Origin: an uncultured virus (IMG/VR IMGVR_UViG_3300010399_000007) | Taxonomy: Duplodnaviria; Heunggongvirae; Uroviricota; Caudoviricetes | Virus record (IMG/VR): IMGVR_UViG_3300010399_000007 | DNA: 64,000 nt | Strand: one strand, 5' to 3' | In this document: positions 1 to 64,000 of the stretch, piece by piece | Position numbering within the stretch: the first letter of the stretch is position 1 | Layout of the letters: each line of letters begins with the position of its first letter | The notes under the pieces: generated by a model | Databases searched by the model: none | Told to the model about the DNA's origin: nothing | The model's input: only the letters and a program-made list of their open reading frames with translations | Made by a program: the position numbers and the translations under genes

Positions 1-923
1 AGCATGCCGCCCGCCAGCGCATCTAGCGCAACATCGGACTTCGTGGTGGCTTGCTGCAGCTCCTCGGGCAGCACTGTATTCATCAGCTCGCGCGACGTCT
101 CGCCTGTGACCGCGCCGGACACCGCGCCGCCCACGACGCGAGTCGCCAGCTTGCCGGGTGCCGAGAGCGGCACCACACCGCCCAGCGTAGAAGTGAGGTA
201 CTGCATCTGCGCCGCCGCAGTGGCTTTGTTGGCGTCACCGGTGGCTTCGTAGACCTTACGCCCAGTGTCCACGGCGTCTGACACCGCGGGCACCGCCATT
301 GCCTTGGCACCGTGCTCCGCTGCGCCTCGAACTGCGGCTCCCACGGCACCGGGAGCAGACGTCGCCGCAGCTTCTGGCGCTGCCTCGCCGCCCGTGAGAA
401 CAATTTGCGAGATGACACCGAGCATTGTGCTGGCGGCGTGCGTCGCCTTCTCTTTGAATGAAGCATCCGGCCCTAGTTCGAAATCCGACTGCGCCTTTAC
501 TGCGGGGTCGACGAACGTGCGGAACCATGCGTCTTGCGCATCGGTGTTGGTCTTGCCGCCAATCAGGCTGTTGAGACTGTCATACACCACAGGCAGTGCG
601 CCGGCCACTGTGCTGACCGATCCTGCCAGTTTGTTGAACGCACCGCCGAGACCTTGCGCGGCAGCGTAAGCAACATCTTTGTTGCCCTGGATTCGGGACT
701 TGTACGTCTCCCAGAGGCTCTTGTCCTCGGGCGGAGGCGCTGTCGCCGCAGCGGGTTCGTCTTCGTACTCCGGCTCCGCAAAAAGATTGTTGGTTTTTGC
801 AGTGACTATCTGAGCATCAGTCAGTCCGGCAAGCGTTGGGTCTGCGCGATCTTCAGCAGTTACGAGTGGCTCCGGGTGCGATTCGTCTTCGTACTCTGGC
901 TTCTCGAATAGATTTTTCGCCAT
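1..923 (-). CDS. N-terminal part of a large internal-virion/ejection protein (partial, runs off left edge; probably the same gene as 59369-64000)
   Basis: Not in the ORF track. ATG at 923 with GGAGG RBS at 932-936; frame open to position 1: MAKNLFEKPEYEDE...ALDALAGGML. Ala/Gly-rich, and last in the ejection-gene series. Confidence 0.75.
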   Translation of the reverse strand, partial: MAKNLFEKPEYEDESHPEPLVTAEDRADPTLAGLTDAQIVTAKTNNLFAEPEYEDEPAAATAPPPEDKSLWETYKSRIQGNKDVAYAAAQGLGGAFNKLAGSVSTVAGALPVVYDSLNSLIGGKTNTDAQDAWFRTFVDPAVKAQSDFELGPDASFKEKATHAASTMLGVISQIVLTGGEAAPEAAATSAPGAVGAAVRGAAEHGAKAMAVPAVSDAVDTGRKVYEATGDANKATAAAQMQYLTSTLGGVVPLSAPGKLATRVVGGAVSGAVTGETSRELMNTVLPEELQQATTKSDVALDALAGGM

Positions 924-980
924 GCTCTTGTCCTCCGGGTGCAGCGGGCTTGCGCCAGCTCGAACCCTATCAGTTACCGC

Positions 981-1751
981 TTACTGTGCGGGTTCGAAAT
1001 CGTCTTCGCGTTGATCCGCAGAAGCGGAGTCGTCAGTCGGTGCTTGAGTCGGACCCACGTAGTTTGCACGCGCATTTTCACGCGCAATGAATTGCGCCGG
1101 TAGATACTTGTACATCGCCAGAAAGTTGTCTGCTTGATCCGGATTCTCAAGCAACCGTTGAACTGCAGCCGGTTTTGCGCGTCGCGTAGTGGCCGGGTCC
1201 GTGTCCGGCAGCAGGAAACGATCGCCCGAAGCTACAAACATCAGACCCTTGTTGGTGTCGCGTAGCACCTGCTGCGCTTTGCCAGGAATGACCTGACCCG
1301 TTGCAGGATCAATCGTCGCGTCTGTCTTCTGCGAGGAGAACTGCCAACGCGACTTGCCCGCGGCGCCGCGCGCACCAACAGCAGATGCGCGAATGCCGGC
1401 GATCTTCTCGGCCGAAGCACGGTTCGCTGCGCCTTCCTTGCCGCGGAACTTACGCTCCTCTCCACCCTCAGATTGTTTCGCCTCGATCTCTTGCTCCTGT
1501 AGCTTCTGGCGTGCGCTAATCTCGGTGCCTTGCATCTTCTCACGCGCACCCAGCTCTTCAGTCTGCATACCCTTCTGAGCTTCAATGCCGGTGCTCTGAC
1601 GCTTGGCGGCCTCTTCAGCCTCAAACTTACGGAGCGCCATATCACGCTCGTGCGCTTGCTGCGCGGCTTGCTGCTTGCGCTCCTCGTCGATGTTCCGCTG
1701 CATGCCCGCGCCAATACCACCGACTGCACCCCACAATGCCAATTTACCCAT
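981..1751 (-). CDS. Putative internal virion/DNA-ejection protein (coiled coil)
   Basis: Gly-rich hydrophobic N-terminus (LWGAVGGIGAG), then 11-residue periodic coiled coil; lies among ejection genes. Confidence 0.55.
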   Translation of the reverse strand: MGKLALWGAVGGIGAGMQRNIDEERKQQAAQQAHERDMALRKFEAEEAAKRQSTGIEAQKGMQTEELGAREKMQGTEISARQKLQEQEIEAKQSEGGEERKFRGKEGAANRASAEKIAGIRASAVGARGAAGKSRWQFSSQKTDATIDPATGQVIPGKAQQVLRDTNKGLMFVASGDRFLLPDTDPATTRRAKPAAVQRLLENPDQADNFLAMYKYLPAQFIARENARANYVGPTQAPTDDSASADQREDDFEPAQ

Positions 1752-1754
1752 GTC

Positions 1755-2405
1755 TTAACCTCCCGGTTGTGGAGCAGGACCGGCCTGCGGTGCCGGCGGA
1801 AGTCCAGGCCCGGCAGGCACTGGGCCCCCTTGCGACTGCGGCGGTATCTCTTCCGGAGGACCTTGCGGCGCAGTCCCTTGTGGCGGACTTTGACCGTACA
1901 GCGCTTTGGTTCCTGCAGTCACAGCCTGCACAACTTGCGCAGACTCTTGCTCGCTATACGCCAGTTTCTTCACACGATCCGCCAGTTCGAGCAAGCGGTC
2001 TACCACTGTGATAATCACCAGCGGAATGATTGGATCACTGAAGTTCAGCCGCTTGTCGAGTTGCTGAATGATGAGCACCCCGGCGCGTGCAAGCGAACCT
2101 ACTTTGTCCTGCTCATTGATCTGTGCGAGCACGGCACGTCCAGTGGCTTCATTTTTGTACAGCACGTTGTGCAGCATGTCGACAGCCTTCTGGTACTCGC
2201 CCAGTTGCTGATCGCTGAGGCCACCTTCAGCAGATTCCTCGGCAGGATCTGTCGCTGGTGTGTCCACATCCGCGCCCTCATCCATTGGTCGCTCTGTACC
2301 GGCGTCCTCTTCGGCTTGCTGTTCTTCCGGCGCTTCCGCAGCCTCATCTTCAGGCGTCTCCTGTTCTTCAGGTACTTGCGCCTTCGCTTTACTCAGCATC
2401 GCCAT
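1755..2405 (-). CDS. Acidic virion-associated protein
   Basis: GAGGAGG RBS; acidic N-terminus, helical core, Pro/Gly/Gln tail; virion operon context. Confidence 0.45.
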   Translation of the reverse strand: MAMLSKAKAQVPEEQETPEDEAAEAPEEQQAEEDAGTERPMDEGADVDTPATDPAEESAEGGLSDQQLGEYQKAVDMLHNVLYKNEATGRAVLAQINEQDKVGSLARAGVLIIQQLDKRLNFSDPIIPLVIITVVDRLLELADRVKKLAYSEQESAQVVQAVTAGTKALYGQSPPQGTAPQGPPEEIPPQSQGGPVPAGPGLPPAPQAGPAPQPGG

Positions 2406-2406
2406 A

Positions 2407-2958
2407 TCAGCCTCCTCGTGCGTACGCGGCCAGTTGGTCAGGCGTGAGCGGCGGTCGCACCGCGGGCTCGCGTCGGTCTCTCATGAAATCGCTTACACGT
2501 CGAGCACGATCAAGATGCCCGCCCGTGGCGTAGCCGCCTTGAGCTGCTTCGGTGCCGCTCAGAGGCGCACCGCCCATCTGTGCCATCTCTTCAGGCGTGA
2601 AGGCGCGCTTGTATCGGCGCTCCTCTTTGATCTGCTCCTCTTGTGCCTTGCCCGCGGCGAGTCCTTGGACTGCGCCGGCAATGAGCGTGCCGCCTCCCGC
2701 AGACTTTGCGAAGTCGAGCAGCCCTGAACCGATTTTGCCGAGTGTGCTCTGCCCGCTCCCGCCCGCGCTTGAGGCTGACGTAGCCGCGGTGAGCGCGGCC
2801 CCGATGTTCTTTGCGGTGTCTCCGCCCAGCCAACTGTCGCCATCCATGTTGCCGATGGTTTTGAAATTGGTGTCAAACAACGAATTGCTCAGCGCGCTGG
2901 CACCGAGATACGTTGCGCCTGCAATTCCGAGCCATTTAGCTGCGTTTTTCCAGCTCAT
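2407..2958 (-). CDS. Putative ejection protein (Gly/Ala-rich, membrane-interacting)
   Basis: GGAGG RBS; amphipathic Gly/Ala-rich segments typical of podovirus ejection proteins. Confidence 0.5.
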   Translation of the reverse strand: MSWKNAAKWLGIAGATYLGASALSNSLFDTNFKTIGNMDGDSWLGGDTAKNIGAALTAATSASSAGGSGQSTLGKIGSGLLDFAKSAGGGTLIAGAVQGLAAGKAQEEQIKEERRYKRAFTPEEMAQMGGAPLSGTEAAQGGYATGGHLDRARRVSDFMRDRREPAVRPPLTPDQLAAYARGG

Positions 2959-2973
2959 GAAATACCTCCAAAA

Positions 2974-4932
2974 TCAGCCGCCCAATACTTTCTTGATCGA
3001 GTCGTTGTTCCAACTGCCACCCATCTTCGATTTCAGCTCATCAATGCCTTGTTGAGTTAGAGGCTTCAGCCCGGCAATCGTATCTTGCAACTTTTTCTGC
3101 CATCCTTCCTGATCGCCATCAGGATGAAACACTGCACCGTACCATTTACCCGCCAAATCATCGTACTGTTTTTGTGTCATCGCAATCCATCCGATGTTCG
3201 GGATGTTGTACGCCGTCACTGGATACATACCTTTGGCGCCGACTCGCGCCAGCGGCACTTGCTCCCAGTCATTCGTTACTTGCGCAAAGCTGGCTCGATT
3301 GCGATCCACGCTACCATTCGCATTGAATGCTTTGTGAATCAGTTGCCCGGCCGCGATGACCGCTGCAGCGTATCCTGCACCCGTCGCAAGCGTTCCAAGA
3401 CTCGCACCCGCGCCGCTAGCGGCAGCAGAACTTGCACCGGAAGCGGCCCCGCTTCCGAAGCCTGCTTCACCGAGTGCCGCGTTGGCCGCAGCGCCTGAAG
3501 CAACACCGGAACTCAGTCCGGCCCCTGTGCCTACGAGACTTCCCGCGGCGGTCGGAATAGCACTTAGCGCACCGTTGGCATCGCGAATCAAGCCCAGATA
3601 GTTGCCCGAGGAAATGTCACCAACCGCGCTGAGCCCGCTGCCCGCAGCGCCCAACGTGCCGCCCAGGGAGCCACCTACTACCTTGCCGCCTAGCTTGGCC
3701 GCGGTGCCCAGAACGCCAGCCACATCACCCACGCTCGGTCCTGGCGTGGACGGGGCTACGGTGTCAGCGCTGCCCGGCGCTGGCGTCGACGTCGGTGCAG
3801 GATTCGCAATGGCTTGCTGTTGTGCAAAGCCATTGGCGAGCACGTTTCGTGCATTGCTCAGTGTACCTGTCGTGGCGGCTTCCCCGCCAGCGGCGTTAAA
3901 AATCTGCGTTCCTGATGTTGGAGTTCGAGGAATGCGAATTGGAGGTGCCACACCAACGGTGGCACCCGTCGTCGGAGTTGTTGATGCCGGCGCGCCTATC
4001 GGAGCTGTGCCGCCAGGAGCCGTACCGCCGCCCATCGCATTCAAGAAATCCATGCCGCCCACAAGTGACTGCTGCAACGACCCTACGATCTGCGCAACGC
4101 GCGACGGGTCCATGTTCGTATTCGACATCACCTGCGCAATCGTCTGGAAATACGTGTTGTACAAATTCGCAGCAGACGCGTTCGATTGAATGAGTGCTTG
4201 GTACTGCGCTTGCACCGTGGCGAGGTCAATTGATTGCGAGCCTTGCAGATACTGCTTGTTCAGTTCCGCGTTCTGATTCATCACGGCGGTGCGCATCGCA
4301 TTCTCAGCCTGCGCATCCTGCTGCGCTTTCTGCGCGGCAGTCTCCGAATTGAAACGGCTAGTCTCTGTGGCGTTCTGCGCATTCAGCTTCGAGACATCAG
4401 TGCCAAGCTGCGCATTGAGCTTGCTCGTGTCAGTCGCCAACCCGGCGTTGGTCTTGCTGACATCGGTCGTGTTCGCTGCATTGAACTTGCTGACATCAGT
4501 CTGCGCACCGGCGTTGAACTGCGAGGCAGTGTTACTGGCGTTCTGATTGGCGAGCCGCTGACCCTGCAGGAGATCCGCTTCCTGCGTAGCGAGCGGAGTT
4601 GCACGATCAACCACTGCGCCTTGCGCGGCACCTGCAGCGATTGAAGAATTCTGCAGCCCGCGCCGAGCGGCAAGCAGCATGCCTTCCTGACGCGCACGCT
4701 GCATAAGCGGACTGTCTTGACTCGTGATCGCATTCAATCGCGAGCTGGAAAGGTTCTCTGTCGGCACGTCCTGCGTCTGCGCGTTGTACGTTGACGCGTT
4801 CGCGTTCGAAGCCGTCGCGGTCCCAGCAGTGGCGGTGCCCGCCGTCGCATTCGAGGCTTGCGCGTTCGGAGTCGTCGCGACTTGCTGCGTGCCGGGTGAC
4901 TTGGTGTACAGGTCTTGAAGTGTGTCTGCCAT
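2974..4932 (-). CDS. DNA-transfer/pilot-like ejection protein
   Basis: Motif SPLMQRA..G...AARRGLQNSSIA.GAAQ, five 11-aa NAxxxTDVSK repeats, long Gly/Ala-rich region; GAGGAG RBS. Confidence 0.65.
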   Translation of the reverse strand: MADTLQDLYTKSPGTQQVATTPNAQASNATAGTATAGTATASNANASTYNAQTQDVPTENLSSSRLNAITSQDSPLMQRARQEGMLLAARRGLQNSSIAAGAAQGAVVDRATPLATQEADLLQGQRLANQNASNTASQFNAGAQTDVSKFNAANTTDVSKTNAGLATDTSKLNAQLGTDVSKLNAQNATETSRFNSETAAQKAQQDAQAENAMRTAVMNQNAELNKQYLQGSQSIDLATVQAQYQALIQSNASAANLYNTYFQTIAQVMSNTNMDPSRVAQIVGSLQQSLVGGMDFLNAMGGGTAPGGTAPIGAPASTTPTTGATVGVAPPIRIPRTPTSGTQIFNAAGGEAATTGTLSNARNVLANGFAQQQAIANPAPTSTPAPGSADTVAPSTPGPSVGDVAGVLGTAAKLGGKVVGGSLGGTLGAAGSGLSAVGDISSGNYLGLIRDANGALSAIPTAAGSLVGTGAGLSSGVASGAAANAALGEAGFGSGAASGASSAAASGAGASLGTLATGAGYAAAVIAAGQLIHKAFNANGSVDRNRASFAQVTNDWEQVPLARVGAKGMYPVTAYNIPNIGWIAMTQKQYDDLAGKWYGAVFHPDGDQEGWQKKLQDTIAGLKPLTQQGIDELKSKMGGSWNNDSIKKVLGG

Positions 4933-4941
4933 GGTTGCTCC

Positions 4942-7311
4942 TCAATTTGCTCGTATCTGGTCTTCAAGGTAGCGGCAGTACAGCAGAAGCAGAGGCCCCA
5001 ACCTTTCGTACTGTACGCTTTCTGGTTCACCTTTCGCGTTTCTATGCACAAGCTCCGGAAATTCTTCTGCAACTTCTTCAGCTATGAGTCCGAAGTGGAT
5101 TTTTTCTTTATCATCGTGTTCACAGTTGCTGGTGTAAGTCACAGGTCGAAGTCGCCGCATTTTATCCACAACCTTGGTAGGCACACTGAGGACATTTTCT
5201 TTGTAGCGAATGGAGGAAGTAGAACGAAGAATCTGGTTTCCAGCTCCAGAATCCAAGAAAGCATTAGCAGCAGAAGCTGTAGTTCCAATCCCAGTGAACT
5301 GGACGGTTGTCACGCCGGTTCCAGTTTGTAAAGTGGTTCCCGAGAAGAAATGCGCGAGAGTTCCACCGCAGGTAATACCAAGGCTGTTGGCACCGAAACG
5401 ATAAATGCCGGTGTCAGTATCGTTTCCAAAAGTCAATGAAGGACTGCCTGCCGAACCATCGGCAGCATAGATGGCAGTGCTGTTGTCCATAACTAGAGCG
5501 CCACCGCCGATAGTGCATTGCGAAGAGCCGCCCGCAGATATAGAAAGACGATCACTGGCACTGCGATAGATGCCGGTGTTAGTATCGGCTACGAACGAAT
5601 ATACAGGAGCAGCCCCTGTTCCATCTATCGACTGTTGCTGAGTTCCTACAATCCATGCAGTTGTGGTCATTCTATGTTGATCAAGACCACCTATAGTAAA
5701 ATCTAGTTGATTAGCTCCACTACGATAGAAGCCAGTGTCAATGTCAGCATTGAATGTCAGTGACGGCAGTGTTGCAGTACCATCTTCAAAGTAGACTGCA
5801 TTTGGAACAAACGTTGCCGACGAAGTTGCGCCACCGACAGCACGAATAGTGTTGGATGCAACCCTATAGAAACCGGTATCCGTGTCACCTACAAAATGCA
5901 TTCCGGGTGTTGCGATAGACCCATCTTGCAATCCGAGTGTCCCTGCTTGTAAGTCGAACCCACTTGAACCCACGTCAGCTATAAGCGTACCGCCAGCCGT
6001 AAAGGAAACGGCGTTAGCTGCTCTACGATAGATGCCAGTGTCGGAATCAGAATTAAATGAAAATATCGGAGTACCAGCGCTACCGTCGTCAGGTTGGAAG
6101 GGAACAGTCGCATACACCTGAGTCGATGATAGTTGCATGCGCCGAGTTCCGCCTGTTGCGAAAGCGAGAAATCCGACGCCGGTGGAATACATTCCGCTGG
6201 CCGCATCCGAAAGAAAGGAAACACCGGGAAGAGCTACGGTGCCGTCCCCTGCGTAGAATCTCCCAACGCCTCCCGAAGTTTGAAGGGCGGCGATCCGAAG
6301 CCCTCCGGCAGCGAAGTCGAGACTGTTCGCGCCGCTGCGATAGACCCCCGTATCCGTATCCCCGCTGAAGCTAATCGCTGGCGCTCCGGCCGTTCCGTCC
6401 TGTCCGCGCCATGGAAGCGTGCCTGTGAACGCGGTCGTTGAGATATCAAAGCGAAGTGTGCCACCAACACTAACACCCCAACCGCTTCCTCCGACGAGAT
6501 ACGCGCCGGTGTTGGTGCCGCTGTTGAAGCTGTAGGTGGGTGCCGTCGCGCTACCATCTACGCCGTAGTTTGGATACCACGATGTAACAGACGTGCCGGA
6601 TACAATTTCCAGCCCGAGGTTGCCTCCTACGGAGAGCCCCAACCTGTTCGCGTTGGTGCGGTACATCCCCGTGTCAGGATCTCCGTTGAAACTGTATCCC
6701 GGCAACAATGCAGTCCCTGCAGGTCCAAGCAACGGTTGACTGAACGTATGCTGGCCGCTCCACGTCGGCGCAATCGTCTGGTCAATCGCAATATCTGCAT
6801 CGCTGCGAATCAGCGTCGTTGCAGTGCCAGCACTCGCGGCAAGTTTCGCTTTGCCAGTAGGAGTTGCGTACGTGATCGCACCGGCCACAGTTTGAAGTGC
6901 GGGCGACACAATCAGGAACGACGCAATGCTTGCGCTATACCGTGCCACGTAGTAGGAGCCCACGAGAACATCGCCGCTTGAAAGCGCATCACCGTTGTAA
7001 CGTACCAGCGGCACCGCCGGAATGGCGTCAACCTGCATAGTGCTCGAACCGCTGTTTTGATGCGTCGCCTTGAACACCACCTCATCGCCTTCGGCGTTTG
7101 CAGTGCGCGTGTTCGGCATCGTCAGGACGTACGCGTTGCCGCTGCCAGACTCCGTACCGAGCGTCGCGGTGCCAAGCGGCAGCGAACCGGTGCTTGTCGG
7201 CAAGAGATCGAACGCCTGCTGAATGAGCGTATACTGCCGGTTAACCGCGGCAGCACGCACTTTAGTTCCGGGTACGAATTCCGGAGTGAATGTGTAATAC
7301 GCGTTCGTCAT
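4942..7311 (-). CDS. Tail fibre/receptor-binding protein with C-terminal Peptidase_S74-type intramolecular chaperone
   Basis: Nine ~47-55 aa repeats DG(S/T)xxxPxxxFxxD(T)DTGxYR; C-terminal TSSIRYKENV...LRPVTY...GLIAEEV...PELV autocleaving chaperone signature. Confidence 0.85.
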   Translation of the reverse strand: MTNAYYTFTPEFVPGTKVRAAAVNRQYTLIQQAFDLLPTSTGSLPLGTATLGTESGSGNAYVLTMPNTRTANAEGDEVVFKATHQNSGSSTMQVDAIPAVPLVRYNGDALSSGDVLVGSYYVARYSASIASFLIVSPALQTVAGAITYATPTGKAKLAASAGTATTLIRSDADIAIDQTIAPTWSGQHTFSQPLLGPAGTALLPGYSFNGDPDTGMYRTNANRLGLSVGGNLGLEIVSGTSVTSWYPNYGVDGSATAPTYSFNSGTNTGAYLVGGSGWGVSVGGTLRFDISTTAFTGTLPWRGQDGTAGAPAISFSGDTDTGVYRSGANSLDFAAGGLRIAALQTSGGVGRFYAGDGTVALPGVSFLSDAASGMYSTGVGFLAFATGGTRRMQLSSTQVYATVPFQPDDGSAGTPIFSFNSDSDTGIYRRAANAVSFTAGGTLIADVGSSGFDLQAGTLGLQDGSIATPGMHFVGDTDTGFYRVASNTIRAVGGATSSATFVPNAVYFEDGTATLPSLTFNADIDTGFYRSGANQLDFTIGGLDQHRMTTTAWIVGTQQQSIDGTGAAPVYSFVADTNTGIYRSASDRLSISAGGSSQCTIGGGALVMDNSTAIYAADGSAGSPSLTFGNDTDTGIYRFGANSLGITCGGTLAHFFSGTTLQTGTGVTTVQFTGIGTTASAANAFLDSGAGNQILRSTSSIRYKENVLSVPTKVVDKMRRLRPVTYTSNCEHDDKEKIHFGLIAEEVAEEFPELVHRNAKGEPESVQYERLGPLLLLYCRYLEDQIRAN
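5350..6735 (-). repeat. Nine tandem protein-level repeats of the tail fibre
   Basis: E.g. DGSATAPTYSFNSGTNTGAY, DGTAGAPAISFSGDTDTGVYR, DGTATLPSLTFNADIDTGFYR, DGSAGSPSLTFGNDTDTGIYR. Confidence 0.9.
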
Positions 7312-9443
7312 CGCTGCAGCCTCCGTTTGTCAAAGTGAATCGTGATGCCTTGGATCACGAAGGGCTGCGCGACAGCACTCTCATTAAAAATGAGAAATCC
7401 AATGTTCTCGCCCGTGCCGCTCAAGTCTGCGCGAGCGGTGGAGATGGACTGCCCGTCCCAGTAGAATTGGTCGAAGTTGTCGATATCGAAGAAGCCGCCA
7501 CCTGCAAAGATATCGATCACTGGTACGTCAGACGTAGTCAAGTCGCCAACATCGCTGTCACTCTCAAGGCTGCCGTACGTCAAGTCCTGAATGAACTTCA
7601 ACGTCAGAGGCCGAGTCGACTGAATCTCCAGATCAGCGCGTCGGAACTTCTTGCGCAGCGCCGGAGTACCGCAATGGTTGAAGGGCAAACGAATGTAACT
7701 CGGAATTTCATCGCCATCGAAAGAGGTTCCGATCCGATCCTGATACACGAAACCATTGTCGCTGGCGAAGTACCCTACTTCCAGCCCGTCCTCGTCTTCG
7801 CTGTTGCAGATGACGCGCACAGGGTTTGGGTACTGTGCGTAGCCGAACTGCGCCGGCAAGTCAGAGTTCACAACCTTGTTTTCTTGACCCAGCGCGGTGA
7901 CGTACATGATGAGCACGTCGCCCTGCTCAAAGTACATTCGAAACTGATTCGAACCGCGCACGATGGTGGAGTCCGTGATCTGCTGCCGAAGCGCAGTCAC
8001 GATCGTTTGAATCTGCTGCGACACCGTGGACCCGACGAAGTTACCGAACACCTGCGTACGCGCAAGGCTGGTCACGCCGAGGTTGCCGAGTGCATACACG
8101 GTGTCCAGCTTCTGGGAGCCGTACAACTTGCCGCCAGACTTCTCAGCGATCAGTTTCATTTCCCAGTCAGAAATACCAGTGCCGAAGAGACCGCGTGTTT
8201 CTTGCTGAGTGACAATCGCGAGCACGCCACCAGTGATGCTATGCACGCCCGTGATCTCGTCGCCCATGCCAAAATCTGCGGCTCCGAGAAATCCATTGAA
8301 TACCAAAGGTTCGCCCACGACGGATTGCACAAAGCGCCCGCCGGGGAACACGAGAAAGAGGTAGTTCAAATGCTCTTCAATCAGAAACGGTTCGTTGTCA
8401 TCTGGTTGCCCGGTGATCGGATTGCGCGGCAACAGAATCGGCGAGACAATGTTGTCTTCATCGATCTCAAATGCCGGTCCGACACCATTGACGCCGTAAG
8501 TACGGAAGGTGCTGGCACTACCAAAGAAGTTGTGATTGACGAAGCGATACTTGCCGCCTGGAGCGAAAGCGAACGTAAGGCTGCCGCCTGCTGCTGTTGC
8601 AAATTTCGTGCTGACTACGCGCAGGTTTTCGGCGTTGGTGAACGTGCCCACAACGCTGATCAGCACGATATAACCCGCCGCGTCGTTGTTAGCCGTCGAG
8701 CCTGAGTGCGTGATGATCCGATGTACTACGCCCGTTGCGCCACTTGATTGACCATTGATCGAAGTACCTTCTGCTGGCAACGCTTGTGCCGTGCCGCCTC
8801 CTCCGCCACTGAAGTAAATGTACTTCGCCATGGTGATGCCGTTTTGCGTCCATCCAGAAGTGCTCGCAAGATAGAGTAGTCCATTTCCACCAGAGTCATG
8901 GTTGTCTCGAATGGCGTACACATTTGCTTCTCGCTGCCAGACACCGTTGACGTCGCCCACGCCGGGCACGCGCGCGATGTCGCCGCGATATTCGTCCTGC
9001 GCTTCCAGCCTGAACGTATCTTCCGTATCCGCGTCCGGCGCCTCATTGAGCCCTGGCGTCGTGGTGATTGTTCGGCTTCCGCCACCTGTCAACGTCTCGT
9101 TGAGCGCAAACGTACCTACGACCTTCGTCACTCCGATAGACAGCCCGCTGATGCCGATCACGATGCCGGTCGCTCCTGACGTGCCGCCCGTGACCGCTGT
9201 ACCTATCGAGAGCCCGGTAGTCGTACTGACATCGAACCCGATGAAGGTGGCCTCGCTGGGCTTGGGGCGCCCGTCGAATCGCTCGTATCCATCGATGCGA
9301 CGGTACCCGCCCTGGAACCAGGGTTCGAAGTTGATTGCCGCGAGCAGCCGGCCTGGATCAACGGCGAGCGCAGGCGACGTCACATCTAGGCCGCCGCCCA
9401 GTGGGAAATACTTCGTTTGAGTCGTGCCGTAGCCGCTGGCCAT
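7308..9443 (-). CDS. Tail nozzle/packaged-DNA stabilization protein (P22 gp10/T7 gp12-like role)
   Basis: N-terminal PLGGGLD...NFEP...GGYRRIDGYERFDG motif, beta-rich 711 aa, directly after the adaptor. Confidence 0.7.
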   Translation of the reverse strand: MASGYGTTQTKYFPLGGGLDVTSPALAVDPGRLLAAINFEPWFQGGYRRIDGYERFDGRPKPSEATFIGFDVSTTTGLSIGTAVTGGTSGATGIVIGISGLSIGVTKVVGTFALNETLTGGGSRTITTTPGLNEAPDADTEDTFRLEAQDEYRGDIARVPGVGDVNGVWQREANVYAIRDNHDSGGNGLLYLASTSGWTQNGITMAKYIYFSGGGGGTAQALPAEGTSINGQSSGATGVVHRIITHSGSTANNDAAGYIVLISVVGTFTNAENLRVVSTKFATAAGGSLTFAFAPGGKYRFVNHNFFGSASTFRTYGVNGVGPAFEIDEDNIVSPILLPRNPITGQPDDNEPFLIEEHLNYLFLVFPGGRFVQSVVGEPLVFNGFLGAADFGMGDEITGVHSITGGVLAIVTQQETRGLFGTGISDWEMKLIAEKSGGKLYGSQKLDTVYALGNLGVTSLARTQVFGNFVGSTVSQQIQTIVTALRQQITDSTIVRGSNQFRMYFEQGDVLIMYVTALGQENKVVNSDLPAQFGYAQYPNPVRVICNSEDEDGLEVGYFASDNGFVYQDRIGTSFDGDEIPSYIRLPFNHCGTPALRKKFRRADLEIQSTRPLTLKFIQDLTYGSLESDSDVGDLTTSDVPVIDIFAGGGFFDIDNFDQFYWDGQSISTARADLSGTGENIGFLIFNESAVAQPFVIQGITIHFDKRRLQR

Positions 9444-9446
9444 GGC

Positions 9447-10148
9447 TTACTCGTTGTAGACTTGGAAGTGGCCTCCAGTACGGAACCGGGCCTTCTTCTT
9501 GTTGTCGAGCTGGCTGTTTTCCAGCAGCGCCATCTGCTCACCGTAGATGCGCTGACCTTTGGACATGATCTCTTGCGCGCCTTCGTATTCGGCGTACGCC
9601 ATCAGCGCGTGACCGAGGATGACGCGGTGAAACCGCGAAGGAATAGAAGATGTATCACCATCGCTCGTAAGCTCTGTGGTGAGTGGTTCACGGAAGAAGT
9701 CAGCCTCAATGGTGTGCGCGCCGTCAGGTGTTCCCTCGAAGCGCAGCGAATTGTCAGGCATGACGACAACGCGCCACGGAACCCCCGGAGTGATGTCAAC
9801 GATCTCCGTTTTCACTTCACTGTACTCTTGACAGACAAGCGGCATTTTTACTGTGTCACCTGATTGCGTAACGAAGAAAGTGTCATAGTCCCACATGCCC
9901 GCACCCAGAGCGTTAGGCGCAGTGGGCGCTGCCAATGTGTTCACCGTGGCAGTGGTCGTTTGGCTGTAAGTGCAGCGAAGGAACTTCCAGTTTTCCCACT
10001 TGTTCTGGATTTCAAGATTCGAGCCCTTGATCCAGTTGACGAGACGCTTAGCCTCGCCGGTGAGCGTGCCGCTGACCGTTGCCGGCGCGTTGCCGGCGCA
10101 GCCGGCCTCGCGATGCAAGTCCTGCACGAGTTGAAGGAAGGTGCTCAC
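9447..10148 (-). CDS. Head-tail adaptor
   Basis: STFLQLVQDL N-terminus, W.FL motif, C-terminal D..SIPSRFHRVI; position between capsid and nozzle. Confidence 0.7.
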   Translation of the reverse strand: MSTFLQLVQDLHREAGCAGNAPATVSGTLTGEAKRLVNWIKGSNLEIQNKWENWKFLRCTYSQTTTATVNTLAAPTAPNALGAGMWDYDTFFVTQSGDTVKMPLVCQEYSEVKTEIVDITPGVPWRVVVMPDNSLRFEGTPDGAHTIEADFFREPLTTELTSDGDTSSIPSRFHRVILGHALMAYAEYEGAQEIMSKGQRIYGEQMALLENSQLDNKKKARFRTGGHFQVYNE

Positions 10149-10151
10149 CGG

Positions 10152-10688
10152 TTACTCCGCCAGCGCTTCAGCGGCGGCTGCTTTGGCGTTCTCCCGTTCG
10201 GCCTCGATCACTACGCGCGGCGCACGAGGAACCTCAGTCAGTGACGGCAGACGACGCACTTCTCGCGCGGCTTCTGCGTAGACGTCACGCGCTTCCTTCT
10301 TGGCCGGGGGCGGCGGGAAATACCATGCATGCTCCGGAGCCTGTCGGACCCACTCTCGCGTTGCGCTGAAGTAGTGCTTGCCTTGAACACAGTCAACACC
10401 GGGCTCGCCGCGCACTGTGGCGAACGGCTTCGCCGGATCAAAGGTTGCGGCGTTCTTGGGCTTCGGCGGCGGCGACGGTGCTTCCTCAGAGACCGCGACA
10501 GGCAGGACTACGCCCTCCGCCTCGGCCACTTTCGCCAGCAGATGATCTTCTGATTGTACGTGCCGGCGCTGCCCCGGCGTGTGCGCGAGGCGCGCGGCAG
10601 GCGCCGCCAGCTCGCGCGGACCCTTCACAGGGTTGAGGTTCAGGTTGCCGCGCAGTGTGCCTTGAACCAGACGATCGATGCGGCCCAC
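10152..10688 (-). CDS. Hypothetical protein (virion operon)
   Basis: Tightly packed ORF in operon; no recognised domain. Confidence 0.45.
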   Translation of the reverse strand: MGRIDRLVQGTLRGNLNLNPVKGPRELAAPAARLAHTPGQRRHVQSEDHLLAKVAEAEGVVLPVAVSEEAPSPPPKPKNAATFDPAKPFATVRGEPGVDCVQGKHYFSATREWVRQAPEHAWYFPPPPAKKEARDVYAEAAREVRRLPSLTEVPRAPRVVIEAERENAKAAAAEALAE

Positions 10689-11015
10689 TTAGTAGCCGCC
10701 CGAATTGCCGTAGACCGGTGCGCCTCCCGTCGGAACGTAAGGGCCTGCACTATCCCATTCATCGTGTGAACCGAACGCATGGCCGTCACCATTGCGCGGC
10801 GCGGGGTTGCCGCTGATTGAACTGCGCGGACGCGCGTCACTGCGCGGCGCGATTACTTGAGTGCGCTCGGTGTTCTCAAAGCGCGTCTCGATTCGTTTAC
10901 AACCGCTGACGCCTTCCTGAAGATCAGCTCGCTTGCAGAACTCCTTCTCGGTGATGTTCGCACGAGTGTCGTACATCTCGTAGTCCTGATCGGGGATTCC
11001 CATCGTGGTGCTCAT
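10689..11015 (-). CDS. Small low-complexity hypothetical protein
   Basis: Start moved to ATG 11015 (GAGGAG RBS); MSTTMGIPDQDY...GNSGGY. Confidence 0.55.
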   Translation of the reverse strand: MSTTMGIPDQDYEMYDTRANITEKEFCKRADLQEGVSGCKRIETRFENTERTQVIAPRSDARPRSSISGNPAPRNGDGHAFGSHDEWDSAGPYVPTGGAPVYGNSGGY

Positions 11016-11133
11016 GCTGATCTCCTCTTCGAATAGTTCCCGGCGGGAACGTAAGCTCCCGCCGGGTTGCGTGCCCGCTATCGTTGCCTTCAATGCGCGG
11101 TGGGCCGCGCGTTCAGGCGTATCGACGCGTTGC

Positions 11134-11424
11134 TTACAGAACGCTGAACGACTTGCCCTTGCTGGACACGCTGTACGCGTCATCCTGCGTCGGGGCTCGA
11201 CGCTCAGTGGCATTGCCAGTCAGCGGATCCTTCGCGTAGTCGTAGGTCGGTTCGACCGAATCGACATCGAAGTTTTCGCGGGCCGACAGCCCATACTCAA
11301 CACCCGCGGACTCCTTGCGCATGACACCCTGGTTGTACGACATCGTTTTCTTGTCCGATGCCTCCGGCGTGTCGCCGCCCTTGCCCGCCTTGAAGCTGCC
11401 ATTGCGGCCGCTATCTCCACCCAT
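11134..11424 (-). CDS. Small Gly/Ser/Thr-rich hypothetical protein after the capsid gene
   Basis: GGAGGT RBS; likely disordered. Confidence 0.6.
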   Translation of the reverse strand: MGGDSGRNGSFKAGKGGDTPEASDKKTMSYNQGVMRKESAGVEYGLSARENFDVDSVEPTYDYAKDPLTGNATERRAPTQDDAYSVSSKGKSFSVL

Positions 11425-11450
11425 CGTATGTACCTCCGTTGCTCTGTGAA

Positions 11451-11502
11451 GAGTGGAGCCGGTGCAGAGCTACGAATAGCTCGCCGTCACCGGCCCCGAC
11501 TC
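11451..11502 (-). other. Long stem-loop with UUCG tetraloop just downstream of the capsid stop
   Basis: On the minus strand: GAGT.GG.GCCGGTG...GAGCTA-TTCG-TAGCTC...CACCGGC.CC.ACTC; no U-tract, so a stabiliser or processing site rather than an intrinsic terminator. Confidence 0.55.
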
Positions 11503-11503
11503 A

Positions 11504-12433
11504 TTAGGTGATCGGACGCGAGTCCCACACGATGATGCGCTGCTGCGCAAGTTCATCATGCACCAGACCGAAGCCCAGTTCCGCGTACCACGCGATACCT
11601 CGGCTGCGGCCGAAGTCCGTGGGAATCTTGCCGCGGATCTCTTCCGGAATGGCCACAGCTTCGACAACCGTGTCCGAACCGAAGATGAAGCCACGATCCG
11701 ACACCGCAAAGCGCGCTGCCGGAACGTTGGTCTGTTCCACGTAGCGCACGCCTTCGTACCGGCCTTTCTCGCCGTTCATCACGACGTGCCAGCCCTCGGG
11801 GGTGTACTTGTGGATGTCCTCCAGATCGTTCTTCAGCGTGCGCAGAGCGCGCGGGCGGAAAATCGCCATGTAGTTGTTGCCGTCGAAAGTCGGGACGTTC
11901 CGTTCCGCCAGTTCGTCAGCAATCGACTTCGCGTGATCGCTCGTGTACTCGCTCGTGTGCGCGCCGGCCGGGATGCCGTTCGTGGTGAGCGTGTACGCCG
12001 TGGCGCTCGTCGAGGTCGCCCGGAGCAGTGCCCGGTTGAACTGATTGTACGCCGTGGTGTCGAGCGCCTTGCGCGCGTCGTTCTTCAGCACCTTGTGGAT
12101 GATCTCCGTCACCGGTTGCTCCGACAGATCGTCGAGCTTCTTGGTGAACGGCACGCTGTTGCCGTACTCGGTAATCGTCAGGGTCGCCTGACTGATCGTG
12201 AACTGCGTCTCCGGCATGGTGCTTGCTTCAGAAAGCTCGCCGCCCGCCGTCGCCACATCCGAGTACTTGTTCCAGTTGAACTTGTCGCCAATACCGAGAC
12301 CGAAAGCTTCTTTCGCGTCGCAGAACTGGCGAAACCGAGTCATCGGCTGCAGCGCGGTGCGCAGCTTTCGACTCAGATTGGGCGACCACATAAAGCCGCC
12401 GAGAGAGTTGGTGTTCCAGACCTGACCGGTCAT
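11504..12433 (-). CDS. Major capsid protein (HK97 fold, N4-gp56-like family)
   Basis: FRQF.D, TITEYGNSV, GEKGRYEGVRYVE, DFGRSRGIAWY motifs; follows scaffold; GGAGGT RBS. Confidence 0.9.
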   Translation of the reverse strand: MTGQVWNTNSLGGFMWSPNLSRKLRTALQPMTRFRQFCDAKEAFGLGIGDKFNWNKYSDVATAGGELSEASTMPETQFTISQATLTITEYGNSVPFTKKLDDLSEQPVTEIIHKVLKNDARKALDTTAYNQFNRALLRATSTSATAYTLTTNGIPAGAHTSEYTSDHAKSIADELAERNVPTFDGNNYMAIFRPRALRTLKNDLEDIHKYTPEGWHVVMNGEKGRYEGVRYVEQTNVPAARFAVSDRGFIFGSDTVVEAVAIPEEIRGKIPTDFGRSRGIAWYAELGFGLVHDELAQQRIIVWDSRPIT

Positions 12434-12454
12434 GTTTTCAATACCTCCGTTGTG

Positions 12455-13627
12455 CTAGCCCTGCCCGCGAGCCTTGCGCATTGAGGCGACGATGTCGGCC
12501 GGCGTCTCTGCGACGGGGGCGTCCTTCGCCGCCACTGCACGCGCGCTACGCGTCGGTGGCATGGGCCGCAGGTTTTCCTTGCGAGCCTGACGATCATTGG
12601 TCGGGGAAGGCGTTGGTTTGGCAGGGACGCCACTGAGCGACGTGAGCCATTCTTTCGTCTGACGACCAGCTTCCAGCATCACCTGCGAAGGGCTCCACTC
12701 AGGGTGCGCCTCCGAGATCGCATCGGTTTTGCTGTCGGCAACCTTGAACAACTCGGGGCTGGACTCGATTTCAGGGTACTGATCCTTGAAGGCTAGGAAG
12801 CCTGTGACCTGATCCTTTTTCGCGTCACGATCCGCAAGTCGCGTCTCGACTGCCTTTGCCGCCTTGTCGGCGACTTCATCGACGCTGACCGGGGGCGTTG
12901 CTGCTTGCCGGGTCCTCGCCAATGTCTTCGCCAACTTTTCAGCGGCCACGTCTTCAGAATCCGTGAGGAGACTGGAGACGAGTGCTTTGGCCTCTTCTCT
13001 GAGGCCCTGATCGTCAGCGGCCGCAACGGCGGATGGCTGACTCTTGACAGAGCGCGCGTTCAACTCGGCCTCTTTGGCCGCGAGCTGCGCCGCTCGCTCA
13101 TCATTTTGTCTGCGCTGCTCCGCCGCTTGCTGCAGCCTGACTTCGGCTGCGGTATGCTTCTGGAGCGTCGCTCGGGCGGCGTCGAGAGGGACCAGTGATT
13201 CCTTCCCGTCCACCTTCAATTTCAACGCCGGCTTTCCGTCCTTCAGGACGATGCCGTGTTTGGCGAGGGGCTCGGCATCCATGTCCGAACCGTCGCCCGG
13301 TTCAACCGCTGCCGTTGCGTCGCTTCCTGCAACCGCGTCAGCGGCCTCGGGCGCGGCAGGCGCCTTTTCTGCGGTCTCCGCAGCGGCTGCACCCACCTTT
13401 GCCCGGCGTTCTGCTTCAACCTGCACTGCCATCGGATGTCCGGTGCTCAGTGCGTACTCGCCGTCCTTTTCCAGACCCTGTTCACGCAGCGCATCGATGC
13501 GCGCGAAGATGGCATCTCGGGGATTGGCCGGCTTCTCGCGCGAAGGTTCCTTGGTAGCTTGCGTCTCGTCAATCGTTTCGTCTTCAGTCTGTGACGCAGT
13601 TATCTGCGCCGCCGTTTCGGTAGGCAC
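12455..13627 (-). CDS. Capsid scaffolding protein
   Basis: LKVDGKE..V.L motif, coiled coil, basic C-terminus (MRKARGQG), immediately upstream of MCP. Confidence 0.8.
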   Translation of the reverse strand: MPTETAAQITASQTEDETIDETQATKEPSREKPANPRDAIFARIDALREQGLEKDGEYALSTGHPMAVQVEAERRAKVGAAAAETAEKAPAAPEAADAVAGSDATAAVEPGDGSDMDAEPLAKHGIVLKDGKPALKLKVDGKESLVPLDAARATLQKHTAAEVRLQQAAEQRRQNDERAAQLAAKEAELNARSVKSQPSAVAAADDQGLREEAKALVSSLLTDSEDVAAEKLAKTLARTRQAATPPVSVDEVADKAAKAVETRLADRDAKKDQVTGFLAFKDQYPEIESSPELFKVADSKTDAISEAHPEWSPSQVMLEAGRQTKEWLTSLSGVPAKPTPSPTNDRQARKENLRPMPPTRSARAVAAKDAPVAETPADIVASMRKARGQG

Positions 13628-13628
13628 G

Positions 13629-13946
13629 TTATTGCTCCTCTCGTCTGTAGTCTTTGAGTTCCTGATACGCGACCTCGCCGTCCGTGATCGCGTCCGCCAG
13701 CCACCGCATGAATGATTGGGCCCTCTCGGCCTTCTGCTTGATTTCGTTGAATTTTCGCCGCCCCCACCACCGATTCACGTTGCATTCAAGGGCGTCCACT
13801 TGCGCCTGCTCGACTTCTTGGCGCGCGCGGCCGTGCAGATACCTGCCGACTGCGCTCGCCAGGAAGTCTTTCACCTGCTCCGAGAGTTGCGCTCGCGCGA
13901 ACAGCTCTCGCTCCTTCTCGTCAATGTAAACGATTTCTTCAACCAT
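13629..13946 (-). CDS. Small conserved head-region protein
   Basis: Helical 105 aa (FL.S.VG.YL) of the type usually found between portal and scaffold. Confidence 0.5.
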   Translation of the reverse strand: MVEEIVYIDEKERELFARAQLSEQVKDFLASAVGRYLHGRARQEVEQAQVDALECNVNRWWGRRKFNEIKQKAERAQSFMRWLADAITDGEVAYQELKDYRREEQ

Positions 13947-15543
13947 TTACGGCCTCCTGCTTGTACCCTTTTCGCACCCAATGAAAGTAGTTGAACACGT
14001 CTGGCATCCACGGCTTGAGCGCTCCGGGGAAGAACACGATGCGTGTGTTCGTGGGCAGTGCCTTGCGTGCGGCGGCGCGAGCCTCGCGGCGCGCATCGCG
14101 CTCGAAGCGCTCGCGTCCGCGGTCGCGGCGCTGCTGGCGCTCAAACTCACGCTCCTGCCGGCGGATGTCACGCGGGCGGTCGCCGGTGTACCCGAGGTTC
14201 CGGAACGCCCACACGCCGTCCTGATCCGTCCACGTCTTTTCGCCCGCACCCAGGATGTGCGCGACCACTGCTTGATCCGTCCCGATCAACTGCGCCTCCT
14301 TGGCCTCCTGCGGCGTGCGGTGCGGGTCGAACTTCTCCCACACCTGCTTGCGTGCGCCCGCGGTCAGCAACGTCATGGAGCCGTTGTACGGGCTCCAGAA
14401 GACGCCAGGGTTCCATCCCACGAAGTCTTCCTTGCGATCCCACAGCGGCGCAAGGTCCGCAAGGATCACCGCGTCGAGGTCCACGCTCACGAAGCGCGGC
14501 GAGATGATGTCTGCCATCTCCGGTGCGAACATGCGCAGCCGCTTGTAGCAAGTGCTGAAGCCTGCCCCGAGCTGCGGGTGGTCAAGGTATGAGAAGTCAT
14601 TCCACAACGGAATCGTCCGCACACTGCCATCGATGCCGCGAGGATCATCAGTGATGCACACCATCTCGTAAGGCTTGCGGTAGTAACGATCCACCATCGA
14701 CTGCATGGTGTTGACACACTCCGCGCTGAAGAGTGGCGGTTTGCCCGGTGGCGCCCTCCACAGCCACGTCACTACGCGAAGTTTTTCACGTGGAACAATT
14801 CGACGCTCCGCCGGCAGCGCGGCGACGTCCGCCGGCAGTTCGAGTTGGCGCAGCGCGCGACGGATCCAGCCGACATGCATGAGGTCGTCAGCCTTGTCGT
14901 CGCCATGGAAGAAAACCATCTTCACGTCAGCCGGTAGCGGCTTGCCCTTCAGATGGCAACGGTAGCTGTACACGCCGTCCACCTTGCCGTAGCGCAAGTC
15001 CTGCGGCGTGAGGTTCTGCGCGATCCACGCTTGGTCGCTGCCAACGAAACCGCGGTGCTGATAGCCATCCTCCGCGTCAACGTCCTGAGGATTGAACTTG
15101 GTCCACAGCGCAGTGCGCGTTCCGAGCTTGTGCATAACGAGGCTGCCATTGCACGGGCTGATCTCGCCGTCCACATACCAGAGCTTCAGATCGCTCTTGT
15201 CGCGCAGGATGTTGTCGATGTTGCCAAGAATGAGCACGTCAAGGTCCATCCAGACTACACGCTCGCCGAAGAGCTGCTTGGCCTCTTCGCTGAAGACCTT
15301 CAGCCGCGCGAAACAATTGGGCCGTTTGGTGCCGCCGTAGTGTGGCGCGGGGTTATCCCAGAGAGGAACAACCTTAACGTCCTCTCGTATTCCTGTCGGG
15401 TCATCGGTGACGCAGTAGAAGTCGTACTTGACAGTGGTGTTCCGCTGGAGCATCTCTGCAAGTCGGTTGACGTGGTCAGCAGTGTACTCATTTCGAAACC
15501 CCTTTGAACCTTTCCACTTGAACGTGACGATAGAGAGCGACAT
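13939..15543 (-). CDS. Tandem two-domain GT-A glycosyltransferase (GT8-like x2)
   Basis: Each half has V.TDD, DLD (DxD), N.S, (S/T)DQ and VFF(H/P)G motifs. Confidence 0.85.
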   Translation of the reverse strand: MSLSIVTFKWKGSKGFRNEYTADHVNRLAEMLQRNTTVKYDFYCVTDDPTGIREDVKVVPLWDNPAPHYGGTKRPNCFARLKVFSEEAKQLFGERVVWMDLDVLILGNIDNILRDKSDLKLWYVDGEISPCNGSLVMHKLGTRTALWTKFNPQDVDAEDGYQHRGFVGSDQAWIAQNLTPQDLRYGKVDGVYSYRCHLKGKPLPADVKMVFFHGDDKADDLMHVGWIRRALRQLELPADVAALPAERRIVPREKLRVVTWLWRAPPGKPPLFSAECVNTMQSMVDRYYRKPYEMVCITDDPRGIDGSVRTIPLWNDFSYLDHPQLGAGFSTCYKRLRMFAPEMADIISPRFVSVDLDAVILADLAPLWDRKEDFVGWNPGVFWSPYNGSMTLLTAGARKQVWEKFDPHRTPQEAKEAQLIGTDQAVVAHILGAGEKTWTDQDGVWAFRNLGYTGDRPRDIRRQEREFERQQRRDRGRERFERDARREARAAARKALPTNTRIVFFPGALKPWMPDVFNYFHWVRKGYKQEAVNG

Positions 15544-16313
15544 CAAATGATCCTTTCGTAGTCAACGCGGATGGGACGGATGGAGCGCATGTCGCCCTTC
15601 GCGCGCTTGCGATTGAACGCTTCACGGTACTTCTGGCTCCACATCTCGCGATCGTATTCGCGCTCTTGCGTGTCAGCGTCAGTGAACACTGTGGGCTGCC
15701 CGTCACGCTTGCGCCGGCCGTAGCCAATCGAGAGGACATCCTTGAGGTGCTTTTGCGGGCAGACACCTGCGAGTTGTCGGGCAAACTCGCCGTCACCACC
15801 ATACCCGCCGCCATAACCTCCAGTGAGGTCCAGGTCATAACCGTTGATGGTTTTGAACGCGTTCTTCGTGCAGATGAATGTATTGGGATGCACTTTGCGC
15901 TCAGTGAACTCAGGCGCAAAAGTGCGCTCCACCGTGTAGTGGTGGTTCGGATCGAGCTTCTTCGTCAGCAGCGTGAGCATCGCTTCTGCGGTAAACACGA
16001 TGTCGATGTCCGTCAGCAGCAGCCAGGGGTTCGCGATGTTCTTGCGCGGCTGCGCATTGAAACCGCCGATGTTGCGGCACTGATGCTGGTTCCACGGCAA
16101 GCGCTCTCGCACTCGAAACAGCATCTTGTTGTGCTTGAGCTGTTTGAAGATAGGCTCTGCCGGATACTTGCTGCAGTCATCCACGAGTACAAATTGCATG
16201 TTTTCCGTGAGCGCGCCGCTGTACCGCTCCCACACCGACACCTGATGCTTCAGCATCTCGGGGTTGTTGTAGTACGGTACAACGATCGCGCAAGGTTGAA
16301 CTTCTTCAGACAT
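15543..16313 (-). CDS. GT-A glycosyltransferase (GT2/GT7-like)
   Basis: IVVPYYN, VLVDDCS, RNIG, LLLTDID, INGYD...GYGGD motifs; AGGAG RBS before ATG 16313. Confidence 0.85.
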   Translation of the reverse strand: MSEEVQPCAIVVPYYNNPEMLKHQVSVWERYSGALTENMQFVLVDDCSKYPAEPIFKQLKHNKMLFRVRERLPWNQHQCRNIGGFNAQPRKNIANPWLLLTDIDIVFTAEAMLTLLTKKLDPNHHYTVERTFAPEFTERKVHPNTFICTKNAFKTINGYDLDLTGGYGGGYGGDGEFARQLAGVCPQKHLKDVLSIGYGRRKRDGQPTVFTDADTQEREYDREMWSQKYREAFNRKRAKGDMRSIRPIRVDYERII

Positions 16314-16926
16314 CGCCTGTCTCCTTTTTGAACTTCTCGTACGAAATTTTCTTCCAATTGGTAAGCACACTGCGGTTGCTGACGTTCTTCACGTCGACAC
16401 CTGCTGCGGCAAACTGCGCAGCCCATGGCGCAAACTCTGAACTCCACTCATTCAGCTTCTTCTCGCTCGTGCCGCCTCCGCTGTTCCACGGGTATGGCGG
16501 GTACCAGTGGCGCTCGCCGTACGGTCCATTGCACATGTCGAAGCCAAGCAAGTAAATTTGTGCGCCACTGGTTCTGTGCATCTTGAAGGCGAGATTAAGC
16601 GCCACTGCTCCGCTGTTGTTACCGTTCAATACACTTGGCTCTAGTGACATACCTTCGTCCATGCGATTGTTGTTCTTGTACGGTAAGCCCATGTGCGGCG
16701 GCTTGCCGTTCTTGCAGGTGCCTTCACGGTAGTACGTCGGAATCGCAAGGTAGTCCATGGTCTCAGCACGGCCTTCCAGCCACAGCCGATCCATGGTGAC
16801 TGCGATATGCACGCGCGTATGAACCGCAGAATCGTTGACACCGATCACTGTGCCGCGAGAGCGCAAATCGTCGGTGAAGTGCTCGCCGAACGACCATCCG
16901 CCTCCGATTACGATGACCGGCTTCAT
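16306..16926 (-). CDS. Maf/MptE-like (DUF115; sialyltransferase-like fold) putative glycosyltransferase
   Basis: VIVIGGG.S, IGVN, NSG..ALNLA, IYLLGFDM, V.N.S motifs. Confidence 0.7.
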   Translation of the reverse strand: MKPVIVIGGGWSFGEHFTDDLRSRGTVIGVNDSAVHTRVHIAVTMDRLWLEGRAETMDYLAIPTYYREGTCKNGKPPHMGLPYKNNNRMDEGMSLEPSVLNGNNSGAVALNLAFKMHRTSGAQIYLLGFDMCNGPYGERHWYPPYPWNSGGGTSEKKLNEWSSEFAPWAAQFAAAGVDVKNVSNRSVLTNWKKISYEKFKKETGDV

Positions 16927-17459
16927 GGACGCGTCACCACTGCTTCCATCTTTTTGCCGTGCGACTGGATGATGAAGTCGTAGTTAAAGTGATAGTCGAA
17001 GGCTTTTAAGATGCGCACCTGCCACCATTCCGGCGGCTGTACCGTAAGGTGCGCGTTGCGTCCATCCGGTAGCGTTTGATTCGCCTCTACGCAATCAATC
17101 ATGAAGTACGCCCGCTTGCGCGTACGAGCCGCTATAGCTCCAAGCACAGCGTCAACTTGATCCGGTTCGACATGCTCCATCACGTCAGTGCAAGTCACCA
17201 TATCGAACGGGCCGCGCGGCAGGTGCGCTTTCTTAGGTCGTCCAGGGTCGTACTCTGAAATGAGCAACTTAGAGCCGTAGTACTTCAGCGTCTTCGCCAA
17301 CGAACTGCGCCCGCAGCCAAAGTCAAGCAGCGTTTTGGCTCTGACTTGTGCCGCAAGCTCTGCCACGCGAGCGCGGTGAAACTTGCCGTCGTTTCCCCAT
17401 CGCAGACTCGGGTCGCTGTGCAGTTCTTGGAGCTGCTTGCGGTACGCGTCACTCAGCAT
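16923..17459 (-). CDS. Class I SAM-dependent methyltransferase
   Basis: LLDFGCG, YDPG, FDMVTCTDVMEHV, GRNAHLTVQPPEWW. Confidence 0.9.
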   Translation of the reverse strand: MLSDAYRKQLQELHSDPSLRWGNDGKFHRARVAELAAQVRAKTLLDFGCGRSSLAKTLKYYGSKLLISEYDPGRPKKAHLPRGPFDMVTCTDVMEHVEPDQVDAVLGAIAARTRKRAYFMIDCVEANQTLPDGRNAHLTVQPPEWWQVRILKAFDYHFNYDFIIQSHGKKMEAVVTRP

Positions 17460-18057
17460 ACTTAACCTCATATCCGACTCGGAGCCATTTCGGCGCGCTC
17501 GCGAGCAACGTGCTTGCTCCGAAAGTGTCATCGAGTTGAGTCAGCCATTCTGGGTGCCCGCGACGCACATCGACGATGAGTGAGCCGCTTGGCCGCAGTG
17601 TGCGCTTTACCATGTCGAGGTACACGCACGGTGCGATATGAAAGCACCACGCTTGCGTACTTATGATGAGGTCAAACGACTCAGTGACCTCATCGTCTGG
17701 ACTGTAGAAGTCTTGGTTGCGCACTCCGTTCTTGCGCAGAAAGGTCTGCGTCTGCGTGGCGTTGTTGAACGGCTGGCTGTGTCGATCCACTTGCGCCAAT
17801 GTGTTCTTGCCGTCGAGCACGCACACACGCACGTTGCCGCCGTAATGCTGATTCAGTCGAGCACCGATACCCGAAAGCCCGCCGCCGATATCGAGCAGCG
17901 AACGGCAAGTCTTCGGCAGTGCTGGCTCCATGGAATTGAACACTGCTTCAATGCGGTCGCAGTAGGCTTCGTACCAATCACTCAAGTCCACGTGTGAGAT
18001 ATCGCCGCACTGAACGTACAGGTACTGAAACTGTTGGTCGTCGAAATCGAACTTCAT
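17449..18057 (-). CDS. Class I SAM-dependent methyltransferase
   Basis: LLDIGGG motif I, VCVLDG, FDLIIS..AWCFH, LRPSG; ATGA overlap with the upstream stop. Confidence 0.85.
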   Translation of the reverse strand: MKFDFDDQQFQYLYVQCGDISHVDLSDWYEAYCDRIEAVFNSMEPALPKTCRSLLDIGGGLSGIGARLNQHYGGNVRVCVLDGKNTLAQVDRHSQPFNNATQTQTFLRKNGVRNQDFYSPDDEVTESFDLIISTQAWCFHIAPCVYLDMVKRTLRPSGSLIVDVRRGHPEWLTQLDDTFGASTLLASAPKWLRVGYEVKYAE

Positions 18058-19310
18058 AGTGCGATCACTTTTGGCGAGAAGCGCTTGAGCGTTTCGATCG
18101 CTCCGCCCATCACATAGCCGCAATCACCATTTACGATGATGGCGCTGCAGTCGTCTAGCTCCATGGCGTCGATGGTTGTCTGCATGACAGACGCCGGCCC
18201 CTCAACGTCAATGCGCCATTCACCTGCAAGGTGTCCAGGTTTCATCCGCGTGGTGCCTACCTTGTCGCCGACGCATTCTTTGTAGAACGCGATGTTTTTC
18301 CAGTTGTGCATGTGGATGTTCCGCCGCAGCGCGCCGAACATGCCGAAGTCCGGCTCGAATGCATACACCCGTTTGAAATGCCCTGCCGCCTCGAACGCAA
18401 GAGGCCCCGCTCCTGCGCCCACCAGCACCGCCGTGTGGTCGTCATAGTCGAGCGGATTGGTGTTGCTGTGCATCCATTCGCGCAGCTTCGCAGCGACGCG
18501 ATGCTGTTCTCGCAACGTCTGCTCCGGCCTGTCATCGATTCGCGGCCACCACAAGCCCTCAGCCCGCGGTGTGATATCGACGGCGCCGTATGCTTTGATC
18601 TGCGCTTTGGTGACTTCGACTTTCGGCAGCACCGTTACAGGGGCGATCGAAATGTCTTTGTGGGCGGCGTCGGCGTGTCTCCAGAAGAGACCGATGTGCC
18701 CAAGATCAATCGCCTGCACTCCACGCAACGACAATCGGTGTGCGAGGCAGGTAGCGGTCGGTCCCGCACAGAGCAGGACTGTTTTTGATCCTGTTGCCAT
18801 GACCCGCCGCTCGATATCATCGATCTGTGCATAAGCATCCTCGTAGCTGACAATCACCGAGTGAACCTTGGCCGCACCGGTCTTCCGGAGGAAGTCCGGA
18901 TACAGCGAGCGGTAGCCGCCCCACACCAACGTTACTTCCTTGTCTTTCCACAGCGAGTTGACTTTGTCGAAGTACTCTTTGGTAGCGATCCACGGCGCGC
19001 TGTCGGGCCTCGTGATGAACGCGCTGTAATACTGCTTCTTCTGCCTCTTGAACGGCTCGAAGCGGGGTAGATAGTGTTTCCATGATGCTTGCTTCTCCGG
19101 TGGCATGCGCGAGTCGACATACGGGATGCCAACAAGACACGCGTCGTTCTTCGACGTCATGATCTCGCGCAGTTCTTCAGCGAGCCCCGGCATCATGAGC
19201 TGAGGCACGCACTTCTTTCCTTCGAGGTTGTTCAGTTCGCCATCGCCGTAGCGCGCGATGCTCTTTCCGTTAAGCACTGCTTCCAGTGTCTCAAGTTCTC
19301 CTTTAACCAC
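18054..19310 (-). CDS. GT-D fold glycosyltransferase (DUF1792) fused to an FkbM-like methyltransferase
   Basis: SIARYGDGE, AFITRP, LLCAGPTAT.LA..L...G.QAIDLGH in the N-half; VGAGAG...VYAFEP, TIDAM.LD in the C-half. Confidence 0.85.
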   Translation of the reverse strand: MVKGELETLEAVLNGKSIARYGDGELNNLEGKKCVPQLMMPGLAEELREIMTSKNDACLVGIPYVDSRMPPEKQASWKHYLPRFEPFKRQKKQYYSAFITRPDSAPWIATKEYFDKVNSLWKDKEVTLVWGGYRSLYPDFLRKTGAAKVHSVIVSYEDAYAQIDDIERRVMATGSKTVLLCAGPTATCLAHRLSLRGVQAIDLGHIGLFWRHADAAHKDISIAPVTVLPKVEVTKAQIKAYGAVDITPRAEGLWWPRIDDRPEQTLREQHRVAAKLREWMHSNTNPLDYDDHTAVLVGAGAGPLAFEAAGHFKRVYAFEPDFGMFGALRRNIHMHNWKNIAFYKECVGDKVGTTRMKPGHLAGEWRIDVEGPASVMQTTIDAMELDDCSAIIVNGDCGYVMGGAIETLKRFSPKVIAL

Positions 19311-20004
19311 GCCACATCTCCTTTGCCCAAAACCCATCTGCCATCTCGGAGAAGCGCGGTCTGCCGTGGAATACGACAACGCTTGCGTCCTTCGGTGCGT
19401 CGAGGTGCAACCACGTATCCGTGTCATCAGGATCCGCGCCGGGTCGGGCTTGGTAGTAAGGCGCCACCACGCCAGGAAGAATGTCTTGCCACACAGCGGG
19501 CATAGGTCCGCGCTCACGCATCTCACGTTCCATCCACGCTTGATCGCCTTTCGTGTGCGGAAGAGCCCGAGCAATTGGCTTACCGGCGGCAGCCCACGAC
19601 AACCAATAATGCTCTGTCAATTCGGACACCGTCCACATCATGACTGAGCTATTGAAGCGATGCGTGCGCACGCCATCTCGCATGATGATGAACGGCTCCG
19701 CGCGCTCAAGCATAGACGCAAGCGAACCGCACACGAGTACATCCAAGTCGAAGAAGATGACACGATCGCCACGTTCAAAGGCGCCCGGTCGGAACAACAT
19801 CAGCTTGTCCCAATAGCTGCGAAGGCATTCTTTCGGCGAGACTGCGATAGTGCGGTAGTTGACAAACCCCGACTTATCAGTCAGCACGTGCGGCTCAAGC
19901 GGAATAGGCGAATGCTTTGCAACACTTCGCATCAAATTGTGTACGTACTCGGCTGCGAACTTCTGGCCTGTGTTGACACAGACCGCTTTGATGTGACCGC
20001 CCAT
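19303..20004 (-). CDS. GT-A glycosyltransferase (GT8-like)
   Basis: EYV.NL...V..H, W.KL.LF, FFDLDV, FNSSVM.W, GDQ, VVVFHGRP; AGGAG RBS before ATG 20004. Confidence 0.85.
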   Translation of the reverse strand: MGGHIKAVCVNTGQKFAAEYVHNLMRSVAKHSPIPLEPHVLTDKSGFVNYRTIAVSPKECLRSYWDKLMLFRPGAFERGDRVIFFDLDVLVCGSLASMLERAEPFIIMRDGVRTHRFNSSVMMWTVSELTEHYWLSWAAAGKPIARALPHTKGDQAWMEREMRERGPMPAVWQDILPGVVAPYYQARPGADPDDTDTWLHLDAPKDASVVVFHGRPRFSEMADGFWAKEMWRG

Positions 20005-20110
20005 GGGTAGGTCTCTCCTTAGTTGTTCGGGCGAGTGTATTCGGCAAACTCCCACTCGCTACAGGAGCTAGCAATCGCGGCCCCGTTTCCGAGACCGGCC
20101 CTGCCTGATT

Positions 20111-20314
20111 TCAGTAGTGTCGTGTCGCCGGATGCTTCTTGCCGGTGACGTACTGACCGTTGCGCGTGTGACGCGGCTTGGCGTGCCCGCCACCAGCGCG
20201 ACGATCAGTCTCCAGTGCGATTGCCACTGCTTGAGCATGCGGCTTGCCCGCATCCTGTTCAGCGGCGATATTCTTCCCGATGGCAGCCTTGCTGCCGCTC
20301 TTATCGAGGGGCAT
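20111..20314 (-). CDS. Small basic conserved phage head-region protein
   Basis: MPL.K.GS...I..NI......GKP..QAVAIAL pattern. Confidence 0.65.
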   Translation of the reverse strand: MPLDKSGSKAAIGKNIAAEQDAGKPHAQAVAIALETDRRAGGGHAKPRHTRNGQYVTGKKHPATRHY

Positions 20315-20318
20315 GGCG

Positions 20319-20522
20319 TTACCTCTTCGTCTTTGCCGACTTGTCGCCGTAGATGCGCGACTCCATGTCGTCATAACTGGCGTTTCGCTCGGGCGTTGCC
20401 GCCTTCGCTGAAGGATGCCGCGGCTTGTTCGGCGTACCCGTCTGCATGTCGTCGACCACTTTATCCATCATCTCTTTGCGAGCTTTACCGATCACCGGCT
20501 TGGTCACCATTGAGTCACCCAT
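20319..20522 (-). CDS. Small basic hypothetical protein
   Basis: Overlaps the portal stop; operon packing. Confidence 0.45.
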   Translation of the reverse strand: MGDSMVTKPVIGKARKEMMDKVVDDMQTGTPNKPRHPSAKAATPERNASYDDMESRIYGDKSAKTKR

Positions 20523-22761
20523 TAGGCTTACCTCCTTTCGTCGGTGGCTTCTGCGGCTTGTTGGCCGCTTCCGTCCGTTTGATGTTGTGCTCAGCGATCT
20601 TCAAGTGCGCATCGAGCGCCTTCGAATCGCGGGCAGTCTGGCTCTTCTCCTTTTCGATACCGAGCTTCACGTACATCTGTTCCAGCGTGAGCTTCTCTTT
20701 CAGTGCCAGCTCAGCGTACGCAACTTCTCGCTTCAGTTCCAGCTCCGCCTTCTCTTTCTGGTGGCGTGCATCGTTGTCTTCTTTGCGGATCTTCAGCTCT
20801 TCCATCTTCACCTGAATTTCCGGAGGCATTTGCGGCGGGTTCTGCTTCTGCTTCTCCGCCATTTCTTGGTCACTCAGGAAGAACCGTTTGGAGTTCTTGT
20901 AGCCCAGCGCTCCGAAAATCTCATTTGCCACCTCATCGGTGCGCATGCGATCGGACATGCCGGGCAAGGACCCAACCTGCGACAAACCGTAAACGAGTCG
21001 CTGTACACGCATCATCGGATCGGTGTTACCCAAGCCGACGTTGATCTGCACAACGAGATCACGTGTCAGCAGCTCATCGGTGGGCTTGTCATGACCAAGT
21101 CGCTTGAATGCCTGCGACTTGTCGCCCGCGAGCGCGAGCACGACTTCGTCACTTTCGTAGAGCTGCTCCAATCGCACGATCTGCCCAAGCACCGGTTCAA
21201 GCCACGTCTCGAAGAAGACCTTGACGCCGTAGTCCTGCACCGCGCCGGCAGACGACGCGATGCGGTCAAGTCCGCCCACGGTCTCATTCAATTGTCGGTT
21301 GTTCAACACACTGGAATTGCTGAATCCGCCCACCAACTCATCCAGCTCCGTCGCCAGTCGGTCATGCTCTTGATAGCTGGAACTGGTAACGTCCGGCGTG
21401 CTGACAACTTCAACGTCCTTTTCGGGATCGTTCACCATCACGCCGCCGCCGGGCACGTTACGTACGAGCGCATCGAGATCGATCTGCGACCCGCGGCGCA
21501 CGAAGTAGCGCTTGTTCAGCACCAGCAGCACGTTGTCGAGGCGCTGGTTGGCGACCTTGTTGATTTCCTCTTGCAGCGGCGCGGCTTGCTCGACATCACC
21601 CGCGGGATAGTTACGGTGTGCTTCCACCGTGGACGTGCCGACGACAAACGGTCGTTCGCCAACTTTCAGCCAGGGGTACATCTCTCGTAACGGAATCGGA
21701 TCGGTGAGCACGAGTTCCGTGCCCATCGTCCACCACGCGAGGTCGACACCCTCTACGCGCTGTACGTTCAGATGCGCCCACACCATCGTGAACGGATTGC
21801 CGGACTGATCGTTCACCGGGTCAATGCGCTCATAACCTTCACGCGCCCGGCGCGTGCGATTGTCGATCTCACGACGCGTCGACAGAATCTGCTGCAACGA
21901 ATACTCGCGCCAGATCGGCCCGTACTTCGGATGCGCCTGCTTCATCAGCGCCAGCGCATCGCCTGCGTGAATCGGTTTCATCCACAGAAGGTAAGGCGAA
22001 GTCTGCGCGGGGTTGCGCCAGTCGCACATCGGATCGAAGCCGAAGTTCTCCGGCTCGATCAGATCCACCGCGAGGTTGTCTTGAATGACGGTCTTCTGCT
22101 CGCGGCCCATCGGTATCTGCTCAGACTCGCCGTTCTCGCCGACGACAGTGCCCATGATCGGCTGGCCCTGCTCGTCAACTGCAGGCACCGTCTCTACCTT
22201 GACTTGGTAGTCCCAGTTCTGGTGACTGATGCAGACGCCGTAGACCTTGGTGTCCTGATACGCGCCGATCACGGTGAGGAACCAGGAAAGTGCATTAGTT
22301 TCGAGACGGTACTGAACGATCTCTTTGACGACTTCCGAGCACGCCACATTCTCCAGATCATTTGGGTTGCGCGCTTCCACCGACATGATGTCGCGCGTCG
22401 AGAAGACCGCCGCAGCGGCGCTCGCTTCTTGCGACTTGACGTTGGCGCGTGTCTTCGGGCGGAACGTGCGCGAGCGCTTCCAGTCAGCGCGACCGTACGG
22501 CGTGCCGGGTGCATGCTGGTTGCGGAAGTGCAACAGGTTGCGCTCCCACTGGTTTGTCACGTTCTGCGCTTTGTAGTTTGCAGAGCTGACGTAAATCTGT
22601 CGCGCCTTCTGAATAGCCCACGCGTCAGAATCCGACATCGTGCTCTCAGTGCTGCCAGAGGCGGGCTTCGCGCCACCGAGCGGCGGCATCATCGTCTCGC
22701 CGCTCATTCCCGGCGGCAAGTCTGCAGGTGTGCGCGAATAACCATTCTGCTCAGGCGTCAT
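20515..22761 (-). CDS. Portal protein
   Basis: 748 aa; F.PKTR, PENF.FDP, Q.EIN...NQRLDN, ET.GG motifs and C-terminal coiled-coil barrel; between TerL and scaffold. Confidence 0.85.
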   Translation of the reverse strand: MTPEQNGYSRTPADLPPGMSGETMMPPLGGAKPASGSTESTMSDSDAWAIQKARQIYVSSANYKAQNVTNQWERNLLHFRNQHAPGTPYGRADWKRSRTFRPKTRANVKSQEASAAAAVFSTRDIMSVEARNPNDLENVACSEVVKEIVQYRLETNALSWFLTVIGAYQDTKVYGVCISHQNWDYQVKVETVPAVDEQGQPIMGTVVGENGESEQIPMGREQKTVIQDNLAVDLIEPENFGFDPMCDWRNPAQTSPYLLWMKPIHAGDALALMKQAHPKYGPIWREYSLQQILSTRREIDNRTRRAREGYERIDPVNDQSGNPFTMVWAHLNVQRVEGVDLAWWTMGTELVLTDPIPLREMYPWLKVGERPFVVGTSTVEAHRNYPAGDVEQAAPLQEEINKVANQRLDNVLLVLNKRYFVRRGSQIDLDALVRNVPGGGVMVNDPEKDVEVVSTPDVTSSSYQEHDRLATELDELVGGFSNSSVLNNRQLNETVGGLDRIASSAGAVQDYGVKVFFETWLEPVLGQIVRLEQLYESDEVVLALAGDKSQAFKRLGHDKPTDELLTRDLVVQINVGLGNTDPMMRVQRLVYGLSQVGSLPGMSDRMRTDEVANEIFGALGYKNSKRFFLSDQEMAEKQKQNPPQMPPEIQVKMEELKIRKEDNDARHQKEKAELELKREVAYAELALKEKLTLEQMYVKLGIEKEKSQTARDSKALDAHLKIAEHNIKRTEAANKPQKPPTKGGKPNG

Positions 22762-22764
22762 CGT

Positions 22765-23022
22765 CTATTCCTCCACTGCGCGTGTGACGCGCCTTTGCAG
22801 CATGCCGCCCGACCAGTACACGTCAACCAGATTCGTGTCACTTGACCAAGCAGACCGATACGAAGTGACCTCTTCCCCCGGTTCTTTGTAAATCAATACG
22901 ACAACAGCGCTTATGTCTTCCACACCTTCAGTCTTTAGCTTGCGCAGCTGCTGTTGCATCACTGTCAACATCTGCTCGCCTGTTTCAGCGCCAAGCGGCG
23001 CGAGCACGTGTACGTCGCCCAT
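22765..23022 (-). CDS. Hypothetical protein
   Basis: Coupled ORF between TerL and portal. Confidence 0.5.
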   Translation of the reverse strand: MGDVHVLAPLGAETGEQMLTVMQQQLRKLKTEGVEDISAVVVLIYKEPGEEVTSYRSAWSSDTNLVDVYWSGGMLQRRVTRAVEE

Positions 23023-23462
23023 CAGTAGCGCTCCGGCTTCGCGTCGACTGCGATTACGTTGTCGCGCAGATCACGCGGCAACGTTTCCAACACCTCGGGG
23101 TTAAACCGGTTCGAGCGCGAGATGTTGTGCCGTTCAAGGATCTCGCCGGCCGCTTTGACAGCCGCCGCTTGCATGTCGTGGATGGTGCGCGTGCGGAAAT
23201 GCAGATGGTAGCCCTTGGTGGTAGACACGCTCGGGCACATCAGCACCACCATCTGATTATCCAGATCAACCTCAACGCTCCACTGACGGTTAGGATACGT
23301 AGCAGCCACGCGTTCACCCAGTCGCTTAGCGATGAACATTTCCAATTTCGCACGACGCTCACTTGTCCCTTCATGCAAGAAGATTTTGTTGTAATCCGCT
23401 GTGATCTCGCGGCCGTTCAGTCCCGGCACGAGGATGCGGTTACTCTGCGCTCTGTGTCCCAT
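23022..23462 (-). CDS. Conserved hypothetical protein upstream of portal
   Basis: YP.R.W.V...AAGEILER..ISR pattern; GAGGAGG RBS. Confidence 0.6.
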   Translation of the reverse strand: MGHRAQSNRILVPGLNGREITADYNKIFLHEGTSERRAKLEMFIAKRLGERVAATYPNRQWSVEVDLDNQMVVLMCPSVSTTKGYHLHFRTRTIHDMQAAAVKAAGEILERHNISRSNRFNPEVLETLPRDLRDNVIAVDAKPERY

Positions 23463-23604
23463 CCTTGACCTCCTCTACCGACAGAAGAACTGCGCCGGGC
23501 CTCTGCGCCACCGCAAACTTCGCGTGCTGAGCGGCCTCGTTGATGTCCTTCCTCTCAACGATCCGCTCGTACCGCTCGGTCCACGCGATGACGTATTTGG
23601 CCAT
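23440..23604 (-). CDS. Small hypothetical protein (54 aa, below ORF-track cut-off)
   Basis: MAKYVIAWTERYERIV...QSAE fills the gap between neighbours. Confidence 0.45.
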   Translation of the reverse strand: MAKYVIAWTERYERIVERKDINEAAQHAKFAVAQRPGAVLLSVEEVKDGTQSAE

Positions 23605-23607
23605 GCT

Positions 23608-23955
23608 TCAGCGCCCGAACGTAAACACCTGCGTGCGCTTGAACGTAAGCGGCGTGGCGTCGTTCGTCAGCTTCGTGGCGACGGCTTGCAACCATGCGAC
23701 AACAGCGCTGCGCGTGGTCGCATCCCACTTGGCGGAGTCCGTCAACTCGATCTGCGCCTGCAGCACACTCGACTTGGCCGCGCCGGTGAGATACTGAGCG
23801 ACGTACTTTCGCTTGAACGCCTTCGGCGTAGAGTCATTGGAGAGCGCAGTCGCCTGTGCGTTGACCCAGTTGACGATGGCCGTGCGAACTGCGAGACGCA
23901 GATTGGTGGAATCATAGTACGTGACGCTGGCTTGCGCCTTGCTACGAGTGCTCAT
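23608..23955 (-). CDS. Hypothetical protein with internal duplication
   Basis: Two copies of R.A(I/V)V.W....AT.L.ND.TP..FKR. Confidence 0.6.
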   Translation of the reverse strand: MSTRSKAQASVTYYDSTNLRLAVRTAIVNWVNAQATALSNDSTPKAFKRKYVAQYLTGAAKSSVLQAQIELTDSAKWDATTRSAVVAWLQAVATKLTNDATPLTFKRTQVFTFGR

Positions 23956-24179
23956 CGGTCGAACTTCGGTGTGGCTTCGACGGGTTGCGGTTCGAGCGGC
24001 GTAAGCGCATCGACGTACTCCTGTCGCTCTTCCTTGATCACTTCGAGCGCAGCGTCGATCTCGGTGATGCGCGAGGCCGCAGCCTCAAGTCGTCTGCGTT
24101 CGTTACGCAGCGGCGTCTCGCGAGCATTCAACTCCGAGATCATCTCGCGGTAAATCTTGGCTTTCACTTCGTTCGACAT
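23952..24179 (-). CDS. Small coiled-coil protein
   Basis: GGAGGT RBS; heptad pattern. Confidence 0.55.
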   Translation of the reverse strand: MSNEVKAKIYREMISELNARETPLRNERRRLEAAASRITEIDAALEVIKEERQEYVDALTPLEPQPVEATPKFDR

Positions 24180-24244
24180 CTGGGATCACCTCCAAGTAAA
24201 GTTCGTGTTACCAAAAACGGTGTTTCGGTTAACTCTATGTTAGT

Positions 24245-25702
24245 TCAGGCCGCAGCTGCTGGCTCGAACGCTTCATCGTCTGGCTCGAACCAACCTTTCT
24301 TCAGGTCGCCGAGTTCTTCAGCAAACGTATGCGCCAGCGCGTCTCCTTCGTCCGGACTTGGGAGACCACGCTTCTTCATGTCCTTTTTCCGTTCGAGTCT
24401 GATGCGCTCCTTGTCATCGAAGTCGTACTCCAACCCGATGAGCGCAGCGCGCAGATCCATGTCAGCCGGCAAGTCCACGCCAAGCTTGATCCAGTCGCGC
24501 ATGCGACCCCACATCTCAGCGCGTTTGTTGTAGTACGTCTCGTCTTCTCGTGCCGACTCACCGGCATTCACTTCGATGACTTCGTACCCGAGCATGCGTA
24601 AGCGATCAACAACGCCGGCGCCAAGACCATTGCCGTCAACAAAAGTGACAGCAGCACGATGCTCCTTGATAGCAGCAACCACAGCCACCGCAGTCTGCAT
24701 CGTGTTGAACTCGCGGTACTTCTGGACTTCGAGAACTTTCCGTCCTTGTCTGGCCACGATGACCGTTTTGTCATCTCCGTAACGGGCCACGTCGACTCCC
24801 AGAACGACAGGGAGCATGCAGTACGCTTCGAACGGCATGTCGCGGAGCATCGCGTCGTCGACAAGATCACTGGAGATGAACTGCATCGAGCCCGTGCGCG
24901 GGAACTCGCCGCGCACGCGGACGCGCACGAAGTCGCTGTCTTCTCCATACACTTCTACCCACTCGTTGATCTCAACCTTGTTGGTCATCTTGCAGGTGCG
25001 GCTGTCGACCTTCGCGGTGATCCAGCGCTTCTTGTCCTGCTCGAAGCACTGCCGGAACCGGCCAGTGTTCTTTGTGGGGTTACCAAACACGGCCCATATG
25101 GCGCACGGAGTCGTCATCGCGCCCTCGGTCACCTCCCAAATTTTGTCTGGGATCGCCGAAGCTTCGTCATAAATCACGAGCACATACTTCGCGTGCAAGC
25201 CGGCGAACGCTTCAGAGTTGTGTTCTGAATTCGGTACGGCTGCAACGAACCATGTTTCAGGATGGTCGACGTGCCAGAACTTCGTGGCGCTCCACTTGAA
25301 CCAGTGACGATTGATCGCACGCTTGTGCCACAGCGCAAGCTCGCGCCACGTCTTCGTGTTCAACTGCATCATGGTGTTCGCAGTGACCACGCCGGAGAGG
25401 TGCGGCCGCGTCGACATGCACCAGAGGATGAGCCATGCCACAACTGCGGTCTTGCCCACGCCGTGCCCCGAGGAGCGCGCCAAGCGGATCGACGCTTGCG
25501 GATCACCTTTGAGGGTCTTGCGGATGTCGTCCATGAACTTCCGCTGCCACGTATCAGGTCCGTCATGCTCTGCCAACTCGCCTTCACCCCAATTGAAAGC
25601 GAACATGACGTACCGCTCGAAGTCGTCGAAGCACTCCTCCATCTCAATGAGGAGTTCGTTTTCGAACTGCTGTTCGGTCAGTTGTGCGTTCACTTGCACC
25701 AC
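24245..25702 (-). CDS. terL: Terminase large subunit
   Basis: Walker A SGHGVGKT, Walker B VIYDEAS, motif C FGNPT, nuclease GVDVARYGDD and SPDEGDALA. Confidence 0.95.
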   Translation of the reverse strand: MVQVNAQLTEQQFENELLIEMEECFDDFERYVMFAFNWGEGELAEHDGPDTWQRKFMDDIRKTLKGDPQASIRLARSSGHGVGKTAVVAWLILWCMSTRPHLSGVVTANTMMQLNTKTWRELALWHKRAINRHWFKWSATKFWHVDHPETWFVAAVPNSEHNSEAFAGLHAKYVLVIYDEASAIPDKIWEVTEGAMTTPCAIWAVFGNPTKNTGRFRQCFEQDKKRWITAKVDSRTCKMTNKVEINEWVEVYGEDSDFVRVRVRGEFPRTGSMQFISSDLVDDAMLRDMPFEAYCMLPVVLGVDVARYGDDKTVIVARQGRKVLEVQKYREFNTMQTAVAVVAAIKEHRAAVTFVDGNGLGAGVVDRLRMLGYEVIEVNAGESAREDETYYNKRAEMWGRMRDWIKLGVDLPADMDLRAALIGLEYDFDDKERIRLERKKDMKKRGLPSPDEGDALAHTFAEELGDLKKGWFEPDDEAFEPAAAA

Positions 25703-25914
25703 CAGCTGAGAACCAGAGGCCCGAGATGAAAGTACTCACAGTCCTGCGAAGTGGCGAAGCCCCAATCTCGGTAGGCCCGAAGAGCGAAAGGGCTTAGCGA
25801 AATGGTCAGATACCGAGGCCAGCCGCGAAATGCACATCGTGCCTTGCCGAAGAAACTGAGCTGCAGCCAGTCGGCGAAATGGTAGCCGTTGCTGACGTAC
25901 TGCGCGTAGGTCAT
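25690..25914 (-). CDS. Hypothetical aromatic-rich protein between TerS and TerL
   Basis: ATGA coupling with the TerS stop; overlaps the TerL start. Confidence 0.4.
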   Translation of the reverse strand: MTYAQYVSNGYHFADWLQLSFFGKARCAFRGWPRYLTISLSPFALRAYRDWGFATSQDCEYFHLGPLVLSWWCK

Positions 25915-26660
25915 TCGCTCAACCAGTCCGGTAATGCCGCTTTGGGTTGGATGATCTCTGCGTCGATCGGCGACTCGTCGCGCTTCAACTGCCGGCGCCG
26001 CGCATGCGCCGCTTCGAGGCGTTCCGCGTGGTTGAGGTTGAGATTCACGTTGACCTCGGTCTTGTTCTTGTCATCACCGAACCGGTCTTTCGCGAAGTCG
26101 GCCATTAGCTTCTGCCGCGCCTGGATCCGAGTGTCGGCGCGCTTCACTGACGCGACGTTCCCGCGTCCATTCAGATCAATGTCGTTCCCGTCGTTGTCCG
26201 CGATCTCGATCGTCTCGTCGGCCCACATCTCGGCGCGGATTTTCCGCGCGTTGTCGTACTCCTCCTTCGTCACCGGATCCGCGAGCACAAGGGTAAGGAA
26301 GCTCGTCGGGTTGCGGTTGTGGTTCTCGCACGCCTTCTTCACCGTCAGGCCGCCCGCAATCCCGGCGCAGATGCTGATGATGAGATCCGTGTCCCAGTCG
26401 CGCCGGTGGGCGGCGATGCGCGCTTCGTTCCACTGTTTCCGGTATTCCGGGCTCGCGCGCAGCATCCCTTCCACCAGCGCGCGAGTGGCGCCCACCGTCT
26501 TGATCGCATCCGTCGATGACACGCCGTCTGCGAGCAGGCCGAGCAATCGTGCCCAGGCGTCCACCGCGATGTTTGCGGCAAGGTCCTGAACCGTAGGCTT
26601 GCGGTACCGCTGAGCGGCGCCACCGGACGACGGTCCACGACTGGCTGCGTCTGTGGACAC
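25911..26660 (-). CDS. terS: Terminase small subunit (Sf6 gp1-like) with duplicated HTH; start uncertain
   Basis: ICAGIAGG.T...AC...EEYDNAR..RAE..ADE.IEIAD...RIQAR...RFGD; upstream of TerL. Confidence 0.8.
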   Translation of the reverse strand: MSTDAASRGPSSGGAAQRYRKPTVQDLAANIAVDAWARLLGLLADGVSSTDAIKTVGATRALVEGMLRASPEYRKQWNEARIAAHRRDWDTDLIISICAGIAGGLTVKKACENHNRNPTSFLTLVLADPVTKEEYDNARKIRAEMWADETIEIADNDGNDIDLNGRGNVASVKRADTRIQARQKLMADFAKDRFGDDKNKTEVNVNLNLNHAERLEAAHARRRQLKRDESPIDAEIIQPKAALPDWLSE

Positions 26661-26671
26661 GATGGGGAACT

Positions 26672-26845
26672 TCAAGACGGATTCGTAGCGAAGGGATTGT
26701 GCCCAGGACGCTCGACGCGCACGCGACGCCGCGAGAACTGGTAGACCGGATAGGCAGGCTCCGCGCCGGCAACCGCGTACACGAGGGCTTTGATGTTGAT
26801 CCGCTTGACGCGGACTTTGATGTTCGGAATGTGCGCGTCTGCCAT
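26672..26845 (-). CDS. Small hypothetical protein, first gene of the late arm
   Basis: GGAGGA RBS; MADAHIPNIKVRVKR. Confidence 0.45.
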   Translation of the reverse strand: MADAHIPNIKVRVKRINIKALVYAVAGAEPAYPVYQFSRRRVRVERPGHNPFATNPS

Positions 26846-26889
26846 GTCGTCCTCCGTGTGGAATGAGGCTCGCCGTAGGGTTTGAAGAC

Positions 26890-27529
26890 ATGAAGCCTTC
26901 GCTGGGCCCACGGCGAGCCTCGAATGACGCGGTGCGCGTCGGGACGTGACGCCGCCAGGAGAGTACGGGCCACGCCCGCGCATGTGTATTACCGTTTCAC
27001 CGGCGAGTCAATAGTTCCCGGCAGGAACTGCGGATGAGGTCCGTACCCGCGCGCGAGGGCGCCAAAATTTGGGAATCTGGGGAATCCGGCAATACGGATC
27101 CGGATCCCGTACGCGTGGAAATCCGTGCGTCTGTCAATTGGAGCCACGTCGAAATGGCGCGCGCCCTAAAGCCACCTGAATCGATCGACCTCGGGCCGAA
27201 GTATGAGGCTCATTTTCGCCGGTACCATATCCGTCACGCATTGTGTCACCACCGCTCCAATCCCCGCGCGAGTTAACGTAATGCACGTTATGCGCATAGG
27301 CATTGTCTCACTGACGTGACAGAGCACCGGCCACAACATGTTGTGGCCGTTAGTACGTGCGTGAGGCCACATGGCGTGGGCGTAGATTCGAACTGACAAA
27401 ATTTGTCACTACTGTGGAGTTCACACTAGTGGCGGCTGAGAATCGTGTCACAAAAATAGTTATTGACATGCAGCCGAATTCGGGCAACCATCGGCGCACG
27501 TGCTAGCCAGCACGACAGGAGACTGCACA
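26890..27529. promoter_or_regulatory. Divergent late/early control region
   Basis: Strand switch with no convincing CDS; several palindromes (e.g. 27328-27349); candidate leftward TTGACT-N17-TACACA at 27011-26983. Confidence 0.65.
27463..27491 (+). promoter_or_regulatory. Candidate sigma70 early promoter
   Basis: TTGACA-N17-AACCAT preceded by A-rich AAAAATAG, 39 nt before the first early ATG. Confidence 0.5.
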
Positions 27530-30500
27530 ATGCGCACTGACTTGTTTGCCAAGCCGCTCACGGACGCTCGACAGGAAGCCGAAGCCCAGGAATACGCCAG
27601 GAATTTCAATTGCTCGATTGAAATCGCACGCCGCGACGTCTGGGATGAGTACCACGCGACGCCTACCGACACGGATGCGTTCTACGATCGCCAGGAAGAG
27701 GCAGCCGAATATCGCGCCACGGGTGGCGACGCTCACGGTGACACGTACTACGCAGACCACGACAGGAGTTGATCCCATGCTGAAGAGTCGACACGTACTC
27801 GCAGAAGGCTACCTGCTCATCTACGCAGACGGAACGTACGTTCTGTGCGGTTGGCATGTAGCACCCTAAACAATGACAGGAGCTAATCCCATGAACGACA
27901 ACGCCTTTGCTGATGTGCCGCCGCTGACTGACGTCAATCTCATTCAGTGTCTGCTGCGTGCTGCTGAAGAGAGTAGAGACCACTGCCCCGAAAAGTACCA
28001 GCACTACTACGCAGAGCTTGCGGCGCACTACGAATGCATGTTGCGACGTACGCGCCTCCGACTGATGCAGTATGAAGGTCACGCGCTGCTCACTCTCTCA
28101 TCGGGTTCACGCGTCTACGGGGCTGAAAGCTACGCTTCGAAAGACGCGCCGTGCGGCTACTTATCAGGCTGTCTGTCGTTGTCGGGCCCGTCGCTGGATC
28201 TTCCCTATTGGATTCGCACATACCAAGATCCGCACACTGGCGGATGGATACGCCAGTACCTCACTCTCGACGGACGCTGGACTAACGTGAGCACATACGG
28301 CACACGAGAAGCCGCGCTGCAGTTGTGACATCGCAGGGCTGCTTCACTAGAGGCAGCCCGACAATGCACAGCTAGTGCAGACAATGAGGATTTGCATCAA
28401 TGTGTAAATGCTGCGAACTGGTTAGACGGCTCGGCCACGCCCCTGGTTGTTCTGACTTCGTTGATGATGGTGTGCCTGCAGTGCGTGTCGACGTACAGCG
28501 TGCCGTGCGCGCTGCCTTCGAACTCCAGCGGCCGCAGGCGCCGCGCTCATTCCGTTTCTTCCGCAACATCGTTGTGGCCACCTCGTTTCCAGTGATCCTA
28601 GCCGCGCTCAGCGGCTGTTCGACACTGCGACCCGATGCGATGCGCGTTGAGCTGAGCCACGATAGCCACGCCACCGTCGGGCAGTTCATCTGCAAGCGTG
28701 ATTGCCACGAAGATGGGCTCACTCGCGCGTCGCTCATTCTTAAATGGAAGCGCGGGCCCGTCACTATCGAAGCCGGTGAAGGGTGGAACCTCCAAGGTGC
28801 AGGCGGTGGCGGATTCTACGGTCCTGGCGAGGTCTTCACGGCTCGCGCGGGTTACGAGATTCAACTGAGGCACTAACCATGCAAGCAATCATCACCAAAT
28901 ACCACGGGTCCACTGACGCCCACGGTTCACGAATCAGCGCAACTGCAGCTGCTGGACGCCTCTATGTGCTCTACGACCACGAACGCAACATAGAAGATAA
29001 CCACACGCTTGCGGCCGTGGCATTTGTACGCAAGTTTCAATGGCACAAGCACAACGGGTTCAAGGGCATCATCGGCGGTACGCTGCCTTCGGGTGACTAC
29101 GTTTGGATACTGAACGAATCTTGCTCGCCTCAAACCAAGGTGAAATGACATGAACAACGCTCAAATGTCGCGTGAGAAAACAACCGCGCTGCTTACAGCA
29201 GTCGAAGAAGGCATGACCACATGGGAAGCCATTGCGCGTGCCGCGCTCAACTACATGTCGGAGTACGACGTCGCTGACATGGCAGAGTGCGAAGGGCTGC
29301 TGCCACCAGACGAAGACACGGAGGAGTTCTAGCCATGAAACACTTATTCCTGGCCAGTGACGGCACGCTGTACGACACCCGCCCATCGCCGATGCGCGTC
29401 ATTCGCGAAGGCTACCGAATGCACGTTCACACGATACAGGACACGCATCAATTCCGCGCCTGTCTGCGCGCTGGGCGTTACACCTCTATCGGCTCGTATC
29501 CGATATTTTTCTTTACGGGTGACGGCGCTGCGGTGTGTTTCACGTGCGCCAAAAAAGAGTACCGACAGGTCTCTAAAGCTATTCGCGACAAAACCAGTAA
29601 TGATTGGCGCGTAGTGGGGTGCGACGTCAACTATGAAGACAGCGACCTTATCTGCGATCACTGCAGCAAGCCCATAGAGTCTGCATACGGAGAACAAGAG
29701 TGAAAACCTTCGAACTTTATTGGTCTCCTGAAGGCAAGAAAATTGCCACCGTGCGCGCCCGCACTCTGCGCGCCGCCATTCGCAAGGCCCCAAAGCCTTA
29801 CCGGAAGTTTCCCGGCGAGATTTACGCTAAAGAGGTGGAACATGCCCAAACTACCGCCCGGTGACCCCTTGGCAGCGCATGCGCATCGCAAGGTACGCAC
29901 TGTTGCCCGTGAAGTAGGACCTCACGCAGAACAACTCTTTGCGCTGGCCGCTGGCACACGCAAAGAGTGGACGCGTGGGGATTGGCAAGACGTACTCGAT
30001 TCACTAGACGCGTGCCACGAAGATGTAGATACGTGGCGCGCAGTGCGAGGGTAAGACAATGAAACACCCATGGTGCTACAGAATGACGTTTCATGCGGTG
30101 TGCGTGCTGCAGGGGTTGCTTGGACTTGTGACACTTGCACAAGTAGAGCGATCTTGGATGCTAGCGTTTGCACGCTGGAACGCACTACGTCAACTAAAGG
30201 GGCGAAAGCCATGAAATTCGAACAGTACGAATACACCATAGGCCCGCACTTTCTGTCGGCGCTCATCAACGGCGACACCTCAGGTCTGAGTGACGCAGAA
30301 GAAAAGGAGCTTGACGAATGGTTGGAGTCGCTAGGCCACAGCGATGGACACTGGGCGACCACAGACGATCACGATGAGTTCGGCCGATGCGACGTCACGA
30401 ACTTACGTGGCTCCGTGGAAACGGTCGTCTACAATGAGGTGATAAATGAAACTACCTAACGCCTTTCCCAAGTCGAAGCGTGGCTCAGTGCGCCAACACA

Positions 30501-31066
30501 ACGCGCTCATTCGCAAGTACACGCGCGCCTACTGCGGCGGAGGCATGCTCGGCTACGACACCCGCACGATGGCAGTTCAGGAACCTGAGCTGTTCAAATA
30601 CCTGACACGACTCGAACGTGAATTCGAGAAACTACCGGAGTAGCCCTATGGATCCACAAGCCGCTTTAGACCTAGCAGGCCACGCGCTCATTAGCCGCGA
30701 CACCTTACGAGCCGCAGAACATCTGCTGGCTTACTACCAATGGCGCGTTCGCGGCGGACATCAGCCGCCTAATGGCGATGTGCGCGCTGAGATGATGTCC
30801 GCTCAACTGTTGGACCAGATGGAAAAGACTGAAATATGAGCCGCTACGTCCTCGTATTCATGCCGAACACTTGTAGCTACCGTTGCCACGCAGCTGGCTG
30901 CAAGGCGGCTGAGCACAACCCATTGGCAAAGAAACTGCCAGTCATGAGGCTCGATCCCTTATTCGATACCGTGGCGCAAGCCCGCGCATTTGCGGACGCC
31001 GATGAGTCAGAGAAAGCAGGTGAGTCCGTGCAGGCTAGCTTCAAAGCCTGCAAGTGTTGCGGGTAA
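27530..31066 (+). other. Cluster of small early hypothetical CDSs (e.g. 27530-27772, 27891-28328, 28879-29148, 29150-29332, 29335-29703, 30211-30459, 30446-30643, 30648-30839, 30836-31066)
   Basis: Consecutive short ORFs with RBSs and coupled stops/starts directly after the early promoter; typical host-takeover region. Confidence 0.7.
28400..28876 (+). CDS. Putative lipoprotein/small outer-membrane beta protein
   Basis: Hydrophobic stretch ending in lipobox LSGC, alternating beta-strands, C-terminal ARAGYEI. Confidence 0.5.
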   Translation: MCKCCELVRRLGHAPGCSDFVDDGVPAVRVDVQRAVRAAFELQRPQAPRSFRFFRNIVVATSFPVILAALSGCSTLRPDAMRVELSHDSHATVGQFICKRDCHEDGLTRASLILKWKRGPVTIEAGEGWNLQGAGGGGFYGPGEVFTARAGYEIQLRH

Positions 31067-31142
31067 ACAATTACATCCAGAATGGAACTATTTGCATCAT
31101 TAACATAGGTTAAACACCCTATGAATACAATGACATAGCGGG

Positions 31143-31158
31143 TGGCACAGAGCTTGCA
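31143..31158 (+). promoter_or_regulatory. Sigma54 (-24/-12) promoter
   Basis: TGGCAC-AGAGC-TTGCA matches the consensus TGGCAC-N5-TTGC, in an AT-rich intergenic gap. Confidence 0.65.
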
Positions 31159-31206
31159 TCTCTGCAATTGCCGGCAAACTGCCGGTAACAATGCGGAGAT
31201 GCGACA

Positions 31207-31860
31207 ATGCGTACCCTCGAATCACGGCACTACGTAGCCACTGACGCTGATGTAGAGACGATAGCGCGCCAGCACATTACTGGCATCCAGGCAAGCGCAA
31301 CTTACTTGCGCGTGCTGGTCGTCGGTATCCAAACGGCGCTGGGCGCGGAGCCACGTCTGCGCGGCGCGCGGGCAGCCAAGCTGGAAGACTCCACGGCTCA
31401 TCTGGCCGCCCTCGACACCGTACACGAGCGTTACTACACAATCGTGTTGCGGGTGGCCTCGGAGTCTTATCGAGACGCGAAGGAGCGCAACCGAGCGACA
31501 AACTACGCGCGCAGCGCCAAGTCCACCCTGCGCGCATGGATCAAGGCCGGGAACGACATCACCTCGATCGCGGCCGGGCGCACGACCAAGGAGTCCCTGC
31601 GCAAGATGCTGCCCGTGAGGGCTGCGGGCCCGCCACGCAATCCAGCCAAACGGCTCCTCAAACTGGGCGACCGCATGGACGCCATTACGACCTCGCCAGA
31701 CAATGGCGTCCGGGAAGCCGTCAGTGCCCTCGTACAACGGCTCACAACTAAGCTCATGACTTGGGGCGGCGAGCCCGTGCGAGAGCCTGCCAAAGCCATG
31801 TCGGAGCACCGACCACTACAGACGAGGGCAGGCGTCTTCTGGCCTGCCGCTCTGCAGTGA
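31207..31860 (+). CDS. Hypothetical helical basic protein (possible DNA-binding)
   Basis: GGAG RBS; RNRATNYARSAKSTLRAW segment. Confidence 0.6.
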   Translation: MRTLESRHYVATDADVETIARQHITGIQASATYLRVLVVGIQTALGAEPRLRGARAAKLEDSTAHLAALDTVHERYYTIVLRVASESYRDAKERNRATNYARSAKSTLRAWIKAGNDITSIAAGRTTKESLRKMLPVRAAGPPRNPAKRLLKLGDRMDAITTSPDNGVREAVSALVQRLTTKLMTWGGEPVREPAKAMSEHRPLQTRAGVFWPAALQ

Positions 31861-32210
31861 GCGGGTCGCTCACGCTATCGAAGGTGGAGAGGGCGGCCGT
31901 ACTGCGGCATCTGGAACTGCAGTACGGCCGACTCCCTTCAAATCACCTCGACGGGCCTGTGCTCCACAAGGTGCTCACCTTGCTGGGGCACGACACCACG
32001 ATAGCGTTGACGATGCTGGAGACTTTCATCGTGCTCCGACACTTGCGGATCCAGCGGTTCAAGATGGAGCGCGACATGGAAGCCATAGAGGAACGGCGCC
32101 TGCGCGGCGGATTCAACGGCGACCTCGACGCAGCGCACCGGGCGCTGGACGCTGATGTCACCATCCTGGGTGACGTACTGCGCCGCCTGTGGGATCTGCT
32201 GAAGGGATAG
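31857..32210 (+). CDS. Hypothetical protein
   Basis: GTGA coupling to the upstream stop; followed by a terminator. Confidence 0.55.
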   Translation: MSGSLTLSKVERAAVLRHLELQYGRLPSNHLDGPVLHKVLTLLGHDTTIALTMLETFIVLRHLRIQRFKMERDMEAIEERRLRGGFNGDLDAAHRALDADVTILGDVLRRLWDLLKG

Positions 32211-32236
32211 TTCCTGATGGAAACTGTTGGTTGATG

Positions 32237-32268
32237 AGCCCCGAGGCCCCTGCTCGGGGCTTTCTTTT
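32237..32268 (+). terminator. Rho-independent terminator
   Basis: AGCCCCGAG-loop-CTCGGGGCT followed by TTCTTTT. Confidence 0.85.
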
Positions 32269-32292
32269 GCCTGCCGGCGGCAGCCGTACTTG

Positions 32293-32423
32293 TTTCTAAA
32301 ACGACTGTCATGCTATGGTACGCAGATGGAAAAAAGAGGAAACATTTATTTATCTGAATATCAGTAAATAGATGTATGTCTCTTTTTAGACCTGCGTACC
32401 ATAGCATGACAGTCGTTTTGAAA
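32293..32423. repeat. ~130-bp palindrome: perfect 28-bp outer arms around an AT-rich imperfect core
   Basis: AAAACGACTGTCATGCTATGGTACGCAG (32298-32325) and its exact reverse complement (32392-32419). Confidence 0.95.
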
Positions 32424-32434
32424 ATGGAGAACCC

Positions 32435-33118
32435 ATGATCGGACCTAACGAAACCGCCGCTTACTGCAGCAACCCAGGTTGCGGAAAGCAATTCCTTACC
32501 ACTTACTTTGCTCGCATTGCGCAGCGATACCCCGGCATTCCGCCGCGCACCTGCGGAGGCTGTGTCACTGCGGTGCTCCGTAAGGTTCGCGAGCGGCAGA
32601 CCCGCAAAGTCGCACTGTCAGATAGCGACTGGACCGCCCTGTGCGCCGCCGGCCTCAATAACGCATCGCGGGGCCTCCTCAACCTCGTAGACACATACCG
32701 CGCGCTGCCACTGCCAGCTACCACATCTGCACTCTCCGTTCTTCCCGCGCTTCCCGCTTTCCCCATCCCGTCACGCTACTGGCTCGACGCTACATACTCG
32801 TCTGAGGCATACGCGGCGCGTCTGCACCGGCGCACGCTGCGCATCCCGGACGACCAGTACGGCTGGCTGGCGGAACAAAGCAAGCTCCATTCCAAGGGTC
32901 GCGCGCGTGCGCCTGTCGCATGGCCGGATATCGTGCCCGCGATTCATGCGCTAACCCTCTGCTACGACAACGACACGAATGGCTTTGCGCAACGGGTTAA
33001 CGCGAATAGGCGCGGCGAGTGGCTTACGTCTGCCGCCAAGCACTTCGCTAGGCACTACAACGAAACGCAACGCAGTGCTGAACTCACACAAGCAAGCGAC
33101 AAGGATTGGCTTAAGTGA
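32435..33118 (+). CDS. Zn-finger plus ribbon-helix-helix-like DNA-binding protein
   Basis: CSNPGC...CGGC; RKVALSDSDW..L...G.NNASRGL and RRTLRIPDDQY segments. Confidence 0.5.
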   Translation: MIGPNETAAYCSNPGCGKQFLTTYFARIAQRYPGIPPRTCGGCVTAVLRKVRERQTRKVALSDSDWTALCAAGLNNASRGLLNLVDTYRALPLPATTSALSVLPALPAFPIPSRYWLDATYSSEAYAARLHRRTLRIPDDQYGWLAEQSKLHSKGRARAPVAWPDIVPAIHALTLCYDNDTNGFAQRVNANRRGEWLTSAAKHFARHYNETQRSAELTQASDKDWLK

Positions 33119-33615
33119 AACACACAATCACTGTACCGACCGAAGACGGCGAGATGCTCACGCTCGAACTCACACCCCGACAGTACGAACAGCACAAACG
33201 GCGAGCAGCAAGACAGCGCCTCAGAGCCGAACTTGGGCTCACGGGCAGGTGTCAGCAGTGCATGGTGTCACTGCCCGCACAGGCCGCTGAACATCTCCGC
33301 GAGATCGGCGCGAAGACAGCAGGCAAGCCCAACCTGAGCGCGGGGATTCGACACGTGCTTGCGTACTACCTGATGGATCAGAGACGAGCAGCCGACGCTG
33401 AAGCCCTCCACGAGCACCGTGTATCCACACCCGCCTCGCCGGACGATCCCAGCGCCGTGTTGCCGATCCCAGCTGAGCCGGGCGCGGAACTCTACCCACC
33501 GCCAGACGATCCAACGACACCGGACTATGACCCGGACGTCTTAACCCTCTCAGATCTTATCCCGTCAGACGACCATGCCGCGATATTGGCCGGCGAAGAT
33601 CCGAGGAGAGCGTGA
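33115..33615 (+). CDS. Ribbon-helix-helix-like protein with acidic Pro-rich tail
   Basis: MVSLP..AAEHLREIG.....NLSAGIRHVL. Confidence 0.5.
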   Translation: MKHTITVPTEDGEMLTLELTPRQYEQHKRRAARQRLRAELGLTGRCQQCMVSLPAQAAEHLREIGAKTAGKPNLSAGIRHVLAYYLMDQRRAADAEALHEHRVSTPASPDDPSAVLPIPAEPGAELYPPPDDPTTPDYDPDVLTLSDLIPSDDHAAILAGEDPRRA

Positions 33616-35090
33616 TGGAAGACCAACGATTGTCCGAGGCGTTTCAGGACCTCGACGCGCGCTATCGTGAACGGTACGGCCGCAGCATGCTGGAACACGA
33701 GTACGTGCCGCTCGCACTGGCGCCGAGGCACACCACACGGCACATGACCGCTGAGACCGCACTGATTCTCGCCGCTGCGCTGACGGAGCTGAAGATACGA
33801 CTTAGCTGCGGGCTGTCTAACAGCGAGCTGCACGCGCACACTGTCGAGCTGTGGCGTCGCGCGATGAGGCACGAGTCAGCAGTCGACGACCTGCTGAAGC
33901 GCGTGGCCAAATGGGTGCCCGGCGGTGTGCCGGACTCGCACGGCGCGACGCTGCGCGATGACATGGAGACGTTCGAGATTCCGGAGAGGGACTACCAACC
34001 ATGACCGCAGAAACGAAATACTGCATCGGCTGCGTGCACTTCCACCTCACACCGTCGACGCCCACGTACCACTACAGCAGCGCAACCTGGGAGCGCGGCG
34101 AGGATGCGGCGCTCTTCTGTCAGCGCGGTTACTGGCGCACGCAGATGCATGCAGATGCAACGCGCGAGCAGTTCGAGCGAGCGATGCAGAGCGCGCAGAC
34201 GTGCGGTGAGTACGAGGAACGGCCGCCACCACAGCCACCTGCGCCGCCTTCGGATGACGACAGATTCATAGAGGGACTGACATGAACAGACCAGAAGACA
34301 AGCGAAACTTCCAAGGGCTCACGCAGTACCAGCGTGACGCACTGACCGTGCTGCGCGCACGCCTTGACGCCACGGACCCAGCCTTCAGTGTCTCCGAGCA
34401 AGTGCGCGACGCCTTCGTCCAGGCGGAGCCGTATCTGCGTAGCTGGGTGCTGCCGCTGCTGGATGTAATCGCAGGCGCCGGCTACTCGAATCAGCGCCAG
34501 GAGGTTGCGCGAGACGCGATGCGCATCAGGAACAGACGGTACGTGAAAGAGGTGCTCAAGCATGAAGACTGAGTCATCGCTGGACAAGTGGAGTTGGTAC
34601 ACATCACCGGTAGGAGCCACGGATCTGTGCGCACACTGTTACAAGCCGCTGCGCTTGCATGCGGGCGCGCACATCGTTGCATGGCGCGACGGCAAGCTCT
34701 ACGCGGTGGGCTGTTTGCTCGACAGACTGGTAGCGGTGCCACCGGCCAACATCGCTCCAGAGCCACGAGACATTTACGAATTCACGTTCGGAGCCAGACC
34801 ATGAATGACGTCAGAAGAGATCCGCAGCGAGCATGGGAGGTATTCGTGTGCTCGCGCAGGAACTGGAAACTGTGGGCCTACTGGCTCAAGAACTACGCAC
34901 CAGATTTTAGGAGGATGTCATGAACGCTTACATCACATTGCGGGCGCATCGCCACGGCACGGGACATGTTTCGCATTACGAGCTGATAGTCACCGTCGCA
35001 CACAACGCGTACAACACGGTGGGCCTCTCACCGGATGAAGCTGCACGGCTGCTCAATGCAGGCGTGCCTGTCACCCACGACTGAAACTGC

Positions 35091-35120
35091 TTGACACCAT
35101 CAAACCACTTCGCATATAAC
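35091..35120 (+). promoter_or_regulatory. Candidate sigma70 promoter
   Basis: TTGACA-N18-TATAAC, upstream of AGGAG and GTG at 35157. Confidence 0.6.
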
Positions 35121-35156
35121 GCAAACACGCCCACTCGGGCGCATCAGGAGATAGAA

Positions 35157-35516
35157 GTGACGACAGCACGACAACGCGGAAACGCGAATCTGTTGAAGCT
35201 CGCCAGCATTCTCGACAAAGCCGATGCCAAGCATCGGGCACGCAAAGAACCTACGTACGACCAATCCAAGCTGAGGCATGACTGCGGCACTCCCGCATGT
35301 GCGTTCGGTCACTGGGTCTCGTATGTGAATTCTCGCCACATCAGCACCGCGGAGAAAAGCAAGCTCACGGACTTCTCGCGCATCGCTTTCAACATTAGCG
35401 GCGATGAATGGAGTGAGCTGTTTGGCATGAGAGGCTGCTGCATGGCTCGAACCGCAAAGGACGCAGCCCACTACATCCGCATGTTTGTAGCACGGCCTGG
35501 AAGGAACGTCGCATGA
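35157..35516 (+). CDS. Cys-motif early protein (CGTxxCxxGH)
   Basis: HDCGTPACAFGHW; start reassigned to GTG 35157. Confidence 0.55.
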   Translation: MTTARQRGNANLLKLASILDKADAKHRARKEPTYDQSKLRHDCGTPACAFGHWVSYVNSRHISTAEKSKLTDFSRIAFNISGDEWSELFGMRGCCMARTAKDAAHYIRMFVARPGRNVA

Positions 35517-35833
35517 ACACACCGAAGGAAGTGCTGCTTGACATCGCGCGTGAGCTGCGGGAGCAGCCCGAGAAGTGGACACGAGAAGCTTGGGCGCGCA
35601 CTCCCGACGGGCGCGCAACCTTTCCCGCCGACCCGCGAGCAACGTGTTGGTGCCTCGGCGGGCACGTTCGACGTCGCGCTCCGAAGGACCCGGAGCTTAT
35701 CAGGGAGTCTCTCCAGCGCTTGCACAAAACGTTGAACGTACGGAATCACTTTTCAGTCGCGCACTTCAACGACGCGGAGTGCCAGCGAGTGGAGAACGTC
35801 ATCGCAGTGTGCGAAGAGGCAGCGAAGCTATGA
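35513..35833 (+). CDS. DUF6197-like hypothetical protein
   Basis: WT....AR..DG.......ATCWCL.G...FND pattern. Confidence 0.55.
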   Translation: MNTPKEVLLDIARELREQPEKWTREAWARTPDGRATFPADPRATCWCLGGHVRRRAPKDPELIRESLQRLHKTLNVRNHFSVAHFNDAECQRVENVIAVCEEAAKL

Positions 35834-36237
35834 GCTTTCATCGACAGAAAAATGCGCGGATCACCGGCAAGCATCCTGACGAGTGCGACGCGTGCGAAGG
35901 ACTCGGGCAGACGCGACAGTGTGAGACTGTGATGGTGGATGAGATCATTCCGGGGTCGCCGCCTCGCACGCGCCTCGTTACAGCGCGCGACGCCAATGGA
36001 CGTCCGAAGTGTGGCAGTGGGTGTATGAAGTGCGGCGGGACTGGGCGTCTCACTCAGCCGTCAATCTCGGATGACGACGTAGAGGAGCTGCGGCATCTGC
36101 TGGCGCCGCGTCCTGTGCAGGTGGCGCGCGTGGCGCACATCCCTGGACGGCTCCACGCCGGTGTGTTGGCTGCTGCACTGATCGCCGTCGCCACAGCTCC
36201 GATGGAACATCTGCCGCCTTTGGGGAGGTCGTCATGA
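35830..36237 (+). CDS. DnaJ-type Zn-finger protein
   Basis: CDACEGLG and CMKCGGTG. Confidence 0.55.
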   Translation: MSFHRQKNARITGKHPDECDACEGLGQTRQCETVMVDEIIPGSPPRTRLVTARDANGRPKCGSGCMKCGGTGRLTQPSISDDDVEELRHLLAPRPVQVARVAHIPGRLHAGVLAAALIAVATAPMEHLPPLGRSS

Positions 36238-36418
36238 GCACACGATTCATCATGAACAAGCTGGCGAACGTGAACCGCGTGCGGCTTACCATTTACAACG
36301 GCGGCCAGAGCATGTTCACGGATCTCGAACCGGAGGACGTCGAAGAGCTGGCGCGCAACGCCGCCACGTACGTCAAGCAACCGGAACAACCACAGAAACG
36401 CAAAACGAGGAGAGCGAA

Positions 36419-37357
36419 GTGAGCGAGATCATGAATGCGTTGCGGGAAGTGAACCGCCAGTACACTGGGATGAAAGAGCTGTATGACAACACAGTGCGAG
36501 AACTCAATGAGGCGCGTGCGCGACTCGCGAGCTTTCGCGATATAGAGAATAAGTGCCTAGTGCTGGAGGCGACCAACGTTGAGCTGGGACGCTTGCGCTC
36601 TGATGTGGAGAAGCGATACGAAGCGGTGCAGAAGGCACGCGATGAGTTGCGGCGCATGCACGCCGATGCGGAGAAGCGGCACACCACCCTCCAATCTAAT
36701 GTGTGGACGCTCACCGCGCAGCGTGACGCGCTGGAGAATGAACGCGACGCGCTAAAGACACAGATTGCGTCGCACGTTAAAGCGAGCGAATACACGCTGC
36801 GGAAGCACGTTGACCTCACCAAAAAGTATGATGAGCTGAGCCAGCGCTATCAACAGCTCAAAACGATGACGCTCGCGGACCGCTACGGTACCTACAGCGG
36901 TCAGTTCATCATGCCGCGTGGGCGCCTTGTGTATCCGGCCTTTCAGCACGGCAAGACCGCGGTACGCAACGATATGGCCGACGGTTTGGCATACGGCATG
37001 TTGCAGTATCAAAATGCGCCGATACTGCGCACAGCCACGGAGTGGATGCGGTCCAAGAACAACTTGGCCACGGGGCTGCCGGAGCGTCACGGCTTGCGTT
37101 GGACACGCAGCGAGGAAGAGAAGCTGGTGCGCGACTATCGAGAGGGCAAGAGCCTTGATCACCTCGTGAAGATGCACAAGCGAGAGTGGGAAGCCATCGT
37201 CATTCGATTGGCGAAGCTCGCAGGCGGTTGGGGCATGGGCTCTGATGTTGACGCGACAACGCGACAGATGAAGGAATGGTATTTTCCAGTACAGCCTAAG
37301 CCGGGGTTCAAATCCAACCTACTCTGTGTTGGTTTCCAACCGAGGTACTGCAAATGA
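36419..37357 (+). CDS. Coiled-coil + Myb/HTH-like protein carrying core-protein-like motifs
   Basis: ~150-aa coiled coil; RHGLRWTRSEEEKL...H.R...AI..RL.KL domain; see findings. Confidence 0.65.
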   Translation: MSEIMNALREVNRQYTGMKELYDNTVRELNEARARLASFRDIENKCLVLEATNVELGRLRSDVEKRYEAVQKARDELRRMHADAEKRHTTLQSNVWTLTAQRDALENERDALKTQIASHVKASEYTLRKHVDLTKKYDELSQRYQQLKTMTLADRYGTYSGQFIMPRGRLVYPAFQHGKTAVRNDMADGLAYGMLQYQNAPILRTATEWMRSKNNLATGLPERHGLRWTRSEEEKLVRDYREGKSLDHLVKMHKREWEAIVIRLAKLAGGWGMGSDVDATTRQMKEWYFPVQPKPGFKSNLLCVGFQPRYCK

Positions 37358-38028
37358 ACTGGAAACTGCGCTTTTTCCTGGCCGTGCTCATCGAGTATCC
37401 GCTGTGCCTCATCGTAAGCAGCGTGTTCTCGCTGCTGGCACTCATACTCGTACCGCTCGCGTACTGGTTCGGCGAGGTAGGGCCCAACAATCGAGCGCTC
37501 ATAGGATGGCGCGTCTTCAGCGCGCCGTTCGGCGACGGTCGCCGTGTGCGTGCATGGCGCTGGGAGCCCTGGATGTATCCATGGGGCAATGAGGAAGACG
37601 GCATCGACGGACTGCCGCAGAAGGACGGCGTCGTCTTCAAGAACCAGTTCTGGCAGCAGAAGACGCAAGGGTGGTCTGACTTCAAGCGGATCTTCAACTG
37701 GTGTGTGCTCAGGAACTCGGCCAGCAATCTGCGCTTCATGCCGATCACCGGATACCAGATCGACCCGAGTCAAGTGCAAGTCGGCGCGCATGAGCTGCTG
37801 GATGTTAAGGACTACGGTGACGTTGTCGCGCACAGCGGCGAGTGGTACTTCGTGTGGGAGGGCTGGCGCAGCACGCTGTACATCGAATGGAAGGGCGTGC
37901 ACTTCCTCATTGGGTGGAACCAGCGACCTGATGATCCGGATCAGATGCCGGTGCCCACTGCACTCGATCCGACCGACACTCGCGCACCGGGCGTGTCGTT
38001 CAAGCTGCAGATCCGGAGAAACAAATGA
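37354..38028 (+). CDS. Membrane-anchored Trp-rich hypothetical protein
   Basis: N-terminal TM segment; WGNEEDG.DG, W...RN.A.N. Confidence 0.6.
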   Translation: MNWKLRFFLAVLIEYPLCLIVSSVFSLLALILVPLAYWFGEVGPNNRALIGWRVFSAPFGDGRRVRAWRWEPWMYPWGNEEDGIDGLPQKDGVVFKNQFWQQKTQGWSDFKRIFNWCVLRNSASNLRFMPITGYQIDPSQVQVGAHELLDVKDYGDVVAHSGEWYFVWEGWRSTLYIEWKGVHFLIGWNQRPDDPDQMPVPTALDPTDTRAPGVSFKLQIRRNK

Positions 38029-38421
38029 TCATGAAAATCCTTGCGTGGGAGCTGCTGACACTCTGCGCTGTCGGAATTGTCGGTTTAGGCGCACGCCAAC
38101 GGATGCTACAGTGGTGCGCAGCCGTTGCAGTAGTGCTCGGGCTTCTCATCTGTCTCACTCTCGCAATTGGAGTTGCACTGCTGTGAAGATCGTTGAACAC
38201 GTTGGAATGCCAGAAATAGGCGTGTGCCTTTGTGATGCGCCGTTCGGGGAAGTAGTGCGTCTGACCAAAGGCGGCGAGGCGTTCTACATTGTCACATCGC
38301 CGATGGATGGCACTGGTCGCAAAGTGCTCGTGACTCTGGGCGGCGGCTCGCTAAAAGAGTTTCAGCCGAACACTCGCGTAGTTCCGATGAACGCTGAACT
38401 GCATGTGTTTGGAGTGAAGAA

Positions 38422-38727
38422 ATGAACCGCAGAAACTTCTTTCGATTCCTCGGCGGCGCGGCTGTGGCGGTCGCAGTCGCGCCGTTTGTGGCAGAAGCGC
38501 CAAAATTGCTGAGCGGCCAGCTCGGGTCGTATGAGGGCATCAGAATCTACGAACCGTGGCACCACGTTTCAGTGAAAGGAACGTGGCGCGGACCCAAGGC
38601 GAACCTGCACAGCCTGCCGCGCTACGGCGGCGCGCTGAAGGAGAACCTCGTGCAGTCTCAAGTGCGAGATCTCATGTCGAAGGGCGCAAAGTGGGACCAC
38701 CCGCACCGCCTATGGAGTTCTAGATGA
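38422..38727 (+). CDS. Twin-arginine-signal protein carrying capsid- and PolA-like motifs
   Basis: MNRRNFF + hydrophobic stretch; GQLGSYEGIRIYE; YGGALKENLVQSQVRDL. Confidence 0.65.
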   Translation: MNRRNFFRFLGGAAVAVAVAPFVAEAPKLLSGQLGSYEGIRIYEPWHHVSVKGTWRGPKANLHSLPRYGGALKENLVQSQVRDLMSKGAKWDHPHRLWSSR

Positions 38728-39198
38728 GCAAACGCGACTACGAGATCGAGCAGCGGAAGAAGCGCCAGAAGAAGCGACGGAAAGATCAGCGCGCGGCACG
38801 CAAAGAGCGCGTCGCGCAGAAGCACAGTTCGCTAATGCGGGAGGAACCGAGCAATGACTGAGTTCAAAGATGCGTGGAACGAAGCGCAGCAGCTCTACGA
38901 GCTGGTATGCACTAAGGGTGCTGTCATGAGTCAGGAAACACAGATGCTCGTAGCGACCCAACTCTTCTGTGCGTACCGCATCACGCAAGCCATTGAGAGT
39001 GTTGGCGTGGATGTTCAAGCCGTAGAGTTCGCGGTGCGTCGGTCATGAAACCGTGTCGAGCACAGTGCTACATATGCATCACGATGTTGCGCGATATCGT
39101 ACGCGGGTGGAGACGCTGTACGTACTTCAAGTTGAATCCTGGCGGTTGGAACCCGCCGTGAAACAGAAGTTGACCTACACTATGCACAAGGAGGTTTT

Positions 39199-39486
39199 AT
39201 GCTGAAGAATTTCGTTTTGGCAGTGACTCTTGCGGTTGCCGGTTTACTCGCCGCGCAGCCGAGCAAAGCTGATCCGGGTCCTGCGGGCCCTGGTTGGTAC
39301 TTTTTCAGTGTCTGTGCGTATTACGGGACACCCGCTTCTTGGCTGTGCTCTTACGGGCCCTTCGCCTACATCGGGCCTTTTACCAGTGAAGCGAGTTGCA
39401 TTTCGACTCTCCAACTGATGATCAACACTCGCAGCCCGTGGGTGACGGACCCGTACGCGCCGAGCAGTTGTTTCCCGATGTACTAA
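39199..39486 (+). CDS. Secreted Cys/aromatic-rich small protein
   Basis: AGGAGG RBS, Sec signal ending SKA, four Cys. Confidence 0.65.
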   Translation: MLKNFVLAVTLAVAGLLAAQPSKADPGPAGPGWYFFSVCAYYGTPASWLCSYGPFAYIGPFTSEASCISTLQLMINTRSPWVTDPYAPSSCFPMY

Positions 39487-39512
39487 CCACACCAGCGCGG
39501 GCGGAGTAAAAC

Positions 39513-39857
39513 ATGAAGCGTCTGATTTTAGCGATCTTTCTCGCGCCCGCGCTGGCCTTGGCGGCGAAAACGCCAGTGGAGTGGACGGCGCCAGTAACCA
39601 ACACGGACGGCTCGCCACTCACCGATCTGGATCACTACCGACTCACCTGGAAAGCCTGCGGCTCAGCTTCAGTGCAGTCAGTCACCACAAAAGACCGCAA
39701 GTACACGGTAGTTACCAGCGGAATCGCCAAACTGTGCATCAACGTCTACGCCGTAAACACGCTGGGAGTAGAATCGCCGCCGTCGAGCACGCTCGTAGTG
39801 AACGTGACGACTCTCGGGAAGCCCACAACGCTTGGGCAACCCGTAACGCTACCTTAG
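39513..39857 (+). CDS. Secreted fibronectin type III protein
   Basis: Signal peptide (ALA-A); WTAP..NTDGS.L.DL..Y.L.W...VYAVN..G.ES..S. Confidence 0.75.
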   Translation: MKRLILAIFLAPALALAAKTPVEWTAPVTNTDGSPLTDLDHYRLTWKACGSASVQSVTTKDRKYTVVTSGIAKLCINVYAVNTLGVESPPSSTLVVNVTTLGKPTTLGQPVTLP

Positions 39858-39866
39858 GAGGTTTCA

Positions 39867-40220
39867 GTGTCAAAGATTGTCGCAGTTAAGGATATTGGTG
39901 TGCCTGTGCCCAGCGGCGCGGTTGCAGCCGGCGCTCTGCTGGTGTGCTACTACGGCTCGAAGGGTTTCACGCCGAGCTACGATCAGGCCGAGCGCCTCTC
40001 GGTGCCGATCAGCTCGCTTGCGGTCGTGCAGGTGAGCGGCACGCCGTACTACAAGTTCCCGCTGAGCAGCTTGTTTCCGTCATCGTTGCCGGACGGTGAT
40101 TACGACTTCTGCTTCACGCTGCAAGAGGGTCAGTCCGAAGGTGACTTCTCGCCGACGGTGACTGAAACGGTGGACCGCACGCCCCCTTTGGCTCTGGGGC
40201 AGCCCGTCGTCTTGTCTTGA
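39867..40220 (+). CDS. Ig/beta-sandwich-like protein
   Basis: AGGAGG RBS; LPDGDYDF.FT......EGD.S; C-terminus similar to the upstream FN3 protein. Confidence 0.5.
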   Translation: MSKIVAVKDIGVPVPSGAVAAGALLVCYYGSKGFTPSYDQAERLSVPISSLAVVQVSGTPYYKFPLSSLFPSSLPDGDYDFCFTLQEGQSEGDFSPTVTETVDRTPPLALGQPVVLS

Positions 40221-40802
40221 TCTTGAGACTACTGATCAGGCTGTTGCAATTGCTTAGGTAACAACAACCCGCCCTCGCTGCGTATGTGCGTGGCTACACC
40301 TCTTGCTGCATAACTGAGCGGCGAGGGCGGACTTCAGGAGACTCTGTGATTACCTTACTCGATAAGGCTATTCTGATAGAGCTGTACTGCATCCCGAATG
40401 TAGCGCGACGCGCGCCGCGAGCGCCGGGCGAGCAACGGTCACTGGATCGACTCTTTAACGCCGGATTGCTGAACGGCGGGCAGGAAGTGACAGAGAAGGG
40501 CAAGGTTCTCTGCGAGGCGATCCGCAATGTGCTGATGCCGGAGCAGAAGTGGGTGATGCCGTGAGCGAAGAAAGTAAAGAAAACATTGCTGGCATGACGG
40601 GGATCGTAATCGCGGTCATGACACTGATTTGGACATTTGCACTGCTGATGCACGCAACGGACTGGCCGGATCAAGCAGCGGGTATCGTGTGGTGGACTAT
40701 GCCATGGTTCCTAACCAGCATCGCGTTGAGTGCGGGAGCAGCATTTGTGATTTTCTTTCTGGTGTTCGGGCTCATCACAACCGCTTTGGATGCGCTCTAA
40801 CC

Positions 40803-41702
40803 ATGAAACCGATGCTCGCCGCGGACATCACGGATGATCTCGACAAGCTGAGATTCCCGTGCTATGCAACACCGAAGCTCGACGGTATTCGAGCACTGAT
40901 ATTCCCTGACGGCGTGCGGAGCCGTTCACTGAAAGCCATTCCGCACGCGATCACGCAAGGCGCGTTCAGGGAACCGGAGCTGGTCGGGTTGGACGGCGAG
41001 CTTATCGTCGGCAGCCCGACCGCTCCGGACGTGTATCGGCGCACACAGAGCACGGTGTCGACGAAGGATCACCCGGACATCGCGAAGCTGTACGTGTTTG
41101 ATGCGTACGACCCGATCAGCCACGAGATGTGGAGCTACTCAGAGCGCCGCGATTATTTTCGCGAGAGCGTGCTTGACGCCTGCAACCAGCATGTTGTGAT
41201 CGTGCCGTCGTTGAAGTGCGTTGACATGGATGAGCTGCTTGAAGCTGAAGCGGGATTTCTTAACGCAGGCTATGAAGGTCTCATCACGCGATGTCCGCAA
41301 GCGCTCTACAAGTACGGCCGCTCGACGATCAAAGAGCAGGGCATGCTGAAACTGAAGCGCTTCGTCGATGGCGAGGCGGAGATCATCGCCATGGAGGAGG
41401 AGCTGCACAATGCGAACGAAGCGAAAACTAATCAACTCGGCCGCACAGAGCGTTCCTCGCACAAGGCAAACCTCCACGGCAAAGGGTCAATGGGCGCTCT
41501 TGTCGTACGCGATCTTGTCTCTAAGGTCGAATTCCGCATCGGCACCGGGTTCACAGCGGACGACCGGAATTCGTTTTGGCGCGAACGGGACACGCATCTG
41601 CATCGGAACACGGTAGTGAAGTACAAGCACTTCGCTCACGGAGCGAAAGATAAACCGCGGCACCCGAAGTACGTGGGGCTGCGCGAGGAGTTCGATCGAT
41701 GA
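40803..41702 (+). CDS. lig: ATP-dependent DNA ligase
   Basis: KPMLA, motif I PKLDGIR, LDGEL, YVFD, GYEGLI.R, LKLKRF, IGTGF. Confidence 0.95.
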   Translation: MKPMLAADITDDLDKLRFPCYATPKLDGIRALIFPDGVRSRSLKAIPHAITQGAFREPELVGLDGELIVGSPTAPDVYRRTQSTVSTKDHPDIAKLYVFDAYDPISHEMWSYSERRDYFRESVLDACNQHVVIVPSLKCVDMDELLEAEAGFLNAGYEGLITRCPQALYKYGRSTIKEQGMLKLKRFVDGEAEIIAMEEELHNANEAKTNQLGRTERSSHKANLHGKGSMGALVVRDLVSKVEFRIGTGFTADDRNSFWRERDTHLHRNTVVKYKHFAHGAKDKPRHPKYVGLREEFDR

Positions 41703-41956
41703 AGACGCAGCGAGACGAACGACACACAGCGCCACGGCATTACTACAACGAGACTGACCCACATCGGCAAGGCCGTCTTATTGAATGGCATGTGCCAGGA
41801 GAAGTGCCTGCACTTACAGAATGGCACACACCGGAATGCCAAACTGCGTACAGAGACGCGCTAGGAAGAGCTTTCGATGCAGGTGGCGGAATCATCAGAA
41901 GCTGCACCTGTGACGGACCGCCTGCGCCGCCTTCAATCACTTTCGGGAGCCCGTGA
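41699..41956 (+). CDS. Small hypothetical protein ending in a tail-fibre-like motif
   Basis: ATGA-coupled to ligase; C-terminal DGPPAPPSITFGSP. Confidence 0.55.
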   Translation: MKTQRDERHTAPRHYYNETDPHRQGRLIEWHVPGEVPALTEWHTPECQTAYRDALGRAFDAGGGIIRSCTCDGPPAPPSITFGSP

Positions 41957-42387
41957 TGACGCTTGTAGCTGCATTCGACATTGACGGCACGATTGCCAAT
42001 AACAATCACCGCGAGCATCTGGCGAAAACAAAGCAGTGGGATGAGTTCCACGCTCTTGCGCACGCGGATAAGCCGTTGCAGGCCACGGTAGCAGTGCTCG
42101 ACGCGCTGCATGATCAGGGACATCGTGTGGAACTCTGGACGGCGCGACCGGAGAAGTACCGCCAAGACACAGAAGCGTGGCTGCAAAAACACCGCATTCG
42201 ATACAGCAAGCTTCTCATGCGCTCTGACAACGACTGGCGTAATGCGTACATCGTCAAGCTGGAGTGGTATTTTAAAGCCAGTCCGCGCCCTCATCTTGTG
42301 TTCGAGGACCACCCGGAGACCACGCGACTGCTGCGCGCCGCTGGCGCGTGTGTCCACCAAGTCGCAGAAGGACACTATACAACATGA
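41956..42387 (+). CDS. HAD phosphatase (polynucleotide 3'-phosphatase-like domain)
   Basis: FDIDGT, WTARPE, LLMR..ND.R, VFED motifs. Confidence 0.85.
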   Translation: MTLVAAFDIDGTIANNNHREHLAKTKQWDEFHALAHADKPLQATVAVLDALHDQGHRVELWTARPEKYRQDTEAWLQKHRIRYSKLLMRSDNDWRNAYIVKLEWYFKASPRPHLVFEDHPETTRLLRAAGACVHQVAEGHYTT

Positions 42388-42623
42388 AGAAGCAAGAAAA
42401 GTTCTACACCATCGGAGTGCGGTTCGCTCGCGGCCCGGACAAGATTTACACCTACAAAGTGCGCAAGGGCGCGAAGGTGCATCTCGGACAAGAGCTGGTC
42501 GTTGACACACCGTTTGGCACAACGCTCGTGTTCGTAGTGCGCATCGACAAGACGCCACAGAAGCCTGAAGAAGATAGATTTATCGTGCTCAAGTACATAG
42601 AGAAGAAAGTGGTGGCACTGTGA
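42384..42623 (+). CDS. Small beta-barrel hypothetical protein
   Basis: V.F....K.YTY.......G..VVV.TP.G pattern. Confidence 0.55.
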   Translation: MKKQEKFYTIGVRFARGPDKIYTYKVRKGAKVHLGQELVVDTPFGTTLVFVVRIDKTPQKPEEDRFIVLKYIEKKVVAL

Positions 42624-42972
42624 CGTTTTCAATTCCGTTAGTTGACGCCGACAAAGAGACGCAAGCACTCGCTGCTGCCGTTTTCCTAATGGAGCAACTC
42701 GCTTTGGATCGTGACCAGCAAGCACGCATCGCGGAGTACATCAATCAGCGGTACGGAGCTTTCAATGCCGCTCCCTGAAGACCCTATTGCGTTGCTGCGC
42801 GAAGCCCGCCGTGACTGGATCAAAGACACGTGGTGGGATTGCGATCAGTACGGCGGCGTTGAGGTGCCGACAGGCGAAGCCATGCGCGCGTTCGGTGCCC
42901 GTATCGACGCCGCGCTGAAAGAGGACGACCGACGCTTCGGCCAGCCTAACCACGGTCACGACGGAGGCTGAA

Positions 42973-45537
42973 TTGTCAGAGCCGAAGTTGATTGTGAGCC
43001 TTGGCGGCGCGCATCAGGCGAGCATTTCCGAGGTGAAGGCCCTCACGTGGCGAGAGTACGTTGCCTACCTCGCACACGACATCCGTGCCACTGACGACAA
43101 AGCCGCTCGCGGCTGGAGCATCCCGGCAAAATTCGATCCGGTGTACCGAGATTCAGACAATTTCATTGCACGTTACGCGCTCACATTTGACTACGATCAC
43201 ATCGATGAACTAGACCTTGCGGTGATTCGCAAGGCGTACGAGCCGTACACATACTTCGCGTACACAACGTGGAGCCACAGTGTCGAGGCGCCGCGTTGGC
43301 GCTTCGTGTTTCCGCTGACGCGCGCGGTCACGTATGACGAGTTTCAGGCGGTCAGTCGCAAGATTGCGAGCTTCGCCGGCATCGAGTTGACAAGCCGCGA
43401 GACTCATGTGCCAGCGCAGATGATGTACCTGCCGACACTCAAGGCTGACAGCGTTCTCGACACCGAGGACAACGAAGCTGCGTGGATCGACCCTGACACA
43501 GTCCTCGCGATGTACGAGGACTGGACCGACCGCGAGCAGTGGCCGAAGCGCACAGAAGGCGACGGCGTGCAGCATCACGGCAAGGCCGAGGACCCGCGCA
43601 CCAAACCCGGAATCATAGGAGCATTCTGTCGTGCATTTTCCATCTACGACGCCATTGAGCGGTTTGGACTGCCTTATGAGCGCACTGCTACTGACGGCCG
43701 CCTTACTTTCACTCGTGGATCAAGACCAGAAGGCGCGATTGTTTATGACGATGCGACGAAGCTTCATTCACATCACGACACTGATCCCGCGCGCGGCCAG
43801 ACCAATTCCTTTGACCTCGTGCGTCTCCATCGTTTTGCTGAGCTTGATCGCAGTGTGGCTGCTGACACTCCCATCACGCAGCGGCCTTCTTTCAAAGCCA
43901 TGGTCCAGCTTTGCGCCGAACAACCCGAAGTGGCCGAAGCCACTGCCACTGATGATTTCGAGGACCTTGGCGACCTCACGTCGGAAGAAGTCGCAGCCGT
44001 CGTTGAAGAGAAAGCCAAAGGACCCGTCAGAATTGTCCTCACGCCCGCGCGGCCGGTGGAGTCAGCACTTGAAGCGTTGCTTGGCGCATTACGAATTCAC
44101 GGCCCGTCGATGGGCCTTGTCGTCTACGGGAACCGGCTGGTATGGGCTGTCGAATGCAACCGCAAGAGCTTCAACGAAGCGGAGACCACAACGCTTGAGT
44201 TGCGACAAATCAGCGGGTCGGAACTGTTGCCGATCTGGCACGGCCGCATCGGGTTCTTTGTGCGACAAAAGGAGTCCGATCCGAAACGTGTTGACTGCCC
44301 GGTTCCGCTGGCCAACGCTGCTGTAACCCGCTCCGATCAGCTCGGTGAGATCGCGGTTGACCGGATAGCCTGCACGCCGGTCTATTCAGACGGCAAGCTT
44401 CACGCCGATCACGGATACCTGAGCCAGTTCCGCGCTTGGGTGCTCGCACCAGAAGGAGTGGTTATCCACGGCACCTCCAGGGCCGACGCGGAGCGCGCCC
44501 TGGCGCGCGTAGATGATTGGCTAGCCGAGTTCCCGTTCGACACTCAGTCAGACCGCGATGTAGCGCTGGCGGCGCTCCTGACGGCTGCCATGCGGGCTAG
44601 CCTGCCTCACGCGCCGGGCTTCGTGGTGTCAAAGCCGGATTACGGCAGCGGCGCCAGCACCCTATGCGACCTGATTCACATAACGCTCACCGGACGCCCC
44701 TCGGCGGTGATCAACGCGAGCGTCGGCCGGCAGGAGGTTGAAAAGAACCTTGACAGTGCCCAGCTTGCCGGGTTATCGGCGCTCGTGATCGACAACGTGG
44801 TCGACGGCGAGACTTTCAACAGCATCGCGCTCGCGCAGGTGCTGAGCCAGCCCGCACGACAGATTCGCATCTTGGGCAAGTCGGAGGTGATTAGCGCGCC
44901 GTGCATGCAGATGGTGCTGGTGAATGGCAACAACATACGAATTGGCGACGACTTGGTCAGGCGATTCATGCGCATCCACCTCGATCCACGATGTGAGAGT
45001 CCTCACCGACGACAATTCAAACGACCCGACCTCATTGCCCAAGCGCAAGCCGAACGGGCTGAGCTGCTGAGCGACCTGTACACGATAGTTGCAGCCTACC
45101 AAGCCTCAGAGCGTGCGCCGACTCCACAGCTTGCGGGTTTTCAAGAATGGAGCCGCATGGTCGCGGAGCCGCTTGTGTGGCTCGGACGCTCGAACCCGAT
45201 TGACTCTCAGCGCGCGATCGAGAAGGAAGACGACAAGCGTGGCGGTTTGAACGGCGCCATGCGCTGTTGGGCGAACTTGTTTGGCGATCGTGCGGTCTCA
45301 TTGCATGAGGCTCTAGACATGGACCTCGACAACGACACGAAGCGTGAATTGGGCGAGATCCTGAATGACCTTGCCGGTGACCGGCAGGGCATGAGCCCGA
45401 AGAAGCTCGCGAAGTGGCTGCGCGGCGTGGCCGGGCGAGTGATCGGCGGCACCGCATTTGAGGAAGCAGGCGTTGCGCCTGGAGGATTAAAACTGTGGCG
45501 CCTGCGCGGCGCCAAGCCAGAATGGCTGGAGGACTGA
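42973..45537 (+). CDS. Primase (AEP-like)-helicase fusion
   Basis: LTFDYD, YTT.SH...PRWR.VFPL, HSHH.TDP; C-terminal SF3-like P-loop (YGSGAST), VIDNV, NGNN. Confidence 0.8.
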   Translation: MSEPKLIVSLGGAHQASISEVKALTWREYVAYLAHDIRATDDKAARGWSIPAKFDPVYRDSDNFIARYALTFDYDHIDELDLAVIRKAYEPYTYFAYTTWSHSVEAPRWRFVFPLTRAVTYDEFQAVSRKIASFAGIELTSRETHVPAQMMYLPTLKADSVLDTEDNEAAWIDPDTVLAMYEDWTDREQWPKRTEGDGVQHHGKAEDPRTKPGIIGAFCRAFSIYDAIERFGLPYERTATDGRLTFTRGSRPEGAIVYDDATKLHSHHDTDPARGQTNSFDLVRLHRFAELDRSVAADTPITQRPSFKAMVQLCAEQPEVAEATATDDFEDLGDLTSEEVAAVVEEKAKGPVRIVLTPARPVESALEALLGALRIHGPSMGLVVYGNRLVWAVECNRKSFNEAETTTLELRQISGSELLPIWHGRIGFFVRQKESDPKRVDCPVPLANAAVTRSDQLGEIAVDRIACTPVYSDGKLHADHGYLSQFRAWVLAPEGVVIHGTSRADAERALARVDDWLAEFPFDTQSDRDVALAALLTAAMRASLPHAPGFVVSKPDYGSGASTLCDLIHITLTGRPSAVINASVGRQEVEKNLDSAQLAGLSALVIDNVVDGETFNSIALAQVLSQPARQIRILGKSEVISAPCMQMVLVNGNNIRIGDDLVRRFMRIHLDPRCESPHRRQFKRPDLIAQAQAERAELLSDLYTIVAAYQASERAPTPQLAGFQEWSRMVAEPLVWLGRSNPIDSQRAIEKEDDKRGGLNGAMRCWANLFGDRAVSLHEALDMDLDNDTKRELGEILNDLAGDRQGMSPKKLAKWLRGVAGRVIGGTAFEEAGVAPGGLKLWRLRGAKPEWLED

Positions 45538-45726
45538 ATGCCCCTGTACGAATATGAATGCACCAACTGTCCCACGACAGTTGAGGAAGAGCGAACAATG
45601 GAAGCACGCCGCGAGATGGCGACGTGTCAGGAATGCGGCTGTGCGATGGAACTTGTTATCGCGCCTGTCGCCGGATACATGAAAGGCGGGCCTACAGTGC
45701 CCTCAACATCGAGGAGACGTAAGTGA
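45538..45726 (+). CDS. FmdB-family zinc ribbon protein
   Basis: MPLYEYECTNC...CQECG. Confidence 0.85.
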   Translation: MPLYEYECTNCPTTVEEERTMEARREMATCQECGCAMELVIAPVAGYMKGGPTVPSTSRRRK

Positions 45727-46330
45727 AGAAGACAGAGTCAACACCGTTCCTGCTCATCGAGGACGGCAAGATCGAAGCGTACGGCCAGCTTGTTGGTCGC
45801 CCAGTCTCAGAAGGTTTTTTCTTGGTACAGTTCGAAGGACCCGGTGCCCGTCACGGTCGCATCGTTGCGGCGCCTGAGCTGACGCGGTTCACTCTGTTCG
45901 CCAGCAACGCGGATCGTGAAGCCTTCGTAAATCCGCCGAAATCAGTTGACACGGCAACTCCGACGCCTCCAGAATTGCCGCAAGTTCCTGGCGGGAACTC
46001 TCAAGGAGATAATGCTGAATGAGTAAATACTGGACCGTCGCCGAGCGAGACCCTGAGGGCCCGGCTCGCCCATTCTACGCCTGCGCTCCCAGCGCAGAAG
46101 AAGCCAAGTCCAAAGTTGAGCAGCTCACAGGACCGCTCCACCCCAAGTACATCAAAATCGAAGAGACGACCGCGGACACAATCCCTGAGGGGGAGGACTG
46201 GCTGTGAACCGCATCGCCATTTGGCTTGGACTCGTCGCGCTTGGGTGGGTCGCCTTTGGCGCTTTCGTGTGGGCGATATATCAAGTTTGCAGGACTATCA
46301 AGCTCATCGGGCTTCTGTAAAGGAGATTCT

Positions 46331-46630
46331 ATGCGTTTACCCTCTCCCGGTTTCACACTCTTCATTTCCGTCCTTGCACTGACTTTTGCTGTGGGTGCAG
46401 CTCTTCACGCGGAAGAAACGCCCGAGGTGGCATCTGGCCTTGTCATCAGTCAATGCGGCAAGACCACTGGTCTGATTCTCGTAGATCCGCATGGCGTTCT
46501 GCATCCAGTTGACCCGGCCGTGCTGCAGGACAACCAGAGCTTGCTTGACACATTGCTTGCCAAGATTCCCGCGGGCAAAGGACTCACCGTAACTGTGGCC
46601 TGCGTCAAAGAAAGCGGCAAGATCATCTAA
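46331..46630 (+). CDS. Secreted/membrane-anchored small protein
   Basis: AAGGAG RBS; N-terminal signal ending ALHA; two Cys. Confidence 0.55.
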   Translation: MRLPSPGFTLFISVLALTFAVGAALHAEETPEVASGLVISQCGKTTGLILVDPHGVLHPVDPAVLQDNQSLLDTLLAKIPAGKGLTVTVACVKESGKII

Positions 46631-47799
46631 TGGCTGCACGTCCGAATTCTCCCGAAGAGCTTCAGCAAGCAGTCGACGCTGTTGCGGAGCACAAGAGTTA
46701 CACTGCGGCTGCAGCCGCTCTCAAGATGCCGATCAACACACTCCGCTCTAGATGGGTTGCCGCGCGCAAGCGGGGCTTCACGTCTGAGGTTGCGAAGCGC
46801 ATTCGCGAGCAGCAAGGCGACAATCCCACAGTAGAAATGCACCCTGCAGTAGACGGGTATCTCGTCAAAGGCACCTCGACGCTGCTGGATGAGAACGGCA
46901 ACGCGAAACTGCAGTGGGTGAAAACAGCCATCGATCCGGACAAATTCCGTGCGATGGTCGAAGCGGCATGTAGAGCTGCCGCTGAAGAAGTCAAGCCGCT
47001 CGAAGAGATCAAAGCGCCCGAGCGCTGTGAGAGTGAGCTGCTGACGCAGTACACGATCACGGACTACCACATGGGTATGTTGGCTTGGGGGCGAGAGACA
47101 GGCGCCCCATGGGACCTCACCATTGCAGAGCGCGTACTCATGACTGTGATGGACCAGATGATAGACGCTGCGCCAGCTTCGGAAACCGGTCTGCTGGCGC
47201 AGCTCGGAGACTTCCTGCATTTCGATTCGATGAAACCGATCACGCCGGAGCACGGACATCTCCTCGATGCGGATAGCCGCTACCAAAAAGTTGTCGAGGT
47301 CACGGTGCGAGTGCTCCGGCATGTTACCCGCCGCTTGCTGATGAAGCACCAGAAGGTGATCGTCGGCATGTACGAGGGCAACCACGATCCGTCGGGCTCG
47401 ATCTGGTTGCGTGTGCTGTTCGGCTGCCTGTTCGAAGAGAACCCACGCGTTCTCGTTGAGAAGAGCCCACGTCCGTACATCGCATACCAGCACGGCAAGA
47501 CGATGCTCGGGTTCCACCATGGGCACTTGACGAAGATGACGAACCTGCCGCTGCTATTTGCCGCGATGTTCCCTGAGATGTGGGGCGCGACTACGAAGCG
47601 GTACATTCACACCGGACACAAGCATCACGTCGACGAGAAAGAGCACCCTGGCGTCAAGGTGATTCAACATGCAACGCTTGCCGCGCCAGACGCGTACGCC
47701 GCTCGCGGCGGCTGGATGTCAGAACGGCAAGCCGTGTCGATGACCTACCACAAAGAGGCTGGCGAGATCATTCGCAGCACCTTTCTACCACCGGAGTAA
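46630..47799 (+). CDS. HTH + calcineurin-like metallophosphoesterase
   Basis: TDYHMG, GDFLHFD, EGNHD, HHGH, TGHKHH; N-terminal YTAAAAALKMPINTLRSR HTH. Confidence 0.85.
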   Translation: MAARPNSPEELQQAVDAVAEHKSYTAAAAALKMPINTLRSRWVAARKRGFTSEVAKRIREQQGDNPTVEMHPAVDGYLVKGTSTLLDENGNAKLQWVKTAIDPDKFRAMVEAACRAAAEEVKPLEEIKAPERCESELLTQYTITDYHMGMLAWGRETGAPWDLTIAERVLMTVMDQMIDAAPASETGLLAQLGDFLHFDSMKPITPEHGHLLDADSRYQKVVEVTVRVLRHVTRRLLMKHQKVIVGMYEGNHDPSGSIWLRVLFGCLFEENPRVLVEKSPRPYIAYQHGKTMLGFHHGHLTKMTNLPLLFAAMFPEMWGATTKRYIHTGHKHHVDEKEHPGVKVIQHATLAAPDAYAARGGWMSERQAVSMTYHKEAGEIIRSTFLPPE

Positions 47800-48168
47800 C
47801 CATGGACCTTGAGGAAGCACAACGGCAGTCGCAGGAGGTTGCCAAGACGCTTGACGCAGCAATCACAGAGCTGTCGGACAAGTACGACATCAATATCATC
47901 ATCTCGATCATGCTGGGCCGTTCGGTCGGTCTTGCGAAGATGCAGCGCGAAAGCGGCGTGATGGATCGCGACGACGCGATTATGTGGTTCGGCACTGCGC
48001 TGGCCGAGGCAACTCAGCCGTTGCCGCCCGCACCGGAGACAGAGCATTGATCCGCTGGTTCGCGAATCTGTTTCGAGAAAAGCCGCTGCCGCCGCCGGAT
48101 GAACGCTGTGTCGTGCGCACGCGGACGTACTACGCCACCCACTGGACCAAGATACACGGAGTGAACAC

Positions 48169-48696
48169 GTGATAGAACCTGCATGTCATTGCAACGACGT
48201 GGCTTGGGGTACGTGCCCGCAACACGGCGGCAAGAAGGGACCAATTCTCGGAGCGTCGCCTAGCTCGGAAACTCCTGCTTACACGTTCGATCCCAGCGGC
48301 ACGGGCCCGGTATCAAAGTCTGAAGCGTTGGAGTTGTCGGCTGGCGGCACCAGGGAGCTAAAGTTTATGGCAGGTGGCTATGCGCTACCGGAAAGCATCC
48401 TGCAGGAAGCGCATAGGCTCACGCACGGCGACAGGCAGAAAGCCTACGGTCATCCGCTCGACGACTACACGCGCACCGCGGCGATGGTGAGCGCAATGCT
48501 GGCACACAAGCTCAAAGAGCCACTGGCGCCACACGAGATGGCGCTCGTGATGGTGTGCGTAAAGCTCTCGCGTCAGATCAACGCGCCGAAGCGAGACAAC
48601 ATGGTCGACGGAGCGGGCTACTGTTGGGTTTCGCAAGAATGCCTTGACGAAGCTACGAAGAGAAGTTCTAACCACAAAGGAGACATTGCACAATGA
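48169..48696 (+). CDS. DUF6378-like protein with N-terminal extension resembling one tail-fibre repeat
   Basis: ILQEA..L..GDRQ..YG.P...KLSR....PKRDN.VD.AGY. Confidence 0.75.
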   Translation: MIEPACHCNDVAWGTCPQHGGKKGPILGASPSSETPAYTFDPSGTGPVSKSEALELSAGGTRELKFMAGGYALPESILQEAHRLTHGDRQKAYGHPLDDYTRTAAMVSAMLAHKLKEPLAPHEMALVMVCVKLSRQINAPKRDNMVDGAGYCWVSQECLDEATKRSSNHKGDIAQ

Positions 48697-49106
48697 CGAT
48701 TGAATCAAACCTTGAGCGTATTGCGAACTCACTAGAGCGCTTCGTGGCTCTCGCCGAGGGTCGCGTAGCTCCCGCACAGTCGACGGACGCGACTGTCATT
48801 CCGACCGATCCGAAGCCGGAGAAGAAGACGCGTAAACCGGCAGCAGAGAAACCGGCGCCCGAGCCGACGCCGGAGCCTGAAAAGGATGACTTCCTCAGCG
48901 ACGATTCGCCAGAAGAAGTGACCGTCACGAAGGAGCAGGTTATCGAAGCGCTCACCGCGTACGGTGAGGCCGCCGGCAGCACTGACAAGGCGCGCGAGCT
49001 GATGGCCAAGATCGGCGGCGCGAAGAAGATCGGCGAGCTGGTGAAAGAGAAGTACGCCGACGTCTTCAAGGCGGCCAACGAGGCCGCCGCGAAACTGAAG
49101 AAGTAA
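48693..49106 (+). CDS. Acidic/Pro-rich replication-module protein
   Basis: IE..LERIA.SLE N-terminus and T.EQV..AL...G.KK..EL.. C-terminus, a type commonly found before DUF2800. Confidence 0.6.
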   Translation: MTIESNLERIANSLERFVALAEGRVAPAQSTDATVIPTDPKPEKKTRKPAAEKPAPEPTPEPEKDDFLSDDSPEEVTVTKEQVIEALTAYGEAAGSTDKARELMAKIGGAKKIGELVKEKYADVFKAANEAAAKLKK

Positions 49107-49126
49107 TCAACTCGGTATCCAGTCTG

Positions 49127-49157
49127 AGGCGGGCGCTGTGGTGGCGCCCGCCTTTAA
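49127..49157 (+). terminator. GC-rich hairpin, possible weak terminator
   Basis: AGGCGGGCGC-loop-GCGCCCGCCT then TTAA. Confidence 0.45.
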
Positions 49158-49168
49158 CGGGAGAAGCA

Positions 49169-49699
49169 ATGCGACACAGCGTCCGATGGTTTGTGGATCT
49201 TGGCCGACTCGGCCCTGAATTCAGCCGCGTTCTGATCGACGCGGGCAATTACTTAGACCGGTACATTCTTTACATTTTCGGCGCGACACTGCGCCTGCAC
49301 AAATTCTGGCGCGGCGATGACAATCGTGCGCCGCATGACCACCCTTGGTGGTTCATCACGTTCCCGTTAGTCAGTTACGTGGAGCGGTATTGGACTCCCT
49401 ACAGTGCAATCCACTTCAGCTCTGGTACTTACTCAAAGACTGTCATAGATGGCGTGGAGTTTACGGGAGACATAGACACAGGCTTCTACGCAACGCTCGA
49501 ATGGTACGAGCGCACGCGCACTGTCAAAGCGTGGCGCTTCCATTTCCGCCCGGCGAAGTTCCGACACATCGTTGTAGGGCGCGCGGATGGCAAGACCACG
49601 CCGTTCTGGACGTTCGTCATCAGCGGGCGCGTGAGCAACAGGCGTTGGGGCTTCTGGAAGACACCGGATCAATTCATACCGCACGAGGAGTGGAAATGA
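49169..49699 (+). CDS. Cupin-fold (cysteine-dioxygenase-like) phage protein with internal insertion
   Basis: LH.F..DD.RAPHDHPW.F...RPA.F.H.V...WT.V..G...WGF. Confidence 0.7.
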   Translation: MRHSVRWFVDLGRLGPEFSRVLIDAGNYLDRYILYIFGATLRLHKFWRGDDNRAPHDHPWWFITFPLVSYVERYWTPYSAIHFSSGTYSKTVIDGVEFTGDIDTGFYATLEWYERTRTVKAWRFHFRPAKFRHIVVGRADGKTTPFWTFVISGRVSNRRWGFWKTPDQFIPHEEWK

Positions 49700-49888
49700 A
49701 ATTTGTCGTCAATCTAGAAGTGCCAGAAGGCGTCACACCGGGCATGGCGGCTGACTACATCCGCAATGCCGTACGCTCTTGGAGCGGCGGCATGGACCCT
49801 GAGCACCCGCTGATGGGTAAAACGCACAGAGCCACTGTGCAACGCTACAAAGAACCGACGCGGCCTTTGCAGCCGGGATGCATCTAGC

Positions 49889-51166
49889 GTGAAGGTCGAC
49901 AAAAAGGCAAAGCGGATCATCGTCGAGGACGGCTTGCACTCGCCGCTCGGTCCGTCATCAGCAAAGCGATGGCTGAATTGTCCAGGCTCAGTGCGTGCCA
50001 CGGCCGGCATGCCGTCATCGAGCAGTGAGTACGCCGACGAGGGCACCGCTGCGCACGGACTCAGCGAGCACTGCCGTCTGCACAACGTGCGAGCGAAGAG
50101 GTTTCTGGGCTGGCGCATCGACGTCCTGCGCGGTGAGGACAAACGCACTTTCGAAGTGACGCAGGAGATGATCGACAGCGTTCAGGAATTCATCGATCGT
50201 TGCGAGGAAGTACCCGCGTCGATGGTGCTGGTGGAGCAACTCCTGCCGTTTGAAGAATACGTGCCCGGCGGCTTCGGCACGCTCGACGACGCGCGGCTGC
50301 GGCCGGGCATCGGCGTCATCACAGACTTCAAGCACGGCAAGGGCGTGCAGGTATACGCGGAAGAGAATGAACAGCTTATGTGTCAGGCACTCTCGGTGTA
50401 CTTGAAGTGGGACTGGCTCTTCGAGTTCAAGGAGTTCGTGCTACGTATCAGCCAGCCGCGCCTCGATCACTTCGACGACTGGACAATCAGCGTTGAACGG
50501 TTGCTGGATTGGTCGCTAAACGTTCTATCTCGCGGTGCGGTGGCTACCACTTATCCCAACGCTTTATTTGCTGCAGGCTCTTGGTGCCAGTTCTGCAAGA
50601 TAAAGGGTGCGTGCGAGACGCGTACGCTTTGGGCGACATCACAGGTACTCCAAGTACCGCAGAGCGAGTTCGAGGACCTTGACGCTGCGATAGCAGCGGT
50701 GCAGGCGGCTCCATTGAAAGACGTGGGTACGGGCAATGACATGATGTCGAATGCGCAGCTTGCCAAAGCGCTCGGCGTGGTCGATCTCATCGCGGGCTGG
50801 TGCAAGGATGTCAAAGCGGTGGCAATGCGTTTTCTTCAGCAAGGATTTCCAGTTGGAGACTGGAAGCTCGTAGAGGGCCGCAGCAAACGGCAGTGGAACT
50901 TACCCGAGGAGAAGATTGCCGAAGTACTACAGGAAGAGGGCGGGCTGTCTGAAGATCAGGTGTACGAGAAGAAAATTCTAACGCCACCTAAGGCAGAGAA
51001 GCTCATCGGTAAAAAGCATCCGCTCATCACGAGTCCTGTGTATGTGAACAAGCCGCGCGGCAAGCCAAAGCTCGCGCCGGGCACCGACAAGCGTCCCGCG
51101 CTTAGTGTGGACGTGCTGCTGGAATTCGCCGATCTCGGCGAGGAAGAGGAGAAGGACGATGATTAG
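49889..51166 (+). CDS. Cas4-like PD-(D/E)xK exonuclease (DUF2800)
   Basis: HS.L.PSS..RW.NCPGS, EGT.AH, GFGT.D, DFKHGKG, WCQFC....AC, WKLVEGRS.R. Confidence 0.9.
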   Translation: MKVDKKAKRIIVEDGLHSPLGPSSAKRWLNCPGSVRATAGMPSSSSEYADEGTAAHGLSEHCRLHNVRAKRFLGWRIDVLRGEDKRTFEVTQEMIDSVQEFIDRCEEVPASMVLVEQLLPFEEYVPGGFGTLDDARLRPGIGVITDFKHGKGVQVYAEENEQLMCQALSVYLKWDWLFEFKEFVLRISQPRLDHFDDWTISVERLLDWSLNVLSRGAVATTYPNALFAAGSWCQFCKIKGACETRTLWATSQVLQVPQSEFEDLDAAIAAVQAAPLKDVGTGNDMMSNAQLAKALGVVDLIAGWCKDVKAVAMRFLQQGFPVGDWKLVEGRSKRQWNLPEEKIAEVLQEEGGLSEDQVYEKKILTPPKAEKLIGKKHPLITSPVYVNKPRGKPKLAPGTDKRPALSVDVLLEFADLGEEEEKDDD

Positions 51167-51407
51167 TGTGTTTCGCCACACCAAGTGCAAGGGCATAGTG
51201 TTCTTCTATGAGGGGCCGGTTGATCTGTCGAAGGGTCCAGTGCTTCGCTCCGAAAAGGCTATTTACCCGGATGGCGTTCGTCCGCAGCCTGCAACACGTC
51301 TCCGTGACTGTGAACACTGTGGTGAACGTCTTGATTTCGGATCGCAGCATCTCTACGTAGAGCCTGCTGCTTAATGCGTGTGTTTAACTAGTGAAAGGAG
51401 CAATCAA

Positions 51408-52055
51408 TTGCCAAAGTCAGTGACGAGTGAGCCGATTCCCCTGTATGCGCGACTTTCGTTCGCCCGCCTCTACTCCCCGAAGGCGTTTCAGCCCGGTCAA
51501 GATCCGCGCTTCGAAGCGACCTACCTGCTCGATCCTTCCGACGAGAAGGGCCTCACCAGTATTAAAGCTGTGCTGAAGACTGCCGCCGAAGTCGGCAAGC
51601 AGCAGCACGGCAAGGTGCCGTACGAGGTGAAGAAGCTGGCCGCGAAGTTCATTCCGGGGCAGAAGCTCGATCCGGCGAAGGACAAGCCGGACGGTATCAA
51701 GATCGCAATGGGCGACGGAGACGACAAGAGCTACGACGGCTACGCCGGCATGATGTACGTCGCGTGCCACAACAAGGTTCGGCCGACGGTGGTGAACCGT
51801 CGCCGCGAACCGGTGGCAGAAGGCGAGCCGGGGGCGCCGTACAGCGGGTGCTACGTGAACGCGAAGGTGACGCTCTGGGGGCAGGACAACAGCTATGGCA
51901 AGCGTGTGAACGCGAACCTGCGCTCTGTTCAGTTCGTCAAGGACGGCGCAGCGTTCGGTATTGCGCCGGTTGATGCCGACGATGAGTTCGAGGCGTTGGA
52001 GGATGAGGCTGGCAGCGACGGTGAAGCCAGCACGTCGTCGAGCGACTTCGACTAA
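51408..52055 (+). CDS. ssb: Single-stranded DNA-binding protein (DUF2815, gp2.5-like)
   Basis: RLSF..L, DGD.K.YDGY, YSGCYVNA, VQFVKDG..FG, acidic tail ending DFD; TTG start after AGGAG. Confidence 0.9.
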   Translation: MPKSVTSEPIPLYARLSFARLYSPKAFQPGQDPRFEATYLLDPSDEKGLTSIKAVLKTAAEVGKQQHGKVPYEVKKLAAKFIPGQKLDPAKDKPDGIKIAMGDGDDKSYDGYAGMMYVACHNKVRPTVVNRRREPVAEGEPGAPYSGCYVNAKVTLWGQDNSYGKRVNANLRSVQFVKDGAAFGIAPVDADDEFEALEDEAGSDGEASTSSSDFD

Positions 52056-52170
52056 ACCAAACAGACGACGCGGCGTTTGATAGGGGCGATTTCCTCAGAT
52101 TCTAACGCAACAGAGTCTGCTGCCTTACAGACGCCGCGCCGTTTCCTCAAGTCAAACAGGAGAATGCAAC

Positions 52171-52380
52171 ATGACTGATGTAACGAAAATTGGAAGTGCC
52201 AACGCTGCGCAGCAGGCGATTGCCCGTGCCAAGGCGGAGATCGCTGATGAGAATCTGCAGAAGGGCGTTGCGAAGTTGAAGACGAAGTACCGCGAGCTGA
52301 CGGCCGCGAAGACCGTGGTGGCCAACATCGAACGTGAGGTCGCCGATCTCGAACAGGCGGTTGAGCAAGGCAACATTTGA
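52171..52380 (+). CDS. Small coiled-coil protein
   Basis: AGGAG RBS after a long hairpin. Confidence 0.6.
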   Translation: MTDVTKIGSANAAQQAIARAKAEIADENLQKGVAKLKTKYRELTAAKTVVANIEREVADLEQAVEQGNI

Positions 52381-52934
52381 TGGACGCACGGTCGGTTCCG
52401 CGCATGCTGAGCCGGCCTGTAGGCGTCGAGTGGGCAGGTTGGAAGACCGACACTCGACGTCTGCAGTCTTGCGGCTGGCAACTGTCTGTGGAAGCTTGTG
52501 ACTACGGCCAACGATACCGGTTAGCGATGAAGCATCCGGAGATGCAGTTGTACGCGATCAGCAACTACACGCAGTTGCGCAACACGTATTTAAACGAGCC
52601 GTGGCACATGTCGGAAATTCCAGCTTTCATCGTCAAGCACGTCGTGTCTGATATCAAGGTGCATCAAATACTCGATGACCTGTCAGGCTTCGAACCGATC
52701 GACGCACGACAGCAGTACGTCGACACGCCGATACGTGGCATTGAAGACTTCAATATCTTCGCACCGATCGCCAAGTTTGAGCAGGTGCTGGTGGATAAAG
52801 CCGACATGTCAGTCGTCGATCATCTCGAAGCAATAAAGAAGCTGCAATCGAATACGCAACGCGAACTGCGCGAGAAAGAGCGGGCACGGCCAAAGCTGAT
52901 CGCCCAACTGGTGTCTTACGAGGAGGTTGCATGA
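52380..52934 (+). CDS. Conserved hypothetical protein
   Basis: WAGW.TDT.RLQ..GWQLS motif. Confidence 0.6.
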   Translation: MDARSVPRMLSRPVGVEWAGWKTDTRRLQSCGWQLSVEACDYGQRYRLAMKHPEMQLYAISNYTQLRNTYLNEPWHMSEIPAFIVKHVVSDIKVHQILDDLSGFEPIDARQQYVDTPIRGIEDFNIFAPIAKFEQVLVDKADMSVVDHLEAIKKLQSNTQRELREKERARPKLIAQLVSYEEVA

Positions 52935-53317
52935 CCTCAAAAACTGAAAGTCTCGATTTCATTGTGGCGCTGAAGATCGCCGAAGGCGTCTTCGAGCAGT
53001 ACCGAAAGGACTGGCCGTCGTACTGGCGGAAGATGGACGGCACGCCAATCCTGAACGACGTAGCCGTGCGCATGGCGGAAGCGTTCGCGAAGGACGCACG
53101 CTCACGTGGCGAGACGGAATGTGCCCATTGTCGCGAGGTGTTCGAAATATACGCCGGCATGGATGGATTCCGACCGGAGACAGCGCCCGAGGGATACCAG
53201 CAGCGAATCATCGAACAGATGCGTGATGCGGCTCTGAAGGGGCTGAAAGCCACAACACCTCGCGGTTTTCTCGGATCGACGCCAGACGGCGGGATCGATG
53301 ACGCGGATCGTACGTGA
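52931..53317 (+). CDS. Hypothetical protein
   Basis: AGGAGG RBS, coupled to neighbours; C-terminal ATTPRGFLGSTPDG. Confidence 0.55.
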   Translation: MTSKTESLDFIVALKIAEGVFEQYRKDWPSYWRKMDGTPILNDVAVRMAEAFAKDARSRGETECAHCREVFEIYAGMDGFRPETAPEGYQQRIIEQMRDAALKGLKATTPRGFLGSTPDGGIDDADRT

Positions 53318-55515
53318 CAGTACTGCACCTCGACATTGAGACGCGTAGTCGCGCGGACCTAAAAGCCAAGGGTCTGTACAACTACGCGCAGCATAAAAGC
53401 ACACAGCTCATGTGTGCGCAGTTCGCGTTCGACGATGAGCCTGTGCAGCTCTGGGTGCCGGTGCTGGAGATTGAATTGTGCGCGTCGGTGTTCATTCACT
53501 TCCGCCTGAAGCGCCCGAACACCGTCGTACACTTCGGCAAGCGTCCACCTACGCGGATGAAGATGCACATCGTGATGGGCGGCGAGGTCCGCGCACACAA
53601 CGCAGCCTTCGAACGAAACGTGCTTAACGGTCCCGCCGGGGAAGAGGTTGAGTTCCCCAAGCTGATGATCGCGCAGATGGTTTGCACGATGGCGAAAGCC
53701 GCTGCGCACGGTCTGCCGCACGCGTTGGAGCATCTCGCCAAAGCACTCGACACTCATAAGAAAGACGAAGCTGGCGCCAGCTCGATGCGGTACCTGTGCA
53801 AGCCGCGCTCCTCCGGCAAGCTCAAAGGCACGTTCGCGATGCCCGACGAGGAGCCGCTGAAATACGCGGAGATGTACTCGTATGGCATCGATGACGTGGA
53901 AGCGGAACGCGCTGCTGACCGTGTCGTGCCTGATCTCTCGCCTAACGAGCAGCTCGTATATCAGCTCGATCAGCGGATGAACGATCGCGGTTGGGCAGTC
54001 GACCTCGAAGCGAATGGCGATCTGATGTTTGTTCGCGATCAGTACAAGGCAGAGCTGAAAGCGCTCTGCCGCAAGTGGACCGGCGTGTCACCGTCGCAGA
54101 CCGGGGCGCTGGCGGACTGGGTTCGCAAACACGGATATGCGACCCTGGAAAATCTCCAGGTGGAGACCGTTAACAAGGCAGTGAAAGACCCTGTCTGCCC
54201 CGACGAAGTGAAGCGCGTGCTGCGGCTCTTCTCCACCTACAACATGAAGGCTGTGGCGAAGTACGACGCCATTGGACGCGCAGTGTGCGACGACGGTCGC
54301 CTGCACGGCATGTTCTACTACCATGGCGCGAACACGGGTCGCTGGTCCTCCAAGATCGTGCAGTTGCAGAATCTGTATCGGCCGAAGATAGAGGACGCCG
54401 GTACTGCCATACGCCTGTGTAGGCGTCGTGACGAAGCGCTGAAAGCAATGCGCTGGCTATACGACGGGTTGGACCCGATGAAAGTCCTCGGCTCGTGCGT
54501 GCGCGGCGTGCTCGTGTCCGCGCCCGGCAGAGACCTTCTGTTCCCCGACTACGCAGGCATTGAGTCTCGCGTCAATGCGTGGCTCTGGAATGAAGAGTGG
54601 AAGCTACGCGCATTCGAAGCGTATGATGCAGGCACCGGCCCTGACTTGTACAAGGTCGCGTACTCCCGCGCGTTCGGCATTCCAATAGACCAAGTCACGA
54701 AGGCACAGCGCCAAGTCGGCAAGGTCATGGAGCTGGCACTTGGCTACGAAGGCGGTGTTGCTGCGTTTGTGAAGATGGTGTCAACGTATGGCATCGATCT
54801 GCAGGAGCTGACCGAAGCAGCTTGGCCAACACTGCCGGAAGCTGAGAAAGCTGCGGCGATTCGCTGGCTTGAGGAGTCAAAGCGTCGCAAACAGACGTAC
54901 GATCTGATCGATGAGCAGTTCATTGCGTGCGACGTTCTGAAGCGGCTGTGGCGTGACTCGAATCCGCGAATTAAGGCAGGTTGGGCACAGCTTAAAGAAG
55001 TGTCGCTTGAAGCAGTGAAGAATCCCGGTCGCGTATACAAGGCGGCTGGCGGCAAGCTGATGTTCAAGGTGGTCACTGAAAATGGCCATCAGTGGCTGGT
55101 AATGCGCCTCCCTGGCGGGCGTCGGCTGTGGTACTACAAGCCGTTCGTAAAGACGATCGTCAAGAAGCGGAAGTGGCCTGATGGCCGGGTCACCGAAGAG
55201 ACCGAGCAGCAGTTGCGCTTCTACGGCACCGACACGTACACGCGCAAGTGGGGCATCACTTCCACCTACGGCGGCAAGCTCGACGAGAACGCGGTGCAGG
55301 CGATCTCGCGAGACCTGCTAGTGGCCGCGAAGTTCAAATTGGAGCGCGCTGGCTACGATCTCATCGGTTCGGTCCACGATGAGCCCATCATGGAGATTGA
55401 CGAAGGGTGGGGCTCACTAGATGAAGCGAGCGCGCTCATGTGTGATAAGCCTTTGTGGGCTGCAGGATTGCCTATTGCGGTTGAAGGACACAGAGCGAAG
55501 AGGTATCGAAAGTGA
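53314..55515 (+). CDS. polA: Family A DNA polymerase with 3'-5' exonuclease
   Basis: Exo LDIET, AHNA.FE, Y..DDV; TGRW, QLQNL, motif A DYAGIE.R, motif B RQVGKVMELALGY, ENAVQ, motif C VHDE. Confidence 0.95.
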   Translation: MTVLHLDIETRSRADLKAKGLYNYAQHKSTQLMCAQFAFDDEPVQLWVPVLEIELCASVFIHFRLKRPNTVVHFGKRPPTRMKMHIVMGGEVRAHNAAFERNVLNGPAGEEVEFPKLMIAQMVCTMAKAAAHGLPHALEHLAKALDTHKKDEAGASSMRYLCKPRSSGKLKGTFAMPDEEPLKYAEMYSYGIDDVEAERAADRVVPDLSPNEQLVYQLDQRMNDRGWAVDLEANGDLMFVRDQYKAELKALCRKWTGVSPSQTGALADWVRKHGYATLENLQVETVNKAVKDPVCPDEVKRVLRLFSTYNMKAVAKYDAIGRAVCDDGRLHGMFYYHGANTGRWSSKIVQLQNLYRPKIEDAGTAIRLCRRRDEALKAMRWLYDGLDPMKVLGSCVRGVLVSAPGRDLLFPDYAGIESRVNAWLWNEEWKLRAFEAYDAGTGPDLYKVAYSRAFGIPIDQVTKAQRQVGKVMELALGYEGGVAAFVKMVSTYGIDLQELTEAAWPTLPEAEKAAAIRWLEESKRRKQTYDLIDEQFIACDVLKRLWRDSNPRIKAGWAQLKEVSLEAVKNPGRVYKAAGGKLMFKVVTENGHQWLVMRLPGGRRLWYYKPFVKTIVKKRKWPDGRVTEETEQQLRFYGTDTYTRKWGITSTYGGKLDENAVQAISRDLLVAAKFKLERAGYDLIGSVHDEPIMEIDEGWGSLDEASALMCDKPLWAAGLPIAVEGHRAKRYRK

Positions 55516-55841
55516 CACACTGGTACAGGTATGACGACTGCGCCACTGGCGGAGGAATCGACGTAAGACTCTCCGAGATTCCGGTAGTGAAGGAGACTCC
55601 AAAAGGCGTTTGGTTGTATGCCGCGCGCCCCGGAAGTGGTCGCTTCGTTTTGCGTGGATCCCGCAAGCGGTGGGCGTGCCCGACCATCGGAGAAGCGAAA
55701 GAGTCATTCCTGGCTCGTAAGCGCAGGCAGGTGAAACTTTTGCGCGGGCAACTGCAGCAGGCAGAAGCCGCACTATCTATCGCAGAAGGCGACAAAGTGC
55801 CTCCAGTGCCATACGCCGCGCTAGTAGAGTTCGATTTTTGA
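55512..55841 (+). CDS. Conserved hypothetical protein
   Basis: VVKETPKGVW...RFV....KRWA.PT..EA.ESF.ARK.RQ. Confidence 0.6.
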   Translation: MTHWYRYDDCATGGGIDVRLSEIPVVKETPKGVWLYAARPGSGRFVLRGSRKRWACPTIGEAKESFLARKRRQVKLLRGQLQQAEAALSIAEGDKVPPVPYAALVEFDF

Positions 55842-56182
55842 AAGGCGCATTCGAAGAAGGCGCGCCCGAGGCAAAGCCGGAGCAACGCCGCGAACGAGCG
55901 GTGGAGGGGCCGTGCAAAGAAATGGCGCGCAAGGACGGTTGGTTTGTGCGAAAGCATCGCACGCCAGGACACAACGGCGCCCCGGATGACTACTTCGCGA
56001 AGAACGGCCGCGTCTTCTGGGTGGAATTCAAGAAGCCCGGCGAAGAGCCGGACCCGGACCAGCTTGCATGTCACGCAGAGATGCGCGCCGCCGGGCTGAC
56101 GGTGTACGTATGCGACAACAAAAAGCACTTTCAATGGATTCTTACTTGCGAAAACGGCATAGCTGATGCTTGGGCGCGATAA
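55838..56182 (+). CDS. VRR-NUC endonuclease/resolvase
   Basis: E..VE, G.PD, FWVEFK.PG....Q...H. Confidence 0.85.
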   Translation: MKGAFEEGAPEAKPEQRRERAVEGPCKEMARKDGWFVRKHRTPGHNGAPDDYFAKNGRVFWVEFKKPGEEPDPDQLACHAEMRAAGLTVYVCDNKKHFQWILTCENGIADAWAR

Positions 56183-57575
56183 CCTCTACAAGTATCAACA
56201 GCGCGCGGTGAGCTTCATCAAAGAGCATCCGCAGTGCGCGTTGTGGGTGGACATGGGATTGGGCAAGACGGTGTCCACGCTCACCGCTTTCGGCGATCTG
56301 TACCGCGGCTTTGACGCTCGTCGCATGCTCGTAGTGGCGCCGCTACGCGTTGCGCGCAACGTGTGGTCAGACGAGATCGACGAATGGAGCCATCTACAGG
56401 GACTGAGTATCGCGCGCATTGTCGGCACGCCAGAGCAACGGTTAAAGGCGCTACGCACACCGGCGGACATCCATACCATCAACCGTGAGCAGATGACATG
56501 GCTGGCCGCGCAGTTTGTGAAAGGCGGCAAGCAGCTACGTCGATGGCCGTGGGATGTCACCACATTCGACGAAAGCCAGTCGTTCAAGAACAGCGACAGT
56601 GAGCGCTTCCGCGCTGCGCGCCTGCTGCGCAAACTAATGGACCGTGTCATCCATCTCACTGGGACGCCCAGCCCGAATGGTGTGCATGACCTTTGGGCGC
56701 AGTTCTACCTGCTCGATCAGGGGCAGCGCCTCGGCACGCATATAACGCCCTTCCGCGACCGCTGGTTTTCCAGCGAGCGTAACGAAGATGGTTACACTAA
56801 GTGGTGGCCGAACGCGAGCGCGCAGAAGGAGATTCAACGTCTCGTCGCCGATATCACACTGAGTCTAAAGGCGGAAGACTACCTCGAACTTCCGCCAGTG
56901 AAGTTCAACCCGATAGTAGTGTCCATGGACACGGCCACGCTGTCGCGCTACCGCAAAATGGAACGACAGAAGATTTTCGAGCTGCAGGCGCACAAGTACA
57001 TCACCGCTTCCAACGCGGGCGCCCTTGGTACGAAGCTCTTGCAGCTCGCTAACGGCGCGGTGTACGACGCTGAGGGTGCGTGGCACGACGTCCACAACGA
57101 GAAGATAGACGCGCTGCTTGAGCTGCTAGACCTAACAGAAGGCAAGGCGCTCATCGGCTATGGCTTCAAGCATGACATCGCGCGAGTCGGCCGTGCGCTC
57201 GACGTCTTCTGCAAGAAGCACCATCGCAAGTGGACTGTTTTGCGCACAGACGCCAGCTTCAAAGCCTGGGCGCTCGGCGAGTATGACTACGGTGTGTTGC
57301 ATCCCGCGAGCGCAGGGCACGGCCTCAACGATGTCTACAAAGCTGGCGTCGAAACGCTCATCTGGTTTGGGTTGACGAACAACCTAGAGTACTGGCAGCA
57401 GCTTAACGCGCGCTTAACTGGCGGGCACAGACGCGCCGGGCGTAACATCGTTGTTCATGTGCTCGTGTGCCACAGCACTGTAGACGAAAAGCTGGTGGCG
57501 CTGATCGATCGCAAAGGCGCGAGTCAAGATGATCTGACTCGTGCAGTGGCTGACTATGTGGAGGACGTCATATGA
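56166..57575 (+). CDS. SNF2-family helicase
   Basis: YQ, DMGLGKT, DES..FKN, LTGTP.PN, HPASAGHGLN, Q.NAR. Confidence 0.92.
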   Translation: MLGRDNLYKYQQRAVSFIKEHPQCALWVDMGLGKTVSTLTAFGDLYRGFDARRMLVVAPLRVARNVWSDEIDEWSHLQGLSIARIVGTPEQRLKALRTPADIHTINREQMTWLAAQFVKGGKQLRRWPWDVTTFDESQSFKNSDSERFRAARLLRKLMDRVIHLTGTPSPNGVHDLWAQFYLLDQGQRLGTHITPFRDRWFSSERNEDGYTKWWPNASAQKEIQRLVADITLSLKAEDYLELPPVKFNPIVVSMDTATLSRYRKMERQKIFELQAHKYITASNAGALGTKLLQLANGAVYDAEGAWHDVHNEKIDALLELLDLTEGKALIGYGFKHDIARVGRALDVFCKKHHRKWTVLRTDASFKAWALGEYDYGVLHPASAGHGLNDVYKAGVETLIWFGLTNNLEYWQQLNARLTGGHRRAGRNIVVHVLVCHSTVDEKLVALIDRKGASQDDLTRAVADYVEDVI

Positions 57576-57644
57576 GTATAGAGAAAGATCCGATGTACAT
57601 CGGCTTGCGTAACTTCCGCGAAGGAGACAGGATAAAAGCAGACC

Positions 57645-58142
57645 TTAGCGGCTACCCGCTAGCGAAACTCGGCGCTTTGGCGCCGAGAGCCCGGCTCGCA
57701 TGGTGGCAATCGGCAGTGACGAATACGGATCAAGAAGACACGCAATCCGCACCGCCTCCCGAGCCGAGCGACCACAGTGCATAGCCGCGAGCGCAGCCTT
57801 ATAACCACTGCCAACTGCAGTGAACGGGTCTTGAACCTCTACGAGTCTGCAAAGGTGGTTGGCGTGGAAGAGCTTGCCGCGATCATGAACAAGTACGGCA
57901 AAGTCTTCTTCCGTGTCGAGATCAGCGAGGATCTCAGGCACTGGCTTGCTAGACCCGTACCAGTCGACGAATATCATACCAGCGTAAGTTCCCCCGGCCG
58001 TGGCGATCACCACATCGCGTTTTCCGATTCGCTTTCGAAATAGCTTCTGGCAGGTGCGAATGACCGTGCCGCCTGCCTCACTCTCCCAAGTCTCGCGGCT
58101 GTCAGCCGCGAAGACTCCGTCGCGATACGCGATGCTGGTCAT
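57645..58142 (-). CDS. Ntn-hydrolase (HslV/proteasome beta-like) peptidase
   Basis: N-terminal nucleophile MT(S)IA, AADSR, AVGSG..AA.AAM..G.SA.EAV..A...DPY. Confidence 0.75.
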   Translation of the reverse strand: MTSIAYRDGVFAADSRETWESEAGGTVIRTCQKLFRKRIGKRDVVIATAGGTYAGMIFVDWYGSSKPVPEILADLDTEEDFAVLVHDRGKLFHANHLCRLVEVQDPFTAVGSGYKAALAAMHCGRSAREAVRIACLLDPYSSLPIATMRAGLSAPKRRVSLAGSR

Positions 58143-58334
58143 TCACATACGTCCGGCTTTCCAAACCTTGTAGAACTTGAACGCCACCCATGCGGCAGCC
58201 ATGAAGCCCGAGAGAATCGCTGCAATAGCAGCGAGTCCTTGCAGCACGGGCATAGCATCTGCGAACCAAGACACCAAAGCAGAGCTGCCACTGACGACGG
58301 CGAGTGATTCAGCGGTGTGTTGCGGAGTGGTCAC
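58143..58334 (-). CDS. Small membrane protein (holin-like/lysis accessory)
   Basis: Hydrophobic 63 aa with basic C-terminus in the lysis cassette. Confidence 0.55.
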   Translation of the reverse strand: MTTPQHTAESLAVVSGSSALVSWFADAMPVLQGLAAIAAILSGFMAAAWVAFKFYKVWKAGRM

Positions 58335-58732
58335 TTTTTGAGCGCTCCTGCAACAACCGGCGCGATCTTCTCGACGCTACGTCCGATGGTGTAGCCGCCG
58401 ATGCCGAGTTGAATGATGTCCCACAGCTTGACGTATTCAGCTTCGGAGATTCCGGATGCCGTCCAGCCCAGGAACCGTGCCACGATAAGCGCGCCGAACG
58501 TCAGCATCAGCAGAGGACGCCAGCAGCTCGCAAGCCAGTGTGAACTTGCAGCTTCGGTCTTGACGATGTCCGCAGCAGCCAGCGCTTGTTTCGTGTCGGC
58601 CTCTAACTCTGCAAGCTGACCCTGTTGGGTCAGTTCGACGAGTCGCAGCTTCGCAGCGTCCGCTGCAGCTTTGTCCGGCAGCACTCGGTCAATGACCTTG
58701 CCGACGATCGGGAGAAAATCGAGGAACCCCAT
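58331..58732 (-). CDS. Holin (3TM, gene-transfer-agent holin-like)
   Basis: GKVIDRVLPD, EAAS..W....WRP, LGIGGY..GRS.EK; AGGAGG RBS. Confidence 0.8.
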   Translation of the reverse strand: MGFLDFLPIVGKVIDRVLPDKAAADAAKLRLVELTQQGQLAELEADTKQALAAADIVKTEAASSHWLASCWRPLLMLTFGALIVARFLGWTASGISEAEYVKLWDIIQLGIGGYTIGRSVEKIAPVVAGALKK

Positions 58733-58733
58733 G

Positions 58734-59372
58734 TCACACCTCCTTGAGACCGAGAGCCGCGCGAGCGCGTTTCCAATACTTGACGCGGGCATCCAGCCCG
58801 GTCTTTCCGCCGTTGATTCGGCGAGAGATAGCAAAAAAGTCCGCCTGATCGTCATCATCAGGTAGGTCATCCGCCAACGGATTAAGGTCCATCGACGCCC
58901 AAATATAGCCGGCGCTGAGCGACCCGTACTGCTTCGTGCAGAGCATGTCAGGGCAGTCAAGCAGTGGCGCACCGAGCACCGCCGCGAGACGTCGGTACCA
59001 GTCCTTGCCCGTGGCCATGATGAGTCCGCGACCGCGGAACTTCCAGCCCTCGCCGCTCGACTCGTCACCGTTGCCCATACGGTTCGCGTAGATGAAATCG
59101 GCGAGCCCGTGTGAGTTGTTGGCGTACTTCGTCGCGAGCGCATCTGTGGTGAATCGCTTCGGCCAGACAGCTTTGAGGCGATCCGGGGTGTACCGCAAAT
59201 TCTCTTCGAGTCGCGTTGTTTCCAGACTCTCATGCGCGATCTGCGCGAGGAAGGCAGCCTGTCGATCTGGAGTGCTGATCTTGAAACGCGTACACGTATC
59301 AATGAGGCAAAGGCCCCAGCCGACAGGGTCTTTGCAGTTGGGCATCACTGCTCGTACAACGTCTGGTGTCAC
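58734..59372 (-). CDS. Endolysin, glycoside hydrolase family 19
   Basis: AAFLAQIAHES, EENL.Y, YANRMGNG...SG.GWKFRGRG.I..TGK, RRINGG..GL..R. Confidence 0.93.
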   Translation of the reverse strand: MTPDVVRAVMPNCKDPVGWGLCLIDTCTRFKISTPDRQAAFLAQIAHESLETTRLEENLRYTPDRLKAVWPKRFTTDALATKYANNSHGLADFIYANRMGNGDESSGEGWKFRGRGLIMATGKDWYRRLAAVLGAPLLDCPDMLCTKQYGSLSAGYIWASMDLNPLADDLPDDDDQADFFAISRRINGGKTGLDARVKYWKRARAALGLKEV

Positions 59373-62300
59373 TCCTGCGCCTCCCTTTGCGAGTCAAACT
59401 TCCGGTAAAGGTACCGCAAGCCGGGCTCGACGTGGAGTCCATTTACAGCCTCGGCGCTGTACTTTGCTTTTGCCTTTGCGCTCGACACAAGATCGTTCGC
59501 TTTTATCGCTACGCCAGGATTTTTACGGTTAAATTGCAGAATTTCCTGCATTGTGTCCTTGACACCTTGCGGATCATCGTTATGCGCGGCGAGGTACAAC
59601 TTGCTTTTCAGGAACGCTTTACGCGTCATGATCTGCTGACTGTACGCACTGACAGTGCGATTCTTCTCATTCTGCAGAGCCACGTCGTACGGTGTGAAGC
59701 CTATACCTTGCAAGAACACATCGTACTTGCTGATCTGATCAGCAGGCTTGACGACATCACCGCGAACATTGGTCACACCGTCGCGCGCGTAGCGGATCGC
59801 TTTCAATACGTCAGCGAATGCTTTCGGCGTGAGCTTCTCCAAACCGCGCTGACCGAACCCGTCGGGGCCGGGTTGCGCAGCATCGAACGCTCGCGTTACA
59901 AGCCCGCCAAGCGGGCCGGCAGCCTGACCGATATAGAAGTTTGCAAGCTCCTTACCTTCCATGCCTGTCGGCGGCTCCTGCACCCAAAGGTTGTTGAGCC
60001 CCACACGGCTGTTCAGCGCCATGCCGCCATAAGCGCTGACCGGACCGTCGAGCACTGCACTTGCCGTGCTTTCGCCTGCGTGCTCAGTCATCCATGCACG
60101 CATCTCAGCTTCGGCGTCGTACGGTTTGTCTTCATCGCCGAAGATAGTGTTGATGATTCCCGTAGCGGCCCACCAGAGTGGCATGCCCGAGGCACCCGCG
60201 AATAGCATTGTTTGCCCGAGGATGCCGACAAACCGGCGACGAGCTTCCTTGCGTACATCAGGAGTCGCGCCGCGCAAGCTGTTGTTGAAGTCTCGCGCAA
60301 GGCGGTAAGTCATGTTGGCAGAGTACTGACGGAACAAGAGCAGAACTTTGGCCGTGTCGCTCTGCAAGTAGCGAGCACGATTCGTATTCGAGTAGTCGAA
60401 GTGCGAATCCCACACGATGTCTTCGGCCTGATCGATTGCAGCTTCGTGGCTCAGGTTCTTGCGGCGTCCAAGTCGGTAAGCGGCCAGGAATGTGCTCTGT
60501 CGGTTTCCTTCTTCCATTTGGTGGAACATCCACGAGACGGCATTCATAGCTTTGTTACGCGCGCTGCCGTAGTCCATGCCTTCCTCGCCAATCTGCGCAA
60601 GATCATGAGCCATCGTCTTGTCAAAGAGCCCGATGCGTTTTGCCTCGTCGAATGCAAGACGTTCGTCACCGCGCAGGCGATTCGCGAGCTGCCCGCGACT
60701 ACCGGCCCACTGCATGCTCGCGCGAGTCAATTCAATTCCTGCCCCGGTCCAGTTGAACTTGGCGGCTAGGGTTGGAAACGCCACCATGGGATTCTGCGTA
60801 AGGTTCACGAGCGCCGCCGCCGGAGACGCGCCTAGGTAGTACGTGAATCCAAGCGATGTGAGCGCTGTGGCAATGCCGGATGCCTTGGGATTGCGCATCC
60901 ACTCGTGCCGCTTGTCGAACTCCTTCGACACCGCAGCAGCCCACTTCTCCTCCGGAGTACGGCTCAGCCCCACTGCCTCAACCTTCATCTGCTCCAGATG
61001 GCGTTCGAGCGTGTGCATGTGCTCCAGCTTCGCGATCTGATGCGCACCGTGGAACTTCTGGTATCCAAAGTTTCGGAGTGCATCCATCGTGAAGCCGAGA
61101 CGCCCCTTGCGATGGATGAAGTGCTTGCGCATGCTCATCTCCGGCATCGCGCGCAAGTAGTTCTGCCACACCTCGTCTGCCAGCTCCGGATCCACCTGCT
61201 GCAGTAGGTCCGTGATCTTAGCGACGAAATTCGGATCGATGCGCCGAGCCATCTCACGATCTTGCATCTGCACGCCGCCATCAACTTTGTATCCCGCCTT
61301 CTCCATCTCGGCCAGCCATTGCCGTTGCTCGCTAGGCTTTTCGAATCGCGTAAACGACACGACTGTACCGTCAGCATCCTTTGCCACTGCCCAGTGCTTG
61401 CCGTAACGGCCAAGCGGGAAGTAAGGCCCCTCCACACGACCGGCTTCGAACTTCTTACGCAACTCTGCCAGCAACGATTGCTTCGTCTTGCCGTCAGCGT
61501 CTGTGGCCTCAATGCGTGACTGCAGCCCTTGCATGACGAGATCGCGGTCTGCGGCGTAGCTGTCGCGTACGTCGATGTAGAGCGCCTTAGCTTCGCCCGG
61601 TAATGCGTTCCAGAACTTCTTCAGCGCCAGCCATTGCTGCTTGCGTTGTCGCTCGATCGCATGCTGTTCTGGGGTGTCCGGCGACGAATACTTCGGACGG
61701 TATTCATTTGCAGGCTCAACGCCTGCAAGCGTGGCGGCGTGCATCAACTCGCCGAGCGTGCGCGCATCATCGCGATTGCTGCGAATGAACTTGACCCACC
61801 GGTTTGCAACCTTGTCGGCTTTCACGAGCAGTTCATTGCGGCGACCGTCCATGCGCGCCGCCTCTCGCACGTACGCGCTCGCGGAGTTCATCTTGCCCGG
61901 CGCCACAAAGTCCGGAAGATTACGCCGCGGAATCGCCCCGAGGAGAGCTTCGATGTGGTTCTCGCCAAAGTCGCGGATGGCATCGAGCCGTGAGCGTACA
62001 AAGCCGGGATTGTAGTTGGCTTGTTCTTCCACAGTGGCGCCTTGCTTCAAGAAGACGTTGAGCGGATGCCCGTCCGGCAGCCGCTCTGCCTGCTTTTCGT
62101 AGCCTTTCTCGGCGAAGCGCAAATGACCATACCGATCCGTCGCATGGGGGCTGCGGTCACGCAGCGCGGTGCGCGCTTTGCGCAGAAGCGCACTGACGTC
62201 GGCGTCGGTCCAGGCACGCACAGCGCCAATCCGACGAAGCGCGGCACGCACTGCATCCACAACCTTTCGGAAGATGGAGGGATCAGACATTCTCTCGGCG

Positions 62301-64000
62301 ATGCTTGCCGCGTACTCCTCGGCGGCGACGATGCGGTCTTCCGGATTGCTGTCTTTGAGCCCGTGTTGCTCCATGAAGTCTTTGATCCACGCTTTGTCCT
62401 TTGCGTTGGTGTGGATGTCGTCCATCGTCTTCGCGAAGTCTTTGGTGAGGAGATGGCGCAGACCTTTGTGCGCGACACCTTCATGCACAGCGGTGCGCAG
62501 TGCGTCTTCTGGCGAATCGTGATTGTCACTGAAGATGTAGACAGTGTCGGTCTCCGGATCGTACACACCGCGCGCATCCTGCTGTTCGAGGTGTTCAATC
62601 TCGGCGCGCACTGACGCGGAGGCCTCAGTGTGGTTGCGTAGCACTTGCGCCTTCATCTCAGGCATCGCACGGTTCAGCGGCTCGATAGCACGAACAACCT
62701 CGCCGTGCTTCACTTCAGCGCGGTTGATCTCGTCGGTGCTGCGGCCCACTGGCGGCGCGCCAGTGCCTTCACGAGTTCGAAGTTTCTTTTGTCGCCCTTC
62801 AGCCCACAGCTTTCCTAGCGGTGTTTGAGTAGTGCCGTGGTGCATCTCTGGGTAGTCTTGTTTCGCAGCCTCAAACAGTGCAGATGCAATCCCTTTGCGC
62901 CTGTGCGCTTCGTCAACATGCACCCAGGCCGGAATTTCACCTTCTGTTGCGAAGTCGCCAATTCGTTTGCCGGTGCTGTCAAGGGCTTCATACTCACCTT
63001 CAGCGAATCTACGGATTTTATATCCGGCAGGAGCGCGGTACTTTTTCGGATGCACTTCGAATACGGGACGTGTGTCCGTGCTGTGCAGATATCCGTCAGC
63101 CGTTACTTCGACATCGTTTTTCCGAACGTCGTAGCCTCTGCGCTCAAGCGCTTTGTACATGCGCGCAGCTTCAGGCGATACAACAGTGTCGCTGACTAAC
63201 GGCTTGCCTTCTTCATGGGCGCGCTGCGCAAGTTGGTCGTACATGCGTACGCCGTGGCCTTTGCCGCGCAGCGATTCATTTATCTCTGCACTGGTGACTT
63301 GAACAACATCACCGCGTCGTCGAGCGCTGACCTCGCCCGCTCGCATGCCCGCGGCGCCTTCAAGTTGCATTTTTCTGTTGGCGCCTTCTTCTTTGTATGT
63401 GACGTCGCCTTCACGGAAGCGCAGCTTCTGCCCGCGGCGTTGTGCGAGGTTCTTCACCTCCGTCTCGGTCGACGGCTGCGCGATCTCGTTGGGCTTGAGC
63501 GGACGCGTGGTGTCACCTTCCTTCAGCCACGTTTTGAATTCGTCAACGCTCATCTCGGAGATCGGGCCGACCTTCCAGTCTGACTGGTAGTTGCGCTTGT
63601 ATGCGCGCACGGCATCGAGCCGGTTTCGGTAGCCGATGAGCGCCTTGTGCTCATCGAAGCCGCCGTCCGGACGGAGCTGATCGACCACGAACACGCGGTC
63701 GCTCTTGGGATGCTCGCCGACGAATGCGTCGACATGGTCTCCGTCGGCGCCTTCGGTGCCGCGCACGTAACCGTAGTGGTCGCGCATCTGGCGCTCGCCG
63801 CCAGTGTACTTGCGCACGGAACCTTTCGGGTTCTCGATCGACACGTCGAGACCTTGAATCTGTACGTGGCCTTTCTTGTAGTTGCCGGCCTCGCGCTGCG
63901 CCTCTGTGGGTTCAGTGAGCCGGTTGCGCGGCGAGGTCGCAGCCTCGTGTGCGGCAGCGCTGATCTCTTCGTAGCTCGGGGTGCGTTTCTCGACGATCGG
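59369..64000 (-). CDS. Giant polyvalent virion protein: InPase, two GNATs, zincin metallopeptidase, PLxRFG domain (5'-partial)
   Basis: Frame stays open from 63844 to the window end (..PTEAQREAGNYKKGHV..). YGYVRGT.GADGDHVD...FDEHK (InPase); LRGKGHG and HRRKGIASAL (GNAT motif A); HEGVAH...EEYA; YFPLGRYG. Confidence 0.85.
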   Translation of the reverse strand, partial: PIVEKRTPSYEEISAAAHEAATSPRNRLTEPTEAQREAGNYKKGHVQIQGLDVSIENPKGSVRKYTGGERQMRDHYGYVRGTEGADGDHVDAFVGEHPKSDRVFVVDQLRPDGGFDEHKALIGYRNRLDAVRAYKRNYQSDWKVGPISEMSVDEFKTWLKEGDTTRPLKPNEIAQPSTETEVKNLAQRRGQKLRFREGDVTYKEEGANRKMQLEGAAGMRAGEVSARRRGDVVQVTSAEINESLRGKGHGVRMYDQLAQRAHEEGKPLVSDTVVSPEAARMYKALERRGYDVRKNDVEVTADGYLHSTDTRPVFEVHPKKYRAPAGYKIRRFAEGEYEALDSTGKRIGDFATEGEIPAWVHVDEAHRRKGIASALFEAAKQDYPEMHHGTTQTPLGKLWAEGRQKKLRTREGTGAPPVGRSTDEINRAEVKHGEVVRAIEPLNRAMPEMKAQVLRNHTEASASVRAEIEHLEQQDARGVYDPETDTVYIFSDNHDSPEDALRTAVHEGVAHKGLRHLLTKDFAKTMDDIHTNAKDKAWIKDFMEQHGLKDSNPEDRIVAAEEYAASIAERMSDPSIFRKVVDAVRAALRRIGAVRAWTDADVSALLRKARTALRDRSPHATDRYGHLRFAEKGYEKQAERLPDGHPLNVFLKQGATVEEQANYNPGFVRSRLDAIRDFGENHIEALLGAIPRRNLPDFVAPGKMNSASAYVREAARMDGRRNELLVKADKVANRWVKFIRSNRDDARTLGELMHAATLAGVEPANEYRPKYSSPDTPEQHAIERQRKQQWLALKKFWNALPGEAKALYIDVRDSYAADRDLVMQGLQSRIEATDADGKTKQSLLAELRKKFEAGRVEGPYFPLGRYGKHWAVAKDADGTVVSFTRFEKPSEQRQWLAEMEKAGYKVDGGVQMQDREMARRIDPNFVAKITDLLQQVDPELADEVWQNYLRAMPEMSMRKHFIHRKGRLGFTMDALRNFGYQKFHGAHQIAKLEHMHTLERHLEQMKVEAVGLSRTPEEKWAAAVSKEFDKRHEWMRNPKASGIATALTSLGFTYYLGASPAAALVNLTQNPMVAFPTLAAKFNWTGAGIELTRASMQWAGSRGQLANRLRGDERLAFDEAKRIGLFDKTMAHDLAQIGEEGMDYGSARNKAMNAVSWMFHQMEEGNRQSTFLAAYRLGRRKNLSHEAAIDQAEDIVWDSHFDYSNTNRARYLQSDTAKVLLLFRQYSANMTYRLARDFNNSLRGATPDVRKEARRRFVGILGQTMLFAGASGMPLWWAATGIINTIFGDEDKPYDAEAEMRAWMTEHAGESTASAVLDGPVSAYGGMALNSRVGLNNLWVQEPPTGMEGKELANFYIGQAAGPLGGLVTRAFDAAQPGPDGFGQRGLEKLTPKAFADVLKAIRYARDGVTNVRGDVVKPADQISKYDVFLQGIGFTPYDVALQNEKNRTVSAYSQQIMTRKAFLKSKLYLAAHNDDPQGVKDTMQEILQFNRKNPGVAIKANDLVSSAKAKAKYSAEAVNGLHVEPGLRYLYRKFDSQREAQE

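Follow-up and report, generated by a model that had tools for sequence, protein, structure and literature searches.

A phage mini-protein with a Tat-type leader that looks like a young accessory gene cobbled from core-gene scraps

The open reading frame (ORF) at positions 38422-38727 of an uncultured soil phage resembles a young accessory gene pieced together out of core-gene scraps, and not a mosaic of capsid, LamG and polymerase. Sequence comparisons make it most likely that it encodes a mini-protein with a twin-arginine (Tat) leader and a polymerase-derived tail, that is, a chimeric ORFan that is also an accessory protein of envelope type. Our main reading, to which we assign a probability of roughly 50%, is that this is a genuine, fast-evolving accessory gene combining a Tat-type leader with a tail of captured core-gene scraps and serving a role at the envelope. 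The leader would take the product to the inner membrane and periplasm of a host that is probably of Gram-negative type. The tail, roughly 75 residues whose conserved positions mirror short stretches that are conserved in phage family-A DNA polymerase (PolA), would consist of in-frame scraps of core genes that were captured long ago behind a pre-existing leader and then kept long enough for identity to fall to 40-50%. At the envelope, the product would belong to an accessory set that alters the surface or periplasm of the infected cell, and may act there together with the neighboring small signal-peptide and membrane proteins, for example in excluding other phages or in envelope remodelling. 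We infer Tat export, the periplasmic tail, the origin by scrap capture and the envelope role from sequence, and the claims made here rest on five sequences from uncultured phages.

The stretch of DNA that was analysed (64,000 nucleotides, hereafter the window) covers a 64,961-bp contig from this phage almost completely. Structural genes occupy the minus strand at about 1-26.9 kb of the window and include the small and large terminase subunits, a portal, an HK97-type capsid protein (11504-12433) and a tail fibre (4942-7311). Early and replication genes follow on the plus strand, at about 27-57.6 kb, and include a ligase, a primase-helicase, exonucleases, a gp2.5-like SSB, PolA (53314-55515) and a helicase. 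A blastn search with positions 36000-41000 found no nucleotide-level relatives of the phage among 50,697 cultured-phage records. IMG/VR contains a sister contig of 21.4 kb that is 99% identical to the window phage, and contigs from soil and rhizosphere metagenome runs hold the phage as well; among the 12 runs listed, there was no RNA run holding it. The surroundings of the ORF are rich in candidate envelope proteins, with strongly hydrophobic N-terminal segments in five of ten consecutive genes between 37354 and 40220. Two genes upstream encode membrane proteins (membrane helices with Kyte-Doolittle values of 2.85 and 3.04), and two genes downstream have Sec-type leaders (2.57 and 2.67). Because these neighbors encode membrane and Sec-leader proteins, we suggest that the product of the ORF also acts at the envelope. 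Metagenome contigs include a variant with a 201-nt deletion just upstream of the ORF, marking the locus as plastic.

The ORF is a real gene of a very rare family that comprises five sequence clusters. Its ribosome-binding site (RBS), its overlaps with both neighbors, its codon-position GC, its intact frames in other contigs and its four homologues together support this conclusion. The two basic features, both read from the sequence, are as follows.

38422..38727, plus strand: the ORF, 101 codons followed by TGA (family member P0001)
38411..38414, plus strand: Shine-Dalgarno-like GGAG, 7 nt before the ATG

The ATG overlaps the TGA of the upstream gene (ATGA, 38422-38425), and the TGA of the ORF in turn overlaps the ATG of the next gene (38724-38727). 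GC at codon positions 1/2/3 is 0.62/0.48/0.73, as compared to 0.63/0.41/0.72 in the PolA gene, and no plus-strand terminator-like sites were found between 35 and 41 kb. The sister contig likewise has an intact frame. In contigs from four metagenome runs, codons 1-97 are free of stops and frameshifts wherever covered; coverage extends to most or all of the ORF in three of these runs and to the first 45 codons only in the fourth (X9). The first-pass annotation had described a 101-aa ORF here, beginning with MNRRNFF and a hydrophobic stretch, and this description holds.

A HMMER search of 1.84 billion representative proteins returned four small homologues with E-values from 1e-11 to 5e-4, namely P0004 (137 aa), P0005 (84 aa), P0006 (105 aa) and P0009 (108 aa). 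Two larger proteins, P0007 (1737 aa) and P0008 (399 aa), owe their matches to internal repeats and were discarded as spurious. The ORF itself was the sole member recovered by a word-indexed search of 5.8 billion clusters (1 of 18 candidates), and a family-profile search of the clusters, with 8000 candidates scored, led to the same five members. No homologue was found in cultured phages (tblastn), in 185,579 bacterial and archaeal genomes, or in IMG/VR beyond the 99%-identical sister contig. A metagenome scan returned the sister contig and one PolA gene. IMG/VR also yielded an unrelated phage ORF, whose likeness is to the leader alone.

The leader has the layout of a Tat signal, in two parts.

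38428..38445, plus strand: twin-arginine n-region RRNFFR, residues 3-8 (sequence, family alignment, and scores near the cut-offs of PF10518 and TIGR01409)
38446..38499, plus strand: Ala/Gly/Val-rich h-region (residues 9-23) and AEA c-region (residues 24-26), followed by Pro at +1 (Kyte-Doolittle)

Residues 2-8 (N-RR-N-FF-R) fit the Z-R-R-x-hydrophobic-hydrophobic n-region of Tat signals, sharing with the signals described by PF10518 and TIGR01409 a polar residue, RR, any residue, two hydrophobics and then a basic residue. The weakly hydrophobic, Ala/Gly-rich h-region of 15 residues and the A-x-A c-region that follow may be further likenesses; the Kyte-Doolittle maximum over 15 residues is 2.19, which is below that of the Sec-type neighbors. 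Four of the five family members start with M-(N/Q)-RRNF-(F/L)-R, the RR motif staying constant as the h-region varies, and the remaining member, from a 1,254-nt contig, starts inside the h-region. When every start codon of the window was scanned, this was the only convincing Tat-like N-terminus. TAT_signal (PF10518) is the sole Pfam match of the ORF, at 17.7 bits against a cut-off of 22.7, and TIGR01409 is its sole NCBIfam match, at 16.3 bits against 16.7, placing the ORF just below the cut-off of both curated models. The proposal of a Tat-type leader is supported, with the twin-arginine motif kept in four of five members and the scores under both thresholds.

In two respects the leader is unlike typical Tat signals. 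The A-x-A is followed by Pro, and a Pro at +1 is unfavorable for signal peptidase I; because Pro follows AEA, the leader may stay uncleaved and be kept as an N-terminal anchor. Moreover, it precedes a fold-less phage tail of 75 residues and not a cofactor-binding enzyme. The parts of the literature searched, a 2026 Tat review included, describe neither phage Tat-leader mini-proteins nor polymerase-derived small proteins. A hint from MAFFT that the leader derives from the PolA helix preceding the hairpin was also followed up and rejected, as residues 1-28 of four members, when aligned locally with five PolAs, gave z values from -1.7 to 3.0 at scattered places.

Behind the leader, the likeness to PolA is real, with a secure core of 23 residues that correspond to the segment before motif C.

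38611..38679, plus strand: residues 64-86, match to the PolA segment just before motif C; includes the string at 38623-38676
55267..55320, plus strand: matching stretch in the window PolA gene (53314-55515), just before motif C

The match that had been pointed out at 38623-38676, with 11 of 18 positions identical to 55267-55320 of the PolA gene, was confirmed. Its E-value (BLASTP) is 3e-4 as a single comparison, 0.024 against 500 six-frame ORFs of the window and 0.012 against the 63 curated genes, so the within-genome match alone is borderline. Such values are near chance for multiple queries, and they leave room for the reading that this is an ordinary small exported ORFan with a real leader, in which likeness to PolA or to the tail fibre (below) arose by chance or by convergence of Gly/Pro/Trp-rich turns and carries no information on origin. 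That reading can also point to the shortness and individual weakness of each match (about 16-30 residues; best tblastn E-value 0.2), and to the fact that no PolA was reached at an E-value of 0.001 among the 1.84 billion proteins. We nonetheless consider it unlikely, and we regard the PolA likeness as real, because PHROG, tblastn and an unbiased profile all provide evidence from outside the genome.

In the PHROG comparison, phrog_7766 ('DNA polymerase') was the top match of P0001 (E-value 0.003), and the same PHROG was reached independently by P0006 (0.0017). A tblastn search of the ORF against all cultured phages returned 251 records, each of them weak (E-values 0.2-10), yet these weak matches are not scattered over functions. 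The best 30 of the 251 rows comprise 27 DNA polymerases, one hypothetical protein and two unannotated regions, and 60 rows spread evenly over the 251 comprise 31 DNA polymerases, 21 hypothetical proteins, one 'coil containing protein' and seven unannotated regions. No other function occurs among the rows listed, and rows without a label come from phage groups that also supply labelled rows. The PolA matches come from at least eight phage groups and fall at the same place in the gene; in the three records that were opened, this place directly precedes motif C, with the C-terminus of PolA about 65-130 residues away.

Profile comparisons agree with this placement. An hhalign comparison of the family with five PolAs gave 85% probability and an E-value of 6.6e-6 for residues 29-79 against PolA residues 598-665, three of the five PolAs having been chosen because they match the ORF. 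An unbiased profile was therefore of interest, built from the window PolA and ten PolAs picked across the ranking by likeness to the window PolA. It scored P0001 at 11.6 bits (residues 64-86), P0009 at 12.4, P0006 at 7.9, P0005 at 7.0 and P0004 at 5.1, so that all five members exceed the maximum of 4.6 bits from 2000 shuffles of the five proteins (1109 of which scored at all). Run over 1447 six-frame pieces of the window, the same profile picked up PolA and the ORF only (E-value 0.0047; next 7.8). The long collinear alignment over residues 28-87 stems partly from PolAs chosen as matching, and the unbiased profile keeps residues 64-86 only; the extension back to residue 28 appears with some PolA lineages only.

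With respect to family-A DNA polymerases (PF00476), the ORF shares the pre-motif C segment at residues 64-86, and its relatives share the TGRW...LQNL motif. In contrast, the catalytic motifs A, B and C are absent from the ORF, as is the exonuclease domain, and the matching part amounts to 23-60 residues; Pfam gave no match to PF00476 at E-values up to 1. Judged by these missing motifs, the product cannot be a polymerase.

The relatives add a second PolA motif and a tail-fibre unit to this picture.

38578..38622, plus strand: residues 53-67, GTWRGPKANLHSLPR, a degenerate copy of the family motif that in relatives matches TGRW...LQNL of PolA
54313..54384, plus strand: window PolA residues 334-357, the TGRW...LQNL motif, matched by P0009 and P0005
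4942..7311, minus strand: tail-fibre gene, whose product has a DTDTG-type unit repeated nine times and an S74 chaperone domain at its C-terminus

P0009 and P0005 are without the pre-motif C stretch and instead match the TGRW...LQNL motif that precedes motif A; the second PolA motif of the relatives is of the TGRW...LQNLPR type. Against the window PolA, P0009 reaches an E-value of 5e-7 (residues 39-91 against 334-373) and P0005 one of 0.010. With tblastn, three of the four matches of P0009 lie in polymerase genes. The equivalent site in a solved mycobacterial Pol I (6vdc) reads TGRLSS...NLQNI.

One fibre repeat unit follows the PolA-like part in all four relatives. A profile of the nine units in the window tail fibre scored the relatives at 16.4-27.6 bits, as compared to a shuffle maximum of 9.6, which again weighs against an ordinary ORFan with chance likeness; P0005 and P0009 each match the tail fibre at an E-value of 1e-6 (BLASTP). 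This repeat is of the PHROG 14100 type, with an S74 end to the fibre. The ORF itself contains no such unit, its score with the repeat profile being -1.8 bits and its BLASTP E-value against the fibre 60.

The aligned sequences suggest a common family layout of a leader, a PolA-like middle, an optional pre-motif C stretch and a fibre unit. The ORF has the longest pre-motif C stretch of the family and is without the fibre unit, and the only motif universal in the family is the middle one. Family-invariant positions are largely those conserved in PolA, namely W55, L62, L65, P66 and R67, together with YGG and EN-VQ where present. The middle segment may be read in two ways, as collinear with the pre-motif C region or as the TGRW...LQNL motif. 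Both readings cannot represent simple collinear descent, and because they conflict in this way, the story of the origin is something that we infer. Whichever applies, pieces that lie apart in PolA are direct neighbors here. The description of scraps of core genes behind a Tat leader thus holds for the family, and the ORF itself has the PolA likeness only. Accordingly, the earlier picture of a string of core-protein motifs fits at the level of the family, where the second PolA motif and the fibre unit are found, and does not fit the ORF, where PolA stands alone.

We found no sign that the tail was copied recently from the window PolA. The motif region is identical at 35 of 54 nt between the ORF and the PolA gene, and blastn-short comparisons of the ORF with the rest of the window gave 13-nt chance words only; copying from the window PolA or from other window DNA was rejected on these grounds. 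We consider an old in-frame capture likelier than a duplication of recent date or the decay of a second polymerase gene. In the decay reading, a polymerase gene that was displaced or duplicated has left the ORF behind as a remnant without function, which remains open by chance in a GC-rich genome. Patterns of variation are the main evidence on this point.

38680..38724, plus strand: variable C-terminal tail, residues 87-101 (sister contig, metagenome contigs)

Relative to the sister contig, the ORF has four non-synonymous and two synonymous differences plus a terminal indel, and the corresponding totals for 23 other genes are 92 and 271 (Fisher p 0.042). Pooling four metagenome runs gives five non-synonymous and four synonymous differences in the ORF against 4/12 in four flanking genes. 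The only indel, a 1-nt insertion after 38713 that the sister contig shares with two metagenome runs, alters just the last few residues. Thus, the ORF is kept open yet evolves faster than its neighbors, which is consistent either with an arms-race surface protein or with weak constraint.

A decaying relic would account for the N/S ratio above that of the neighbors, for the insertion tolerated near the 3' end, for the plasticity of the locus with its upstream deletion variant and for the failure to predict a fold (below). Against it, the start codon, the RRNF motif and the open frame are kept across five clusters at 40-55% identity, and the six frames around the ORF contain no further trace of PolA. 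The amino-acid variants V17A, E44G, P45S, A71T and P94Q avoid the family-invariant positions, and the RBS, the translational coupling at both ends and the normal codon-position GC also speak against a leftover. We consequently see a relic as unlikely, on a par with an ordinary ORFan.

Structure prediction yielded no confident fold. AlphaFold2, run on the five-sequence alignment, gave a pLDDT of 42 and a pTM of 0.22, and the ESM Atlas model of the same sequence had a pLDDT of 0.44, with structure matches below a TM of 0.5. The statement that the ORF has no fold of its own is in keeping with these predictions; because the alignment is shallow, they are weak evidence for a disordered tail. Feature matches from the ESM Atlas, at or below 0.88, serve as leads only.

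The product can be compared with known groups of small phage proteins. Exclusion of other phages is the best-known role of small phage envelope proteins, and several of these block superinfection, among them T4 Imm and Sp, P22 SieA and the Ltp- and Cor-type lipoproteins. Like the T4 Imm/Sp and P22 SieA class, the product of the ORF is small, has an N-terminal targeting signal, is encoded among early or accessory genes in a cluster with other small membrane or secreted proteins, and evolves fast. The members of that class, in contrast, rely on Sec signals, lipoprotein signals or transmembrane helices and not on a Tat leader; superinfection-exclusion activity would be a guess from analogy. A second parallel comes from mycobacteriophage genomics, which gave rise to the idea that small phage genes originate through illegitimate capture of gene fragments. 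With such ORFans, the ORF has in common a length of about 100 codons, its ORFan status and recognizable pieces of larger genes. It differs in that the pieces in its family are short core-gene motifs and not whole domains, and in that they stand behind a conserved Tat leader.

A more specific proposal is that the tail works as a functional mimic or decoy, selected for displaying conserved peptides of PolA and, in the relatives, of the tail fibre. It might bind whatever recognises those motifs, be it a sensor of the host, a protein of a rival phage or something that partners the polymerase, with the Tat leader dragging or tethering the complex to the membrane or occupying the translocon. Tat is the one export route for folded proteins and complexes, and it could carry such a complex in the manner of hitchhiker-type sequestration. 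The coincidence of most family-invariant positions with PolA-conserved residues is in line with this proposal, as is the persistence of the motifs through 45-60% divergence without copying at the DNA level. However, the arginine of the TGR motif is lost, and fast evolution fits weak constraint equally well. Beyond the middle motif, nothing is universal in the family, as the fibre unit is absent here and the pre-motif C stretch is absent in two relatives. Given this balance, we judge a mimic to be quite improbable, and we extend the same low expectation to the broader suggestion of a soil-phage family of Tat-targeted mini-proteins whose tails are strings of the most conserved peptides of the phages' own replication and tail proteins (two non-adjacent PolA motifs and, in the relatives, one fibre unit), selected as baits, with the leader tethering or exporting whatever partner is caught. 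If a decoy did prove to be the answer, it would represent a new kind of counter-defence or inter-phage weapon. If instead the reading favored here is true, that of an accessory gene built from captured scraps behind a Tat-type leader, the ORF would provide a compact, datable case of the birth of a phage accessory gene from core-gene scraps, and would be a phage addition to the few viral proteins that apparently use the host Tat system.

The remaining likenesses that had been proposed, to the capsid protein and to LamG, fared differently from PolA.

38503..38556, plus strand: residues 28-45, KLLSGQLGSYEGIRIYEP, the 'capsid-like' string; aligns to the hairpin stretch of some phage PolAs
11735..11782, minus strand: string of the major capsid protein (MCP) quoted in the first-pass annotation; chance-level match (BLASTP)

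All three strings that had been quoted are present, at 38506-38553 in the ORF, at 11735-11782 (minus strand) in the MCP and at 55267-55320 in PolA. The MCP match has 7 of 16 identities and an E-value of 0.006 as a single comparison (BLASTP), and against the 500 six-frame ORFs of the window it has an E-value of 1.1 and ranks fourth, which is the level of chance; Pfam gave no match of the ORF to capsid families. In several phage PolAs, the stretch before motif C is a better fit to the same residues (28-45) than the capsid is, and the hairpin stretch of one PolA shares 8 of 10 positions with them; the unbiased PolA profile does not pick these residues up. Of the two matches expected to be significant against the phage proteome, that to PolA is therefore borderline by itself and holds when outside evidence is added, and that to the MCP does not hold.

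The sequence WHHVSV is present in the ORF, and its WHHV had been taken as a LamG signature. Pfam returned no match to LamG or concanavalin families at E-values up to 1, the WHH lies in a stretch that is absent from the four relatives, and the mature part of the ORF has 75 residues, as compared to roughly 150-200 in a LamG beta-sandwich. Of the likenesses read in the ORF, that to PolA is therefore retained, and those to capsid and LamG are not.

The idea that the ORF mirrors all three and is the clearest example of a genome-wide mosaic is very improbable, for, the existing strings and the real PolA part aside, its capsid match is at chance level, its LamG signature is unmatched and unconserved, and an all-against-all BLASTP of the 63 genes gave three non-self pairs at E-values below 0.05, roughly the chance expectation for 63 queries, so that a mosaic across the genome is not demonstrated. 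These three pairs are the ORF with PolA, the tail fibre with 49169-49699, and a 62-aa ORF with the large terminase. As a minor observation, residues 70-96 of the ORF also have a weak match to the ORF at 23608-23955 (minus strand), with an E-value of 0.054 in the genome.

Gene content directly upstream of the 101-aa Tat-leader ORF (38422-38727, plus strand) is variable in the population, as one 66-nt contig from metagenome run X2 joins 38190 to 38392 and thereby omits 201 nt (38191-38391), almost the whole of the 72-aa gene that precedes the ORF. Variation was also found within the ORF itself. The 99%-identical IMG/VR sister contig and metagenome runs X2 and X3 carry a one-nucleotide insertion (G) at 38713, which frameshifts the final codons and places the stop codon immediately 5' of the next gene's ATG, with no overlap between the two.

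The Tat-leader ORF belongs to a group of small envelope-directed genes on the plus strand at 37354-39857, which also includes the following:

Within 37354-39857, plus strand: 224-aa membrane protein, weak DUF7338 match
Within 37354-39857, plus strand: 53-aa protein, two hydrophobic stretches
Within 37354-39857, plus strand: 95-aa and 114-aa proteins, Sec-type leaders

The 114-aa protein additionally has a weak match to a minor-tail-protein PHROG.

The same leader was observed in L008, a 71.7-kb phage contig of lower GC that is unrelated to the window's phage. There, an internal ATG of a small ORF (5594-5929), adjoining the gene for a 2206-aa giant protein, opens with an identical MNRRNFFR leader, and the tail beyond it is unrelated. 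From these sequences, small phage proteins with Tat-type leaders may be commoner than described.

A second small gene may bear a scrap of a core gene, or may show a chance likeness, judging from sequence comparison. This 176-aa ORF of no known family (49169-49699, plus strand) contains an 11-residue stretch resembling the core of the DTDTG-type tail-fibre repeat, with 8 of 11 positions shared with one unit. It scored 12.1 bits (E 0.02, six-frame set) against the profile of the nine repeat units, and E 0.027 by BLASTP against the tail fibre (4942-7311, minus strand). A 62-aa ORF (46019-46207, plus strand) weakly matches the large terminase (30% over 56 aa, within-genome E 0.018), the level that chance would give for 63 queries.

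Elsewhere in the window, the structural module contains glycosyltransferase-like and methyltransferase-like genes (13939-15546 and 18054-19574, both minus strand). A gene whose product strongly matches a DarB-like antirestriction/helicase (59369-63844, minus strand; E 2e-204) continues past the window end, such that the product's length of more than 1491 aa is a lower bound. The adjoining stretch, with 57645-58142 (minus strand), carries genes for an HslV-family peptidase and a holin-like protein.
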